NCBI GenBank assembly: GCA_973895155.1
Contig: OZ316898.1
Coordinates: forward strand, 250,751-314,750
Direction of reading: 5' to 3'
DNA from: Marsupella aquatica
Lineage: Eukaryota > Plantae > Marchantiophyta
Length of the DNA: 64,000 bases
The position numbers and the translations under genes were made by a program. The stretch's first letter is position 1. The number at the start of each line of letters is the position of its first letter. Below are positions 1 through 64,000 of the stretch, piece by piece. Under the pieces are notes generated by a model. The model searched no databases. It saw only the letters and a list, made by a program, of their open reading frames with translations, and had not been told where the DNA came from.

Positions 1-453
1 GAGTTTGACTGAATTGCGTATCGCTGATGTCAAACCATGTTGACGGCATTTTAAATCATATCATTCATTTGCAATCAGAAAGCTTCTGCTTCATCAGATT
101 GAGAATTCCATTATCATTAACCTTTGTGTTTTGAAGAGTGAGATGGATGAATTATGAGATAGATTTCATGTCTATACTGAGCCCAAATCCTTTCTGAAGG
201 AGTGGCAATAGCAGTTTGTAGTCTCTAAATCCTTACTCATTTCTTCTCTAATTCATAAATCAGAAGTTCAGTTACTTTGTTGTTTGTTTATTCGATTTTT
301 TTATTGAGAAGTGAAGTCAACATAGAGCTCAAGACTCTAAATCACTCGGAGTGATAAAAGTTATACAATTCATTCTGAAATCTGTTCTTAAAGGGATCGA
401 AACCCTGGTTTTAGGTGAGGAGAGTCACTTTTGATACTTAGCACTATACGACA
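1..453 (+). repeat. 3' portion of element A 5' LTR
   Basis: Near-identical to 12159-12611; ends ...ATACGACA just before the PBS. Confidence 0.95.
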
Positions 454-459
454 TCTTTT

Positions 460-477
460 TGGCGCCGCTGCCGGGGA
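460..477 (+). promoter_or_regulatory. Primer-binding site, tRNA-Asp type
   Basis: TGGCGCCGCTGCCGGGGA, 6 nt after the LTR end; one difference from the Athila-type TGGCGCCGTTGCCGGGGA. Confidence 0.9.
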
Positions 478-1671
478 ACGAATTTAAGATTGAATTGACG
501 TACAGGCAGTGTATGCCAGAAGGAGCTAGACGGGAGAGGAATTCACGTTCTACTATAATTGTGAAGATGCGTCATCACTCCAGTTAAAAAGATGAAGAGC
601 TTCCATTTCGAGGTGATGCCGTACTCTATCCAAAGCGCCCCGGAAGCTCTCTTAAGAGTATTGGAAAAATTTGTGGTGCCAAACTTAAGAGAAGAAACCG
701 CCCTCCCACCAGAAAAGGCCTCACAGAGAGGAGCTGTTGCTCGTCAAGTTGCTTTGGAGATAGTCGAAGACACCAAAGACACTTTGAGTGACAAGTGAAG
801 TTATTCTAACGTTGCTCGGGACGTATGATTTGTAAAATTGTCCAACCATCCTGGTTCGTGTGACCGATGCCACCTATCCGATCTTTGGGAACATTAAGAA
901 TTAGGAATTTGAGGAATCGTTATGTTAATTCTTGGGTTCTGAGCCTGAGAGGGAGGAATGGCATACATTGGTTAACTATCACCTGGTGGGAAGATGAAAG
1001 TTTGCATTTAGTAATATTAAGGCTGAATGGTAGGATCACACAGGAGTGATATTTAGTCATTTCCATTCGGGAGTTAGCGGAAAGAATCATGCACCAGGAA
1101 TTGCGTAGAAGATTAGGAAGGAGTTAGACGTCTGATTAGTAGGATGGCCTAGTGTAGCGTACCATGTGGTAAAGAAATTTCAGGGTGAAGGAAGTCGGAG
1201 ATTATGGGGAACGCCCGGTTCCAGTAATCGCCACCGTAAAGGAGATAAGGAAGGACGCCGCGAAGAGCGTCCAATGCGATTCGTCCCAGAAGATTCCGCA
1301 AGTCAGGACGCTTCGAGTAGCGTCCGATCCCAGTGGACGCTGTGAGCAGCGTCCGGTGGAATCTGTGACGAACCAACGTGCGCGACGCTTCTGGTGTGCC
1401 TTTCCGCGTCTCAACCTGAAGGACGCACCAGAGAAAACGAGGTTTTAGAATCTCGGCTGGTCACTGAAGGGAAGTATTAGCTACGGGATAGCAAGGGGGA
1501 GGAATCATGCAAGGGATGTTGAACGACGCTACGGGAAGTCACTTTGAGGAAGCAGGTTCATATCTCCCGGAGTGGGGTGATAACGTCGCACCTAAATGGT
1601 GACTCCTTGCATAAAGACTCCTGAGGAGCGGGTCTGGTGTCTCAAAATCACCCGTGCTTGGAGAATGAGGA

Positions 1672-4600
1672 ATGTCTGAGGGAGATCCACCGAATAAAAG
1701 AAAACCTACCAAGACCTCCAGTAATTCGGATGCTGCAAAATTAGTAGTGACCCCTCGCACATTGTTACCCGAATTCCAGTCACCAGGAGCACCTGCACCG
1801 GGTAGTGTGTGGAAACAAGTGGGATCTATTCAAGAGGCAAGTGGCTCTTTGGAAAGGCCCACGTCGACCCGACCCCTGTTTGTAAATCTTCGTTCAGGTC
1901 CAAAACTTATTGGTTCTCAAAAGACCAAGCTCCGCCAGCAGATAGTACGTTCGGTGAACCAAATTGACTCTGGTGTGGATAGTACCACTGAGAGGGCCTT
2001 ATCTCATACCGAAGGAAGAAATTTGGGTTTGCCCGAGAATACAGTTGCAGAATCGCTGGCCCAAGATAATTCTGTCGATCTTTCACAATTGGATAATCCA
2101 GAACCACTGAGTGAAGCCGGTGGTTCGTCTTCTAGTGAGACAAGCAGCAGTTCAGGCTTGGGCAGCCCAAACCCATTTGCTACCCGATCAGCTCTTCCTT
2201 TCGTTACCCTCCTAGCTCCAACCACGATGGCTCGAAATAATGTGAGGTACGACCGGTTCTTCGGTACTTCCAAGGAGGATGCAGAGGTGTATTTGAAAGA
2301 ATTTGAAGCTGCAGCTGCATCCAATGGACAGAGTCAAGACGCTGAAAAAGCCAATCTGTTTGGTGGTCTAATGAAAAAGGGTGCTCAGAAATGGTATGAC
2401 CGTTTTCCGGACAAGCAGGATTGGGGGAAATTGAAGGCTGCTTTCTTGGCCAAATATAAAGAAGAAGGAGCAGCTGCGCGTGCCTTTGCCCGAATCTCAC
2501 ATCTGCACATGAAGAAACATGGGTCTGTGAGGAAATATGCCGACAAATTATTGGATTTGGTAGATCAATATAATCCAGCTACCTCGAAATCTACTATCAA
2601 GGACTGGTTTATTAACGGTTTACCCTCCAGGATTGCTCGTTACGTGAGACGAGAAGGTGGCACCACTTTGGAAGAAGTACAAGAGGCAGCCCAGAAGTAC
2701 GTAGACTCGGAGATTTCAGAGAGAAAACGAGTTAAGAAGGACCTGAAGAAAGACAAAAGAAAGAAGAAGAAAACGTCCAGGTCTAAATCTGACTCGGAGA
2801 CGGAATCAAGTGAAAGTAGCACTAGTGAGGAGGACGAGAGTACAAATTCGAGCACTAGTGATAGTTCAAGCTCAAGTTCCGACTCAGAATCCGTTGCTCC
2901 TAAAAAGAAGAAATCCTCTGTAAAAGGGAATAATAAAGTTCCCAACCAGAAGAAGATGGATCGCATGATGGAAGAACTCTCTGGCCAATTGTCCAAGTTG
3001 AATGTCAATATCGCCGCGGTAAAACCAGTACGAAGGTTGCCTGCTCCCATGAGAATGAACGTATGGTGCACCCGATGCAGTCAGCAGGGCCATTACCCGA
3101 ACGAGTGCCCCACATTACGAACCCCGGTGAATTATGTAGATGGTCAAGAAGAGGCTGAGGAGTATGAGTACGATCCCACGTATACCGTCCAAACAGCACC
3201 CCCTGGACAGTATTTCCCACCACCTCCTGCTTCCAGACCGACTTGGGGACCACCTAAGCCCACTTTCAATAAACCAACGTCAAGACCACCCATGGGACCC
3301 CCGGGAGGATACCCACCACGAGGAATGCCGCGTCAAAAAGGGGCTTGTTGGAATTGTGGCCAACCTGATCATTATTCACCCCAGTGCCCTTATCCCAAAC
3401 AGGAGGTGGGGTATACACCTGTCTGTGGGAACTGTGGAAAAGAAGGACACTTACCGGTGGAATGCCCGAATCCGGCTAAGCCTAGGCTGATGGTTCGATT
3501 TGCTCAAGAGCCAGTTAAAGAAGCAAGTCGACCTGAAGCCAAGATTCGGATGATTTATTCTGAAGAGATGGAGCAATGCAGCTTCATTCAACATATGGAT
3601 GTAAATCGGGTGGAATTAAAGCCAGATTCACTTTTTCATCAACCAGTATCCGGGGTGGTGCCTGATGTCTTGGTAAGTCATTTAGTGAAACCTGAAGTAG
3701 TTGGTATGCCGAATGATCGAGTTCAGAATCGGGATAAAGTTCTGACTAATATTTACGCAACTACTCGTTCGAAGAAAAAGGAGACCAAGAAGCACGAGCA
3801 TCAGAAGGTCGCGAAAGCTCCCAAGGATGAAGGGCGCAAGCCATGTAAGGAAGGCCTCGACAAAGAAGACGACCCTGCTTATGACCGATATGACCCAAAA
3901 TACTTCTTGCCCGACATCTCTTTGGAAGTGAAAGACCATCTGGAAGAGCTAGTTAAGGAGCAAGTGCAATCTCCTAACCCACCAGTAGTAGTCAAAGCTA
4001 AAGAGCCACTGAAAAATCCAGGTTATGATATTGTTGAAGATGTCAAGAATCATCCTGCACATATCACCATTGGGGAATTATTACAGGACAATCCGGTTTA
4101 TAGGCGACAGCTGAGGAGCCTCCTTGCAGGAAAACGGAGGAAGAAGAAGTTACCTTCTGTGGATGTGCTACGAACAGAGTGGGAGGACAAAGGACCGATG
4201 GAAATTGAGGTTCAAATCCAGGGGTGTGTCATTCGGAGAGTTCCTGTGGATGGAGGAGCCAGCGTTAATCTGATTACACAGTCAGCAGCATTTAATTTGG
4301 GTTTCACTAAGTTTGAGCCCACTCCCAAGATTTTGCGCATGGCGGATCAGTCTCGTGTGGTACCCATAGGGAAGCTGACCAGAGTAGAAACTTTGATTGC
4401 TGGTGTCCCTTTTCTGTTGGATTATGTGGTTATTAATCCGGAAATACCATCCAGCTTTCCTGTTTTGTTAGGCCGACCATGGTTGTATAAGGCTCAAGTT
4501 CAGGTTAATTGGCAATCTCAAGAGCTTTCATTTGGGAAGCCTAAGGTGACTGTTAGTTGGGTTCCGGAACCACATTTTGGAGAAACACAAACAGATGATG

Positions 4601-4725
4601 GGTACACCTCGGATTTTTCGACCTCTTCGCTAGTCCTGCAGCCATTGGAATTTGAACTGGAGGAAGTTCGTTACTTGGAAGTTTATCTGTCTGATGCTCC
4701 CATAAAACCAACTAGGCCCTCCTGA
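1672..4725 (+). CDS. gag: Gag-protease polyprotein of element A (capsid-like region, three CCHC knuckles, aspartic protease)
   Basis: 1017-aa ORF; CTRCSQQGHYPNEC, CWNCGQPDHYSPQC, CGNCGKEGHLPVEC; protease VDGGASVN and LLGRPWL. Confidence 0.95.
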   Translation: MSEGDPPNKRKPTKTSSNSDAAKLVVTPRTLLPEFQSPGAPAPGSVWKQVGSIQEASGSLERPTSTRPLFVNLRSGPKLIGSQKTKLRQQIVRSVNQIDSGVDSTTERALSHTEGRNLGLPENTVAESLAQDNSVDLSQLDNPEPLSEAGGSSSSETSSSSGLGSPNPFATRSALPFVTLLAPTTMARNNVRYDRFFGTSKEDAEVYLKEFEAAAASNGQSQDAEKANLFGGLMKKGAQKWYDRFPDKQDWGKLKAAFLAKYKEEGAAARAFARISHLHMKKHGSVRKYADKLLDLVDQYNPATSKSTIKDWFINGLPSRIARYVRREGGTTLEEVQEAAQKYVDSEISERKRVKKDLKKDKRKKKKTSRSKSDSETESSESSTSEEDESTNSSTSDSSSSSSDSESVAPKKKKSSVKGNNKVPNQKKMDRMMEELSGQLSKLNVNIAAVKPVRRLPAPMRMNVWCTRCSQQGHYPNECPTLRTPVNYVDGQEEAEEYEYDPTYTVQTAPPGQYFPPPPASRPTWGPPKPTFNKPTSRPPMGPPGGYPPRGMPRQKGACWNCGQPDHYSPQCPYPKQEVGYTPVCGNCGKEGHLPVECPNPAKPRLMVRFAQEPVKEASRPEAKIRMIYSEEMEQCSFIQHMDVNRVELKPDSLFHQPVSGVVPDVLVSHLVKPEVVGMPNDRVQNRDKVLTNIYATTRSKKKETKKHEHQKVAKAPKDEGRKPCKEGLDKEDDPAYDRYDPKYFLPDISLEVKDHLEELVKEQVQSPNPPVVVKAKEPLKNPGYDIVEDVKNHPAHITIGELLQDNPVYRRQLRSLLAGKRRKKKLPSVDVLRTEWEDKGPMEIEVQIQGCVIRRVPVDGGASVNLITQSAAFNLGFTKFEPTPKILRMADQSRVVPIGKLTRVETLIAGVPFLLDYVVINPEIPSSFPVLLGRPWLYKAQVQVNWQSQELSFGKPKVTVSWVPEPHFGETQTDDGYTSDFSTSSLVLQPLEFELEEVRYLEVYLSDAPIKPTRPS

Positions 4726-7698
4726 CAATTAACTTCATCATCGGAAGTGGGCCCAGCAGCAGACGAACCTCCTAATACTGAGGCTAATAGGGATTTACAC
4801 CATGATATGGGAGTGTCAGCTACCCTTGAGCCATTTGCACCAGAAGTATCCAAACTTGGACTTCAGCCGGCAAACCTCACGGATGGAATTGTGGATCCAA
4901 AAGCTTGTCAGAAAATCGAAATTGAGCCAGGCAAGTTTTTGAATATTGGTAAGCATATCGAAGGAGAGCTACGGGAACAGTATATCAGTTTATTAACCCA
5001 GTATAAAGATGTCTTTGCCTGGAGTCATTCTGATTTAAAAGGTATCCATCCACATTTGGGTGAACATCGTATTGACCTTATGGAAGGAGCAGTACCTGTC
5101 CGACAGAGACAGTACCGTTTGAATCCCAAATATTCCATCCTGGTTAAAGATGAGTTGGACAAGCTCACGACTGCTGGATTTATCTACCCGGTCTTGAGTA
5201 GTGAATGGGTCTCACCAATTGTCATTGTCCCCAAAAAGCCGGGACCCGATGGTAAAACGAAAATTCGCGTTTGTCAAGACTTCCGGAAGTTGAATGCTGC
5301 CACTCGGAAAGATCATTATCCTTTGCCATTTATTGATCTGGTACTTGATTCAGTGGCCTTGCATGAGTTATACAGTTTTTTAGATGGGTACTCTGGTTAT
5401 AACCAGGTGTCCATTCGGAAGGAGGATCGCGACAAGACTACGTTCACCACCGACTGGGGTACATATGCATTTACCATGATGCCTTTTGGGCTGTGTAATG
5501 CCCCGGGTACTTTTCAGCGCATTATGATGATTATTTTTCAAGAATATTTGCGGCATTTCATGGAGATTTTTATTGACGACTTTTGTGTTTACGGCTCAGC
5601 GGCTGAACACCTCGTCCATTTGGAGAAGACATTTCAGAAGTGTAGAGAGGCTCAGTTGTGTCTTCATCCAGAAAAGTGCTTTATTGGTATGAAGGAGGGA
5701 ATTTTGTTAGGCCATGTTATTTCACAACGCGGCATTGAGGTTGATACAGAGAAGGTTAGAGTAATTATGGAGTTGCAACCACCGACCGATTTAAAGCAGC
5801 TTCATGCTTTTCTGGGACATGTGGGGTATTATCGTCGGTTCATTTATAAACATGCTAATATTGCCTTACCCTTAACCCAACTGTTAAAAAGTGATGTGGA
5901 ATATACATGGAATGAGGAGCGGCAGCAAGCATTCCAGTTGCTCAAGGATCGGTTAATCTCTGCACCTATTTTGTCACCCCCAGATTGGACTAAGAAGTTT
6001 CATGTCTTCATTGACTCTTCTGCGTTCTGCATTGGAGCTAATCTCAGTCAGAAGGATGTGGAAAACCGTGACCATCCAATTTACTATGCCAGCCGCCAAA
6101 TGAGTGCAGCCGAGAAAAACTACTCCGTCACTGAACGGGAAGCTTTGGCCATCGTCTTTGCGTGTAAGAAATTTCGTCACTATTTGTTGGGGTATCAGGT
6201 TACTTTTCACACTGATCATAATTCCTTAAAATATTTGGTTAACCAAGTGGATCTCTCAGGACGAGTAGCCCGCTGGGTTTTACTACTCCAAGAATTTGAT
6301 TATGAAGTTCATGTCCGACCTGGCAAACATCATGAGAATGCAGACTTCCTATCTCGGTTACCTGGTCCGGAGAATCAGCATAATCTCTCCGATGAATTTC
6401 CTGACGAGCATTTGTGGCACATTGAAGGGGAGTCTTCTCGATATTTTAATATTGTGCACATGCTGCTTCATGGAACGTTCCCTGAAGGCTTTAATGCGGA
6501 AGAACGAGCTGTCTTTGCTCATAAGGTGGGTCCCTATACCATTATTCGGGGCACTTTGTTTAAACAAGGTCCTGATCAACAATTGCGACGTTGTCTAGAG
6601 GATAGGGAACTTCCCCAAGTAATTGAAGCTTTACATTCAGGAGAAACCGGTGGGCATTATGCTGTGAATACCACAGTTAAGAAAATTTTGGATGCTGGAT
6701 ACTGGTGGCCTACTATGCATCGAGATACTTACAATTTTATTAAGACCTGTGATCCCTGTCAAAGGATCGGGAAGCCCACTGCTAGTTCCAAATGGCCTCT
6801 TACGCCTATCCTTCCGTTGGCACCATTTGAGAAATGGGGGATTGATTTTATTGGCCCAATTTCTCCAGCAGCTCGGAAAAGCCGAAGCAAATATATTATT
6901 CTGGCCACTGATTATGCCACCAAATGGGTAGAGGCGAAAGCTACTCGCAAGAATGATGCTATAACCGCAGCTGCATTTCTCTTTGAGCACATTATCACCC
7001 GGTTTGGTTGTCCTTTGGAGTTGGTAAGCGATAGGGGTTTGCATTTTCTTAACTCAACTATTGAGTTAATCACTGACCTTTATCTTATCAAGCATCGCAA
7101 AACTACTCCTTACAACCCCCGAGCTAATGGCTTAACCGAGAGAGCTAATGGCATTATGGGCAAGATTCTGAATAAAATGGTAGAATCTCACAAGACAGAT
7201 TGGGATGTGAAGCTCCATTCTGCATTATGGGCTTACCGCACCGCTGAGAAGATTACAACTCTTCACACCCCCTTCTATCTGACCTATGGCCTGAATAGTA
7301 TTATTCCAATAGAATTTTCGTTACCAACGGAACGTATCTTGGTACCACACCGACTCTCTCCTTCAGATAGTCTCTCACATCGGTTTTCCAATATTGTTAA
7401 ATTAGAAGAAGTTAGACTTTTAGCATTAGACCATACAGTCACCATTCAGAACCAGCGTAAACTTGCTTATGATAAGAAGCTGCGCGTAGTGCAGTTAGAT
7501 GTTGGTGATTTAGCATTAGTCTTTGATTCTCGTTATATGCTATTTCCTGGGAAACTTCATACTCATTGGATTGGTCCTTACCGAGTTACACACATCTGGG
7601 ATAATGGTTCAGTTTCATTGACTACCTTAGATGGTCACCCACTTAACACTAGAATCAATGGGTTTAGGATTAAATGGTACTATGAGTCTTCCATTTAG
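4726..7698 (+). CDS. pol: Pol (RT, RNase H, integrase) of element A, in frame with gag after a single TGA
   Basis: LDGYSGYNQ, MPFGLCNAP, FIDDF (RT); DSSAF, NYSVTERE (RH); HHCC zinc finger, WGIDFIGP, SDRG, NGLTER, WIGPY (INT). Confidence 0.97.
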   Translation, partial: QLTSSSEVGPAADEPPNTEANRDLHHDMGVSATLEPFAPEVSKLGLQPANLTDGIVDPKACQKIEIEPGKFLNIGKHIEGELREQYISLLTQYKDVFAWSHSDLKGIHPHLGEHRIDLMEGAVPVRQRQYRLNPKYSILVKDELDKLTTAGFIYPVLSSEWVSPIVIVPKKPGPDGKTKIRVCQDFRKLNAATRKDHYPLPFIDLVLDSVALHELYSFLDGYSGYNQVSIRKEDRDKTTFTTDWGTYAFTMMPFGLCNAPGTFQRIMMIIFQEYLRHFMEIFIDDFCVYGSAAEHLVHLEKTFQKCREAQLCLHPEKCFIGMKEGILLGHVISQRGIEVDTEKVRVIMELQPPTDLKQLHAFLGHVGYYRRFIYKHANIALPLTQLLKSDVEYTWNEERQQAFQLLKDRLISAPILSPPDWTKKFHVFIDSSAFCIGANLSQKDVENRDHPIYYASRQMSAAEKNYSVTEREALAIVFACKKFRHYLLGYQVTFHTDHNSLKYLVNQVDLSGRVARWVLLLQEFDYEVHVRPGKHHENADFLSRLPGPENQHNLSDEFPDEHLWHIEGESSRYFNIVHMLLHGTFPEGFNAEERAVFAHKVGPYTIIRGTLFKQGPDQQLRRCLEDRELPQVIEALHSGETGGHYAVNTTVKKILDAGYWWPTMHRDTYNFIKTCDPCQRIGKPTASSKWPLTPILPLAPFEKWGIDFIGPISPAARKSRSKYIILATDYATKWVEAKATRKNDAITAAAFLFEHIITRFGCPLELVSDRGLHFLNSTIELITDLYLIKHRKTTPYNPRANGLTERANGIMGKILNKMVESHKTDWDVKLHSALWAYRTAEKITTLHTPFYLTYGLNSIIPIEFSLPTERILVPHRLSPSDSLSHRFSNIVKLEEVRLLALDHTVTIQNQRKLAYDKKLRVVQLDVGDLALVFDSRYMLFPGKLHTHWIGPYRVTHIWDNGSVSLTTLDGHPLNTRINGFRIKWYYESSI

Positions 7699-7720
7699 AA
7701 TTCCACCTGGGACAGGTTGC

Positions 7721-7736
7721 AATTTAAGTGGAGGGC
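7721..7736 (+). promoter_or_regulatory. Internal (second) polypurine tract after pol
   Basis: AATTTAAGTGGAGGGC is identical to 11204-11219; a second PPT after pol is a known Athila feature. Confidence 0.8.
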
Positions 7737-8081
7737 GGTAGTTATACTTAGTTAGAATTAGTGACCCTCCCTAGTAAGTATTCGGCATATTTTTTTAATT
7801 TTTTTTAGTTACTTTCAGTTTTTACATTGGACGCTGTGAAAAGCGTCCATTGTAACTCGACGCTGGGGAAGCATCCACTTAGTTTACAAAGGACGTTGTG
7901 CAGAGGTCCGCTTTTGTATTAGTTCAGTTGCATGAGACGCTGTGAGCCGATGACTAGGCATCTTGTACAATGGCGGATTGCGACAGCTCAACGGGACGCT
8001 AAGGAGTAAGCAGTCGCGCTTCGCCCTAGTTCACTATGGAACACGATTCTCACTGAGCTTACGGAGCTAACAAGTCACGCG

Positions 8082-10655
8082 ATGGCGGAGACTGAGCTGA
8101 CGACGCGACCAATACTCGCAGACATTCCATCGAATGCAGTGCATAGGCGGCAGTTGAAGACGGCTCTGGCAAAAATGGGCTTGAAGAAGCTGCTTCAACT
8201 TCCTTGGAAGATTTGCGAATTCAGCCTTATCGATCAAGGTGTCTGGGACGCTGAAGAAAGGATTGGTGTGCGCTCGCGTCCCAGTGTTTGGACTGAAGCG
8301 CTCATAGCGAAGGTCTATTCGACGCCGATGGAGGGCGAGGATTTACAGAGGGTTGATTGTGAGCCTCGGGTTTATGTAGAATCCTTCTTCGCTCCAGGAT
8401 CTTTCAAGAGGCGGAATGGATGGCTAGCGGCGGACTGCTTAGATAATTCTCTGCAGCGTCTATTTCGATTTCTGGCACCAATTTTCTACCCAGAAAGCCA
8501 GACGCGCATCACTCTTTCGTTCGCTGCAACGGTGATCTGTTCATTAGAACAGACGCAGTCTATCAATTGGACGAAGGTTTTGCACCGAGTAATTCATACT
8601 CAGGTCAAAAATTTTCGTAGCAGGCTGAAAACGGGGAAAATAAGGTGTACCTACTTGGCCCCTTATTTAGCTCACATTTACCATAAGTATGACTGTCTGC
8701 TTGTCTTGGAAAAAGATTTTTATCGCAACAATCAGAGAGCATCTACCGGTGAAGCAAATTATATGCCTGAAGTACGAGAAGTCCGAGCCAATTCCACAGT
8801 GGTAGAGCTATGTGCAATACTCGACTGTGAGGAACCTGAACTGGTGGGTGAAGTTCGGAAATTGAAAGAGACAAGAGCATCAGCTGAAGGGAGTGACGAT
8901 CCGATTCTTCACCAACCAAGAGAGGCTCAAGTTGCCGAAGATGTTCCTTCAGCAATGCCAACAGGGTTGGAGCATTCTATGTCACCTCGACTCTCGTGTT
9001 CACCTTGTGTTGCCGAGCCTATTTATGATGTTGATCAGGATAATTCTGCTTCTCGGATGAATGTTGAAGATGAGGTGAGGGTGGATGAAGAAGGTTTTTC
9101 AGGGGAACCTCTTCAACATTCTACTGCTGAGGACGAGTATGATGGATTTACTTCTACCCCTGTTTTGGTTCCCATAGAGGCAAATAGTGATGCTTTGCAG
9201 GCTTTACAGGAGTATGATTCGTCCGACTCTCTTAGTTCTAGCCCAAATATAGGTGAAATCCCTCTGGTCCAGGAGTCAGAAATATTAAGCTCAGAAATTG
9301 TGAAGCTGGTTAAAGTTGATTCAGAGGATGCAATTGTGGATATAGACGAAGTAGGTGAACCAGTGACTTCTCCCCAATCTGTCGCAAGATACCCTGCCTG
9401 GTCTACACCTGGTTCACTCATATCGATTCCTTTGGATATAACTAAGGAATTAGATGAGGCAATAGCCGCGATAGGAGCTCCTTCATTTCCGCCTGTAAAA
9501 TGGGTTTCTCCTGAAGATGAGTTGATTGAAGGAGGCTCTGCTGGTTTTCCGAGTCGCAATCAGGTATCTGGTAATATGGGTATATCTGTACCCATATTGG
9601 TACCCGAGACACCCGCTTCGACAACCAGCTCAGCACCAGTTTCATTGGCTACAAACGAGGATAAAAACATTCGGGAGGAGTTTTCAGTGACGTATACTCG
9701 AAAATCTTGGAAACGGTTGCGCCATGCTATCAGTCGACAGATCTTTCCTGAAGCATCTTCCCAGGATTTTGAACAGGGAGAAGCACCTATCGGAACAGAC
9801 GAGCTACCCCTTCCTGTACTTTTGACAGATCGAACTAACCAGGAAGTCTCTTTACCTAGCGATAATTTTAAAGAAGAACTTCCTGTTTTAGTACCAATGC
9901 ATCCCATTGCAGATCAACCAGCTACTGTTGCAAGAGAAGAATTTGAACCACTGGAGCCCGAACCTTCTGCTCCTTCGTCTCCTGTTACATTGCCAATTCG
10001 ACCAGTTAAGGAGTCAGTGATTCCTTCCGCTATGCCAGATGTAATTTTCCGTTGGATAGGAGCACCAAGTGATGGAGAAGAAGACGAAGACCCTCGCATT
10101 ATCAGAGTACCTCCTCGACTTCGGCATACAGTGGATTTGCCACCCCGAAATCCTATCCCTAATTTGGCTTCAATTCACAGGTGGGAGAAGAAACATTTTC
10201 GAGTAGCTTTTCGACATCTGGAGATGGAGAGCATTTTGCAGCAGCAGCAGATTTTGCCAATGACATCCCATCCGAGGATTCGTAGTTTGATTCGCACATA
10301 TGAACCTGGGAAGGCGGTTCCTCCCATTGATAAGGACAGACGACATAAGTTTTCGGAGTTCGAAATTTGGTGTTGGGTGTATATGCTTCGACGAGCTCAA
10401 GCTCCATTTCCGCCCCTTGTGCCGGAAATTCCATGGCCCTATCCATACTTTGTTTGGGTTTGTCCTGGTGGGTTTGCTATTCCAATTAAATATGAGAAGA
10501 AGCTTGTTAAGCTAAGGGAGCAGTTGATTACAAAACAATGTATGCTACCGGCTTCCCAAGGGTTCAAGTCGCTTAGGTGTTTAGCGTTCCTACCTATTAT
10601 TCCTTCTTATCCGGATGTGATTATTCAAGGTGTTTTATCTAGGACACAGATTTGA
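8082..10655 (+). CDS. Accessory ORF3 in the 'env-like' position: N-terminal plant-transposon accessory domain followed by acidic/Pro-rich low-complexity sequence
   Basis: 857-aa intact ORF; N-terminus (GLxxLxxLPW...WTEALIAKVY...NGW...C) aligns by eye with the LTR-borne ORFs of B/C/D/E. Confidence 0.85.
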   Translation: MAETELTTRPILADIPSNAVHRRQLKTALAKMGLKKLLQLPWKICEFSLIDQGVWDAEERIGVRSRPSVWTEALIAKVYSTPMEGEDLQRVDCEPRVYVESFFAPGSFKRRNGWLAADCLDNSLQRLFRFLAPIFYPESQTRITLSFAATVICSLEQTQSINWTKVLHRVIHTQVKNFRSRLKTGKIRCTYLAPYLAHIYHKYDCLLVLEKDFYRNNQRASTGEANYMPEVREVRANSTVVELCAILDCEEPELVGEVRKLKETRASAEGSDDPILHQPREAQVAEDVPSAMPTGLEHSMSPRLSCSPCVAEPIYDVDQDNSASRMNVEDEVRVDEEGFSGEPLQHSTAEDEYDGFTSTPVLVPIEANSDALQALQEYDSSDSLSSSPNIGEIPLVQESEILSSEIVKLVKVDSEDAIVDIDEVGEPVTSPQSVARYPAWSTPGSLISIPLDITKELDEAIAAIGAPSFPPVKWVSPEDELIEGGSAGFPSRNQVSGNMGISVPILVPETPASTTSSAPVSLATNEDKNIREEFSVTYTRKSWKRLRHAISRQIFPEASSQDFEQGEAPIGTDELPLPVLLTDRTNQEVSLPSDNFKEELPVLVPMHPIADQPATVAREEFEPLEPEPSAPSSPVTLPIRPVKESVIPSAMPDVIFRWIGAPSDGEEDEDPRIIRVPPRLRHTVDLPPRNPIPNLASIHRWEKKHFRVAFRHLEMESILQQQQILPMTSHPRIRSLIRTYEPGKAVPPIDKDRRHKFSEFEIWCWVYMLRRAQAPFPPLVPEIPWPYPYFVWVCPGGFAIPIKYEKKLVKLREQLITKQCMLPASQGFKSLRCLAFLPIIPSYPDVIIQGVLSRTQI

Positions 10656-10667
10656 AGGACACCATTT

Positions 10668-11144
10668 ATGAGAGATATCAAACGGTGTTGTCATTTATAT
10701 GTATATAAGCCGTTACTTTTGCAGCATCCTGCAATTGTTTCCTTCTTTCTCCTTCGAATTGATATTTATCTGCTCATGTGGGACATCAAAGCTACTATGG
10801 ATTGTTGGAATTCTTTACCCCGTGCTTTCCAACATTCCTTTGAAGGCAAGATCAAACTGGGAGGACATGCTATTCAACACTTTGTTATTAATCCAGGCTC
10901 TCGAATTAATTTCCTCTCCCACAGACTGTGCCAGCAATTTGTTCATCAAGAAGTACAACCGATATCTGCTCAGATATCAATCGATGGACGAATCATTAAT
11001 CTTTGGGGAAGAGTTAAAGGAGTCCCAATACAGATCGGAGAAGAATTCCATGACCTCGATTTTTATATTCTGGATTCGGATATCTCCCAACTCCCGTCAA
11101 TGATTTTGAGCACTACTTGGATTATTAAGCCAGAATATTATTAA
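10668..11144 (+). CDS. ORF4: retropepsin-like domain lacking the catalytic Asp
   Basis: FVINPGSRINFLS parallels VPVDGGASVNLIT; VPIQIG..LDFYIL..MILSTTWI parallels LDYVVI..VLLGRPWL. Confidence 0.65.
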   Translation: MRDIKRCCHLYVYKPLLLQHPAIVSFFLLRIDIYLLMWDIKATMDCWNSLPRAFQHSFEGKIKLGGHAIQHFVINPGSRINFLSHRLCQQFVHQEVQPISAQISIDGRIINLWGRVKGVPIQIGEEFHDLDFYILDSDISQLPSMILSTTWIIKPEYY

Positions 11145-11202
11145 TGAAGAACATGTCACTCGCTTCTGATTCAATTCGGTCATGTCTTGTGGGGACACGG
11201 CG

Positions 11203-11221
11203 AAATTTAAGTGGAGGGCTA
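11203..11221 (+). promoter_or_regulatory. 3' polypurine tract of element A
   Basis: AAATTTAAGTGGAGGGCTA directly before the TG of the 3' LTR. Confidence 0.85.
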
Positions 11222-12611
11222 TGTGGTATGGGTGTCCCTGCAATTTTTTCTGGAAACTTGTTTATTTTTAGCATATCACAAGATTTACTTACACTTTAGA
11301 CACCTTCCGGCCAACATTTACTTGTTCTGGACACTTATAGAAATATTTGACATCTCCGGCTTTCCTGACGATTCCTAGTGTACTTTGCCCGACGCTGTGA
11401 CCAGCGCCCGTTTCTTTTACTCAAGACGCTGCGGAAGCGTCCAACCTCCTCATGACGCTTTTGGCAGTGCCCGACCGCCACCAAGACTCTATGAGGATTT
11501 CGACCGACGCTGTGGAAAGCGTCAGCTTCAACACACGACGCTGTGAGCAGCGTCCACCCTAGTATTGACGCTGTGAGCAGTGTGAGCAGCGTCCGTTGGT
11601 TTTACTTAAGACGCTTCTAGCAGCGTCCAGATTCTCCCGACGCTTCTAGCAGCGTCCGCTCAACACTTAGTTTTTGAAGTAGATTACTAGTAAAGTAGTA
11701 TTCTACCACCCTTGTTGAAGTACTTATGCTGTGCTTCTCCCTTGTTTAGTTTTAAGCTTGGAAAGGCACGACTGTTCTTACCTCCTCCATTTTAGGATTC
11801 CAGCACTTATAAGACAGAGTAGAATGCTCATTTGAAGTAGAGAGAAATAGAGTTAATACTGTATTCAGAATTGAGTCTTCTGAATAGTTTTCTCCTCCTT
11901 CCATTGTAACAAGGCATGCTGTGAGTGTTTTGTATGGAAGTAAAGCTATATTGATTGAAGTTAAGATTGAATTCAAGAGATTCCTGTGGTGATTGAATTC
12001 AGTTGCAGATTTCTGAAACTCGTATTGAATTCACTGCTAGGCTTGCTTGCAGAGTCGGGATTCGCTAGCCAATTCAAGAATAGTTAATGATAAATGAGAA
12101 GTAAATTCTGATTCTCAGAGTAGTTAGTACTGTTGCTTTGATTCTGGAATATGGTTTAGAGTTTGACTGAATTGCGTATCGCTGATGTCAAACCATGTTG
12201 ACGGCATTTTAAATCATATCATTCATTTGCAATCAGAAAGCTTCTGCTTCATCAGATTGAGAATTCCATTATCATTAACCTTTGTGTTTTGAAGAGTGAG
12301 ATGGATGAATTATGAGATAGATTTCATGTCTATACTGAGCCCAAATCCTTTCTGAAGGAGTGGCAGTAGCAGTTTGTAGTCTCTAAATCCTTACTCATTT
12401 CTTCTCTAATTCATAAATCAGAAGTTCAGTTACTTTGTTGTTTGTTTATTCGATTTTTTTATTGAGAAGTGAAGTCAACATAGAGCTCAAGACTCTAAAT
12501 CACTCGGAGTGATAAAAGTTATACAATTCATTCTGAAATCTGTTCTTAAAGGGATCGAAACCCTGGTTTTAGGTGAGGAGAGTCACTTTTGATACTTAGC
12601 ACTATACGACA
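11222..12611 (+). repeat. 3' LTR of element A (1390 bp)
   Basis: TGTGGTAT...ATACGACA imperfect terminal inverted repeat; follows the PPT; 3' part matches 1-453. Confidence 0.93.
11390..11660. repeat. Array of about 9 palindromic GACGCT-N6-AGCGTC units (about 29-bp spacing) in the element A LTR
   Basis: e.g. GACGCTGTGAGCAGCGTCC and GACGCTTCTAGCAGCGTCC. Confidence 0.85.
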
Positions 12612-13894
12612 CATACTGCTAGCTTACCTTTGTCAATCTCAATGCCCTTTCTTGATACCTTGTGACCTAGTAGCACCCCCTCGGTTACTGCAAAAAAACA
12701 TTTATCTGGGTGTAACTTGAGACCCACCTCTCTACATCTCATGAAGGTTTTCCTGAGGTATTTAGCATGTTTCGATGCCTTCCCGAATACTGCAAAGTCA
12801 TCAATGAAGATTTCCATGAACTTTCTCAAGTAATCATGAAAAATGTTCACCATTAATCGTTGGAACATAGCTGGTGCGTTGCAGAGTCCAAACGGCATAC
12901 GATTGAAGACATAGATCCCCCATTCCGTGATGAAGGCCGTCTTGATTTGGTCTTCCTGCCGAATCCTGATTTGGTTATAACCAGAGTATCCATCCATGAA
13001 TGAATATAGTTCATGACTGGCTACCATGTCTAGTACCATATCAGTAAACGGTAAAGGAAAATGGTCTTTTAATGTTGCTTCATTCAGCTTCCTGTAATCC
13101 TGACAAACCCGGATCTTGGGTTTACCATCGGGTCCAGCTTTCTTGGGAACTATCACAATTGGAGACACCCAGTCTGAATGCAGGACTGGAGTGATGAATC
13201 CAGCTTCCACTAGTTTGTCGATTTCTATTTTGACCAGCAGGGAATACTTCGGGTTCATCCTTCGAATTGGTTGTCGAAATGATTTGGCTCCTAACATGAG
13301 ATCAATTCGATGTTCCCCTAGTGTTGGATCTACTCCCTTTAGATCTTGGTGACTCCATGCAAACACATCCTGAAATTCAATCAATAAGTCACTGATCTCT
13401 TTCTCGAGCTCAGGTGCTAGGTTTCTCCCTAAGTTCAGTTCTCTTCCCTCTCCTAAGTCGAGCTTCCGATATTGCCGTGCTTGGATCATATTAATCTGCT
13501 TCTTCAAATTCGGGTCCAGTTCGGCTTCCAGTCTCTCTAATCTCATACCTCCATAAACTGGGATTTCGGCTGGACTAGCCGAGTCGGTCCCTTCCTTGGT
13601 GTCCATAGATTGTCCCCTTACCGGTCTATTCGGTTTTGAATTAGTGGTCGGCTCCCCTTCCTGCCTTGGCTCTGGATCGTGTCTGTCCATCTCATCCACC
13701 TCTTGCTCCTGAGAGTTAGGCCGCTGTGCTCTCTCGGCTTCTAATAGGGCCTCAATTTGTTCTGCCCTCGTAATCGGCTTGTATGCCGATCCCTTGGTAT
13801 TTAATTCCTTGCCGATGATCGATGGCGTTGTGGACCCCGTCGGCTCTGCCACAATGCCTGCAGAAAATCCACTGTCCCTGCTACTGCTCCCCAC
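12612..13894 (-). pseudogene. pol: Pol of element B (linker and RT), truncated by the element A insertion
   Basis: WVSPIVIVPKK, CQDYRKLN, MDGYSGYNQ, FIDDF. Confidence 0.93.
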
Positions 13895-16794
13895 TTAGCC
13901 GTTTCATCCAATTGGTCTACATCCTTTACTTCCTCCGGAATTGCAGCTAAAAAGGTGGATTCTATTGTAAAGCAGTCCTCGACCTCTTCGTCTTCTTCTT
14001 CCAAGTCACCTTCCATTGGTTCTTGCCATAATCCGCTGGGGGGTACCTCTGGTCCAAAGACACCTTCTTCGGTTAGGTTAGTGAGGCATTCTAACCAACG
14101 TACTTCATCGGCTGACTCCAGTCCACTATCGTACCCATCTACTTCCCTTATGCTTTTCCTACGGTCATCCTTAGTGTCCCAGGATACCGTGATAGAGGGG
14201 GTCCCGAAAGTGAACTGCTTTTTACCCCAATCTTCTATTACCTCGGCTAGGTACAGCCATGGCCTACCAATCAATAGCCGGAATGACGTAGGATTTACCG
14301 GCTTCATTACCACATAGTTAATGCTAAAGAAGATACCTCCTATCTCTGTCTTGATGCCGGTTAACACTCCCGTCGGAATGACCTGATATCCATTGGCCAT
14401 GTTCAACACTCTTCCAGTCATCTCCGGTGTTAGACCCCACCCTTTTGCTGTTGAGTCAATCATAATACATACCCCTGATCCTCCATCGATGGGTACCCGT
14501 AGTAATAATTCTCCTTGAATCATTAATGGTAATGCTGGAGCTCCTTGATCTTCTTCTATCATTAGTACGTCGGATCTGGTTGCTACCTTGAGTAATCTCG
14601 GCTTGCCAAGAATAGCCTTCCTTAATTGCTTCCGGAAGTACGGGCTATTTTTCAATAGTTGACCTACTGTTGCCGAGACTCTAGATTCTAGTACATCTTT
14701 AGCCAGGTCATAGGGAACAATCGGCTTCTCTTCTGGTGGTGTTTCCGTCTTGGATTCGGCCAGTTTTGCCACGCTAGTCTCCACAGCTGTTGGGTCTTCC
14801 GAAGCAAACAATGCTTTTGCTCGTTTTACATCCTTGGCAATGGCTTCGGTATTCTCCAGGGTTTCTAATTCTCTTAGTTGTTCCTTAACACTAGCCGTAA
14901 CAGAGGGGTAGAACAACTTAGGATGATCTCGATTGAAGTCGCTATCTTGTGAAGGATTGGTTTCACTGGTGGGCTCATGGCTTACCTGTATTGCCGGAGC
15001 CCTCCCTTCTCCTTCTGTTGATGTTGACGAAGAGTCGATCCTTTCCTCCGTAACCTTCCCTTTATTTTTGGCCAGCCCATCCCACCTTTCCTTCCTTCTG
15101 GTAGATCGAGTAGAGACCCGGTAGCAATCATGATCTAGATCCTCCTCTGAGAAGGTTGATAGGGCTTCGGCCTCATCATCAGATGGTACGAACTCTGCCT
15201 CGGCATCCTCTTGCCATCCTAGTTCGATGTGGTTGATTTGAACTCCTCCGGGGGTAGTACCTGGCGGTAAGATCTTGATCGGCAAAAGCTTATGATTTGC
15301 GGCCAGGCCTGCCAACCAAGTAGGACATTGCCCTAGCATATGACCTTCCTGTCGGCATCCCATACACAGCTGAGCTGGTTGTCCATCACCCTGTTTGCGT
15401 GCATTCGGGCATTCTCTAGCAAAATGGCCAGGTTGACCACAATTATAGCACGCCGCAAATCTTTGCACATTCGGCCTAGGAGGTACTGACGGGTTCTGAA
15501 TAATCCGAGGATACATCTCTCCTGGATTGTTCCTTAACCCTGACCACAGAGATGCAGGTCTGTTGGATAGGTCTCGTGCTCCAGTCTCACTGATGCCGAA
15601 AACACTATCAGCGGCATCTCCTAAAAAGTACTCTACTTCTCCCTGACATGGTCTGATCTCGGCCACATGCCGAACATGATTAGTATTAAGCTTAGGACAC
15701 GCATCTTTATGGTGTCCGGTTTTATAACATAAGGCACACCATACAGAGCTATCCTCCTGTACTACCTTCTTCTTTGGTTTTACCTCTGCAATGATAGCCT
15801 TAAGTTGCTCGGTAAGGGCTACGATGTTATCTGGTGGCTTAGCCTCCATCTTGACTTTCGTCTTCCCTCTCCTTCTGCCCTTCCTTTTCCTAGTTTTTTC
15901 TTCTTCAGAACTAGAAGATGACTCACTCTTGCTACTCCCACTATCCGAGCTTGACTTATCACTTCTAGACTTCTTGGGATGTTTCTTCTTCTTATCTTTT
16001 TTCTTATGGGGTGATCCCTCCTCTGATGAGGAACTCTCAGACTTAAGCTGTTTCTTCCGGCTTGTGATATCTGCATTAATGTATAATTGAATATCCTTAA
16101 TTGCTTCGGCTAAAGTCTCCGGGTTCTCCTTCCTAATTGCAAAACTCATCTTCTGTGGCAAAGCATTCACCAACCATTGAAGTTGCATACCTTCAGATGC
16201 ATTGGTCTTTGTACGTCTTACCAGTTTCTGAAAGCGTTGCAAGAACTTCCTGAAGGATTTGTTCTCCTTGAACCGAAGTTGTCCCAACTTCAGCACTGCT
16301 AGTTCTGAAGTTCCAATGGGTCGAAACTCCTTAACAAAGAGTGTTTTGAAGATATCCCAGATGGCTTGATCTTCCACATCTAATGCTCTGTACCAAGGCC
16401 TAGCCTCACCCTTGAACAGGCCGGGAAGAATCTGCATCTTGATGGCCGATTCTCCATTTGCTGCAGCGGTTCCCTCGAAATCATCCAACCATTCGTCCGG
16501 ATCCTCATCTCCTCTCCCATGAAATGCCTTGTAATGTATGCGCGACCGCTGGCTCAATCTGGTCCCTGGCCTCTCGTCTGGCCGTGCCTCTGGTTCCCCC
16601 ATGTCGGTTGGAGACTCACTTCTCCTTACCGACTCTTCTTCTGGTATGTCTTCTTCGACGCCACTTCCAGTTTCGGAGCTACCAGCTCTTTCTGCCCCTC
16701 TCAGTCGCTGTGTATCATGCCACCCGGCGAGCTGCTGCAGTCGAGCTCTCTCCCGTTGAATCACTCTTTCTTCCCTCGGCGTAAGGTCAGTCAT
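13801..16794 (-). CDS. gag: Gag-protease of element B
   Basis: 997 aa; FHGRGDEDPDEWL; three CCHC knuckles; IDGGSGV and LIGRPWL. Confidence 0.93.
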   Translation of the reverse strand: MTDLTPREERVIQRERARLQQLAGWHDTQRLRGAERAGSSETGSGVEEDIPEEESVRRSESPTDMGEPEARPDERPGTRLSQRSRIHYKAFHGRGDEDPDEWLDDFEGTAAANGESAIKMQILPGLFKGEARPWYRALDVEDQAIWDIFKTLFVKEFRPIGTSELAVLKLGQLRFKENKSFRKFLQRFQKLVRRTKTNASEGMQLQWLVNALPQKMSFAIRKENPETLAEAIKDIQLYINADITSRKKQLKSESSSSEEGSPHKKKDKKKKHPKKSRSDKSSSDSGSSKSESSSSSEEEKTRKRKGRRRGKTKVKMEAKPPDNIVALTEQLKAIIAEVKPKKKVVQEDSSVWCALCYKTGHHKDACPKLNTNHVRHVAEIRPCQGEVEYFLGDAADSVFGISETGARDLSNRPASLWSGLRNNPGEMYPRIIQNPSVPPRPNVQRFAACYNCGQPGHFARECPNARKQGDGQPAQLCMGCRQEGHMLGQCPTWLAGLAANHKLLPIKILPPGTTPGGVQINHIELGWQEDAEAEFVPSDDEAEALSTFSEEDLDHDCYRVSTRSTRRKERWDGLAKNKGKVTEERIDSSSTSTEGEGRAPAIQVSHEPTSETNPSQDSDFNRDHPKLFYPSVTASVKEQLRELETLENTEAIAKDVKRAKALFASEDPTAVETSVAKLAESKTETPPEEKPIVPYDLAKDVLESRVSATVGQLLKNSPYFRKQLRKAILGKPRLLKVATRSDVLMIEEDQGAPALPLMIQGELLLRVPIDGGSGVCIMIDSTAKGWGLTPEMTGRVLNMANGYQVIPTGVLTGIKTEIGGIFFSINYVVMKPVNPTSFRLLIGRPWLYLAEVIEDWGKKQFTFGTPSITVSWDTKDDRRKSIREVDGYDSGLESADEVRWLECLTNLTEEGVFGPEVPPSGLWQEPMEGDLEEEDEEVEDCFTIESTFLAAIPEEVKDVDQLDETAKWGAVAGTVDFLQALWQSRRGPQRHRSSARN
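13811..13870 (-). promoter_or_regulatory. Putative -1 ribosomal frameshift signal (G GAU UUU, 5-nt spacer, H-type pseudoknot)
   Basis: Heptamer is in the gag frame within the 94-nt gag/pol overlap; pol is the -1 frame; stem GGCATTGTGG/CCACAACGCC; loop GCCGA can pair with downstream TCGGC. Confidence 0.75.
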
Positions 16795-16841
16795 TACCTA
16801 CGCTTCCGTTCTAACTTCATATCTCACGGCTTAAGAAATGC

Positions 16842-16859
16842 CCCCTCCATCTAGCGCCA
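16842..16859 (-). promoter_or_regulatory. PBS of element B, tRNA-Asn type
   Basis: TGGCGCTAGATGGAGGGG, 4 nt from the LTR end; near-complement of the plant tRNA-Asn 3' end as recalled. Confidence 0.8.
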
Positions 16860-16863
16860 AAAA

Positions 16864-19828
16864 TGTGGTGCGTCCCATGGCTCCCTAAACCCAAGAAACC
16901 CCCCAGCTCAAGCCGATTCCCGCAGGTTTCGTGCTTGGCGAGGCCGTTTCCGCGGCTTAGCGGCATGGGACGCTGCTAACCTTCTACTACTACTATTAAC
17001 ATTTTACACACATATACTGGACAGATCCTTCATCGGGTCATGAGATACGTAGCCGGCCTAATATAGGCCTTCCCCTGTCTTCCCCTGTCTTCTTGTTAGG
17101 TATGTTTGGATTCCACCGCCGGAATGATCCCCAATAGGCTTGGTTAAGCCGCTAAGACCTCTCTCAGCTCGACACATCCAACTCTCACTCCCCTGCTTAC
17201 TTTCCTTCCTTCTGTTGATGTGGGCACTCTTCACACAAGTTAATGCGACACACAAATAGCAAAATGACTCATTCTGACTGAGTCATACCATGCACTTGCC
17301 ATACAAACAGTACATCTCATACACAAGTTCTACGAACTAAGCCGTGAGGCCAACTCTATTCAGCTCTTAGGCATGAGGAAACATGAATATACACAAGGGT
17401 CACTGTATGACTAACCGAGAGCTTCTCGTACTACTTGATCCCAGCCCGGCTGGTGCAAACTAAAAACTTGCTAAAGAAGAGGCCCTGAGCTCCCCGCTGC
17501 CCAGGTACTTATCCTGGTAGTGGATCCGCCATTCTTTGCATCGTAAGCCTAATCTACTTAACAGTAATCTACTTACCCGAATCTACCTATGTACAGCAAG
17601 GCAGGAGCACAAGTGTTGCTCCTACCAGTGGAACCGCAATCCCACTAAGCTAAGTGTCAGGGCCGCTCCTGGTTCTGATCCTAATCCTAAACGTGGAGAT
17701 CCGCGCCCGCCCTGCCCACTCACGCCTCCTCCCTCCACGTCCGCCCTCCCTAAAAAGAACGGCGCCCTTGCACCGTCACGACACCGGTGGTGGATCCTTA
17801 ATGGATGCCCCCAACGCTTCCTCCTCAGCCACTGCCGTAGGTTCATTCTCTGACAGATTACCTGCCCTTGACTGAGTCAACTCTCCATCGGCCTGACTGG
17901 GTCCACCTTCGGCTTCAGTCTCGACACCGGCCTCGGCAATACCCACGGCTTCGGCCTCAGTCACTCCCTCGGCTTCGGCTTCAGCCACTCCCTCGGCTTC
18001 GGCCTCCCCTTCCCCTAGGGTAGTTGGATCCTTAGCCGTGACCCTGTCTGGGGTCGGTGCTGGGTCTACCTCCTTGATCACCACGGCCTGTGAAGTCGTA
18101 TTACTCCTTGACCCTGAAGGTTTCCGCTTCTTCTTCGTTGGTGGCTCGGCAGCTGGTCCCTTCCCCTTCCCACTTACTTCCGGCACTGGTGCAGGTGGCG
18201 CGGCTTGTCCTTCGGCAATTACCACCCCTGGTAACTGGTTTGTCCCAACGGGAGATGGACCTACTGCAGCTAAGCATTTAAATACTGTGGCTTGTTTCTT
18301 CAGCCGCTCTGTTTGGTTGTCGGCCCGCCGCTGTAGGTTCTCCATCTTCCTCGTGATTTCCTCCAACTCCTCTTGGGTTTCATCCAGGTCCTTTAAGATC
18401 TTCTTCAATTGGTTGAGGAGGTACCCATTGTAGTCCTGGCTTGGGTCTGGCCTCTCTGCCAGATAGACCTGTGCCTTGCCGATCTCTGCCCTCGACAAGT
18501 TACAATGCATGGTCACCCGCAAGAAGTCGATCATCTCTCCTATGTGCGGGTTGGTGCAGGTGTTCCGGAAGAAGCCATTCTTCGTTGATGGCCCGGGGAA
18601 CGACTGGAACTCCTTGTCAGGCAAGGTCTTCCTGGTATCAACTTTGGTCTTATTGCCTATCGGCAAGCCAAACACTTCGGCAATTACCTTGGGAGTAAGA
18701 TAGAAATCCTTCCCATATATCCTCGTGCAATTGGTCTCGGGTTCCCATGACCCCACGAATTCTAATAGGTCTGACTCCGGTACCTCCGGCTTCAGCCATG
18801 GTAATCTTACAAAGGCCTCCAAGCCGGATCCGGCCATGAAGCCTTGGTACTTCTTGGTCTGCATGGCCGTAAAGCATGCATCCTCCTCCCGTGCAAAATG
18901 TAGTTGCACCTCCACCGGTAGGGTTGCCGCCCAGCCCTTCCAGGTGTCATCCCTGGTTGGAATGGCCTTGATGGGATCGACCTCCTCCTCTTTGGCTTCT
19001 CCCTGCCTCCTGCTCTACTGCTCGGCTGGCTTCTTTGGTGCCGCCGACCTCGTTCTTTTTGCCGGGGTGGCTTCATCGTTGACAGCCCCCTTCCTCTTCA
19101 TCTCTGCTGCCGTGGAGGTTTCTCCTAGCACCGTTGCCTGGGTCCACCTTTCCGTGCTACCCTTTAATTCCCAGTGTATGTCGTTGCAGTTCTTGATGGC
19201 CTCTCGGATGCCGACGACGCTGTCTTTGCAAAACAGAAGATCGTCGAGTTGATTGGAAGTAGGCGTCCACAGGAACTCGTCCTTGATGAGTTCGCCTCCT
19301 AAGAAAGCCGTCTTCTGCAGCTCCCACAATCGAGCGAGCTCCTACCGTTCTCGAGCTGCCCTTTCTGACTCCTCGTCCTCGTAAGTCTTGATGTACTCAG
19401 TTGCCCGTTCGAACAGGCATCCCCAGAAATGTGCCGCTTGATTGACGTTGCTCATACCCTCCTTAGGTCGATCGTCGGTATCTATTCTCTCCCCGAGTGC
19501 TTGCCTAAGCAGCTGACAGTAGTTGGCCTCCCGTAGTCGTCTGCCTAGTTCGTGCTCGCAAATGAGCCACCATCTCCTGCAAGCGCTCCTTACCCCTCTC
19601 CTCTGCCGGTCCTTCTTCCCGTTGATCCTTCCTAGCCGCCGATGCTTAACGCGCCCTAACCCTAATCGGGTTTTCACCCTTAGCCTTACCTCCGGCCTCT
19701 GCTCGGGTTCCATGGTTGCCCCTAATTGTTTATATTTTCCTTGTTTTGTCACTATACTAAGGTGTTCCTAGGGTGCCTTCCTGCTTTACCCACTTAACCG
19801 GCCGAGTGATTCCTGTCTAGGCATCACA
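16864..19828 (-). repeat. 5' LTR of element B (2965 bp, internally deleted copy of a ~4.6-kb coding LTR)
   Basis: Termini TGTGATGC...GCACCACA are the same as solo LTR 56887-61312; adjacent to the PBS. Confidence 0.92.
17776..19713 (-). pseudogene. LTR-encoded accessory ORF (B copy) with point stops and an in-frame internal deletion
   Basis: ORF pieces 19342-19752, 19015-19329 and 17776-18915 share one frame and match 57002-60396. Confidence 0.85.
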
Positions 19829-20433
19829 CTCGGGTTAGGCCGCTACCCGCTATCCGCTATCCGCTAACCTAGCCTAAGCTGAGCCCGAACCCGAGCTTAC
19901 CTATGCTAACCTAAGCCCGAGTTTAGGCTAACCCGAGTTAAGTCTAACCCGGGATCAATCTAATCCGAACCCGGGTTAAGCCTAAGCTGAAGCTGTGCTT
20001 ACTTGAGCTAAGCTGAAGCCGTGCTTACCTGAGATAAGCTGAAGCCGTGCTTACCTAAGCTAAGCCGTGGCCGAGCTTGGGTTAACCCGAAACTGAAGCC
20101 GAACCCGCCAATTCCGGCCACAAGTTAACCCGTCACACTAATCAGGCCGTATCTTCCTTAATACACCTCCGTTTCCCGAGTGTTTTATATCGATTTTACT
20201 CGCCTTGCCCAGATCTTTCCAATGCTCTTTACAGATCCAGATTTGGTGACATATTGAAAGAGATATGGTCGCCAACCGCCCGCGACATAGCTTTTATTTC
20301 CCTACTCTTAACGCCATGATTGCCCTTATTCTTGCTATCTTGCTAATTGTTATGCGGTATCAATAGCTACTCCTTGCATACAGCAACCTAGTTACTCAGA
20401 TTATAGAATAAGGACCATGTCATCGGCGTCACA
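19829..20433 (-). mobile_element. Probable 5' end of another LTR (element G) that hosts element B
   Basis: Begins TGTGACGCCG on the minus strand, the same terminus as the LTR at 41973; no second end visible. Confidence 0.5.
19982..20066. repeat. 26-bp tandem repeat (CTAAGCTGAAGCCGTGCTTACCTGAG), about 3 copies, with degenerate flanking units
   Basis: Read directly from the sequence. Confidence 0.85.
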
Positions 20434-22379
20434 TGTTTAAATTGGTCATCGTAGCCTGGGGTTTGGTTTTACTGGTTTAGTCACTTCGTTTTGTGGTTGC
20501 CTATTTGTTCTAAAGCATCTGAAATTGCAGGGCCTTTCCACAAAGAAGAAGGGGTTGGCGCCTTCTACCTTCAAGCTTCCGATCAATTGTGGCAAGAGCG
20601 GGGGCAAGAGTCTTATGCTCCGATCAAGGTAACAATGTAGTGAAGGCCCGAGTGAAGGTTTTCCTAGTTCCTGGGTTTTCTGTTGAACATATTTTTCTGT
20701 TTCGGTTACTTCCATATAGTGTATTGTTGCCCACTCCTATCATCTAAATGTTGGATAGTCCAAGTCTATTCTGCTCTGTAAATAGATAGAATGTGCGCCT
20801 GGACAGAATGAGGAGAAAGAGAAAGTGATCCCATTGTGCAGCGAGCAATGTTCAGTTTTTGCTTCACAAGCCCGTTGATGTTAATTGATGTTCATTCTTG
20901 TCTCTTCTCTACAGGTGAAGCGCAAGGCTAGGCCCCGGGCTAGGCAGACATTTGCTAGCCTTGTTACACTAGCGGAACAACAATTGGGGAGAAAGCAGCG
21001 GGGAAAGCAGTTGGTCAGCTTTTGAGTGCTGGTGAGTATGCTTAACTTCTTGAAATCTGTACTAGGTCCTTGGATGAATACCTCGTGTTATTTGCCTTAT
21101 TCTTGTTGTAATGTCGTTTCTCTTGTTGTAATGTCGTGGCGGAGCGGTACCTCTCATTCTGCTCTCTCCTCCTCCACTGCCTCTGTGAGCGCTTGCTTTG
21201 ATGCGTCATTTAACTACCTTTGTGGGTTGAAGCATTTTGTTGAAGCTCCGCGCATCAGTGTCAGCTCTGTTAATTTACGCTCTGTCTCGTAAGGTCAAGT
21301 TGTTTGCGCCTAGGTCAGCATTTTCTGAAGCTCTCGCGCGAAGAAATTTTAGCTTTAGCTCGCTACTACATTTGGTAAAGCTTAGCTTTAAAACTCTATC
21401 TGTGCTTGGGCTTTTCGAGTAGTCGGTGATCATTGAATTTGATGTACTTAAGTTTCTGGAATTATGGCTCCTGCAGTTAGCTTGACTTCTCTGCCGCAAT
21501 TGGGACTTCCGGTGTGCATGGTCTAACTAGCATCTCGCAGAAAATTTAGCATCTCATTTACTCCTACAGGTTTATTGTCACAGGCAGGAGCAGAGTTGGA
21601 GTAGTGGCTGAAACTTAGACCAACAGTTGGGCGTCAAGAAACGATGGTGAGTACTCAGTCTAACTGGTGAAATATTGTCTTCTTTGGTTTTTGAATGTGT
21701 GCCATTGTTGAATTACATATTTGTGGGCATGTTGTATGACCCCAAGGACCTATCATTCGTTTTGTTTTACAGGTTTGGAGGTGGGCCGAGGCCGGGGCTC
21801 AACGCTTGTCTACAGTATCGTATTTGGCCGCGAGGTTACATCACTCTAAGGTGACACATCATTTTGCATATTAATTGTTTCTCCTTCTCCGCTATTGTAT
21901 GATATGATTTGCGACTACTGTCATCTGCTTTCTAATTGCCAATGCAGTCCTGTAGTGTCATTCCGAGTCTCGTTTCTTTTATTGAATGGATTTGTTTGTC
22001 GTCTCCGCAGGTGAAGTGCAAGGGCTGCCCGGAAAGTGTGAGTTGTCTTGAAAGTTCTGGCACATTCAGGTCCGGGATTCAGGTTCTTGGCGTCAATTGT
22101 CTTGTGAGTAGAAGTCCCGGTAGAAGTCAATCTATAAGCAATATGTCACGTGAGACAAAGGTCAATGCCATATGGAGCCTTTCTATGCAAGTCATAGGGG
22201 CATTTGTGTGCTCTACGGTCGGATTGTGTACTGAAAATTTACTGTGGACTCTGTTGGGTTTGCTTAGCCAACTATTTTGATTTTTGCATGAAATTTTGGA
22301 GCGATTCATCGCTCTTGCGCGTCCACCCCTAGAGATGGCTGATGCTGGGGGTGCAGAGGCCCCTCATCCTGACATTGTC

Positions 22380-22648
22380 GGCCAGCAAGTGAAGAAGAAG
22401 CAAGCTCAAGTGAAGCAACGTCATGACAAGAAGTTGAAGAAGCCGACTTCTTTACTTGCTGGACAGTTGGTATTACTCTATGATAGTAGGTATGCTCATT
22501 TTCCAGGCAAGTTGCATACTCGATGGTTGGGTCATTTGTTCACCAGGTTTATGCTAATGGGTCAATTCAGCTTGCTACTCTTGAAGGAGAGGTGTTTTCT
22601 ACTAGAGTGCACCATGATTGATTGAAGCGATATTATAATCAGGAATGA
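22380..22648 (+). pseudogene. Integrase C-terminal remnant of element F
   Basis: HDKKLK...GQLVLLYDSRYAHFPGKLHTRWLG matches the INT C-terminus of element A; frameshifted. Confidence 0.85.
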
Positions 22649-22688
22649 GTGTGTTTGTGGGGACGCTGCACACTTAAGTAGGGGGCTA

Positions 22689-22940
22689 TGTGGAATGGCT
22701 CGATATAGGTTTATGTAAGAAACTTGTCATTTTTTTGCTCTTTGGACAAGGAATAGTAAGAAAGACATTTTAAGTGCTATCGGAGTAACTAGGTTTTAGG
22801 AACTTAAGTAGGTAGAATAGGAAAGATAGTGGAATGGAAGGTTACTGAGTTGTAAGCAAGTGACAAGGGATAAGAAAGATGGGGCATACAACGTTCCGTC
22901 CTTATTAGAATAGGCGACTATTCCGAGCCGGAGAAACAAC
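22689..22940 (+). repeat. Start of the element F 3' LTR, interrupted by the CACTA element and presumably resuming at 40097
   Basis: PPT TTAAGTAGGGGGCTA (22674-22688) followed by TGTGG; homologous LTR start at 52599. Confidence 0.75.
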
Positions 22941-23766
22941 CACTAGTAGAAACCGGGGGGTATTTAGACCCCATTAAACGACTATTCAGTACCGTATAGG
23001 ACTTGGAAACGACTGGGAAGGACTCTAGTCCTTTATAGGACTGCGAGTCGTATGTTTTGTTACTATAATCAACTGAGTCCTTTATAGAACTGGTTTATAA
23101 GTCGTTTAATAGACTGGATTTTCAGTCTATTTTAGTCTTTGTGTGGGTAGCTTTGGTGAGTCGTTTTTAGTCTTTTATGGGCTGCGATGATGAGTCGTTG
23201 GGAATGACTAAAAAGGTTATGGAGGGTAGTCTTTAAATATACTTTGTGGGGTATGTATAAGTCTTTCATGTCAACTGGATATGAGTGATGAAGACCCCAC
23301 TATACTACTTGGAATGAACCCACTCTTGTGCACAAATAACATATTGCATTCATGTTTTATTGTGTACTTGGAATGAACTCACTCTATAAGTTCACCATTC
23401 ATCATGTTAACATTAGAATACATAGTTTCAGAAAGCCATCTTCTATACCATGTACACTAATATGAATTCACAGATTCAAATTTCATAGACTACAAAGAAG
23501 GTCACAAAGTATTCCTCTATACCATACACACTAATACTGAAATGATAAAATAGATTCAAGTATCATAGACAATCACCATAGAGCCATAGTTTGACATCAA
23601 TCACTTGTTTCATACATACAGAATTCAGAAATATCAATGTCACACACAACGTCTCCTTCATCCTCTTTACCAAATGGAAAAATTGGTACAGATATTTCTT
23701 GGATCTTTCCAAGGCAATGTCAAAATGTGACACAATTCACATGATTCTATCTACACTTGCATTCAG

Positions 23767-26700
23767 TCACTGCAGACTAACACACTCTGATGGCCAGAGC
23801 ACAAGAGATCCTACTGCATCTGCAATTATTTCTTGAGGTGGATCATCGTCTCTATTCGGAAATGGCAAATTACAATTAGATACAATCACTGTAGTCAACA
23901 ACACTACTACATGGTCATCCGGGACCACTTTGCCATGGAATTGTGCATGATCCGGTCGCAAAATGCCTGTACCCACACATACCTGCGAGTCATCCTCCCA
24001 TGATAGAAGATTATGGACTGGCTCTGCTGTGGCTATCACCTCCACCTTACCCTGGCTGTTTTTCTTGGCTTTCCTGGGTGGCTTATACATGACATTATTC
24101 ATACCTTGGTTGCGAGTCATGACTTTGGCACGAGTGTTTTGTGCTGGTGATCGAGAATTGGCTACACTCTTCTTCAAAGAATCTGCATCCATATTTGACA
24201 CTTCTGATTGTGTAGCAGGATTTCCCTGCAACATCATCTCAGTATCTGCCAACATTGTACTTGCTTCAATTGAAGCATCTACAATCTTACTTGCATCCAA
24301 TGTTGCTCCCAAGTTTCGACGTCGCTTCACCCTACTCCCACTTGGTTGAGAGTCTGTCAACTCTGCATCAACTACAATTCAGTGTCATGTCCAACATAAG
24401 TCAATCACTCATCACATGTGCTAAATGTACATGTCACCAACCACAAAGTTGTCACTATCTCCTTACCATTATGAACAGCCTTCTTCCCCTTCTTTGCCAT
24501 TGCCATATGCTCCATGTCTGCTTCTATTGATCAATAAACACACCACAATATTCAGGTTGAATCTATTAACCACTGAATTGTTGCTCAACATTCATATAGA
24601 GGAATTTAAAGCATCAGCTTACCTGATACCTCCTTGGCTATGGTCACTGAGGCACTGGGCACATCTTCTTCATTATTGCTCTTTGAATCACCTGATACAT
24701 CAATCATGATGTCACTTCAGATCCCAGTTCATCCAACCAGTTCTTACAGAAAAGATTACTTCCAACCGGCTTAAGCTTCACAAAACTCCATGCACTTTTC
24801 AAATGTAATGTACTGGATCATAGCAGGTTACCTGTCTCAGCAACCTTCTTGCCCTTTTGCTTACTGATTACAGGGTCCTTCTCTGCCTCCACTCTTCCTG
24901 CATTCAAACCATTCACTCAATTCATGAAAACTTACTTCTAACATTTGAACATAGGACACAATGAACAATGGGCCGGTGTCATTTCCATACCTGTGTCAGA
25001 TTTGCCAATTCCCTTTTTTGTTAACAAGGGCACACTTTGTACAATGTTGCCCTCATTGTTTGGTTGGGAACCACCCAATTTTTCAATCACAAGCTTGAAA
25101 TTAGATTCCACTGATGCAAGAAGGTTCGCTACAGATGCCTCCACAATATCCAAACGATCAGCCAATTTACTTTCCACTCGAGGGAGTCCACACTCTAATG
25201 ACTTCAACCGTTCACACATCTCTGTGAGAGTTGTAACAGTTCCCTGTCATAACACAGCTTACATATCTCAGATAACTGTCCCCAAGAACTGGTTGCTTAC
25301 TTCCTACTACATTTCTTTCTGATGCTCAAGGCCAAATAGTCACAGAACATACAGAATTACAACATAATCACCTGTTTAGAAGTCACACTTGTCACCTCAC
25401 TCCTTTGTTTCATGAACTCCTCTCTCACTTCTTGTGCTGATGGTTCTTCACTTGTCAATTTCTTCTGCAGTCCACATCAACATACATATGAATGAAACCA
25501 AGTGTTGATTGTCAATGAAAATGTAATAATGGTAGCAAGATGATAAGTTTGAGGCTTACTATCAGGCATGTCACTGCCTTACCAATTGTTCTTTCACTGG
25601 AGCATAACTTCCTCTCCCAACCTGTGAAAGGTGTTTCACTTTGCCTCGAGCATTTGACATCAGTTCACTCTTGCTCTGTCCAGCCTCCGACATGAACCCT
25701 TTGATTAACCGTGTCCATTGATCCAGTTCCAATGATGGGGGTGGTGGCATTCTCCTGTTAGAACCATTGTCTATCCACATCCTTTTCAACCTATGCCTCT
25801 CTTGTTTCAAAATCCTCATTGCATAATCTGATATGCAATCTTCAACTGGGCCCTTACCATCATTACCAACATAGTCCCACCATTCAAGAATGTCCTTGCA
25901 GATAGCAGCCCAATCAACTTTGTTCTGACTCCTAAACTCTGTAATGCTCAAATCTAACCAACGCAATACTTCTCCTCTTAGGTCAGAATGCCAACGGTTC
26001 TTACCATCACATGTGGGAGTTATCCAACCTTCGGAATTCACTTCTACTTTACCAAATTTGTTACTGTCTCCTGCCTTGGTACTCCCTAAAGCGCTACTAT
26101 GTGTCCCTCCACGGCCTGGTGTCCCCCCACAGCCTGGGGTCCCTCCACGGCCTGATCTCCCCCCACGGCCTGGATTGCATTGTCCAAACCTCCCTGGAGT
26201 CCCTGCACATTTACAGGATCCATTTACAGTCACTTACATTAGGTAAGTATGAATCATAAATCCTGCTGCCAAATATACACTGGACTTCAGAGCAATTCTG
26301 CAATGACCAAGTTACCTCTCCCTTGGCGCATAGATGGTTCTGGACCACCTGTCCTATTGCTTTGTCTTGATGAATTAGGGCCGTTTCTCCCGCCTGTGAA
26401 TGATTGCCGCCTATCTGAACGTGGATGGCCTTTGTTGTTTTCGTGATTGTCCCAATCAGAGTCTGCATACCAACAGGTACATGCCACACTCATGGACCTG
26501 TAAGATAAACTCTTTGCCCTAGCTACACATCAGATAAGTCCATATTGAGCTAAATCTCTACTACCATCACAAAATCACTAGCACAAGGCACTTACTTGTC
26601 CAATCATCCTCCTCACCTTTCCATTGCCCTCTGTACCCATCTCTACCACGCTCTGGGTGTTCATATTCATCCCATCCATCTTCTGCTCCATCATAGTCAT

Positions 26701-26938
26701 CATCATAATTATCAGGCGTCCCTTGCCAATAACTCTGGCTCCTTCTAGGGTATGGATTATGTGATTTCTCTCTAGCTGCCCACCTACGTGGGACTTGATG
26801 AGGGCCCTGTGCATCCTGCACAGGTGCATTTTTCTGTGAGCCCCCTGCATCTGGGTCTCCATCCATATCCAATCTTTCCTCTTCACCCCACTCTCCAAGC
26901 CCCATGTCTGTCTCCATGTCATCACCCTCTTCCCCCAT
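23767..26938 (-). CDS. TnpA/Ptta-like second CACTA gene, multi-exon (exon boundaries approximate)
   Basis: ERHRLKRMW...WTRLIKGF...SELMSNAR...GRGSY (Transposase_24-like); C-terminal GTG...FHGKVVPDDHVVV...DAVGSLVLWP (TNP1/En/Spm-like); several GT-AG introns. Confidence 0.75.
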
Positions 26939-27115
26939 AGCTTCTGCACAGCACCCACAACCAAACAGGGAGAATCAGCACACTAAATTCAAAGTATCAA
27001 TCAATTTCATGCATATCCAACTATCCTAAACATCATTCCAGGCAGCAATTCCCGTTCTGTGACTCTGTGCAGGTAGTCATCCTCAACCTCATACTTGCCA
27101 ATCGCCAGCTGTTGC

Positions 27116-30100
27116 CTATTGCAAATCATCAACCTCATCATATTCCATTTGCCCAGGTTCATCATATGTCTCTCTCAATGTTAAGGGGATGTAGTCAGTC
27201 CCTGCCCGAGTTGGAAGTACAGTCTCATGACTAGGATGCTCGAATGCAGCATGGTCATCCAAACTGAACTCTACTTTACTTCCATCCATCCGCCTGTTCC
27301 GTGCTTGGCTATGGCATACCACCCTCCAGCCATGTGACTCCTCCACATCTGCAAAGAAAGCCTGTTCAACTTGGCTAGGGAAAACAAAAGGCTCAGACCA
27401 TTCTGGTACTCTGGACCTAAAATTGGCCAACAAGAACCCATCATGATCACGCTTCATGGTGGCCCTTGGTCTCTGCCACTCTGATTTCACCCATGATCCC
27501 TTCATCAATATCACTGGGACACTTGTGTTACCATAATTCAACACCCAAATGTCGGTCAACTCCCCCACGTAACCCATCGTCATCCACCCCCTCTGTTCTT
27601 CAGAGGTTCTCTGCTCAAACACAGAAATCAAACCACAATCATATGATACACAATGGTCACCCTGCTCATCCCTCACTCGATAATGATTTCCATAAGCTCT
27701 CATCCGTTTGTAGGTCAGAATAGACAATCGTGGTGGCACAGATAGAAGATACAAATCCTTCTCCATATCTGGGTGATGTCTACTATGCTCTCGAATTGTC
27801 ACCCGAATCCACTGCTCGAACTGTGGGAAGGGATCCTGCTGCCCAGAGTGTGCAGCTTTTTGCATATCATATTCCCTGCAATATGAGGTACAGGCATAGT
27901 TAGGTCTAAATAACACATGACAACCTAAGATCACCCTTGGAACAGACAAGAAGCATCACAACAAAGGCAAGTCAATTCAATCACTCACCTCCACCATGGT
28001 TGCATAGGCTCTGTGTTTGCCAGCACATATGAATGAGCCTTGTCTCGAATTGCAACAGGCAGCTGAACAGCACGTCCCACACCTTCAACAACCTCGCCAC
28101 TCACTCCATCATCTTCACCAGATTTCCAAACTCTTGTCATAGCTTCACCAGACCCAGCCATGTACTCTGTTAGGAATCCCAACGTCTCATCCTTAATGTA
28201 CCCCAATGCCATGGAAGCCTCTGGCCTGTAGTATGTTCTCACATGACCTTTCAACAACTTCATGTATCGCTCCATAGGGTACATCCATCTGGTACTGACT
28301 GGCCCATACTGCCCTAGCTCTTCTACCACATGGATTAGGAGATGAGTCATAACATCAAAGAAAGCAGGGGGGAAGTATATCTCCAAGTCACAGAGGACAT
28401 AAGCAGCATCCTACTTCAACTGCTCCAATCCTTGGGGATCCCACACTTTCACACATATACGGCGAAATACATTGCACAGTCGAAGAATGACATTACGGAC
28501 TGGTTTCTGCATGAGACCTCTGAGGCATAGGGGCAGAATGTGCTGCATCAACACATGGTAGTCATGTGTTTTCATACTGCCAAGTTTATTCTTTGTAATA
28601 TGCTTCTTGAAGGCACCAGCATAGCCAAAGGGCACTTTCAGACAGCTCAATCTATACAAGAATGTCTTCCATTCATCCTGTGTGCACACATAGGGAGCTT
28701 GGAACTTGAGAAGTACATTGGGATTGCTTGCATGGGGCTTCAACCAAAGGTGAGGGCGAATCCCCTTCTGTTGCATATCAGCTCGAACTGCTCCTGTATC
28801 TTTCTCACCCGACAAGAACTTCAGCAAGCTCTCACAAATATTTTTCTCAATGTGCATGACGTCCACATTGTGTTTGCTGGGCTCGAATTCCTGCACTCCA
28901 CAAAGCAAAGAATTCAACAACAGAAACACTAGTTAACCACATAGGAGGATTGTAACCAACATCAATCCACCATTGCTCCAATCTAAAATTGCAATCATAC
29001 AGGGGCTGGAGGCTAAGTACATTACCCTCCAGTACTCCAACTCCAAGTCCATCAAGGTCTGTCTTTTCACACCGTGTTTCACCACTGGATCCTCAGGTTC
29101 TCGATCAGTGGCACTTCTCTTGTCCCAATCAGCCTTCCTGGCTGCCCACCTCAGGACTTGCTCTCTGGTGACCCTCTGTGGTGGGCCACGAAGCTCTGTT
29201 TTGTTGTTGAAGTGTGCAATTTGAGACCGTGTGTGCCTGTAAGGATGATCAACAGGCAGATACCTTCTATGCCCCTGAAATTTCATATTGTGCAGGGCAT
29301 GCGACCACTCACTTGTCACATTTTTCCCGCATGGTGTGCACCCCACATAGCCCTTTGTCACTCGTCCAGATATGATGCCATGGCCTGGGTAATCTGCTAT
29401 ATCCAGCAAACAAATTGCATGCAGTCTAAAGGGGCTGGGTCGAAGAAGCCCCTTCAGAACATCATGGGTTAACACCCCTTCTATCCACAAAGTCTTCCAC
29501 TCTTCCACTGTTGGAGCCAACATGATATCTATGAATTGCTCGGTCACAGAAGCTGGTCCAGGGATTAACAGCACCATCATGACAAAAAACCTCTTTGTAG
29601 TCATCCATGGGGGAAGGTTGTAATTTAGCAGCGTAACCGGCCAACATGAATAACGGTTGTTTTTGTCTCCAAATGGGTTTACTCCATCCAGTGATAGACC
29701 AAATCGAAAGTTCCGCTTCTCTGCAGCAAACTGTGGCCACCTCTCATCAACAAATTTCCAATGGTTGGAATCTCCAATGTGACGCTGCAGGCCATCACTG
29801 CTCTTGTTATCAGGAGTCCATGTCATCAGCTTGGAAATGGCAGGGCATCTAAACAGACGTTGTAGTCTAGGAATGAAAGGAAAATGACGAAGAACCTTGG
29901 CAGGGTGTGTACATTTCCCTACATTCTTGTACCTGTGCTTACCACAATGAGGGCATGTCAATTTATCTGCATGCTCTTTGCGAAAGAGAACACACCCATC
30001 AGGGCATGCGTCAATAGACACATAGTTCAGCCCAAGGTTAGACATCAATTTCCTAGCCTCGTACATATTTTTTGGAATTGAATTACCATCTGGTAACACA

Positions 30101-30828
30101 TTTCGGCGCAGGAAGGTCAACAACTCTGTCACAAATATATTGGGAACATTGTGATTGCCACAGATGTTCAACAACAACACGACAAAACCCAACTTGGAGC
30201 AGTTCGACCCCTCGTAGATAGGAATGCAAGCTTCTTTGATGTGTTTTGGGCCCCCAAACACCCACTCCCTCTCTGCTGCACCTTCCCCAATGTCAAAGTC
30301 AGGTTCAGCTTGGCCGTCGCCAATGTGTGGCTGCGGTTCATTGTCCTCTTCTGATTCCACTGTGTCGTAAAAAGCATCAAGGTCTTCAAAAATCTCTTGA
30401 ACCATTCTTGGGACATCCATCCCACCGTCCTCAGTGACTGCCTCTGCATCTCCATCTTGGTCATCCACGTTCTCATGTTGGACCCCAGGACCATCCTTTG
30501 CACAGTCTATGTCCTGCTCTACATAGTCTCTACGCCTAGCTGTATTAGAATCCACAAAGTCAGCTCTCCACTCTTCATCAGAGGAGTCTTCTTCTGCTGG
30601 TACATTCCAAACCCTCCACCGAGGGTGCCTTTCATGCCGCAGCAGGTGAAGGTGCACAGTGTTCAAACTCAATGACTTGAATCCTTGGCACTGTGTGCAT
30701 GGGCATCTCATCCTCCTACTCCTACCTTGGGCGGCCCGGGCTTGTTCACGCATCCACAATTTAGAATCATGATGCCTAATCCTAAATGGGTTGTGAAGAG
30801 GCAACCTTGGAGCCATCACTATACACAC
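27116..30828 (-). pseudogene. CACTA TnpD-like transposase, three exons (introns about 28891-29025 and 27876-27988), with one in-frame TAG at 28411-28413
   Basis: CPCxxC, IDACPDGC, LSLDGVNPF, DVMHIEKN, LKVPFGY, HDYHVLMQ, FPPAFFDVMTHL, GPVSTRWMYPMER, EPFVFPSQVEQAFF. Confidence 0.93.
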
Positions 30829-31169
30829 GCACTCAGCACCCTGTCATTTTATTATGCAAGTGAAAAATACACTTCCTATTAAGGATTTCACCCCCGACTG
30901 TACTTGCCAAAATACGTAACGTTCCAAAAAAACAAAAAAACAAAAAATATAGGTGCCTGAGTCATGTACCTATTCTCAAGTGAATGAGACAAAATTCCTA
31001 AATGTTTGAGGGTGTCAACTCCTCCGCTGTCCTCACATGTATTGCCTCTACACGTACATCCATGACCATATCAGAGTCCAATCATGTATAGTCATAGACA
31101 CAGGTGCCAGGTGCGAGACCGGTGTGAGATGTCCTCATCTTACTACCACATCAAATACGGATACCAATC

Positions 31170-31712
31170 CTATTGTCGATGCCACTCAGCCCTGAGGTAC
31201 TCAGGCATGTACATTAAGTCATCAAGGTCTAAACCCTGCTCATGCCATGGTGGTCTTCGATCCGTGCCTACAAGCAGTGGCAGCAGTGCCCTCCATGGTG
31301 CACATGTTGCTACCAAGTCCCTCCACTGGGTACTAATTAGTCTATATTTGCAGATATCTTGTGCGCCAGACACCACAAGAACCCTCGGCCAGACATGTGT
31401 AAGAACTATATCATCTGCCAAATCAGGCAACAAGGAACCACCTACAGCATCGTGCTTGTCTAACTCATCTGCTGAAAAGTAAATGTCCTCTTCCGACTGT
31501 GCATCCTCATTCACCACAGCATTCACAACACATCCAAGGTCTGCAGGCATTATCTCGGATGGAGCTACACTCTGTCTGGTTACCAATCCACACAAGTAAG
31601 CCCAAGCAGTAGCCATGCACGATGCAACCCGTAGGAGGACCCTACATAGGGCCTGACGGTCTGGAAGAGGCAGCATACCCACCAAAGTCTTCAGCCAAAC
31701 AGAGCCCAGCAA
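31170..31712 (-). CDS. F-box-like cargo ORF (motif about 31311-31433; start uncertain)
   Basis: LLPDLADDIVLTHVWPRV...ICKYRLISTQWRDLV fits the plant F-box consensus LPxLPDD/E...L.R...R.V.+.WR.L. Confidence 0.65.
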   Translation of the reverse strand: MLGSVWLKTLVGMLPLPDRQALCRVLLRVASCMATAWAYLCGLVTRQSVAPSEIMPADLGCVVNAVVNEDAQSEEDIYFSADELDKHDAVGGSLLPDLADDIVLTHVWPRVLVVSGAQDICKYRLISTQWRDLVATCAPWRALLPLLVGTDRRPPWHEQGLDLDDLMYMPEYLRAEWHRQ

Positions 31713-31852
31713 GTAGATTCACAGTCACACCCCACGCAGCAGGAAACAACAATCACTTCAACTGCGACCAACCATGACAAGATGAGTTAGTTCAAGGATC
31801 ACATTTATTACAAAATTGTGATTTATACAAAAATATGAGGGACTCCTACTCC

Positions 31853-32701
31853 TCACTCTCTCCCACCTTTGCTAAGCATACATCTCCGCTGAATCTTGGA
31901 GGGCCAGGCCTCAAAAATATCAAAGTCCCAAGCATTCTGTCGCTTCCCTCTAGCTGCTGATTCCAGAAGCCAATCAGGGGAAAGCACCCAAAGATTGTTG
32001 TTCATGACAAAATCACGCACTGTTGTCTTAAAGAATTTTCTGCATATTTTCATGTATGACAGACCTACAACATGAGTGGAGGTTTCTGTTAGACTCTCCT
32101 CCACTGTCCCACCTAGCTCAACAACTATAGACTTGTACAGTCTGCACTTAGTCTCCCCAATTCCTTCTTCTGCAAATACCACACTGAACCCCTTCATAAT
32201 GGTATTTCTCTCCTTGCCATGCTCATTCAATATAGCATCTGCACGCATAGGATGGTGTCCTATGTTGACAACAGGTCCATATTGGACAGAAGCAAAGTTG
32301 GGTTTCTCTGCCGCTGCTTCATAGGCTTCCTTTTCAGCCAAAGCCTCTGCAGTGGCCTCCTCACTCTCCCACAACTCATATTGCTCAGTACTCTGTACAC
32401 ACCTATGTTTAACAGAATCGGTCAGCCAAGAGACTTCAACTACTTTTAGACCTTGGTTGGTAATGGCAGAATCAATGAAGGACCATGACCACTTGTTCAT
32501 CACATCCAGCCATGTCCCCGCAACAACATGTGTAGTCTGTGGAGTGATGTCCTTGACTTCAGTCCCATGGAACTCTGAGAATCGTTTTTGTACGATTGGC
32601 CAACTCACTTGGGTGAACCCATAGTGGCCAGGAATCAAAATGGCTTTGATTCCAGCCAACAGAGGCGGGTGGTCAACCTTTGTACGTTTCCTAGAGGCCA
32701 T
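31853..32701 (-). CDS. Tandem-BRCT cargo protein with an N-terminal basic NLS-like segment
   Basis: Two repeats: HGTEV...TTHVVA...VVEVSWLTDSVK and GFSVVF...LGGTV...STHVVG...VLSPDWLLESAARG; first ATG (MASRKRTK) at 32701. Confidence 0.85.
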   Translation of the reverse strand: MASRKRTKVDHPPLLAGIKAILIPGHYGFTQVSWPIVQKRFSEFHGTEVKDITPQTTHVVAGTWLDVMNKWSWSFIDSAITNQGLKVVEVSWLTDSVKHRCVQSTEQYELWESEEATAEALAEKEAYEAAAEKPNFASVQYGPVVNIGHHPMRADAILNEHGKERNTIMKGFSVVFAEEGIGETKCRLYKSIVVELGGTVEESLTETSTHVVGLSYMKICRKFFKTTVRDFVMNNNLWVLSPDWLLESAARGKRQNAWDFDIFEAWPSKIQRRCMLSKGGRE

Positions 32702-33299
32702 GTACACACGGGCCACCTAATCACTGCAGACCGGAAGATAATGCGTTCACCTGATAATCGGAGGGCCCTTAAAATGCTGCGTTTATAACTTGGTCCAGTC
32801 CAGTCGTCTGGTGAGTCTGTGCTCCGATTCCAAACGGGAGAAATATTGGGACAAACGTACTAGACACCTGCAAGCATGCACCTCATAGTTTGAATATGTG
32901 CCTTCACAATATTGAAGGTGACAAGTGCAATTGTTTTGTGATGCCACATACAGATGTTGTAAATGGGCAGACATTCAATGAGAATACAAAATGTTGGTAC
33001 ACTTTAAGGGAATTCTCGCAAATTAAATAGCCTTGTAACTTATATGCTCATAATGAGAAGTCCTGATTTAATTTAAGCAGTGTCATGTAAGTCGTGATCA
33101 AAATGATTGCAGAGTTAAAAAAGTTCCTAGAAGGCTTAAGGGGAGTTTTTGAAGGCATGTACCCAGGAACAAGTAATGAACTTAGGGTACTTGTTGCCTA
33201 AGCATCCTCTCCTACAGAGGTCCTTCTTCTCAAAATTGGAATGTCTGCAATCTCCAAGGTATCCACATCAGGTGCACTATGCATGTACATTATTCAGGT

Positions 33300-33980
33300 T
33301 CAAAGCCAAGAAATGTGATCTCTCATGGGAGTGTGCAAAGTAGGATCTATGGCATGGCGATGACAATAGAAGATCCATCGTTCAACACCATGTGCAGAGT
33401 GATCATAGATGTGTCTGTCACAAGCATAGCCTTCTGCTTGACGCTCCTTCAAACAATGAAAGTGCCACATGGTGGGACACCTAACACAGTGGACTATGTC
33501 CACCCAGAAATCTTCATCGTGCTGACCACATGCCTTGCACTTATGAAGTGGGCAAGCTGTGGCAAGATCGGGCAAACATGAAAAACAAAAGAACCTCACA
33601 CAATATCTGTCAGGGCATTTCCTAACAAGTGGTGGAGCATCAACAGAGCCCTCATAAGACCCCAACTTCCCACAGTGTGCACACTTAGCCTGCTTCTCCA
33701 AACAATCAGTGCACATCTAGCCTCCCTGGTGTGCTGACGGGAGGCCCACCCCTGGACAGTTGTTTTCTGCAGCAAGGTCAGACTCTGGGTTGAGGTGGAA
33801 ATGCCTCATGCAAGGGCCCTCACATATGGCTAAGCCACCACCATCGTCACAAATGGCACAACAATGAGCTGCCTTCTGGAAAATCTGACTTGCGGAGAAG
33901 TTACTACCATCTGGCCCAACTACACCTGTGTTGCTCACCTCTGTCCCCCGCTTCTTGGCTCGGATTTTAGGGCGTGCCAT
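33300..33980 (-). pseudogene. EDM2-like composite PHD-finger cargo with one in-frame TAG (33717-33719)
   Basis: CAICDDGG..CEGPCMRHFH, CAHCGKLGS, CPLHKCKAC, CVRCPTMWHFHCL, IFYCHRHAIDPTLHTPMRDHI resemble the EDM2 PHD region as recalled; the two ORFs abut in frame. Confidence 0.85.
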
Positions 33981-34646
33981 GCCTACGCATGAGACAGATA
34001 GTACAATTTAGCAGAGTGCACAGACAATACAATTTAGTGCAGTGTACAAAAAGTACAGTGTAGCATATAGACTAGAGTGGCAATTGCTACTGCAATGAAA
34101 TGTTCACACACATGTGCAGAGTAGACATACTTTTTGGTTTGTTGAGCCCACACTAAAAACTGATCCCCTCGTACAATAGCTCCACCTACACCTCAATTTT
34201 GTGGCTATGATTCACCAAAGGAGATCTGCAACAAGATTTAATGCATTTGAATCACATATAACAGTCGTGACATGTAAAACAGGCATTTTTTGAACAGGAT
34301 TGGTATCAAGCAGTGTGATCAAGGTTGTAATTTATACATCCTAAATAGGCTATGATAGTGAATGAGACAAATAAGTTAGGCATAAATCACTTTTTCCAGG
34401 TTATCACATGGCCCATTTCCAGTCTTTGAAAGGAGACTTTTAAGTGAGCTTGCTAGCCTCTTAAATTAGGATATTGTACTTAGTGCAGCCATAATAGGAT
34501 AAGTTATGTACTGTTGACCCTAAACCCTGGACCCAAAATTGGTCATAATTCAAAATCTTAAGTAAATATCCTCTCTGTTCAAGTCAAAGTGTTAAGTTAT
34601 AGGTCAATGGTCTCTTGTTTGTGCATGCGGTGTGACAAGTGGTCCT

Positions 34647-35096
34647 CTAGAGCGTGTGATCCAAACATGTGTAGACACCAAAGTGACCGGTGGTGGGGTC
34701 TGGGAGGGCAGGACAAGTGACATCGCCAGGCACACTGCAGGATGGCGAGTGGTTCCAGATGATACATTGTGCTCTGTGAAAAAACCGACATCCAAGAGAA
34801 CGGTCATCCAACTCTAGGCCAGAAGCCCTACAGGCAGGACAGTCATATTGGCAATTGTGCACACACCCTTGGGCCCTAATTTGTGGCGGGTCATGTACAA
34901 GAGACAGAAATACCAAGGATGTTGGGAAGGGTGGAGAAGCAGGTACAGGCCGGCTGTAGTTGTTCCTGGCAACAACTGGGTACTCAAAGTACCATGCAGA
35001 CTGGGCTGGAAGGATCCCAAGTCTGACATACTCAAGGCGCAACATCTCTACCTTGCGTGCAAGCCGCACATGTTCAGCGTTGCGGGTCCTCACCAT
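34647..35096 (-). CDS. Cys/His-rich ORF of unknown function (possible CACTA cargo)
   Basis: 149 aa, ATG start MVRTR, CVHNCQYDCPAC...C..H..C; same strand as the other cargo. Confidence 0.35.
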   Translation of the reverse strand: MVRTRNAEHVRLARKVEMLRLEYVRLGILPAQSAWYFEYPVVARNNYSRPVPASPPFPTSLVFLSLVHDPPQIRAQGCVHNCQYDCPACRASGLELDDRSLGCRFFHRAQCIIWNHSPSCSVPGDVTCPALPDPTTGHFGVYTCLDHTL

Positions 35097-38000
35097 AAGT
35101 GTTGCTTTTGTGGAGATGTCGTGTGTTCACGTCCTCTGATAAGCACCTTCGATCAGCAAGGTGAGCAGGAGCTGTACTTGCCTCACCAACAGCAACCAAC
35201 CTTAAATTATCAGTTCCCACTCATTGTGTCATTCCATTGGTTCCAGCTAGGGGTCACAGTGTAAACATAGCATGAAACACTCCTAATCAACTTGCTTACA
35301 AACTACAATATCCAGAAAGAGTGAAAGTCTCACCCTCCAGTGAGCAGCAGAGAGGTAGTTCACTAGATGTGTTGATGTGCAGTTAAACCTCCACTATTGC
35401 TTACTTCTGGTGTATGCTGCTCAGAAGAAGACATATTAGTAGCAGCAAATTGCAAATAATGGCCATAAGCAAACCGTGAGAGTTTGCAGAATGCTATGAC
35501 AAATCCATCACAGCAGTGCTCCACAGGAATGAAACCAAGCAAAATTTGGTGACCTCGGCCAATGACAAGGCCAATGTAGTGAACAATCCTTGACCGATCA
35601 GGATATGGATTGGAATTACAATTAGTCAGCTCTTCTTCTTTGTTTTCTAACTCTGGGGGAAATGAGCATGACCAGGGAATTCTCTGAGAAATAGAAGTGC
35701 ACAGGGAAAATGAAATTGGCTCATTCAGCTGCGCAAGACCGACCATTGCAGCATACTTGGACAGTTGTTCCGCAATACATAAAATACCCTGACTTACATG
35801 CAATCGATACAATCTGCTTCTGTTGGCTGTCCTACAGCTCATGGCAGTGCCGTTGGGATAGGGTAAGTGAATATTGCCATAGCTGAAGCACATTGAGCTT
35901 GCAGCAAGAAGTGAAGGAGCATGGCCAAAAGCAGAAAAGACAGACAGGTTTTACAAGAAGAAACTAACAACCGCCAATCTGCTCAAATCCGCTGCATAGA
36001 TCAAACCCTCCAAACTACACAGCCCTCCTTTGAAAACAATCCAATGTGCTTTGGCTGGTGGATGACAAGGACTGGGAGAAGAGGAAACGTCTGCACAATC
36101 AATCCAAATGACGGGACACAGAGACCAGGCACAGAGAGGATTTGTGCTTAGACAAAAACCACAAATTGTAGCATGGGCGCCATAGCATTCTAGACAAAGC
36201 ACAAAACATAGAATCTATGAATCTATGACTCATGGACTAACAAAATGATTGGGTAGCATGGCAAAAGGAAAGACAAATTTCAAAATGACAACATGGCCCA
36301 TTTCCGCCATTCATTTGACGTTGCTAGGTGTCCGTAAGATGACTGACCCACAGACAATCCCGACAACCTCATCTGACAGACTGCTTTTCTAGTGTGAAGA
36401 AATACATGATTACAAGCAACACCACGCCTCATCCAAGCAGGGAATTGAAAACATAACCATGTCATTCCTATATTGGACTGTGTCCTTTGCCATTGCACTG
36501 CATAGTTGTTATTCCATGTTGGTTGTCAACAGTTTGTTGGCTTGCCACAGCCTAGATAGAACAATAAAATACTGTATATGAATACAACAAGAAAAATCTG
36601 CATACAGCGATGGCCTGGTCACTTGAGGAAAAAACAAAACTAAGAAGGCAGGCACACGGGCAACCGAGAAAAAAAGCTAGTGGCGCCTCGCGGAGAATCC
36701 AGAATGGTAATGCCCTTGCCCAGAAGCTTGGGAAACAAAAGAGAAAAAAACAAAAACGAGCTACCGACCACCGTCTTGACCAGGCCCGACATCCAAGGTA
36801 TGGCTGGAGGCTGTGGTCCCCCCCTTAGTAAAGAAAAGGATGCAAGTCGGAGCACGGGGCACAAGGCATGTTTGGATCCAGGGAGGAGCAAAACAGTAAT
36901 GTCAAGCAAGAAGTGTGGAGAGACCAAATTCAGTAAACAAAAATAGGGGAGAACAAACATACATCAGCAGCAGCAGGAAACGAGAAAGTTGATTTGGGAG
37001 GGATTGTAGGGAGAGAGCTTTCGGTGGGCTCGGCTATGCGTGAAATATCAGGAGATAGATGTGCGAGAGAGTGAAGAGGGTGGCAAGCGGAAGACAGGTT
37101 GGGACTGGTCCCTTGGTGCCGGGGGGTAATATATGGGGTTTCAATGAACAATGGGCCAGTTTGAGGAGGATTAAGTAGCGCACACCCCACGTTCTTGGGT
37201 GGTGGTTGGGTGGGGTTTTGTTTGATTGAAGAAGAAATCACCATTATCTTCTGGAAGAAAGAAAATCGCAGGAAACAGTGGACGGGAGAACAAGGCATGT
37301 AATAGAGAACAACAAGGCATGTAATAGAGTACTCGCGGTTACTCTAACGGTGCACGAACACTCACCTCTGTCTTCCGCTTTGTCAATGTGGCCGATAAAT
37401 CCCAGAGCGCTGCCAAGCTTGGTCGTTGCTCAAGGGTTGAAAGTGCGCAGCTCAGGTCCCTAGCTGAATGTTCAACTCAATGTGGGATGTGGCATCTCCT
37501 CTTGGTTGACAACGCGCAACAGCGCTTGATGGTTGACAGTGCGCAGCTCAGCTCCGAGTTCCAACGTTACGATGCACAACGTTACGAACACACAACAATG
37601 GGAGTAGGCGGCGACAGGAATATCAGCTCTGAAGCGCAACCTTCACAGCTCACGCACATTCCAAGACTGTAAAAAAAGTCCGGTTCATGTTGTTACCGAT
37701 TCTCGCACCACATAAAGTCCACAATCCATAAAACACCCGTAGCGCGCCCGTAGAATAGATGCAACCCGCATGCAGCTTCACCAGCTGCAAATGGTAAGCA
37801 ACAATAGAGGCAGTGGCAAGCAGAGAAAATAGAGAAGGCCAAGCATAGGCGACTTCAACTCTAACCTCCTTGCTTGACCCAGGCCTGAATGTCAGTCCAC
37901 AGTGACCTCCAATCTGTTCGATCCCTTCCGCAAGCAGCCGAGCGGCAGACAACAATGTAGGGATCAAGAACCAAGTGCCAGGCGGACATTGCACAAAATG

Positions 38001-41000
38001 AGGATCGGGGGCATAGACAAAATCTACCGAAATGTACCAAAATCTACTCCCTGGGGTCCAGCCCACGGATGGACATCATGCAAGGTGGTCAAAAATGGTA
38101 AGTGCAATCATTGGAGAGCTGTAGTCGCGATTACTAACGGTGCATCCACAAAATGTGTCGTCAAGTTGTCGGTGCGGCCACAACAATTTTGACAGTCTCA
38201 GGATCACAGGTCCACAAACAAGTTGCAAATGAAGACACGCAACGTCCAGGAGGGAAAGTCCGCAACACTAACCCTTTGTAAAGCCCCCGAGCTTACCTTC
38301 TAGCTGCCGACGCAAAGAGAAAACCTACTTGGACACTGAAGCAACCCTAAACTCAGAGTCTCACCTTAGCGCAACATCTCCTGGATTGGATTCAGCTAGC
38401 GTTGGCCCACTCTAAGCTCCTGCGCCGCTCCTTGTTGCTTCACCGTGTCCTCCCCAATGCCTCCTTTGGAGTCGCATGTAGTCTGTAGCTCACGACTCAC
38501 GAACGTTAGGCCCACAACCTTGCACAAGACACAAACGGCATTCACTATGTTCACCCAATGCCTCTGCACAGGTGCTATATTCGGGTCGATCCTGCATTCA
38601 GCGATGGCGGTAAAAGGTAAGGGGCAATCTTCAATCGTCACAAGACAGCGCTACACATTCAACCAGCACAGGGAGTAGACGCTAGCAGCTTTGCATTTGA
38701 ACGCTTGGCAGATCAATGCACTTACAACAGGAGGATGCAACTGCTCACAGCTCGCGTGAGGTGCTCGGGATGGCAAGAGTGTATACACTTAGAGCAGCAT
38801 GACGCTTGGACTGATCGAGAAAGCTCATTGTCAATGAAAAACCCTTTGGCAAAACCCCGAACACCCAAGACCCCACCACCTTGTTTCGACCACTAAGTCA
38901 CAAAGAATTCTCCCGCGCCTTGCCCATGTAGTTTAGTCCGGCCCAAAAGTTAAGCGTAAACCCTTAAACAGAATTAGGGGAAGGAATTTACAAAGCCCTA
39001 ACCGTTGGGGTGAGCCGTTGAGCACAGAAGCATATGTTCTGTAAACACTAGTGGACTCCAACAAGGCAAAAATGGCCTGGCAAATTACCCTAAGAAGGCA
39101 ATGAATGGTCATATTTGCACATACATGGTCGGCACATAGTGGCATTCTATTGTGCCATAATCAGGATTAAGGTTGCCCAACATTAAATCCAGTCCTAAAA
39201 TGCAATATTCCTAATTTGCTATGATGACCAAAGCACGTACAGTCACCCTAACCCAAGACTTAGTGCAAGCAGTCATGTAAGCTCGTTTCCGTTGAGGTGA
39301 CCCGTTGAGCATAATAAGTACGTCCGCGCCAGAGTGTTAGGCAACAAAAGACACAAAACTAACACGGGTTAAGGATAACTTTAAATAAAATCCTTTGGTG
39401 ACAAAGTCATGGCCACTTAATTAGTTGTGCCCCACCCTAACCCTCCCCCCCCCTTGTGGAATTAATCTTGGATCAAAAGGCACCATCATTTAGACTAAAA
39501 TCAATCACGGGCTAGACTGTTCATTGTGCCAATTAGTGGCCATGACCCTATTAAAATGACACTAGTTGGCAATGCGGAATATATCATGGTGTGGGAGTTG
39601 TACCTAGCTAGGGTTATAGTGATGCATTAGTTCCGGTTCCGGTTAGAAACCACCCTAAGCCCTCCAGTACAGTTGTACCCTAAGTTATGAAAAGTACCCG
39701 TTACATGGATATTTATGGTGCAATGTTAGTTAAGGTTGGTGATATACACAAGGCATGTCCTTAAGCACTTAGGCCAAAAAGTAGCATGTCGCCGGTCCTT
39801 CTTAAGTATACTCTTATCATGAACCCTTGTAAGACGTTGTATTATACTAGTCTTTGTGTGGACCTTTAGAGTGATTCCAAGAACAAAACCCATGATGTCC
39901 TAGAGTGTTCACCCTTCACAAAGTAGCAAGGTTACTTTTCATAGTCTTTAACTAAACCGGAAAACACTCAAAGTCTTTTATAGTCTTTAACAAAACCTTG
40001 GCAATGGATGCGAGTCATTTAAAGTATGGAAGAAGGACTTAGTGGGCTTAGTCCTATAAGGTATGGTCTAAATTACCCCGGTTTCTACTAGTGAACCCGA
40101 CACTTGAAGTCTTAGTTTTGGTTCAGATTTTTCCCATAGATGCTAGGAGGTCCTCTAAAAAGATGTCAAGTGGGGTCTCAACCTAGGGCTTTCTTGTGTT
40201 TCGGTGCGACTTAAATTAACAAAATAGCGGGTCCCGGAAAAAATAGCTAATGAGTAAATTTAGGAGTTCCAAGTTTAGAAGTGCGTTAAATATGGTCCAC
40301 TGTATCCCTGGGAACTTGTGATAGAACTTGGGTATCTTTGGTTACTTTTTGGGAGCATCTCAAAGTTGAGAAGAATTTTGGAAAACATAATAATTAACCC
40401 ACTTTACCTAATTTTGGAAAATCGGTGATAAGGTTTTGTCTAGATATTAGTAAACCAGGACATAGGCCTATGTCCAAAGAATATGTGTATTTACTCAGAA
40501 GTCATTTTGGACTTATGGGTGATTTTTGGGGGCAGTCCAAAACGGCATGTAAATACAATTTTTTCCAGAAGTGTTGGGGAACGACAACGCGCAAGCTACG
40601 ACTCAAGCACGAGGCCGGTGAGGAAGTCAAGCACGAGGAGGCTGTCCAAAGGTGCTGCATGTTGCTTGAGGTGCCAATTGAGCACAAGGGCGGCTGAATT
40701 GAAGGAAGGGCGGCTGAATTGAAGGAAGGGATGCTTGAATTAAAATGGCTGTTGCCTTGTGTCAGACCCTCGCTTCTGAGCTAATAAGCCTTATTGTACT
40801 AAAAGCTTGCACTTGATAGCTCTTTATCACCAGGAACTACGGGAGGGACGCTCCATAAGAAGGAACTACCTCTATTTCCATTAAGCCTTTGCTTCTCCTT
40901 GAGACTGTGCAGATGTATTTGGTTTCCGTCACCAGAAATGGGTATTCTTTGGTTTCCACCGCTGGAAATGTCCCCCTACCCGGCAAGACAACTAATCTAG

Positions 41001-42331
41001 GTCTCCCTTACCCAAAGAGAAGACTTCTGGAGTCACAAAGATCATATGAGCAACATGCTAGACCACAAGGGCCTCAAGATTTCAGATGAGTGCACATCAA
41101 CAATTTCTTTCCCAGAAATGCGCTGAAATTTCATAAGAATTTCAAAGGAAGTACATGGGTAGGTTGTCACTACCTACTTGCTATACTTTAGCTTCTTCAA
41201 CTCCTACTACTTAACACTATGGTCCTTTCAAGCCTCAAGGCATACACTTGAGTTCTAGTACCCCTAGAACATCTACCTTAGTTCCCCTAAGGTCTCTTAG
41301 TGCTACTCCTTGATTCTCCATACTTGGACCCACACAAAGTAACTCACACCAACTTAAGTACTCCTTGCTTGGCTCCAACTCATCACAAAGTCCAAAACCA
41401 CCCCAAAGGCCAGCAAGTGACTCATCACTAAAAAAAGACCAGCCCACCTTTCAAGGGGGTCAAAGATCCTTACTTATCCTCCTAACTATCTCACTAACTC
41501 ACTTGTTTGTCTTACCTAACTAATGAGCTAGTTGGTGACCTTTTGAAAGCCTAAATCAACTCCTTGATTTCAGCCCTTCATTCAGGTCCACCTCACCTCC
41601 TGACTTGGCTGTCCTATCCCTCCAAATCAGGGACTAAGTCAGCCTCCAAAGTACAGTCATCCCTATCTACAAAATAGCTCTAAAAATAGTAGAGGGATCA
41701 ACTTCCAATGGCCCTCCAAGTTCCTCCAAAGTCTGCATGTAACTCAGGTCCTTAGGTACCCTCCATGTTGGCTTTAAGGACTCCACTCCTTAACCTCCTT
41801 ATTCCTGGACTCCAGAACCAGCCTAGGTCCCCTTGACATGAAAGAGCCCTTCTCCAGGCCTCACCCATCCGATTAGGGCCTTGCGAATGACCCAAGCATG
41901 GTACTTCCTTACCGTACTGGTTAGTGGCTTGGTAATCTGGTTGTCCTCTCTGAAATGCTTGAGGTACACCTTTGTGACGCCGCCGGTACGGCAGTTAATG
42001 AGTGATTCGGTCTAACTGCGCTCTGCACGCGCGTTAGGAGTGTCTTAAACCGCTATTATTAGCATAACGACAGTATTTAGGTAATCATTATGGGTAGGAT
42101 ATCATTAGGCAATAAGGGGGAATTCAGGTTCGGACTGGCGGCTGGTCGCTATTCGCACAACCGGGTTACGAGCGTGGAGGGGCCCCTCCCTCGGGTCCGT
42201 ATAACGAACTTAAGGAAGCGGCCACTGACACGCGCTGACTCAGACCGGCGGAGTGGCCGGCACACCACAAGCGTGAGCGGTTCAGCCTATGGGCGTCGAG
42301 GAGACGTCGTGGGATCGACAAGCCCTCAAGG

Positions 42332-42338
42332 TATAAAA
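42332..42338 (+). promoter_or_regulatory. Candidate TATA box upstream of the LTR-encoded ORF
   Basis: TATAAAA about 108 nt before ATG 42440. Confidence 0.45.
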
Positions 42339-42439
42339 GGGGAGCCAACCCTTTGTAGTGCACCAGTCCATCAGTCCACGCGCCAGCTTCGACCCCAGCT
42401 CTCTTGTTCGCTCTAAGTTGCCACTACTATCTCCTCTGA

Positions 42440-45082
42440 ATGTCGCACACGATCCTCTCCAGCTCGGCCATTCGATTCTGGACGCAGTTCCTATCTACCG
42501 GAAGGCACTTGGCCGACTCATTGAAACACGCCAACCCACGCCGATACAAAATCAAACGCGAGTACGAGCGATCCATCCGCCTAGCAGGACGACACCACTA
42601 CATCCTTAACTTTGACTACCTGTCTCAGAGCGAGCTTTACCGACCAGCAGAGGTATCCGGGTACTTCTTCAACGGAGACAAATATATCGGGTTCTGGGAA
42701 GCATTGCTTCGGCTTCCGGACGAGGTCTTCATTATCCCAGGTACGATCAACTTGCAGCGACATCACTTCGACCACATCCCTGCTCAGGTTCGGGCTATCA
42801 TCAACAGCAAGTCCAGCACTACCCGTTCGACAAGGTCGTCTGCACTCGCTTCGGAGAACTTCTACCAGCACCTACAGAGCTTCATAGGAACTCGGCCAGC
42901 AACCAACATGACCAACTCAGTTGTACCCATACCCGTACCCGTACAACCTTAGGCTCAGCTTTAGCTTCAGCTTCAGCCTCAGCCGCAGCCTAGCCAAACC
43001 CCACCACCGATCGCCCAGCCAGCACAAGTACGCTCCGTCATCAACGCTGTGGATCTTAGCGATGACGACGAGGCTACCCTACCCTTGACCAGGCGGCCCA
43101 GAGGAACAAGCGCTCAGGGGGCCGATACTATATCATCCCCACCCCCTGCTCTGACCCCAGGAGCGGCCCCGGCAGACAACATGGTGACTGTGGCCGACCC
43201 GGGCCCGTTACTAACGGCAGTAGCACTACCCAGGCCCGATCGGGAGGATGGGGAGGTGTCACCTTCCCCAAGCCAGTCACGGGGGAAGAAGAGGAAGGAA
43301 TCCGCCACTGCATCCGGGTTACCATTGGCCACGGTAGCCGTGGCCAAGGTGACGATGCACCGCATGGGGGAAAACGTTCACAAAAACATCCTCCATCCCA
43401 AGCATGCGGTGTACCTGAAGACTCAGGGATCCGAGCACCTCGCCTCCCTCCCCTGGAACACTTGCAGGTACTACGGGGAGGACATGACGGAGTTCGTCAG
43501 GAATTATGACGATGTGCGTCAAAATACTCGGCTACGGGGAAGGAGTATGTCCCTCACGGAAGAATGGCTCAGGATGATCTTTGGGTTACCCGAAGGTGAC
43601 CATCGAGTCGAATCACGGGCTCCCGGGGGCAAGGGAGCCAAGTACCAATCTTCAAGTTTTCCCTCAGAGGGAGCAGTGGACAACGGGTTTGTGATGAAAA
43701 CCTGCCTCATCCCCGAGATAGCTGAGCGACTGGAGTTCCAGAGGTACGCCCTCCACATGATGGAACCCCGGGGGGAGATCTCCGCCGCCCAGGTTATCCA
43801 GGTCGAGAACTATCGACCTAGGAGGTGGGCGTCGTACTTCGCTAAGAAATTCCATGAAGAGATGGAGCGGCGAAGGAAGACGCTGTACATTGGTGGGAAG
43901 GCGTATTTCGCTAGCCACATCGAGATCATTCTTGAGTGGTACACCCGGTTTGATCGACGAACCCTTCCCCGTGTCAACGTTACAAAGCTGGTCCCAGCTA
44001 GGTGGGTTTTCCCGGCCTTGGAGAGACGGCCCCAGCCCGAGGCCCGAAGTCCAGCGGACACGCCAGCTTCACCCACCCCACCTCCACAAGTAGCTGTAGT
44101 CGTAACCGAGGAGGTACCGGATGGGTCGGGTGTCGCAACCGTTGATGCGACCCAATAGGCCGGGCTAAGTACAGAAGTCGGTACGGCGGAGGTCTTACCC
44201 GAGCCCGGTTCTCCCAAAGACCCACCGGTGGCTATTCCGGAGAACCGGACATTGCTACAGGAGGACGCTCCAGCCCCTTCCAACGTTACGTCCCCAGGGC
44301 TGGACGTCACTGCCCCGGCCCCCGCGCGTGTGGACGTCTGCCCATGCCCAACTCCGGACAGGCACAACCTGGACCACCCGGAACTCTTCATACCGGGTAC
44401 ATTTCTGAACAGGCTTCTGGGAGATTTCTCTCATCAAATTGCCCGGGATACCGGGGAGTTCATGGCCCGGAAGGTAGCCTGTTTCTTCAATCAGGAGTTG
44501 GTTGCCGCAGTAAAGGCAGGTCGGGCCCAGTCAGAGGCCCTTCAGAGGATAGAGCGGTACCGGGTGGAGTCCGTGTACCTAAAGAACGAAGTTGCGGTTC
44601 AAGAGGCTGAGCTTCGGCAACTACGACCCAAGGTTGCAGCCGCCGATGAGTTGTTAGCAAAGGCGCACGCTCTTACCGCCCTAGCCGAACAGGCCAAAGC
44701 TGGGAATGAAGCCGAGATTACACGACTCCGGAACCAGATTGACAGTTTGAAGAATCAAACTGTCACCTGGCAAAAAGACCTGGAGGAGGCCGAGGAACGG
44801 GCCCAGCGGGACACGGCGGAGATAGCCACGCTGCAGGCCGAGGTGGCGCGGCTCCAAACCGAGGCCGAGAAGCAGGACCAGCTGGCGGGTAAACTGACAA
44901 GTGACGCCCAGCAGTTGGAGGAGGCTTGTCAGGAGGCAGCAGAGGAGAGGGATGCGGCGAGGCGAGAGAACGAATCTCTGCTGGACCAGGTCCAGCTCCT
45001 CAAGGCGGACAATGACAGGCTTCGAAGGCAGTGGGATGGCCGCTCCCATTCAGGTGGCTCTGGCAAGCGTGCCAGGCATTAG
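42440..45082 (+). pseudogene. LTR-encoded accessory ORF of element E (ancestrally about 880 aa: accessory domain plus C-terminal coiled coil)
   Basis: ORFs 42440, 43049 and 44228 share one frame, separated only by TAG codons in CAG-rich context; LPW...EFV...LT...IFGLP...NGF...C motif; heptad-rich C-terminus. Confidence 0.85.
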
Positions 45083-45990
45083 CGGCGGAGTAGGAATAGA
45101 GTAGGATTAGGACTAGCTTAGTTAGGCTCTTGGGACAGGCACCTGCCTTAGGTACAGCATCGCTGCCGTGCTGTCCAACCTGCATAGATTAGGATCTTCT
45201 AATAAGACACAGCCGTTTCCGGCCTTACTGTCAGCTTAGTTAGGACCGTAGTCAGTGAATCTTCGGCGAGAGGACACCCCGTCCCTCGGCCCTTAGTATT
45301 TAGTGCACCCCTCGGTAGAGACAGGGGGGTTTTTAGTTGCAAAGTTGGGCGTCCGCGGTATGTGCGGGGAGTCCCGACCTTTGGGAATGAAAGAGTACCA
45401 AGGGGAGGGGGTAGGACTAAGCTCGCCGGGCGAGTGCGGAGCTGGGCTCCGTTGTAGTGTGCACCCTCGGCCTTGAACCTGTTCATTCCGGGGCTGTCGG
45501 GTCAACTAAGTGTACGCATATGTTCCCTTTGTAGTAAAATCCTTTCCCATCATTTTTCTTCGTGTAAATCGAGATTGTATGCATGTGCGCGTGTATGTGT
45601 GTGGGTTTCTCGTATATGGGTGGCAGCGCCAGGCCGAACGCACTACCCGAGACGTGCACAGGGTGCAGCCTGCGGGTAAGTGGTTGCAAGCACGGGTTGA
45701 GGACTTGTATCATCGAATCCGGATCGAAGGCGGACAGCACGAAGGCTTAGAAGCCCTTAAGCCAGGGTCGATCCTGCTATCGACTAAGGTACGTTCCGGC
45801 GGCGGAACACAAACCATACCTAGGAGGTGTCCGTATTTAGCAGTATGCGCACTTAGCGCTAGTTTACGAGAATAAGGTGCATTACGTGCTTCCCTTCCTG
45901 CCCGAACCCTCAGATTTACGAGGGATGTGCCCGTCTAAGCTGAAGTCTGAGTTAAGGCCGCAGCCGATGATGTGACATAGCCTTTGTTTT

Positions 45991-46008
45991 TGGCGCTAGA
46001 TGGAGGGG
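45991..46008 (+). promoter_or_regulatory. PBS of element E, tRNA-Asn type
   Basis: TGGCGCTAGATGGAGGGG, identical to the element B PBS. Confidence 0.85.
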
Positions 46009-46101
46009 GTACTCTACATATCGTAGAGGGGAGACATGTGCGTATTCACCTAGGTAGGATACATCAGGACGTAGTACTAACCATCGCATTTATATGAGTA
46101 A

Positions 46102-49100
46102 ATGCCCGTCACTCGTTCTCAAGCAGCTTACTTGAGGAGATTGACCAGCGAACGAGAAAGTGCAACCACGACAAGTTCTGATTCTTCGGACTCGGAAGAC
46201 TCGCACTCGCCCTGACATATGAACATACCCCCGGGACCTTCGGGGTCCGGTTCCACCGGTCCTCCTGCGGTTCCACCGCCACCACCACCACCACCTATGG
46301 CAGCCGCTCCACCGATGGCCCGCGCTGCTCAAGCTCCTCCACAAATATCGCAACGATCGCGATTTCATTATCGACCTTTCAAGGGGCGTCATGGGGATGA
46401 TCCGGATGAATGGTTGGATGAGTTTGAAGCCACTGCTAAAGCTCGGGGGTTTCACTTCCACAAAAATGGCATATCACGTGCGACGAAGGATAGGGTCATT
46501 TTATTGGTTATAAGGGAAGACTTAAGAATTTTTGTAGAAGAACAATAGGGTCTTTTAAATTCAATTTTGAGACTTATAAGAATATTAGGGCCTTTTTAAT
46601 CCAATTTTTGGAATATTCCAAGAATATTCCAACTTTATAGGGGTTAAAAAATAATATTTTTTTCTTACATTTTAGGGGGTCCAAGGCCTAAAAACGTCGC
46701 AGGTGATGGGGAGGTCCCCATGTAGTGAGACCCCCGAGTGCTAAAGCTAATGGGGAAGACGCCATTAAGCTAACCGTCCTCCCGGGAGTGATGCGGGGAG
46801 AAGCTCGTCCATGGTACAACTCGTTGCCACCCGGGACTACATGGGCACAATTCCAAGCTGCATTGCTGCAGGAGTTTCGTGCCATTGGATCGGAACAGCG
46901 TTCTCTATTAAAGATTGGCCAGCTTCGCATGGGAAAGAAGGAGTCCCTGCGGAAGTTCATTCAGAAGTTTAAGAAACTTGCGGCCAAGATCCGGCCCAGG
47001 CCGGGAGACGCGCTCCAGCTTACATGGTTCCTTCATGGTTGGCCCACGAATATGCAATTATGGGTACGCCAGAATAATCCAATTTCAATGCAGGCGGCCA
47101 TAGCGTGCGCTGAAACTTACCGGGAGTCCACCTATAACTCTCGGCGGAGCCAGCGAGCACGCCGCAAGAAGGGTAAGTACGAGACCTTCAGTGACAGTGA
47201 CTCCGAATCGGATGACGAGAGGAAGAAGAAACGCAAGAAGAAAAATAAACATCGTTCGACCTCGTCCAGCTCGGAGACGGAATCCAGTTCGGATTCAGCT
47301 TCAAGCACCGGATCCTCTACCTCCAGTTCATCAGGAAGTGACTCGGAGAGCGAAAGCCGGAGCAAAAAGAAGAAGAGACGAGTGAAGAAGGAGGGGAAGA
47401 TCAAACCCCGGGCGCGAAGAACGATACCAGATCCAAAGGCTGCCGAAGCAGACAAGCTGAATGAAATCACGGATCGACTCAAAGCACTGTCAGTACATCT
47501 TGCGGAAAAGCCGGTGGAGAAGAAGAAGCCATCTGAGATTCGAGCCCATGCGTGGTGTTCAAAGTGCTTCCAATCCGGCCATGTGGTGCAGGAATGTCCA
47601 AGGTGGAAGAATTGAGTTCACCAAGTAGAGCTGGATGATGTTGACAACCCGGGTCCCGAATCGGAGTCCACAGAGTATTTTTTTGAGGACCCTCCTGATT
47701 CCGTGTACCAGAACGGAAGGAAGAGAAGACGGAGGAGAAACAAAGGAAAAAGCAAGATACTACTCCGGTGCAGTCAGCGATAGATATACCCCCGGAGAAG
47801 GATGATGACTACCGACGGGACGACCCAAAGCTATTTTTCCCCCGCATCGAAGAATTGGTAAAGAAACAGCTGGAGGCCTACGAAGCTCGGGAATACTAGA
47901 AGGCAATCGATAAGGACATCAAAGCAGCCAAGACCGCCCGGCACCAGGAGCAAGAGGAGCAAGAAAAGCAAGAGGAAGCCAAGCTGCAGCCGAAAGAGGA
48001 TAAAAAGGAGAACTATGATATTAAGGAAGACGTGAAGAGTTGCCCGGTTACAGCGACGGTGGGGCAACTGCTGCAGAACAACCCACAGTACAGACGGCAA
48101 CTAAGGGAGTTGCTCATGGGTCGCCGAAGGAGGAGACTACCCCGAGTTGGGATTGCGGACTGCAACATGATATGCGAGGACCTTGGAGCGTCGGACATCT
48201 CGATCGAAATTAATAATTGTACCATCAAGATGGTTCTTGTAGATGGAGGAGCGGGAGTCAACATCATGACTGAAGAAACGTCAGTCAAGTTAGGATACCT
48301 CACGTATCAACCCACAGCCCGAGCTATCAGATTAGCAAACGGGGCAAGGGTCCTCCCATTAGGCACGCTCACACGAGTGCTCACTCTGGTGGGAGGGGTG
48401 GAGTTCTATCTCAACTTCCTAGTTATGAGGCCGGTTCATCCCTCCTCTTACCCGGTTCTTCTGGGCAGGCCGTGGCTGTACGGTGGCCACGTAGTCACGG
48501 ATTGGGGAAAGAAGGAGCTACGGTTCGGGGAACCCACCGTACGGGTATCATGGGCAATGGACGATTATCAAGGAGAAACCCCACAAGGACCCGAGGAATA
48601 TGATTCGGAGACCTCGGAGGAAGAGGAACTCAATATGATTGAACTCATCTCGTCCCTGTCCGAGGAAGATGTCTTCAGAGTTGAAGCAACCCGCGAAACA
48701 CATCTCCTAAATTACCCGAGGGCTGCCATTGAGTCCACCCCAAGCACATCTACTGCCGGGGATGAGGAAACGCACGAACAACTCGTCGAGACGGAGGACA
48801 CGGCTCCAGCTAAGCAGGGAGCCGAGGCTGCTTCTACCGTTGCAGAGCCTCGTGACCACGAACCAGCCCAACAACCGCCCGAGGCCGAAAACTCGAGACC
48901 GAGACATAAGAAACGAGTCTCATGGGATCCGTCCATTCCGCAATTGGAGGAAGTAACTCCAATCCCGAGACCAATCCCGGTTCCACCCATGTACGGAGGA
49001 GTTCGGTTAGCCGAGCTTGATGCGAGCCTGGACCCGAGCCTGCGAAACCAGGTTGAAGTCATCAGGAAGGAGCACTACCGGAAGTACACCATTGGGATGG

Positions 49101-49460
49101 ACAAATCTTTTAACCTGGGCCACGCTCTGACAGGGGAGGCTGAAAAATCCATCCAAGCTTTGCTCAAGGAATATGAAGATGTGTTTGCATGGAGTCATCA
49201 TGATTTAACAGGCGTCTCCCCCGAGTTGGGAGAACACACGATCGATCTGAACCTAGGAGCCCATGCGGTACGGCAGCGACAACGTCGCATGAACCCGAGG
49301 TACTCCATCTTAGTGAAGGAGGAAATTGATCGTCTCCTCGCCGCCGATATCATCTACCCGGTAATGGCCAGCGACTGGGTCTCTTCCATTGTCATTGTAC
49401 CAAAGAAGGGAGGTACGGATGGAAAACCTAAGATTCGTATTTGTCAGGACTACCGTAAGG
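46102..49460 (+). pseudogene. gag-PR-RT(partial) of element E, disrupted by stops, a MITE and deletions
   Basis: MPVTRS start; FKGRHGDDPDEWL; CSKCFQSGHVVQEC; VDGGAGVN; LLGRPWL; ends at CQDYRK. Confidence 0.9.
46442..46738. mobile_element. MITE, 297 bp, 15-bp TIR, 8-bp TSD TGCTAAAG
   Basis: CTCGGGGGTTTCACT...AGTGAGACCCCCGAG; removing it restores gag ATAKANGED. Confidence 0.92.
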
Positions 49461-49549
49461 AAACACCTTAGTATAGTAACAAAAATAGGGAAATATAAAC
49501 AATTAAGGGTGACTATGGAACCCAAACCGAGGCCGAAAGTAAGGACGCC

Positions 49550-50124
49550 CCCTGGGCCCTCACTCTTTGTATATTATACAATCATACCTGTGAGTCTCCC
49601 CTACACAGGTACTCCTTCTTATTAATTTTTCTCCTATAGAGATTATCCTTGTTTTTTATAAAAACCAAAAATTTCATCTTATTAAAGTATCTTCAGTGTA
49701 TTACAAAAGGGAGTTTTGGGCAATAATAATTATCCTTCATATATTACAATTTTACTCCACACACCCGGTCCATCCCCCATTGCCCTCGGGATCATCCCCA
49801 ATCCTCCCTTCAAAACTTTTCTGGCTTAGCACAACTGCCAATATTAATATTTTAATCTATGAAGGAGATATGGATACTATAAGGATAATACACGTGTACC
49901 AATTATAATTTGACACATGTACCAATAATATGATGCCACGTGTTGTTACCTATTAATTTACCCTTCCGTAAAAGTAAGAAGGATGTCATTTCAAGGGATC
50001 TTGCAAAATTACAAAGTCATTTCGATATATATGCGGAGGTTGCGGAATTGTAAGCAAATTATAAAAATGACCCTTGAACGGTTCTCACATACTCCCCGTA
50101 TTAGAAAGGAGTGGGGGCCCAGGG
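49550..50124. mobile_element. MITE, about 575 bp, AT-rich, TIR CCCTGGGCCCYCACTC, TSD AGGACGC(C/T)
   Basis: Empty site visible in copy D (GTAAGGACGCTGGGGG). Confidence 0.88.
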
Positions 50125-52598
50125 AGGACGCTGGGGGAAACACGATTAGGGTTAGGGCACGCTAAGTACCAGCGGCTACCAACGGGAAAGAAGACCCGCC
50201 AAAGGGGGGGTAAGGACCGAGCGCAAGGACTGGCGGCTCATTTGCAAACACAAGCCAAGTGGACGACTACGGGAGGCCAACTGCTGTCCGCTGCTCAGGC
50301 AAGCACTCGGGGTGGAAGCAGATACTGACAATCAACTCAAGAAGGGTATGAGCAACGTCAATCAAGCTGCTCATTTTTGGGGATGCCTGTTAGAACGGGC
50401 AACTAAGTACATTGGGACCTACAAGGACAAAGAATCAGAGAGAGCGGCTCGAGAATGGCAGGAGCTCGCTCGGCTGTGGGAGCTGCAAAAGTCTGCTTTT
50501 TAGGAGGAAAATTCATTACGGCTGAATTCTTGTGGATGCCTACTGCCGACAAACTCGACGATCTTTTGTTTTGTGAGAACAAGATAGTCGGCATCCGGGA
50601 GGCCATCAACCGCTGCAACGACATACACTGGGAGTTGAAGGGTAGCACGGAGGGGTGGACGAAGGCAACCGTGCTAGGAGAAACATCCATGGCAGCCGCT
50701 ATGAAGAGGAAAGGGAACAACAACGAAGAAGCCACCCCTGCGAAAAGAATGAGGTCGGTGGCACCCAGGAAACCAGCAGAGTAGGGAAGCAGGAGGCAGG
50801 CGGAAGCCGAAGAGGAGGAGGTTGACCCTGTCAATGCCGTTCCAACAAGAGATGACACCTGGAAAGGCTGGACGGCGACCCTCCCTGAGGAGGTGCAATT
50901 ACACTTTGCGCGGGAAGAGGATGCATGCTTTACGGCTATGCAAACTCGGAAATACCAGGGCTTCATGGCCGGATCTGGCTTGTCCAGAAGCATTCGTAAA
51001 GTTACCATGGCTGAAGCCGGAGGTGCCAGATTTAGACTTACTGGAATTCGTGGGATCATGGGAGCCCGAGACCAATTCCACAAGGGTGTATGGGAAGGAT
51101 TTCTATCTCACTCCCCGGGTGATTGCTGAAGTGTTTGGCTTGCCGATGGGCAATAAGACCAAAGTAGATACCAGGAAGACCTTGCCAGACAAGGAGTTCT
51201 GGTCGTTTCCAGGGCCATCAACAAAGAATGGCTTCTTCCAAAACACCTGCACAAACCCGCACATAAGAGAAATGATTCATTTCTTGCGGGTGACCATGCA
51301 TTGTAACTTGCCAAGGGCAGAGATCGGCAAGGCACAGGTCTATCTGGCGGAGAGGCCAGACCCAAGCCGAGACTACAACGGGTACCTCCTCAACCAACTA
51401 AAGAAGATCTTGAAGGAGGAACGACTGGTGATCGGCATGGGAAGCATGTCCCGGCTTGGTTATCACATGCCGCTGTTGTGCCGGTATGCCCGAAGTCAGA
51501 TATTCACCCCGGTATTGCCCCTGCAGGCAAGAGCACCAGAGGAGGTTCCGGAACCGAGGCCGGCAATAGAGAAACCGACCCAGCCTGATAGTCCTACAAT
51601 GGAGCAGGTGTTTAGACCGAGGAAGGAGGACTTGCCGATGCAACAACCAGGCATGCAGAATCTGCTGAAATTGCTGGAGAAGGAAAGGAGAACGGCAACG
51701 GCAACGGGACCAGTACAGAATACTGCTCCCGAAGTCGGCCTTAGCCAACTTACCAGGGAAAACCCCTTTACCGGGGCCAAGGAGAGAAGGAGGCCAAAAC
51801 ACGAGCCGGGAGTTTGAATGTATGTAGGAGCTTCAAGTCCCGAAGCCGAGGAAAAGCAGCCCAAAGCCCCTGGTCACGACAGGGAGAAGATGAGATCAAC
51901 GTGGAAGCCGGAGGAACCAGGACCCGTGATCTGTGGGGTTGTGTTCACAGCAGGACCAGGACAGCAGAGGGGGGAGCCGATAGTCCAAGCCGAGGAGGAG
52001 ACGGTAGAAGGCTCCGACAATGATGACTCTGGCTACGGGTCAGACCATCATGTTCCAGGAATAAGGACCTGTGGCAGGTTCATCCCCACTCTTCCAAGAG
52101 TAGTTCGAGGGGACCTGAGCCAACAGAGCAGCCCGGAGTCTCCCCCACCAGATGTCGCTCCCCCGAGCTTTGACGCCATAAAACAGACGGCACAAGAGTT
52201 TCAGGAACGACTCAGGGTGGAAGAAGAGGCAGCCCTGGCTAGGGAGAAGGATTTACCAGGAGGAGAATGGCCAGAGGACATCCGGCGGCTTGCAGAAAAA
52301 CGAAGCAGCCCGCCAGCCACGATAGAAGAAATTTGCAAGGCTGCTTGGGAACAAAGGCCGCGGTGGATGATGCCGATGACTTCTGCTCACTCCGCCTATG
52401 CTAAAGAACGAGCCATGGAGTACAGGGAGATGTGTGGGGAACTTGCGCTCGGCATCTTTGGGGAGGAGTTGGAGCAGGGACCTTTTTTCTAGAGGGAAAT
52501 GTTGGAGAAGCACCGATTAGAAGAAGCGGTGGCTTTGGAAAGAAGCAAGAAGGACGAGGTCATCCGTCGGCTTAGGGCAAGGGAAGCCGAGGTAGAAG

Positions 52599-52749
52599 TG
52601 TGGACCGGCTCAATATAGGGTATGTAAGGAACTTGTCAATTTTTTTGTTGTTTGTACAAGGAATAGTAAGAAAATTGTTGTAGTGTTAGCAAAGTATAAT
52701 GAGAGTCCCCATAATTGGTGTCATGAGGAGAGAGTACTCTCATTATACT
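52599..52749 (+). repeat. Truncated F-family LTR start inserted in copy C, with an adjacent deletion
   Basis: TGTGGACCGGCTCAATATAGGGTATGTAAGGAACTTGTCA resembles 22689 onward; host sequence resumes about 230 nt further along relative to copy D. Confidence 0.75.
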
Positions 52750-53901
52750 CAGAGAAGGGAAAGGGCGCTGAAGGGGGAACTCGAGGATATCCGCGGAGCC
52801 CTTGAGTAGAAGGAGGCCGAGTTAGGGAAATCCTATCAGGCAATTATCGAGCTGCGGCAGGAGCTCACATCCATGATGGCCAGCTTCAAGGCTGACCTCT
52901 ACGAGAAAGACGACCAGCTTGACCAGACTTATGCCAAGATGAATAAAATGGAGTCTGAGGTCGTTACGGAGCTCGACAAGGAGCTGAGAGCAACCCAGGA
53001 GGAGAGGGCTACCTTAAAGAAGGAATTGGAGGAAGCCCAGAAGGAGCGGGAGGAGGCGCGCAAGGACCTAGATGAATTGCAAGAGGAGTTGGAAGAAAGC
53101 ACGCGGAAGATGGAGAACTTACAACGGCGAGCCGACAACCAAATGGAGCGGCTGAAGAAACAGGCCGCAGTATTTAAGTGCTTGGCTTCCTCAGGTCCAA
53201 CTCCAATTGGGGCAACCAAGTTACCAGGAGTAGTACTGGCCGAAGGACAAGCCGAGACACTCGCACCGGTACCGGAAGTAAGTGGCAAGGGGAAGGGGCC
53301 AGCTGCCGAACCAAAGAAGAAGAAGAAGCGGAAACCTTTTGGGTCAGGGAGTAATATGGCTCCTCAAGCCGTCGTGACCAAGGAGGTAAACCCAACACCA
53401 ACCTCAGGCAGGGTCACGGCAGAGGATCCAACTGCCCTAGAAGGCGGGGATGATGAAGCCGGGGCCAGGATACTCGGTGATGAAGCCGGGGTACCGGACC
53501 CACCACTAGAACATGTCGGGGAGGCCGTGGCCGATGTTGAGGCCGAAGCCGAGGGTGGACCCAGTCAGGCCGATGGAGAGTTGACTCGATCTGGAGCAGG
53601 TAATCTGTCAGAGGATGGACCTACGGTAGTGGCTGCGGAGGAAGAGTTGGGGGCGTCCATTAAGGACTAGACACTGCTGCCATGATGGTGGTGGAGGGCC
53701 GCTCCTTTTAAGGAGGGCGGACATGGAGGGAGGAGGCGTGAGTAGGCAGGGCGGGCTCAGATCTCCAAGTTTAGAATTAGGATCAGGACCAAGGGGCGGC
53801 CCTGACACTTAGCTTAGTGGGATTACGGATCCACTGGTAAGAGCAACACTTGTGCTCCTGCCTTGCTGTACATAGGTAGATTACAGTTAGGTAGATTAGG
53901 C

Positions 53902-55669
53902 TGTAATATAGTACATTAGTTAGAAATGATAGAAAAATTATAAATTTTGAACTTTTTCTAAGTCAAAGGTGCAGTATAGCTACCTTTTGTAACCATTTAG
54001 ATCGACTGGACACTTTATCTAATACCATGCTACACCAAAGACTACTTCCTGTTCTGGATCTTGAACGACAGCGGAAGTCCTTACCTTTCTATCGGCATCA
54101 CACTCAGGATATGGATGCAATTCGAGAAGCTATTCAGACCAACACCTACACCAGAGCTCAGCAACCAGATTCCATGGCGCTACTCCAACAAGATTAGCTC
54201 TACTACGACCATAGTTAAGTCATATAGATTTACGCAATTTTAGTTAAATAGGTAAAGTAGTCAGAAAAGTCTCATACTTTTCCAGGAGATAGTCCTTACG
54301 TAGTAGAACCTACCCTGAAAATCTCAACTCAAACCTACCTTTGGCTTGAAAGTTAAAAATATTTTAGTTTTGTTGTTTTCTACTTAGACGCGAAAGCGCT
54401 AATGCGCTTATGCGCCTATGAACTTATGCGCGCATGCGCCCAGCACTTAGAAAATTTTCCGGTTTTCGTTTTCTGTAACATTTTTAACACTTTTACCTAT
54501 TTTATTGAGACACTTAGGCACCTCAAAAAAGTCTCATATTTTGTCAGCATGAAGAATATACATCAGAGACCACTTCAGCAAAGTCTCACCTTTTTATGAC
54601 TTTTAGTTTAGAAATTAAAATTTGGATAAAACCCCTATTCATTAGTTTTACCCCAAATTCCCTTTTACAATAGTTAACACCTGAAATGTCTTTTAGTTAG
54701 CTTTTCATTCCAGGAACATTTCACTGAACCTTGGGTACTTCTGTAGTATGATTTTATTATTTTACTTTTACCCTTGACCCTTGGGATTAGAAAGGGCATG
54801 TCCTTTCATTATCTTATTTCCCTTTGGTTCCTCCTACCCTACAAGTAGTTGAATTTCTGTCACTTTTAGTGTGAAGAAATTTCATGAGCGCTCAGTTGCA
54901 AGTCTGCAACTTTGTTACCTCCATTTGTAGCAAGCACTCTATGTTGTTGATGAGTACTTAATACAAAGGATTTCTTCCCCTTCCTTGTATTTGAATGATT
55001 GAGATTTCAGACCAGAGAAGTAAAACTTTGTGATTGACGAATCTTTTGAATGTGAGGAGATAGATTCCTTAATTGGTGAAGGCTATACATTCTTGAGTTC
55101 TTGATGCATATATTTTTGGCATAACATTGCTTGTGCACGAGGTGCAAAGAATGTTATCACCCAATTACTTATGACTTTAAGTTGTTGATGATGGTGCTTG
55201 ATATTTGTGACACAAAGTATCGATTGGATGCTGAAGTGATTGGTTGTTAATCTTAACTTAGTACCTCGGAAGGAAAGGTTCGGATGTGTAGACGGCACCC
55301 TAACAACCATCCCAGTAAAGTATTTCATTCCAGAAATGTTCTTACAAGTTCAATACCTTAAATCATCTCAAATGAAGTTATGTTGAGGAGTCACCTTGGT
55401 TGTTTCCTAACTCCCTCACCATACCTCAAGATTTTCATTGTGTTTTGTTAATTTTTTCCATTTGTTAATTTTATTTACAATGTTAAGTAGACATTCAAAT
55501 CTATACCTTGCTGAGCAACCATAGTAAAAGGCTCACCTTTGTGTTTTTGTTACTTAAGTCATTCAAAAGTGCTAAATCATAGAAAATCATTCCTTACATG
55601 TCTTCCATGGGAACGAATACCGAGTTTTGGATCTTAGATGTTTATTTATGTCCCTAGTGTGATACTACA
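53902..55669. mobile_element. Solo LTR, 1768 bp, non-coding, TSD TAGGC
   Basis: TGTAATA...TACTACA termini; TAGGC on both sides; empty site in copy D. Confidence 0.92.
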
Positions 55670-56886
55670 TAGGCTTACACTGCAAGGAATTAGGCGGATC
55701 CACTACTAGGATAAGTACCTAGGCAACGGGGAGTTCAGGGCCTTCTTCCTTAGCAAGTTTTTAGTGCACCAGCAGGGCTGGGATCAAGTAGTTAAAGAAG
55801 CTCTCGGTTAGTTATGTTGTGACCCTTGTGTATATTCATGTTTCCTCATACCTAAGAGATGAATAGAGTTGGCCTCACGGCTTAGTTCGCAGATCTTGTG
55901 TATGAGAAGTACTGTTTGTATGGCAAGTGCATGGTATAACTCAGTCAGAAGGAGTCATTTTGCTATTTGTGTGTCGCATTAACTTGTTTGAAGATTTCCC
56001 ACATCGACCAAGAAGGGAGTAAGCAAGGTAGTAAGAGTTGGATGTGTCAAGCTGAGAGAGGTCTTAGCGGCTTACCCAAGCCAGTTGGGGATCATTCCGG
56101 TGGCGGAATCCAAACATACCTAAAGGAAAACCGAGAGAGGAGGACAAGGGAAGGCCTAGAATAGGTCGGCTACGTATCTCATGACCCGATGAAGGATCTG
56201 TCCAGTATATATGAGTAAAATGTTAATAGTAAAAGTAGTAGAAGGAAGTTAGCAGCGTCCCATGCCGCTAAGCCGCGAAATCGGCCTTGCCAAGAGCGAA
56301 ACCTGCGGGAATCGGCTTGTGCAGAGGGGTTTCTTGGGTTTAGGGAGCCATGGGACGCACCACACCAATCTCCTCTATGGTCCAAGCCCTTGAAATGACC
56401 AGGCATCCGGTGGGGACTAAGTATGGGGAGACTAATGGGCAACAAGGCGCTAAGCTGGTGATGCACACTAAGGACTTAGACTAGTTTGGGACTTGTCGGA
56501 TCATGGGAAGGGTCAGGCTCAAGGTGGACCGTCCGGACTTTGAATTCTGAGGGCTTGAGTGAGAGATCCTCTTAGGCCCAAGACTAACAAAGTTTACTTC
56601 ATGCGCAACGGATGTTTGGCGCATGAGATACTACGTGATCTAGGTGTGGCCGCCCGGGACCCCCAAGGGACGACGAGTTCCGAGGGCCTGGGCATGAGCA
56701 TTGGGTCGGTCCGATCACAAGAGGCTAAGGCACTCCGCCTACGGATGTCTAACTAGAAAGTTGTGAGCATAACAAGCTAGTTGCATGCCCATGTGTGTAG
56801 GTTGGAATCCAGGTGGGGGGCCAAAATATGGGGACCAAATAGGTTCACGGCTGGCAGGTCTACAAAAGCATATATGAGGGGACAAG

Positions 56887-59800
56887 TGTGATGCCTAGCC
56901 AAGAATCACTCGGCCAGTTAAGTGGGTAAAGCAGGAGTGCACCCTAGAAACACCTTAGTATAGGGACAAAACAAGGAAAATATAAACAATTAGGGGCGAC
57001 TATGGAACCCGGGCCGAGGCCGGAGGTAAGGACGCTGGGGGTGAAAACAAGATTAGGGTTAGGGCGCGCTAAGCATCGGCGGCTAGGAAGGATCAACGGA
57101 AGAAAGGACCGGAAGAGGAGAGGGGTAAGGTGCGCTTGCAGGAGATGGTGGCTCATTTGCGAGCACGAACTAGGCAGACGACTACGGGAGGCCAACTACT
57201 ATTAGGTGCTTAGGCAAGCACTCGGGGAGAGAGTAGATACCGACGATCGACCTAAGGAGGGTATGAGCAACGTCAATCAAGCGGCACATTTCTGGGGATG
57301 CCTGTTCGAACGGGCAACTGAGTACATCAAGACTTACGAGGACGAAGAATCAGAAAGGGCAGCTTGAGAACGACAGGAGCTCGCTCGATTGTGGGAGCTG
57401 CAGAAGACGGCTTTCTTAGGAGGCGAACTCATCAAGGCCGAGTTCTTGTGGACTTCTACTTCCAATCAGCTCGACGATCTTCTATTTTGCGAAGACAGAA
57501 TCATCGGCATTCGAGAGGCCATCAAGAACTGCAACGACATACACTGGGAATTGAAGGGTAGCACGGAAAGGTGGACCCAGGCAACGGTGCTAGGAGAAAC
57601 CTCCACGGCAGCCGAGATGAAGAGGAAGGGAGCCGTCAACGATGAAGCCACCCCGGCAAAAAGAACGAGGTCGGCGGCACCAAAGAAGCCAGCCGAGCAG
57701 CAGAGCAGGAGGCAGGGAGAAGCCGAAGAGGAGGAGGTCGATCCCATCAATGCCATTCCAACCAGGGATGACACCTGGAAGGGCTGGGCGGCAACCCTAC
57801 CAGCGGAGGTGCAACTACATTTTGCACGGGAGGAGGATGCATGCTTTACGGCCATGCAGACCAAGAAGTACCAAGGCTTCATGGCCGGATCCGGCTTAGA
57901 GGCCTTTGTAAGATTACCATGGCTGAAGCCGAAGGTATCGGATTCAGACCTATTAGAATTCGTGGGGTCATGGGAACCCGAGACCAATTGCACGAGGATA
58001 TATGGGAAGGATTTCTATCTTACTCCCAAGGTGATTGCCGAAGTGTTTGGCTTGCCGATAGGCAATAAGACCAAAGTTGATACCAGGAAGACCTTGCCTG
58101 ACAAGGAGTTCCGGTCGTTCCCCGGGCCATCAACGAAGAATGGCTTCTTCCGGAACACCTGCACCAACCCGCACATAGGAGAGATGATCGACTTCTTGCG
58201 GGTGACCATGCATTGTAACTTGTCGAGGGCAGAGATCGGCAAGGCACAGGTCTATCTGGCAGAGAGGCCAGACCCAAGCCAGGACTACAATGGGTACCTC
58301 CTCAACCAATTGAAGAAGATCTTAAAGGAGGAGCAGCAGGTAATCGGCATGGGGAGCGTGTCGCGGCTTGGCTATCACATGCCGTTGTTGTGCCGGTATG
58401 CCAGAGGTCAGACCTTTGCCCCAGTACTTCCCCTGTAGGTAAGGGCATCCAAGGAAGCTCCAGCACCAAGGCCGGTAGCAGAGAAGCCTCAACCACCTTT
58501 TAGCCCTACGATTGAGCAGGTGTTTAGGCCAAGGAAGGAAGACTTGCCGATGCAGCAACCAAGCATACAGAATCTGCTGAAAATGCTGGAGAAGGAAAAG
58601 ACGGCACCGGCATCGGCACCGGCTTCGGCAGCAGCACCAATACAGGACACTGCCCCAGAGGTCAACCTAAGCAGAATCAGGCCAGAATCCAAGCCGGGTG
58701 TTTGAATGTACGTGGGAGTCTCAAGCTCTGAATCTGAGGCAGAATTGCCTGAAGCTCCTACCGACGAAGAGAGGGAGAAGCCGGAAGTCCAAGAAGTAGA
58801 GGAGGCAGTGGAGGACTGCAGCCATGATAACTCCGGCTATGGGTCGGACCATCACGTTCCAGGAGTAAGGACCTGTGGCCGGTTTATCCCCACACTTCCA
58901 AGGGTAGTACGAGGGGACCCCAACCAGCAGAGTAGCCCTGAGTCTCCCCCACCAGATGTTGCTCCCCCGAGCTTTGACGGCATAAAACAGACGGCGCAGG
59001 AATTTCAGGAGTGAATCAGGCAGGAAGAGGAGGCAGCCCTGGCTAGGGAAAAGGATTTGCCAGGAGGAGATTGGCCGGAGGACATCAGGCGGCTAGCCAA
59101 AAAAGGAAGCAAACCTCTAGCCACGATTGAAGAGATCCACAAGACGGTTTGGGAGTAGAGGCCGCGATGGGCGATGCCGATCACTTCTACTTATTCCACC
59201 TACGCTAAGAATAGAGCCATGGAGTATGGTGAGATGTGTGGGGAACTTGCGCTCGGCATCTTTGGGGAGGAGTTGGAGGTAGGACCCTTTTTCCATAGGG
59301 AGCAGTTGGAGAAGCACCAATTAGAAGAAGCGGTGGCTTTAGAGAGAAGCAAGAAGGACGAGGTCATCCGACGGCTTAGGAGGATGGAAGCCGAGATTGA
59401 AGATCTAAGGGCGGCCAAGAAAGCCCAAGATGAACTGCGGATTAAGCGGCATGAGCTGAACATCATGTAGGGGCAGTTGGACACAGTGCAGGCTGATAAT
59501 CAGATTATCAAGGATAAACTGACTCAGACCCAGGGAGAATTGGCCGACGCAATCAAGGACAGAGAGAAATGGAAGAAGGAGCTGAGAAACGCAGAGGAGG
59601 CCCATATAGCAGTCAACAACCGGGTCACGGCGGAGACTCAGAGAAGGGAGAGGGCACTGAAGGGAGAGCTCGAGAAAATCCGCGGAGCCCTTGAACAGAA
59701 GGAGGCCGAGTTAGGGAAATCCTATCAAGGGATTATTGCGCTACAGCAGGAGCTTGCGTCCCTGTCGGCCAGCTTCAAGGCCGACCTGCGGGAGAAGGAC

Positions 59801-61312
59801 GCCCAGCTCGACCAGACTTATGCCAAGATGAATAACATGGAGTCTGAGGTCGTAGCGGAGCTCGACAAGGAGCTAAGAGCAACCCGGGAGGAGAGGGCTA
59901 CCACCAAGAAGGAATTGGAGGAAGCCCACAGGGAATTGGAGGAAGCCAAAAACGAGCTGGAGAAGGCACGTAAGGACCTGGATGAGACCCAAGAGGAGTT
60001 GGAGGAAATCACGAGGAAGATGGAGAACCTACAGCGGCGGGCCAACAACCAAACTGAGCGGTTGAAGAAACAAGCCGCAGTATTTAAATGCTTAGCTGCA
60101 TCAGGTCCATCTCCCGTTGGGGCAAACCAGTTACCAGGGGTGGTAATTACCGAAGGACCAGCCGTATCCCAGATCCACCTCTTGAGCAGGCCGGGGAGAC
60201 AGTGGCTGAAGCCGAGGCTGAGGCCGTAGTCGAGAATGAATCCTGAGCCGATGCCGAAGCCGAGGGTGGGCCCAGTCAGGCCGATGAAAAGTTGACTCGG
60301 TCAGAGGCAGGTAATCTGTCAGAGGACGGACCAACGGCAGTGGTTGCGGAGGAAGCATTGGGGGCGTCCATTGAGGATCCACCACCGGTGTTGTGACGGT
60401 GCAAGGGCGCCGTTCCTTTTAGGAAGGGCGGACGTGGAGGTAGGAGGCGTGAGTGGGCAGGGCGGGCGCTGATCTCCAAGTTTAGGATTAGGATCAGGAC
60501 CAGGAGCGGCCCTGACACTTAGCTTAGTGGGATTGCGGTTCCACTGGTAGGAGCAACACTTGTGCTCCTGCCTTGCTGTACATAGGTAGATTCGGGCAGG
60601 TAGATTACTGTTAGGTAGATTAGGCTTACGCTGCAAAGAATTAGGCGGATCCACTACCAGGATAAGTACCTGGGCAGCGGGGAGCTCAGGGCCTCTTCTT
60701 TAGCAAGTTTTTAGTTTGCACCAGCCGGGCTGGGATCAAGTAGTAAGAGAAGCTCTCGGTTAGTCATACCGTGACCTTGTGTATATTCATGTTTCCTCAT
60801 GCCTAAGAGCTGAATAGAGTTGGCCTCACGGCTTAGTTCGCAGAGCTTGTGTATGAGATGTACTGTTTGTATGGCAAGTGCATGGTATGACTCAGTCAGA
60901 AGGAGTCATTTTGCTATTTGTGTGTCGCATTAACTTGTGTGAAGAGTGCCCACATCAACCAGAAGGAAGGAAAGTAAGCAAGGGAGTGGGAGTTGGATGT
61001 GTCAAGCTGAGAGAGGTCTTAGCGGCTTAACCAAGCCTATTGGGGATCATTCCGGCGGCGGAATCCAAACATACCTAACCAGAAGGAGAGGAAGACAAGG
61101 GAAGGCCTAGATTAGGCCGGCTACGTATCTCATGACCCGATGAAGGATCTGTCCAGTATATGTGTGTAAAAGGCTAATAGTAATAGTAGAAGGAGGTTAG
61201 CAACGTCCCATGCCGCTAAGCCGCGGAAACGGCCTCGCCAAGCGCGAAACCTGTGGGAATCGGCTTGCGCTGGGGGGTTTCTTGGGTTTAGGGAGCCATG
61301 GGACGCACCACA
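56887..61312 (+). mobile_element. Solo LTR of the B family (copy D), 4426 bp, TSD ACAAG
   Basis: TGTGATGC...GCACCACA; ACAAG at 56882-56886 and 61313-61317; same termini as the element B 5' LTR. Confidence 0.95.
57002..60396 (+). pseudogene. LTR-encoded accessory ORF (D copy; ancestrally about 1150-1200 codons: accessory domain, low-complexity linker, long coiled coil, acidic tail)
   Basis: ORFs at 57002, 57389, 58520, 58706, 59174 and 59477 are all in one frame, broken by single stops; late frameshifting deletion near 60160. Confidence 0.88.
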
Positions 61313-62154
61313 ACAAGCTAGTACGCTATTTGGACAAGCTATGTTATTTGGGCCATGAGCATGTCCGGGGGGCAGGGTGGTCGGCCAGTGACAAATAGGA
61401 AGTGGCAAAGCACGAGCTACACCCAAAGAGGGGCTGTTCTGGACAAACAATAGATGGTGGCTCTGACTTCGGCTTATGGCAAGGCCATGCGGGCCCGGGA
61501 GGTTCTATTCGCTGACATATTTACCAATGTTTAATTTGTTGAGCTTGAGTTAGGATGCTAGTCTTGGAGGGCCTAGATCCTTTAGGTTACTTATCGAGGT
61601 GTTTGGTTGCTTGTGTAGACAGTGAGGATTGTTGAGCGACAATCGTGTTAGGGAGCAAGTGCGGCTTTGTATGGGAGTGGCCATTGGGGATGCAAGGGAC
61701 ATCAAGTTGCTTGCTCAAGGAATTTCGTGGAGGCATTTGGGAACCAAGGGCACTTAGACGAGGGCGCTGGGTGGCAAGGTCCATCACTGCAAACTGTTCC
61801 CAACTGCACATATAAACCCTAAACTCCTAATCTACTAATTGGTCCAGGGTAAGTGACACAATATTGCCCATGTCACAATAGGCCGTGGAGGTGGGTTGAA
61901 AAATGATTTACAGTCCCGACAATTCAATCATTGAAAGATTGTGCACAAGTTTTCACACAAGAGACCAAAGTCATTACTTTTATTAACAAAATTGGAAAAA
62001 CAAGTTGGGAAGCTTAGAGTGAGGAAAGCTCTACCACAAAATCAGATCCTCTAAGCCTGCTAGGTATTTGTGATACACCTGAGGCGCTACAAGTTGAGAA
62101 GCTTTAACTCAACATTTGGCACAAAATCAGACTGGCCAAGTCTAAGCCTAGGCA

Positions 62155-62581
62155 CTATTTGTTATACACCTTCATGCTTCCAGGCTGCTTGTGAGAGTAT
62201 GACACAGCAAGGAGATTCTCAATAGTGGTCTTCCACTTGTTCACATTACAGGGCACCCACTTATGAGTGTCATACAAAACAAACCCACTCTTTCCACTGA
62301 TAGTGTCCAGGTAGAAGAGTTCTGCCACTACCAGACAATCACTCTCCTCCCTAAAACAATAACACATGTCTCCGTCTTAGAACTTTTTGCCTTCTCCTAG
62401 AATTTTAGCTGGATTTCCTAACTGGATTCTCTGTTGCTGACCAAACTCACAATCTTCAAAATGAAAAGCATATGTTCAGCCAATGTTCTCCACATTCCAA
62501 AGCTCAAACTGAGTGCACAGTATCCAGGCCCTATCCATATCTAGCCTAGTGGAAGATACAAGCTGGAACTTCCACTTTGCA
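62155..62581 (-). pseudogene. Possible decayed coding exon, product unidentified
   Basis: Protein-like frame (KWKFQLVSSTRLDMDRAW...DGDMCYCFREESDC...) with two stops; GTAAGT donor upstream near 63030. Confidence 0.25.
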
Positions 62582-64000
62582 TTGGTGAGGAAGGTGTGAT
62601 ATTAGTGTAGGTAGTCTTTTATAGCATACATATGAGGTGAAACAATAAGATTGGATCTAGTTTGTGATTGGAGCCCTGCAAAAGAAAGAAAGTTTCAGAA
62701 AAGCATACACATACAAAACCTCCACAACACACATGACCTCCACAACACACATGATGAAGAGGCACAGTTAAATCAGCACACCCAGCCCACGGAGGCCGGA
62801 ATGCAGCCTGGAACAACCCGCTTGCGCCTACAATGTGCATGTCTTAAAGCGAAGGTTCTTCATTGCCCGCATTTGAACTTTGAAGCACAGCATACTGTGT
62901 ACACTCTCGAAGGAGTGTTGACAGAAGGGATAAGAAACGCAAAGGCCGATTGAAAGTCACGGAAAGGCTCAAGGACTGAGATGCTGTCGAGTTCCCTACT
63001 GACATTGATGGTAACATCGTAAGCACTTACCTGTGAAAGCTCTGAGTGGTATGCTCCGCTTAGTCGCCTTCAATCTTAGTCGACAGTTTAGACTTCTATC
63101 GTGATTTGCGCTGACCTCTCCTGTGGTTATAGGACTTGCTCACAACTTTTTATATCACCATAAAAACCTTGTGCATCCGTTCTCCACCTCACGGTATGGC
63201 CGCGGCCTTCATTCCTCAATGTCTCTGGCGAACGAAGCACTTCAGCCTTCTCGATTATGAAGCCCGCTTTGTCGGCTATTTTGAATTTTGAACAACACTT
63301 AGGACCCTACACAGTTGATGCGGGAGTCGACTTAAGGGCTCATGGTGGTTTGGAACAGGGCGGACGGAATAGACCTAAAGAAGACGCGTGTATCAAATTG
63401 GATGGAGACTGACCCATGGTTCACCCTCGTCCATCCTGGGTTAACCACATACGGAAACAGTGGGAGTATTGTTAATTGCCACATCTTTAGTGTCAATGTA
63501 GTTAAAAGCTGTTAAGTTTTATCCGAGTGATGCAGATAGTTGTGGCTATAGAGAATACTTAGGACATCATCGTGCGGTAGATCTGTTCCTTTACCTCACC
63601 TCAATTGGATCAGCGGCAAAACTGTTTGAAGAAACTGTTATAAGACGGGAGATATCGCAGTTCGGATTTGGGATAGCGCAGTTCGGCTCACTTAGCTGGG
63701 CTCAGTTCAGCTGAATTCCAAGTGATAGATCAAGGTTTGTGCGAGGAAATTCGAGAGACAGATGCGCTCAAACAGTGTCTCTTCTCAGGGTTCCCCCTCC
63801 TCGCCACCGAGATCTCTACTTGAATCCAAAAAGATCCCCGGGGGCTATCCCAAATCCCGGGCTGTCACAAGCTAACAATGCTTGTAGAATTCACAACCTG
63901 CTAAGAATTACACGTCGTAGCTCATTATTTAATGTTGCTTTACTTGGGAGCTGGTAGCGAGCTGTGTATAGCTGCATGCTGACGAATCCAGTGATCCCTA

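Follow-up and report, generated by a model that had tools for sequence, protein, structure and literature searches.

Unit A, in the 64-kb window (the whole stretch of liverwort DNA analysed here), is very probably the LTR of a Ty3/gypsy retrotransposon, and it holds a conserved, now broken gene. We lean, by a little, towards reading the product of this gene as a predicted DNA-binding coiled-coil protein of VANC/PMD fold that likely served as an anti-silencing factor, and towards the five-step model given below. The ends of the unit, its TSD, the PBS junction, the purifying selection on the gene and its homology to the ORFs of lineage E and element 1 are the observed basis of that model. Beyond an earlier sequence-only reading of this DNA, the analysis adds a second lineage (E), an internal homologue in element 1 and a predicted VANC-like fold.

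Table 1. Features of the 64-kb window discussed in the text
Feature	Position	Strand	Remarks
Element 1 extra ORF, intact, internal	8082–10655	+	homologous core domain; between PPT-like tracts 7709–7736 and 11192–11219
gag-pol of element B	12602–16797	−	gag, zinc knuckles, RT; interrupted by LTR of element 1
PBS-like sequence after copy B	16843–16859	−	17-mer preceded by TTTT; identical 23-mer after E at 45987–46009
Copy B, 5' LTR of gag-pol element	16864–19828	−	ends identical to those of A; 1642 nt deleted internally
Lineage E, presumed 5' LTR	41973–45985	+	~4.0 kb; TG start, TATAAAA at 42332, ORF, PBS at 45991, gag-pol
Lineage E homologous ORF	42440–45082	+	one frame, 3 stops
Copy C	49460–56364	+	older, 83% identical; first 60 nt absent, three insertions, 3' end same
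Left TSD ACAAG	56882–56886	+	flanks unit A
Copy A, best read as solo LTR	56887–61312	+	TG…CA, 4426 nt
TATAAA	56981–56986	+	kept in A, B and C; putative promoter of the LTR gene
In-frame stretch, probably 5' leader	57002–57262	+	dN/dS 0.77–0.95; indels in copy C
Broken accessory gene	57263–60396	+	ATG kept in A, B and C; six in-frame stops, 163-nt deletion, terminal stop 60394–60396
Folded core domain	57770–58435	+	222 aa modelled, pLDDT 89; predicted VANC21/DUF1985-like fold, distant Transposase_32 relative
Long coiled coil (limits approximate)	59300–60070	+	Pfam matches are to generic coiled coil only
Cluster of four TGTA words	60780–60871	+	putative plant poly(A) region
28-nt motif and small hairpin	61050–61077	+	common to lineage E (45794–45822)
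Right TSD ACAAG	61313–61317	+	flanks unit A

A solo LTR as the best reading of unit A

Unit A starts with TGTGATG and ends with CACCACA within a perfect pair of 5-bp ACAAG repeats, as the sequence-only reading had described. That reading also had the same termini adjoining the PBS of gag-pol element B, and indeed copy B begins and ends on identical bases, after which come the PBS-like 17-mer and gag-pol. Because the TG…CA ends lie within a TSD and copy B combines identical ends with a following PBS and gag-pol, a solo LTR is the best reading of unit A. Copy B was 94–96% identical to A. The window held three copies of the unit (A, B and C), all of them broken; of the copies B, C and D named earlier, B was upheld, but C and D most likely represent a single copy split by insertions.

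A repeat comparison found no terminal direct repeats within unit A itself, and no PBS-like word or gag-pol remnant was found inside it. A TRIM/LARD-type non-autonomous LTR element was rejected, as the terminal repeat pair and the internal PBS are both absent. These absences, together with the lack of a gag-pol remnant, also speak against a small non-autonomous element or rearranged remnant that came to lie before a PBS by chance and is no LTR at all, as do the exact end-to-end match to the stretch preceding the PBS of B, the matching TSD, the same layout in lineage E, and the LTRs of up to about 5 kb given for non-chromoviruses in PMC6317226. Such an origin would fit the window in showing no two-LTR element, with B and E truncated, and mostly coding LTRs were not found in the plant literature searched; we consider it very improbable.

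Unit A is a high-copy repeat over its whole length, with 14,456 (X1) and 26,362 (X2) matching contigs and coverage of 30/30 bins in 4/4 runs, and one contig of run X1 carried a second LTR-end/PBS junction of the family. Within the window, complete elements bearing the unit at both ends numbered zero, and no PPT was seen 5' of the LTR start of this family; we infer a complete element with the ORF in both LTRs from how reverse transcription copies LTRs. The gag-pol of elements B and E ends within RT in the window. The RT of element B was 62% identical to that of element 1, whose order is RT-RH-INT. The best named matches were liverwort, fern, pine and angiosperm proteins, and in a tree drawn without classified REXdb references the RTs of B and E clustered with two RTs of Calypogeia fissa (support 98/96), apart from element 1.

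The LTR-borne ORF is under purifying selection

Over 57002–60229, one frame of unit A contained 7 internal stops in 1075 codons, against about 47 predicted from base composition, and the other five frames had 24–54 stops each. The frame consists of eight ORF fragments (67, 53, 356, 88, 102, 47, 103 and 252 codons); the single frame proposed earlier stands, but the count of six fragments does not. Within the accessory gene, the internal stops of A lie at 57365, 58436, 58703, 59012, 59156 and 59468. Compared with B and C, A lacks 163 nt at 60170; this deletion shifts the frame and gives rise to the stop at 60227 in A, while the frame of B and C continues to the terminal stop. At 5/7 of the stops in A, B or C has a sense codon, in agreement with the earlier statement that most stops differ among copies; 58703 is common to A and C, and 59468 is unaligned in B and C. 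Sites 58703 and 59012 were sense codons in most of the contig depth of all four runs. Two separate ORFs split at 58703 were rejected because the sense codon dominates contig depth there.

A dN/dS test, which the sequence-only reading had proposed, gave 0.18 for A against C (bootstrap 0.14–0.23, 863 codons), and the accessory ORF in unit A is therefore under purifying selection. Third codon positions held 231/422 of the differences between A and C, and dN/dS was 0.09 for the core domain and 0.73–2.14 in shifted frames. We regard it as virtually certain that this ORF is a real gene. Its start at 57002, as read earlier, was rejected: given the dN/dS of the first 87 codons, this stretch is probably a 5' leader, and coding likely begins near ATG 57263. 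Since the leader had been counted as coding, the estimate of about 1150–1200 codons for the ancestral ORF is likely some 80 codons too high. The gene covers 71% of unit A from the ATG (57263–60396) and 77% with the leader included (57002–60396); about three-quarters had been claimed earlier.

Both the accessory domain and the coiled coil described earlier were recognised in the ORF product of A, which also carries basic clusters. Pfam matches to ATG16, Filament and similar families were set aside as generic coiled coil. A simple window scan found no transmembrane stretch in the LTR protein (best 19-residue hydropathy 0.82 in A, 1.13 in E and 1.48 in element 1), and an env-like ORF was rejected, as no transmembrane helix was found in any of the three.

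Lineage E has the same layout

E is a second lineage with the TG–TATA–ORF–PBS layout of A; it is present as a single copy in the window, and the 3' end of its unit is not sharply defined. The proteins of A and E are 26% identical (phmmer E 4e-19) and have the same order of core, linker and coiled coil. The 5' parts of the two units showed no likeness beyond shuffles (94/100 reached the score). The 28-nt motif common to both, ~190–260 nt before the PBS, had a score of 41 that 0/100 shuffles reached. Non-coding DNA of A, B and E had no enriched 6–8-mer (P 0.12–1.0).

In both A and E, clear TATA words occur only ahead of the ORF, with none in the 3' non-coding part, and a TGTA-rich stretch lies 3' of the ORF. 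A second TATA-like site, required by the third step of the model set out below, could not be seen in the final 0.9 kb of unit A, which counts against that model. The position of the TATA words and the TGTA-rich stretch behind the ORF would both suit a single promoter, in which the TATA at 56981 would start the genomic RNA, U3 would be ~120 nt and the ORF would lie in a very long R; transcripts stopping at the poly(A) of the 5' LTR would be the ORF mRNA, read-through would give the genomic RNA, and gag-pol would come from a spliced form. By our reckoning, this would require a 4.3-kb strong-stop DNA and a gag behind a 3-kb ORF, and element 1, in which a PPT-like tract precedes an ORF located on the 3' side, offers a simpler path to U3; we think a single promoter improbable.

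A further alternative grants the gene a place in both LTRs but has it active solely in complete elements, and there from the 3' LTR, by way of an RNA that is spliced or begins upstream, as with MMTV sag; solo LTRs would be dead passengers. Just 94 nt lie between the start of unit A and its TATA, and A is broken in at least eight places, both of which would fit; so would the expression of Athila ORF2 from spliced subgenomic RNA (PMC7197481) and the promoters in env that can express MMTV sag (PMC12789967). The TATA word before the ORF was kept in A, B, C and the distant lineage E, which argues against this alternative, and we rate it as unlikely.

Element 1 suggests a route of the ORF into the LTR

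The ORF of element 1 is homologous to the LTR-borne ORF (HHalign 97%, E 1e-10), and the two PPT-like tracts around it are 24/28 identical. Because this sister element holds the homologous ORF internally between two such tracts, capture by the LTR through a PPT shift is suggested; in a related element at 22401–22690, pol, PPT and LTR start follow in direct succession. We find it moderately probable that the ORF came to lie in U3 in this way. The 3' non-coding parts of A and E showed no likeness to the LTR of element 1 beyond shuffles (10/100 and 12/100 reached the scores), nor did the 5' part of A to the spacer between pol and ORF of element 1 (13/100). Since these comparisons, like the one of A with E over their 5' parts, did no better than shuffles, the PPT-shift model is without a direct nucleotide trace. 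Athila presumably has two PPTs, which a literature check did not confirm. A search of element 1 for the additional archaeal-type RNase H of the Tat clade gave no Pfam match. The word AGCGTC occurs 26 times in its non-coding parts (0/200 shuffles).

The core domain is predicted to have a VANC/PMD-type fold

Among 48,161 chains, VANC21 in complex with DNA (9lnk_A) was the only one to match the model of the A core at Z≥5 (Z 7.9, rmsd 4.3 Å, 207/222 residues, 9% identity; next 2.4), and the model of the element 1 domain also matched VANC21 (Z 7.6, rmsd 4.2, 203 aligned; next 2.1); both Z values fall inside the tool's typical best-match range (7–8), and the two models are not fully independent, since they have alignment rows in common. 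By ESM Atlas features, 7/30 matches were DUF1985 clusters at 0.90, with 146/256 features in common, fewer than the 170 typical of members of one family, and one was a PMD cluster at 0.88. From these models, the core is probably of VANC/PMD type, and we hold this with good confidence.

Sequence profiles gave more distant links. Pfam had no match for the A core at E≤10, DUF1985 was absent for four window domains (E≤10) and 106 relatives (E≤0.001), and Transposase_32 (PF20167) matched 0/4 window domains at its curated cut-off of 45 bits. Among the relatives, 5/106 matched Transposase_32 under the cut-off (E 3.5e-8 to 3e-4), and the window domain was linked to these by profile-profile comparison (HHalign 98.6%). 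Among the candidates named by the sequence-only reading, Transposase_32 was thus reached through intermediate relatives, and PMD was not borne out as a sequence match, no PMD profile matching. Foldseek searches of PDB and BFVD found nothing at E≤0.001 (best viral row E 0.026, TM 0.32), and the matches to PDB sequences, among the best 60 of 72, were all to coiled coils. P0109 (906 aa) and P0114 (787 aa) are unbroken relatives with the same domain order. A word-based search of 591–1882-aa proteins for a full-length close relative over residues 240–500 yielded 0/1013 candidates; scans for related loci confirmed 0/55 candidates in viral contigs and 0/94 in metagenomes, and a metagenome pattern scan had 0 matches.

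That the ORF product is an anti-silencing factor of the element we put slightly short of an even chance. It might instead act as a tether to chromatin or form part of the particle, serving integration targeting, nuclear import or RNA packaging, with a VANC-like fold that reflects only the common ancestry of the PMD, Athila-ORF1 and VANC domains. The moderate Z and the lack of an enriched target motif in A, B and E are consistent with such a role, and Athila and other extra ORFs have no assigned function in the accessible text of PMC7264820 and PMC11728184. The sole solved-structure match, however, is the protein-DNA complex of an anti-silencer, and element 1, with its homologous ORF, has AGCGTC enriched in its non-coding parts, a pattern described for VANC targets, namely motifs that recur in non-coding DNA (PMC5735166); we regard a tether or particle component as doubtful. 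MAIN and MAIL1 have the same fold but promote TE silencing, according to PMC5418596. Since they share the fold and yet are pro-silencing, the direction of the effect cannot be read from the fold.

Comparison with known systems

Ogre ORF1 is an extra ORF upstream of gag-pol (5' extra ORF). Retrosat2/RIRE3 ORF0 likewise combines long LTRs (>3 kb) with an extra ORF upstream of gag-pol, as here, but PMC3485330 describes it as an ORF besides the LTRs, whereas the ORF of A lies before the PBS, within a TSD-bounded unit. Athila-type eORF-3'F (Transposase_32 PF20167 or ATHILA PF03078), known from non-chromoviral Ty3/gypsy elements (PMC6317226, PMC7264820, PMC11728184), resembles A in sense orientation, coiled coil and basic clusters, and its core has the distant homology to the A core through intermediates given above. 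Its position between pol and the 3' LTR is seen only for element 1 in the window; the ORFs of A, B, C and E lie between the TG and CA of the LTR, upstream of the PBS, and have no direct Pfam match. Because of that position, the ORF stays in solo LTRs. The Athila PBS in Brassicaceae, TGGCGCCGTTGCC in the ATHILAfinder preprint, differs from the PBS of B and E; element 1 matches 12/13 of its letters. Placement of A, B, C and E in the Athila clade was rejected, as the PBS of B and E is different and the extra ORF of all four is inside an LTR-like unit.

VANC21/DUF1985 of VANDAL Mutator-like DNA transposons (PDB 9LNK) is like A in predicted fold (207/222), coiled coil and being transposon-encoded, and VANC is described as dicot-specific (PMC5735166 and PMC13547354); the gene of A belongs to an LTR retrotransposon linked to gag-pol, not to VANDAL, its host is a liverwort, and it has 9% identity and no enriched target motif in the LTR. 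Among PMD proteins (PF10536), PMD-C is reported to be structurally like VANC and PMD-A is gypsy-encoded; the survey covered angiosperms, and no PMD inside an LTR is described in the accessible text (PMC5418596, bioRxiv 10.1101/2024.09.27.615353). MAIN, MAIL1 and MAIL2 are the host members, and the A core is without a PMD profile match, the one Atlas cluster at 0.88 being its lead. MMTV sag (whole) and HIV-1 nef (partial) also lie in U3 and are copied to both ends (PMC12789967), but these are unrelated proteins of mammalian retroviruses, and the ORF of A has ~1100 codons in ~70% of the LTR. The literature searched, with thin coverage of subscription papers, contained no case of an ORF inside a plant retrotransposon LTR; REXdb supplements may list such.

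Proposed mechanism and implications

In the model, the gene would first have stood where extra ORFs usually do, behind pol and ahead of the 3' LTR, the arrangement seen in element 1. Plus-strand priming would have shifted to the PPT-like tract right after pol, by which the ORF and its promoter would have entered U3 and been copied into both LTRs in each round. Each LTR would then hold TATA, leader, ORF and its own poly(A) region, and genomic RNA would begin at another site, within the final 0.9 kb. The protein would enter the nucleus, oligomerise through its coiled coil, bind element DNA and shield the element from host silencing. LTR-LTR recombination would leave one whole cassette, which would afterwards decay by point changes, as in A.

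The window contains both states, internal (element 1) and LTR-borne, and the PPT shift is a candidate path from one to the other. That plant gypsy elements carry extra ORFs has long been known; this ORF family now gains a structural lead (VANC21) and a candidate target motif in element 1. Annotation would take LTRs of this kind for host genes, as is suggested by matches to Calypogeia 'unnamed protein' entries. The origin of PMD, in gypsy elements or host genes, is called fully open in PMC5418596; liverwort and Selaginella sequences with a VANC/PMD-like fold are relevant to this question. A gene inside the LTR alters the arithmetic of host defence, because solo LTRs retain it. Only tentatively do we suggest that every LTR, solo LTRs included, is a self-contained anti-silencing gene whose VANC-like protein shields the family in trans. 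If true, the VANC/PMD fold would be present in non-seed-plant retrotransposons, which would favour retrotransposons as the source of MAIN/MAIL and VANC, and deletion of gag-pol by the host through LTR-LTR recombination would leave helper genes behind.

A solo LTR with a long coding region

Copy A, the unit under study, begins with TGTGATG and ends with CACCACA, and ACAAG flanks it on the left and right, so the TG…CA ends and 5-bp TSD that the sequence-only reading had described are indeed present. Comparison of the window with itself indicated two further copies, B and C. After copy B come TTTT, a 17-mer resembling a PBS (at 16859) and then gag-pol ORFs that match Retrotrans_gag, zf-CCHC and RVT_1, and unit A has neither terminal repeats nor a PBS-like word inside it. 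Reverse transcription and recombination between LTRs imply that a sequence which ends at a PBS and also occurs by itself inside a single TSD is an LTR. Because the unit abuts the PBS in copy B and stands alone within one TSD in copy A, we conclude from its structure that it is the LTR itself, as had been claimed; neither a complete element with two LTRs nor a PPT ahead of a 3' LTR of this family was found within the 64-kb window.

Features of the window and their coordinates
Feature	Position	Strand	Description
Copy A	56887-61312	plus	4426 nt
Insertion target of A	56365-56886, 61318-61400		Itself repeat; numerous loose contig ends at 61332-61387
Copy B	19828-16864	minus	Ends identical to A to the base; 94-96% identity; 1642-nt internal deletion
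Copy C	49460-56364		83% identity; lacks first 60 nt; three insertions; 3' end as in A
Insertion in C	49549-50124		576 nt, AT-rich, MITE-like, short inverted ends
Second AT-rich insertion in C	53920-55669		1750 nt
E unit	from 41973, ~4.0 kb	plus	TG start; TATAAAA 42332; ORF 42440-45082; TGTA-rich tail; PBS 45991; then gag-pol
Insertion in gag of element E	46440-46706		~270 nt, AT-rich, interrupts gag
Hairpin motif	61050-61077 (A), 45794-45822 (E)		Shortly upstream of PBS
Element 1	1-12611		gag, pol, unbroken extra ORF 8082-10655, then 3' LTR from ~11222 (start inferred from PPT and TG)
Element 1, PBS	460		Athila-like
Element 1, stop	4723-4725		Single stop splitting gag and pol, otherwise in one frame
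Further stretches remarked	1307-1390, 7830-7942, 11391-11656
CACTA-type transposon remains	23700-33700	minus	Transposase_21 E 8e-60, DUF4216, weak Transposase_24
BRCT-domain ORF	31853-32716		Adjoins CACTA-type transposase

Parts of the unit were present in 10 public runs from 8 studies, with at least half of its words in 2 of the 10, and the top run is possibly the source sample. Contigs of four of these runs were mapped to the unit (14,456, 26,362, 669 and 95), with depth in 30 of 30 bins in each run. In one run, X1, one contig joined the LTR end at 61312 to the PBS start, and one joined the LTR start within another copy, at 57864.

The frame at 57002-60229 contains 7 stops in 1075 codons, against 47 expected and 24-54 in the other five frames. 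Five of these stops are sense codons in B or C, in keeping with the claim that stops mostly differ among copies; one is common to C and one lacks an aligned partner. At positions 58703 and 59012, the majority of contig depth carried a sense codon. The proposed comparison of copies gave dN/dS values that were not near 1: 0.18 for A and C (bootstrap 0.14-0.23; pairwise, 863 codons from 57263), falling to 0.09 in the core, the folded domain of the LTR-borne protein, against 0.73-2.14 in shifted frames, and 0.09-0.29 for B and C. On the short A-B branch it was 0.13-0.64, as expected if decay after insertion dominates. Together, these data indicate that the gene in the LTR is real. The noncoding 3' ends of A (60621-61312) and C (55670-56364) are 90% identical although dS in the ORF is 0.57, which may reflect either strong R/U5 constraint or a mosaic origin of C.

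The first 87 codons from 57002 are probably a leader, since their dN/dS is 0.77-0.95. This agrees with the position of TATAAA at 56981, merely 21 nt upstream of ATG 57002, and with the next in-frame ATG, 57263; TATAAA and ATG 57263 are each kept in A, B and C. Copy A lacks 163 nt at 60170, and in B and C the frame continues to a stop at 60394-60396, adding a cluster of basic residues (KKKRK type) as well as an acidic tail. With this extension included and the leader excluded, we put the coding part at ~1100 codons, or 71% of A; the long single frame that had been described from 57002 thus holds, but its first part is probably not coding and its ancestral size (~1150-1200 codons) was likely overestimated.

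A second lineage has the same layout

The E unit, a presumed 5' LTR, carries a homologous ORF of 880 codons in a single frame with 3 stops, and its PBS is that of B. The E protein has the same domain order as that of A (core, linker, coiled coil), with 26% identity in the core (phmmer E 4e-19). As E has one copy in the window and its 3' end is soft, it is judged to be an LTR from the arrangement of its TG start, TATA word, ORF and PBS. The noncoding tails of A and E have a 28-nt hairpin motif in common, reached by 0 of 100 shuffles; it may serve as a signal for packaging, dimerisation or priming. In a 22-row RT tree, built from B, E, element 1 and the 19 matches that carry names (unnamed matches omitted; E fills 45% of columns), B and E fell with two Calypogeia fissa proteins (support 98/96), whereas element 1 fell with proteins of Marchantia and Riccia (97/94). 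This grouping makes a liverwort the likely host.

A sister element carries a homologous ORF internally

Element 1 is a young, intact gypsy element whose LTRs are 99.8% identical over the last 453 nt, the only part of the 5' LTR in the window. Its internal ORF is homologous to the LTR-borne ORF (HHalign 97%, E 1e-10). Even when its family is omitted from the profile, the ORF is still found (E 8e-6). A PPT-like tract occurs twice in element 1, 11 nt past the pol stop and ahead of the 3' LTR (24 of 28 identical), and in a related fragment (22401-22690) the end of integrase is directly followed by a tract of this kind and then by the start of an LTR. We infer that plus-strand priming may have shifted to the upstream tract, by which the ORF and its promoter would become U3. 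No nucleotide likeness of the A or E LTR to the element 1 spacer or LTR was found. An ORF in U3 would require a second transcription start within the last 0.9 kb of the LTR, where no TATA word was seen; a model in which the ORF lies in a long R is a real rival. The LTR start of the other related element (22401-22763) recurs at 52599-52746 in C, where C lost ~230 nt.

The core has a predicted VANC-like fold

Searching with a profile of four window domains yielded 106 representatives (E≤0.001); among 20 looked up, four were from Calypogeia fissa, one from Selaginella moellendorffii and the rest unnamed or 'hypothetical'. The Selaginella moellendorffii protein (P0105/P0118; EFJ05700.1, XP_002993279.2), an annotated lycophyte protein, has the same core domain and coiled coil and may be either a transposon ORF or a domesticated gene. 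Transposase_32, one of the families proposed for testing, was reached through intermediates: 5 of the 106 matched it below the family cut-off, and a profile of A/E-like domains matched that group (98.6%, E 9e-16). A's own domain matched no Pfam family at E≤10.

Foldseek searches of PDB and BFVD with the 222-aa core model (57770-58435; pLDDT 89) returned no match at E≤0.001. A wide structure search retrieved 9lnk_A, VANC21 bound to DNA (Z 7.9 over 207 aligned residues, rmsd 4.3, 9% identity). No other chain among 48,161 reached Z≥5, and the next had 2.4. The element 1 domain (pLDDT 92) retrieved the same chain (Z 7.6, rmsd 4.2, 203 aligned), the two models having alignment rows in common. In the ESM Atlas, which uses sequence features, unnamed, mostly streptophyte clusters ranked first; DUF1985 appeared in 7 of the 30 matches listed (0.90), with one PMD cluster (0.88). 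Such Z values and Atlas scores are moderate by the tools' own warnings; nevertheless, because the searches agree, most of the domain is covered and the next chain lies far behind, a VANC-like fold of the modelled core is probable. We rejected the label 'env-like', because no transmembrane stretch was found in the protein.

A putative anti-silencing function

VANC is described as binding short motifs repeated in the noncoding parts of its own transposon and removing DNA methylation (PMC5735166). PMC13547354 and bioRxiv 10.1101/2024.09.27.615353 report that VANC is structurally similar to MAIN/PMD and that VANC and the Athila domain are each modelled as coiled-coil oligomers. We therefore favor a nuclear, DNA-binding protein that would shield its family from silencing. 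In its favor, AGCGTC occurs 26 times in element 1 noncoding DNA, often as inverted pairs and above 200 of 200 shuffles. Against it, the noncoding DNA of A, B and E contained no enriched motif, and MAIN/MAIL1, which have the same fold, promote silencing according to PMC5418596.

PMC7264820 and PMC6317226 place the extra ORFs of plant elements internally, whereas the ORF of A lies within the LTR. Other papers report Transposase_32 in an Athila 3' ORF (PMC11728184), Athila ORF2 expressed from spliced RNA (PMC7197481) and, for MMTV sag and HIV nef, a coding U3 (PMC12789967). The literature searched yielded no plant LTR containing a whole ORF. Together, these data lead us to conclude that copy A is a real protein-coding LTR, a variation on the known extra-ORF system, for which the predicted VANC-like fold provides a new functional lead.
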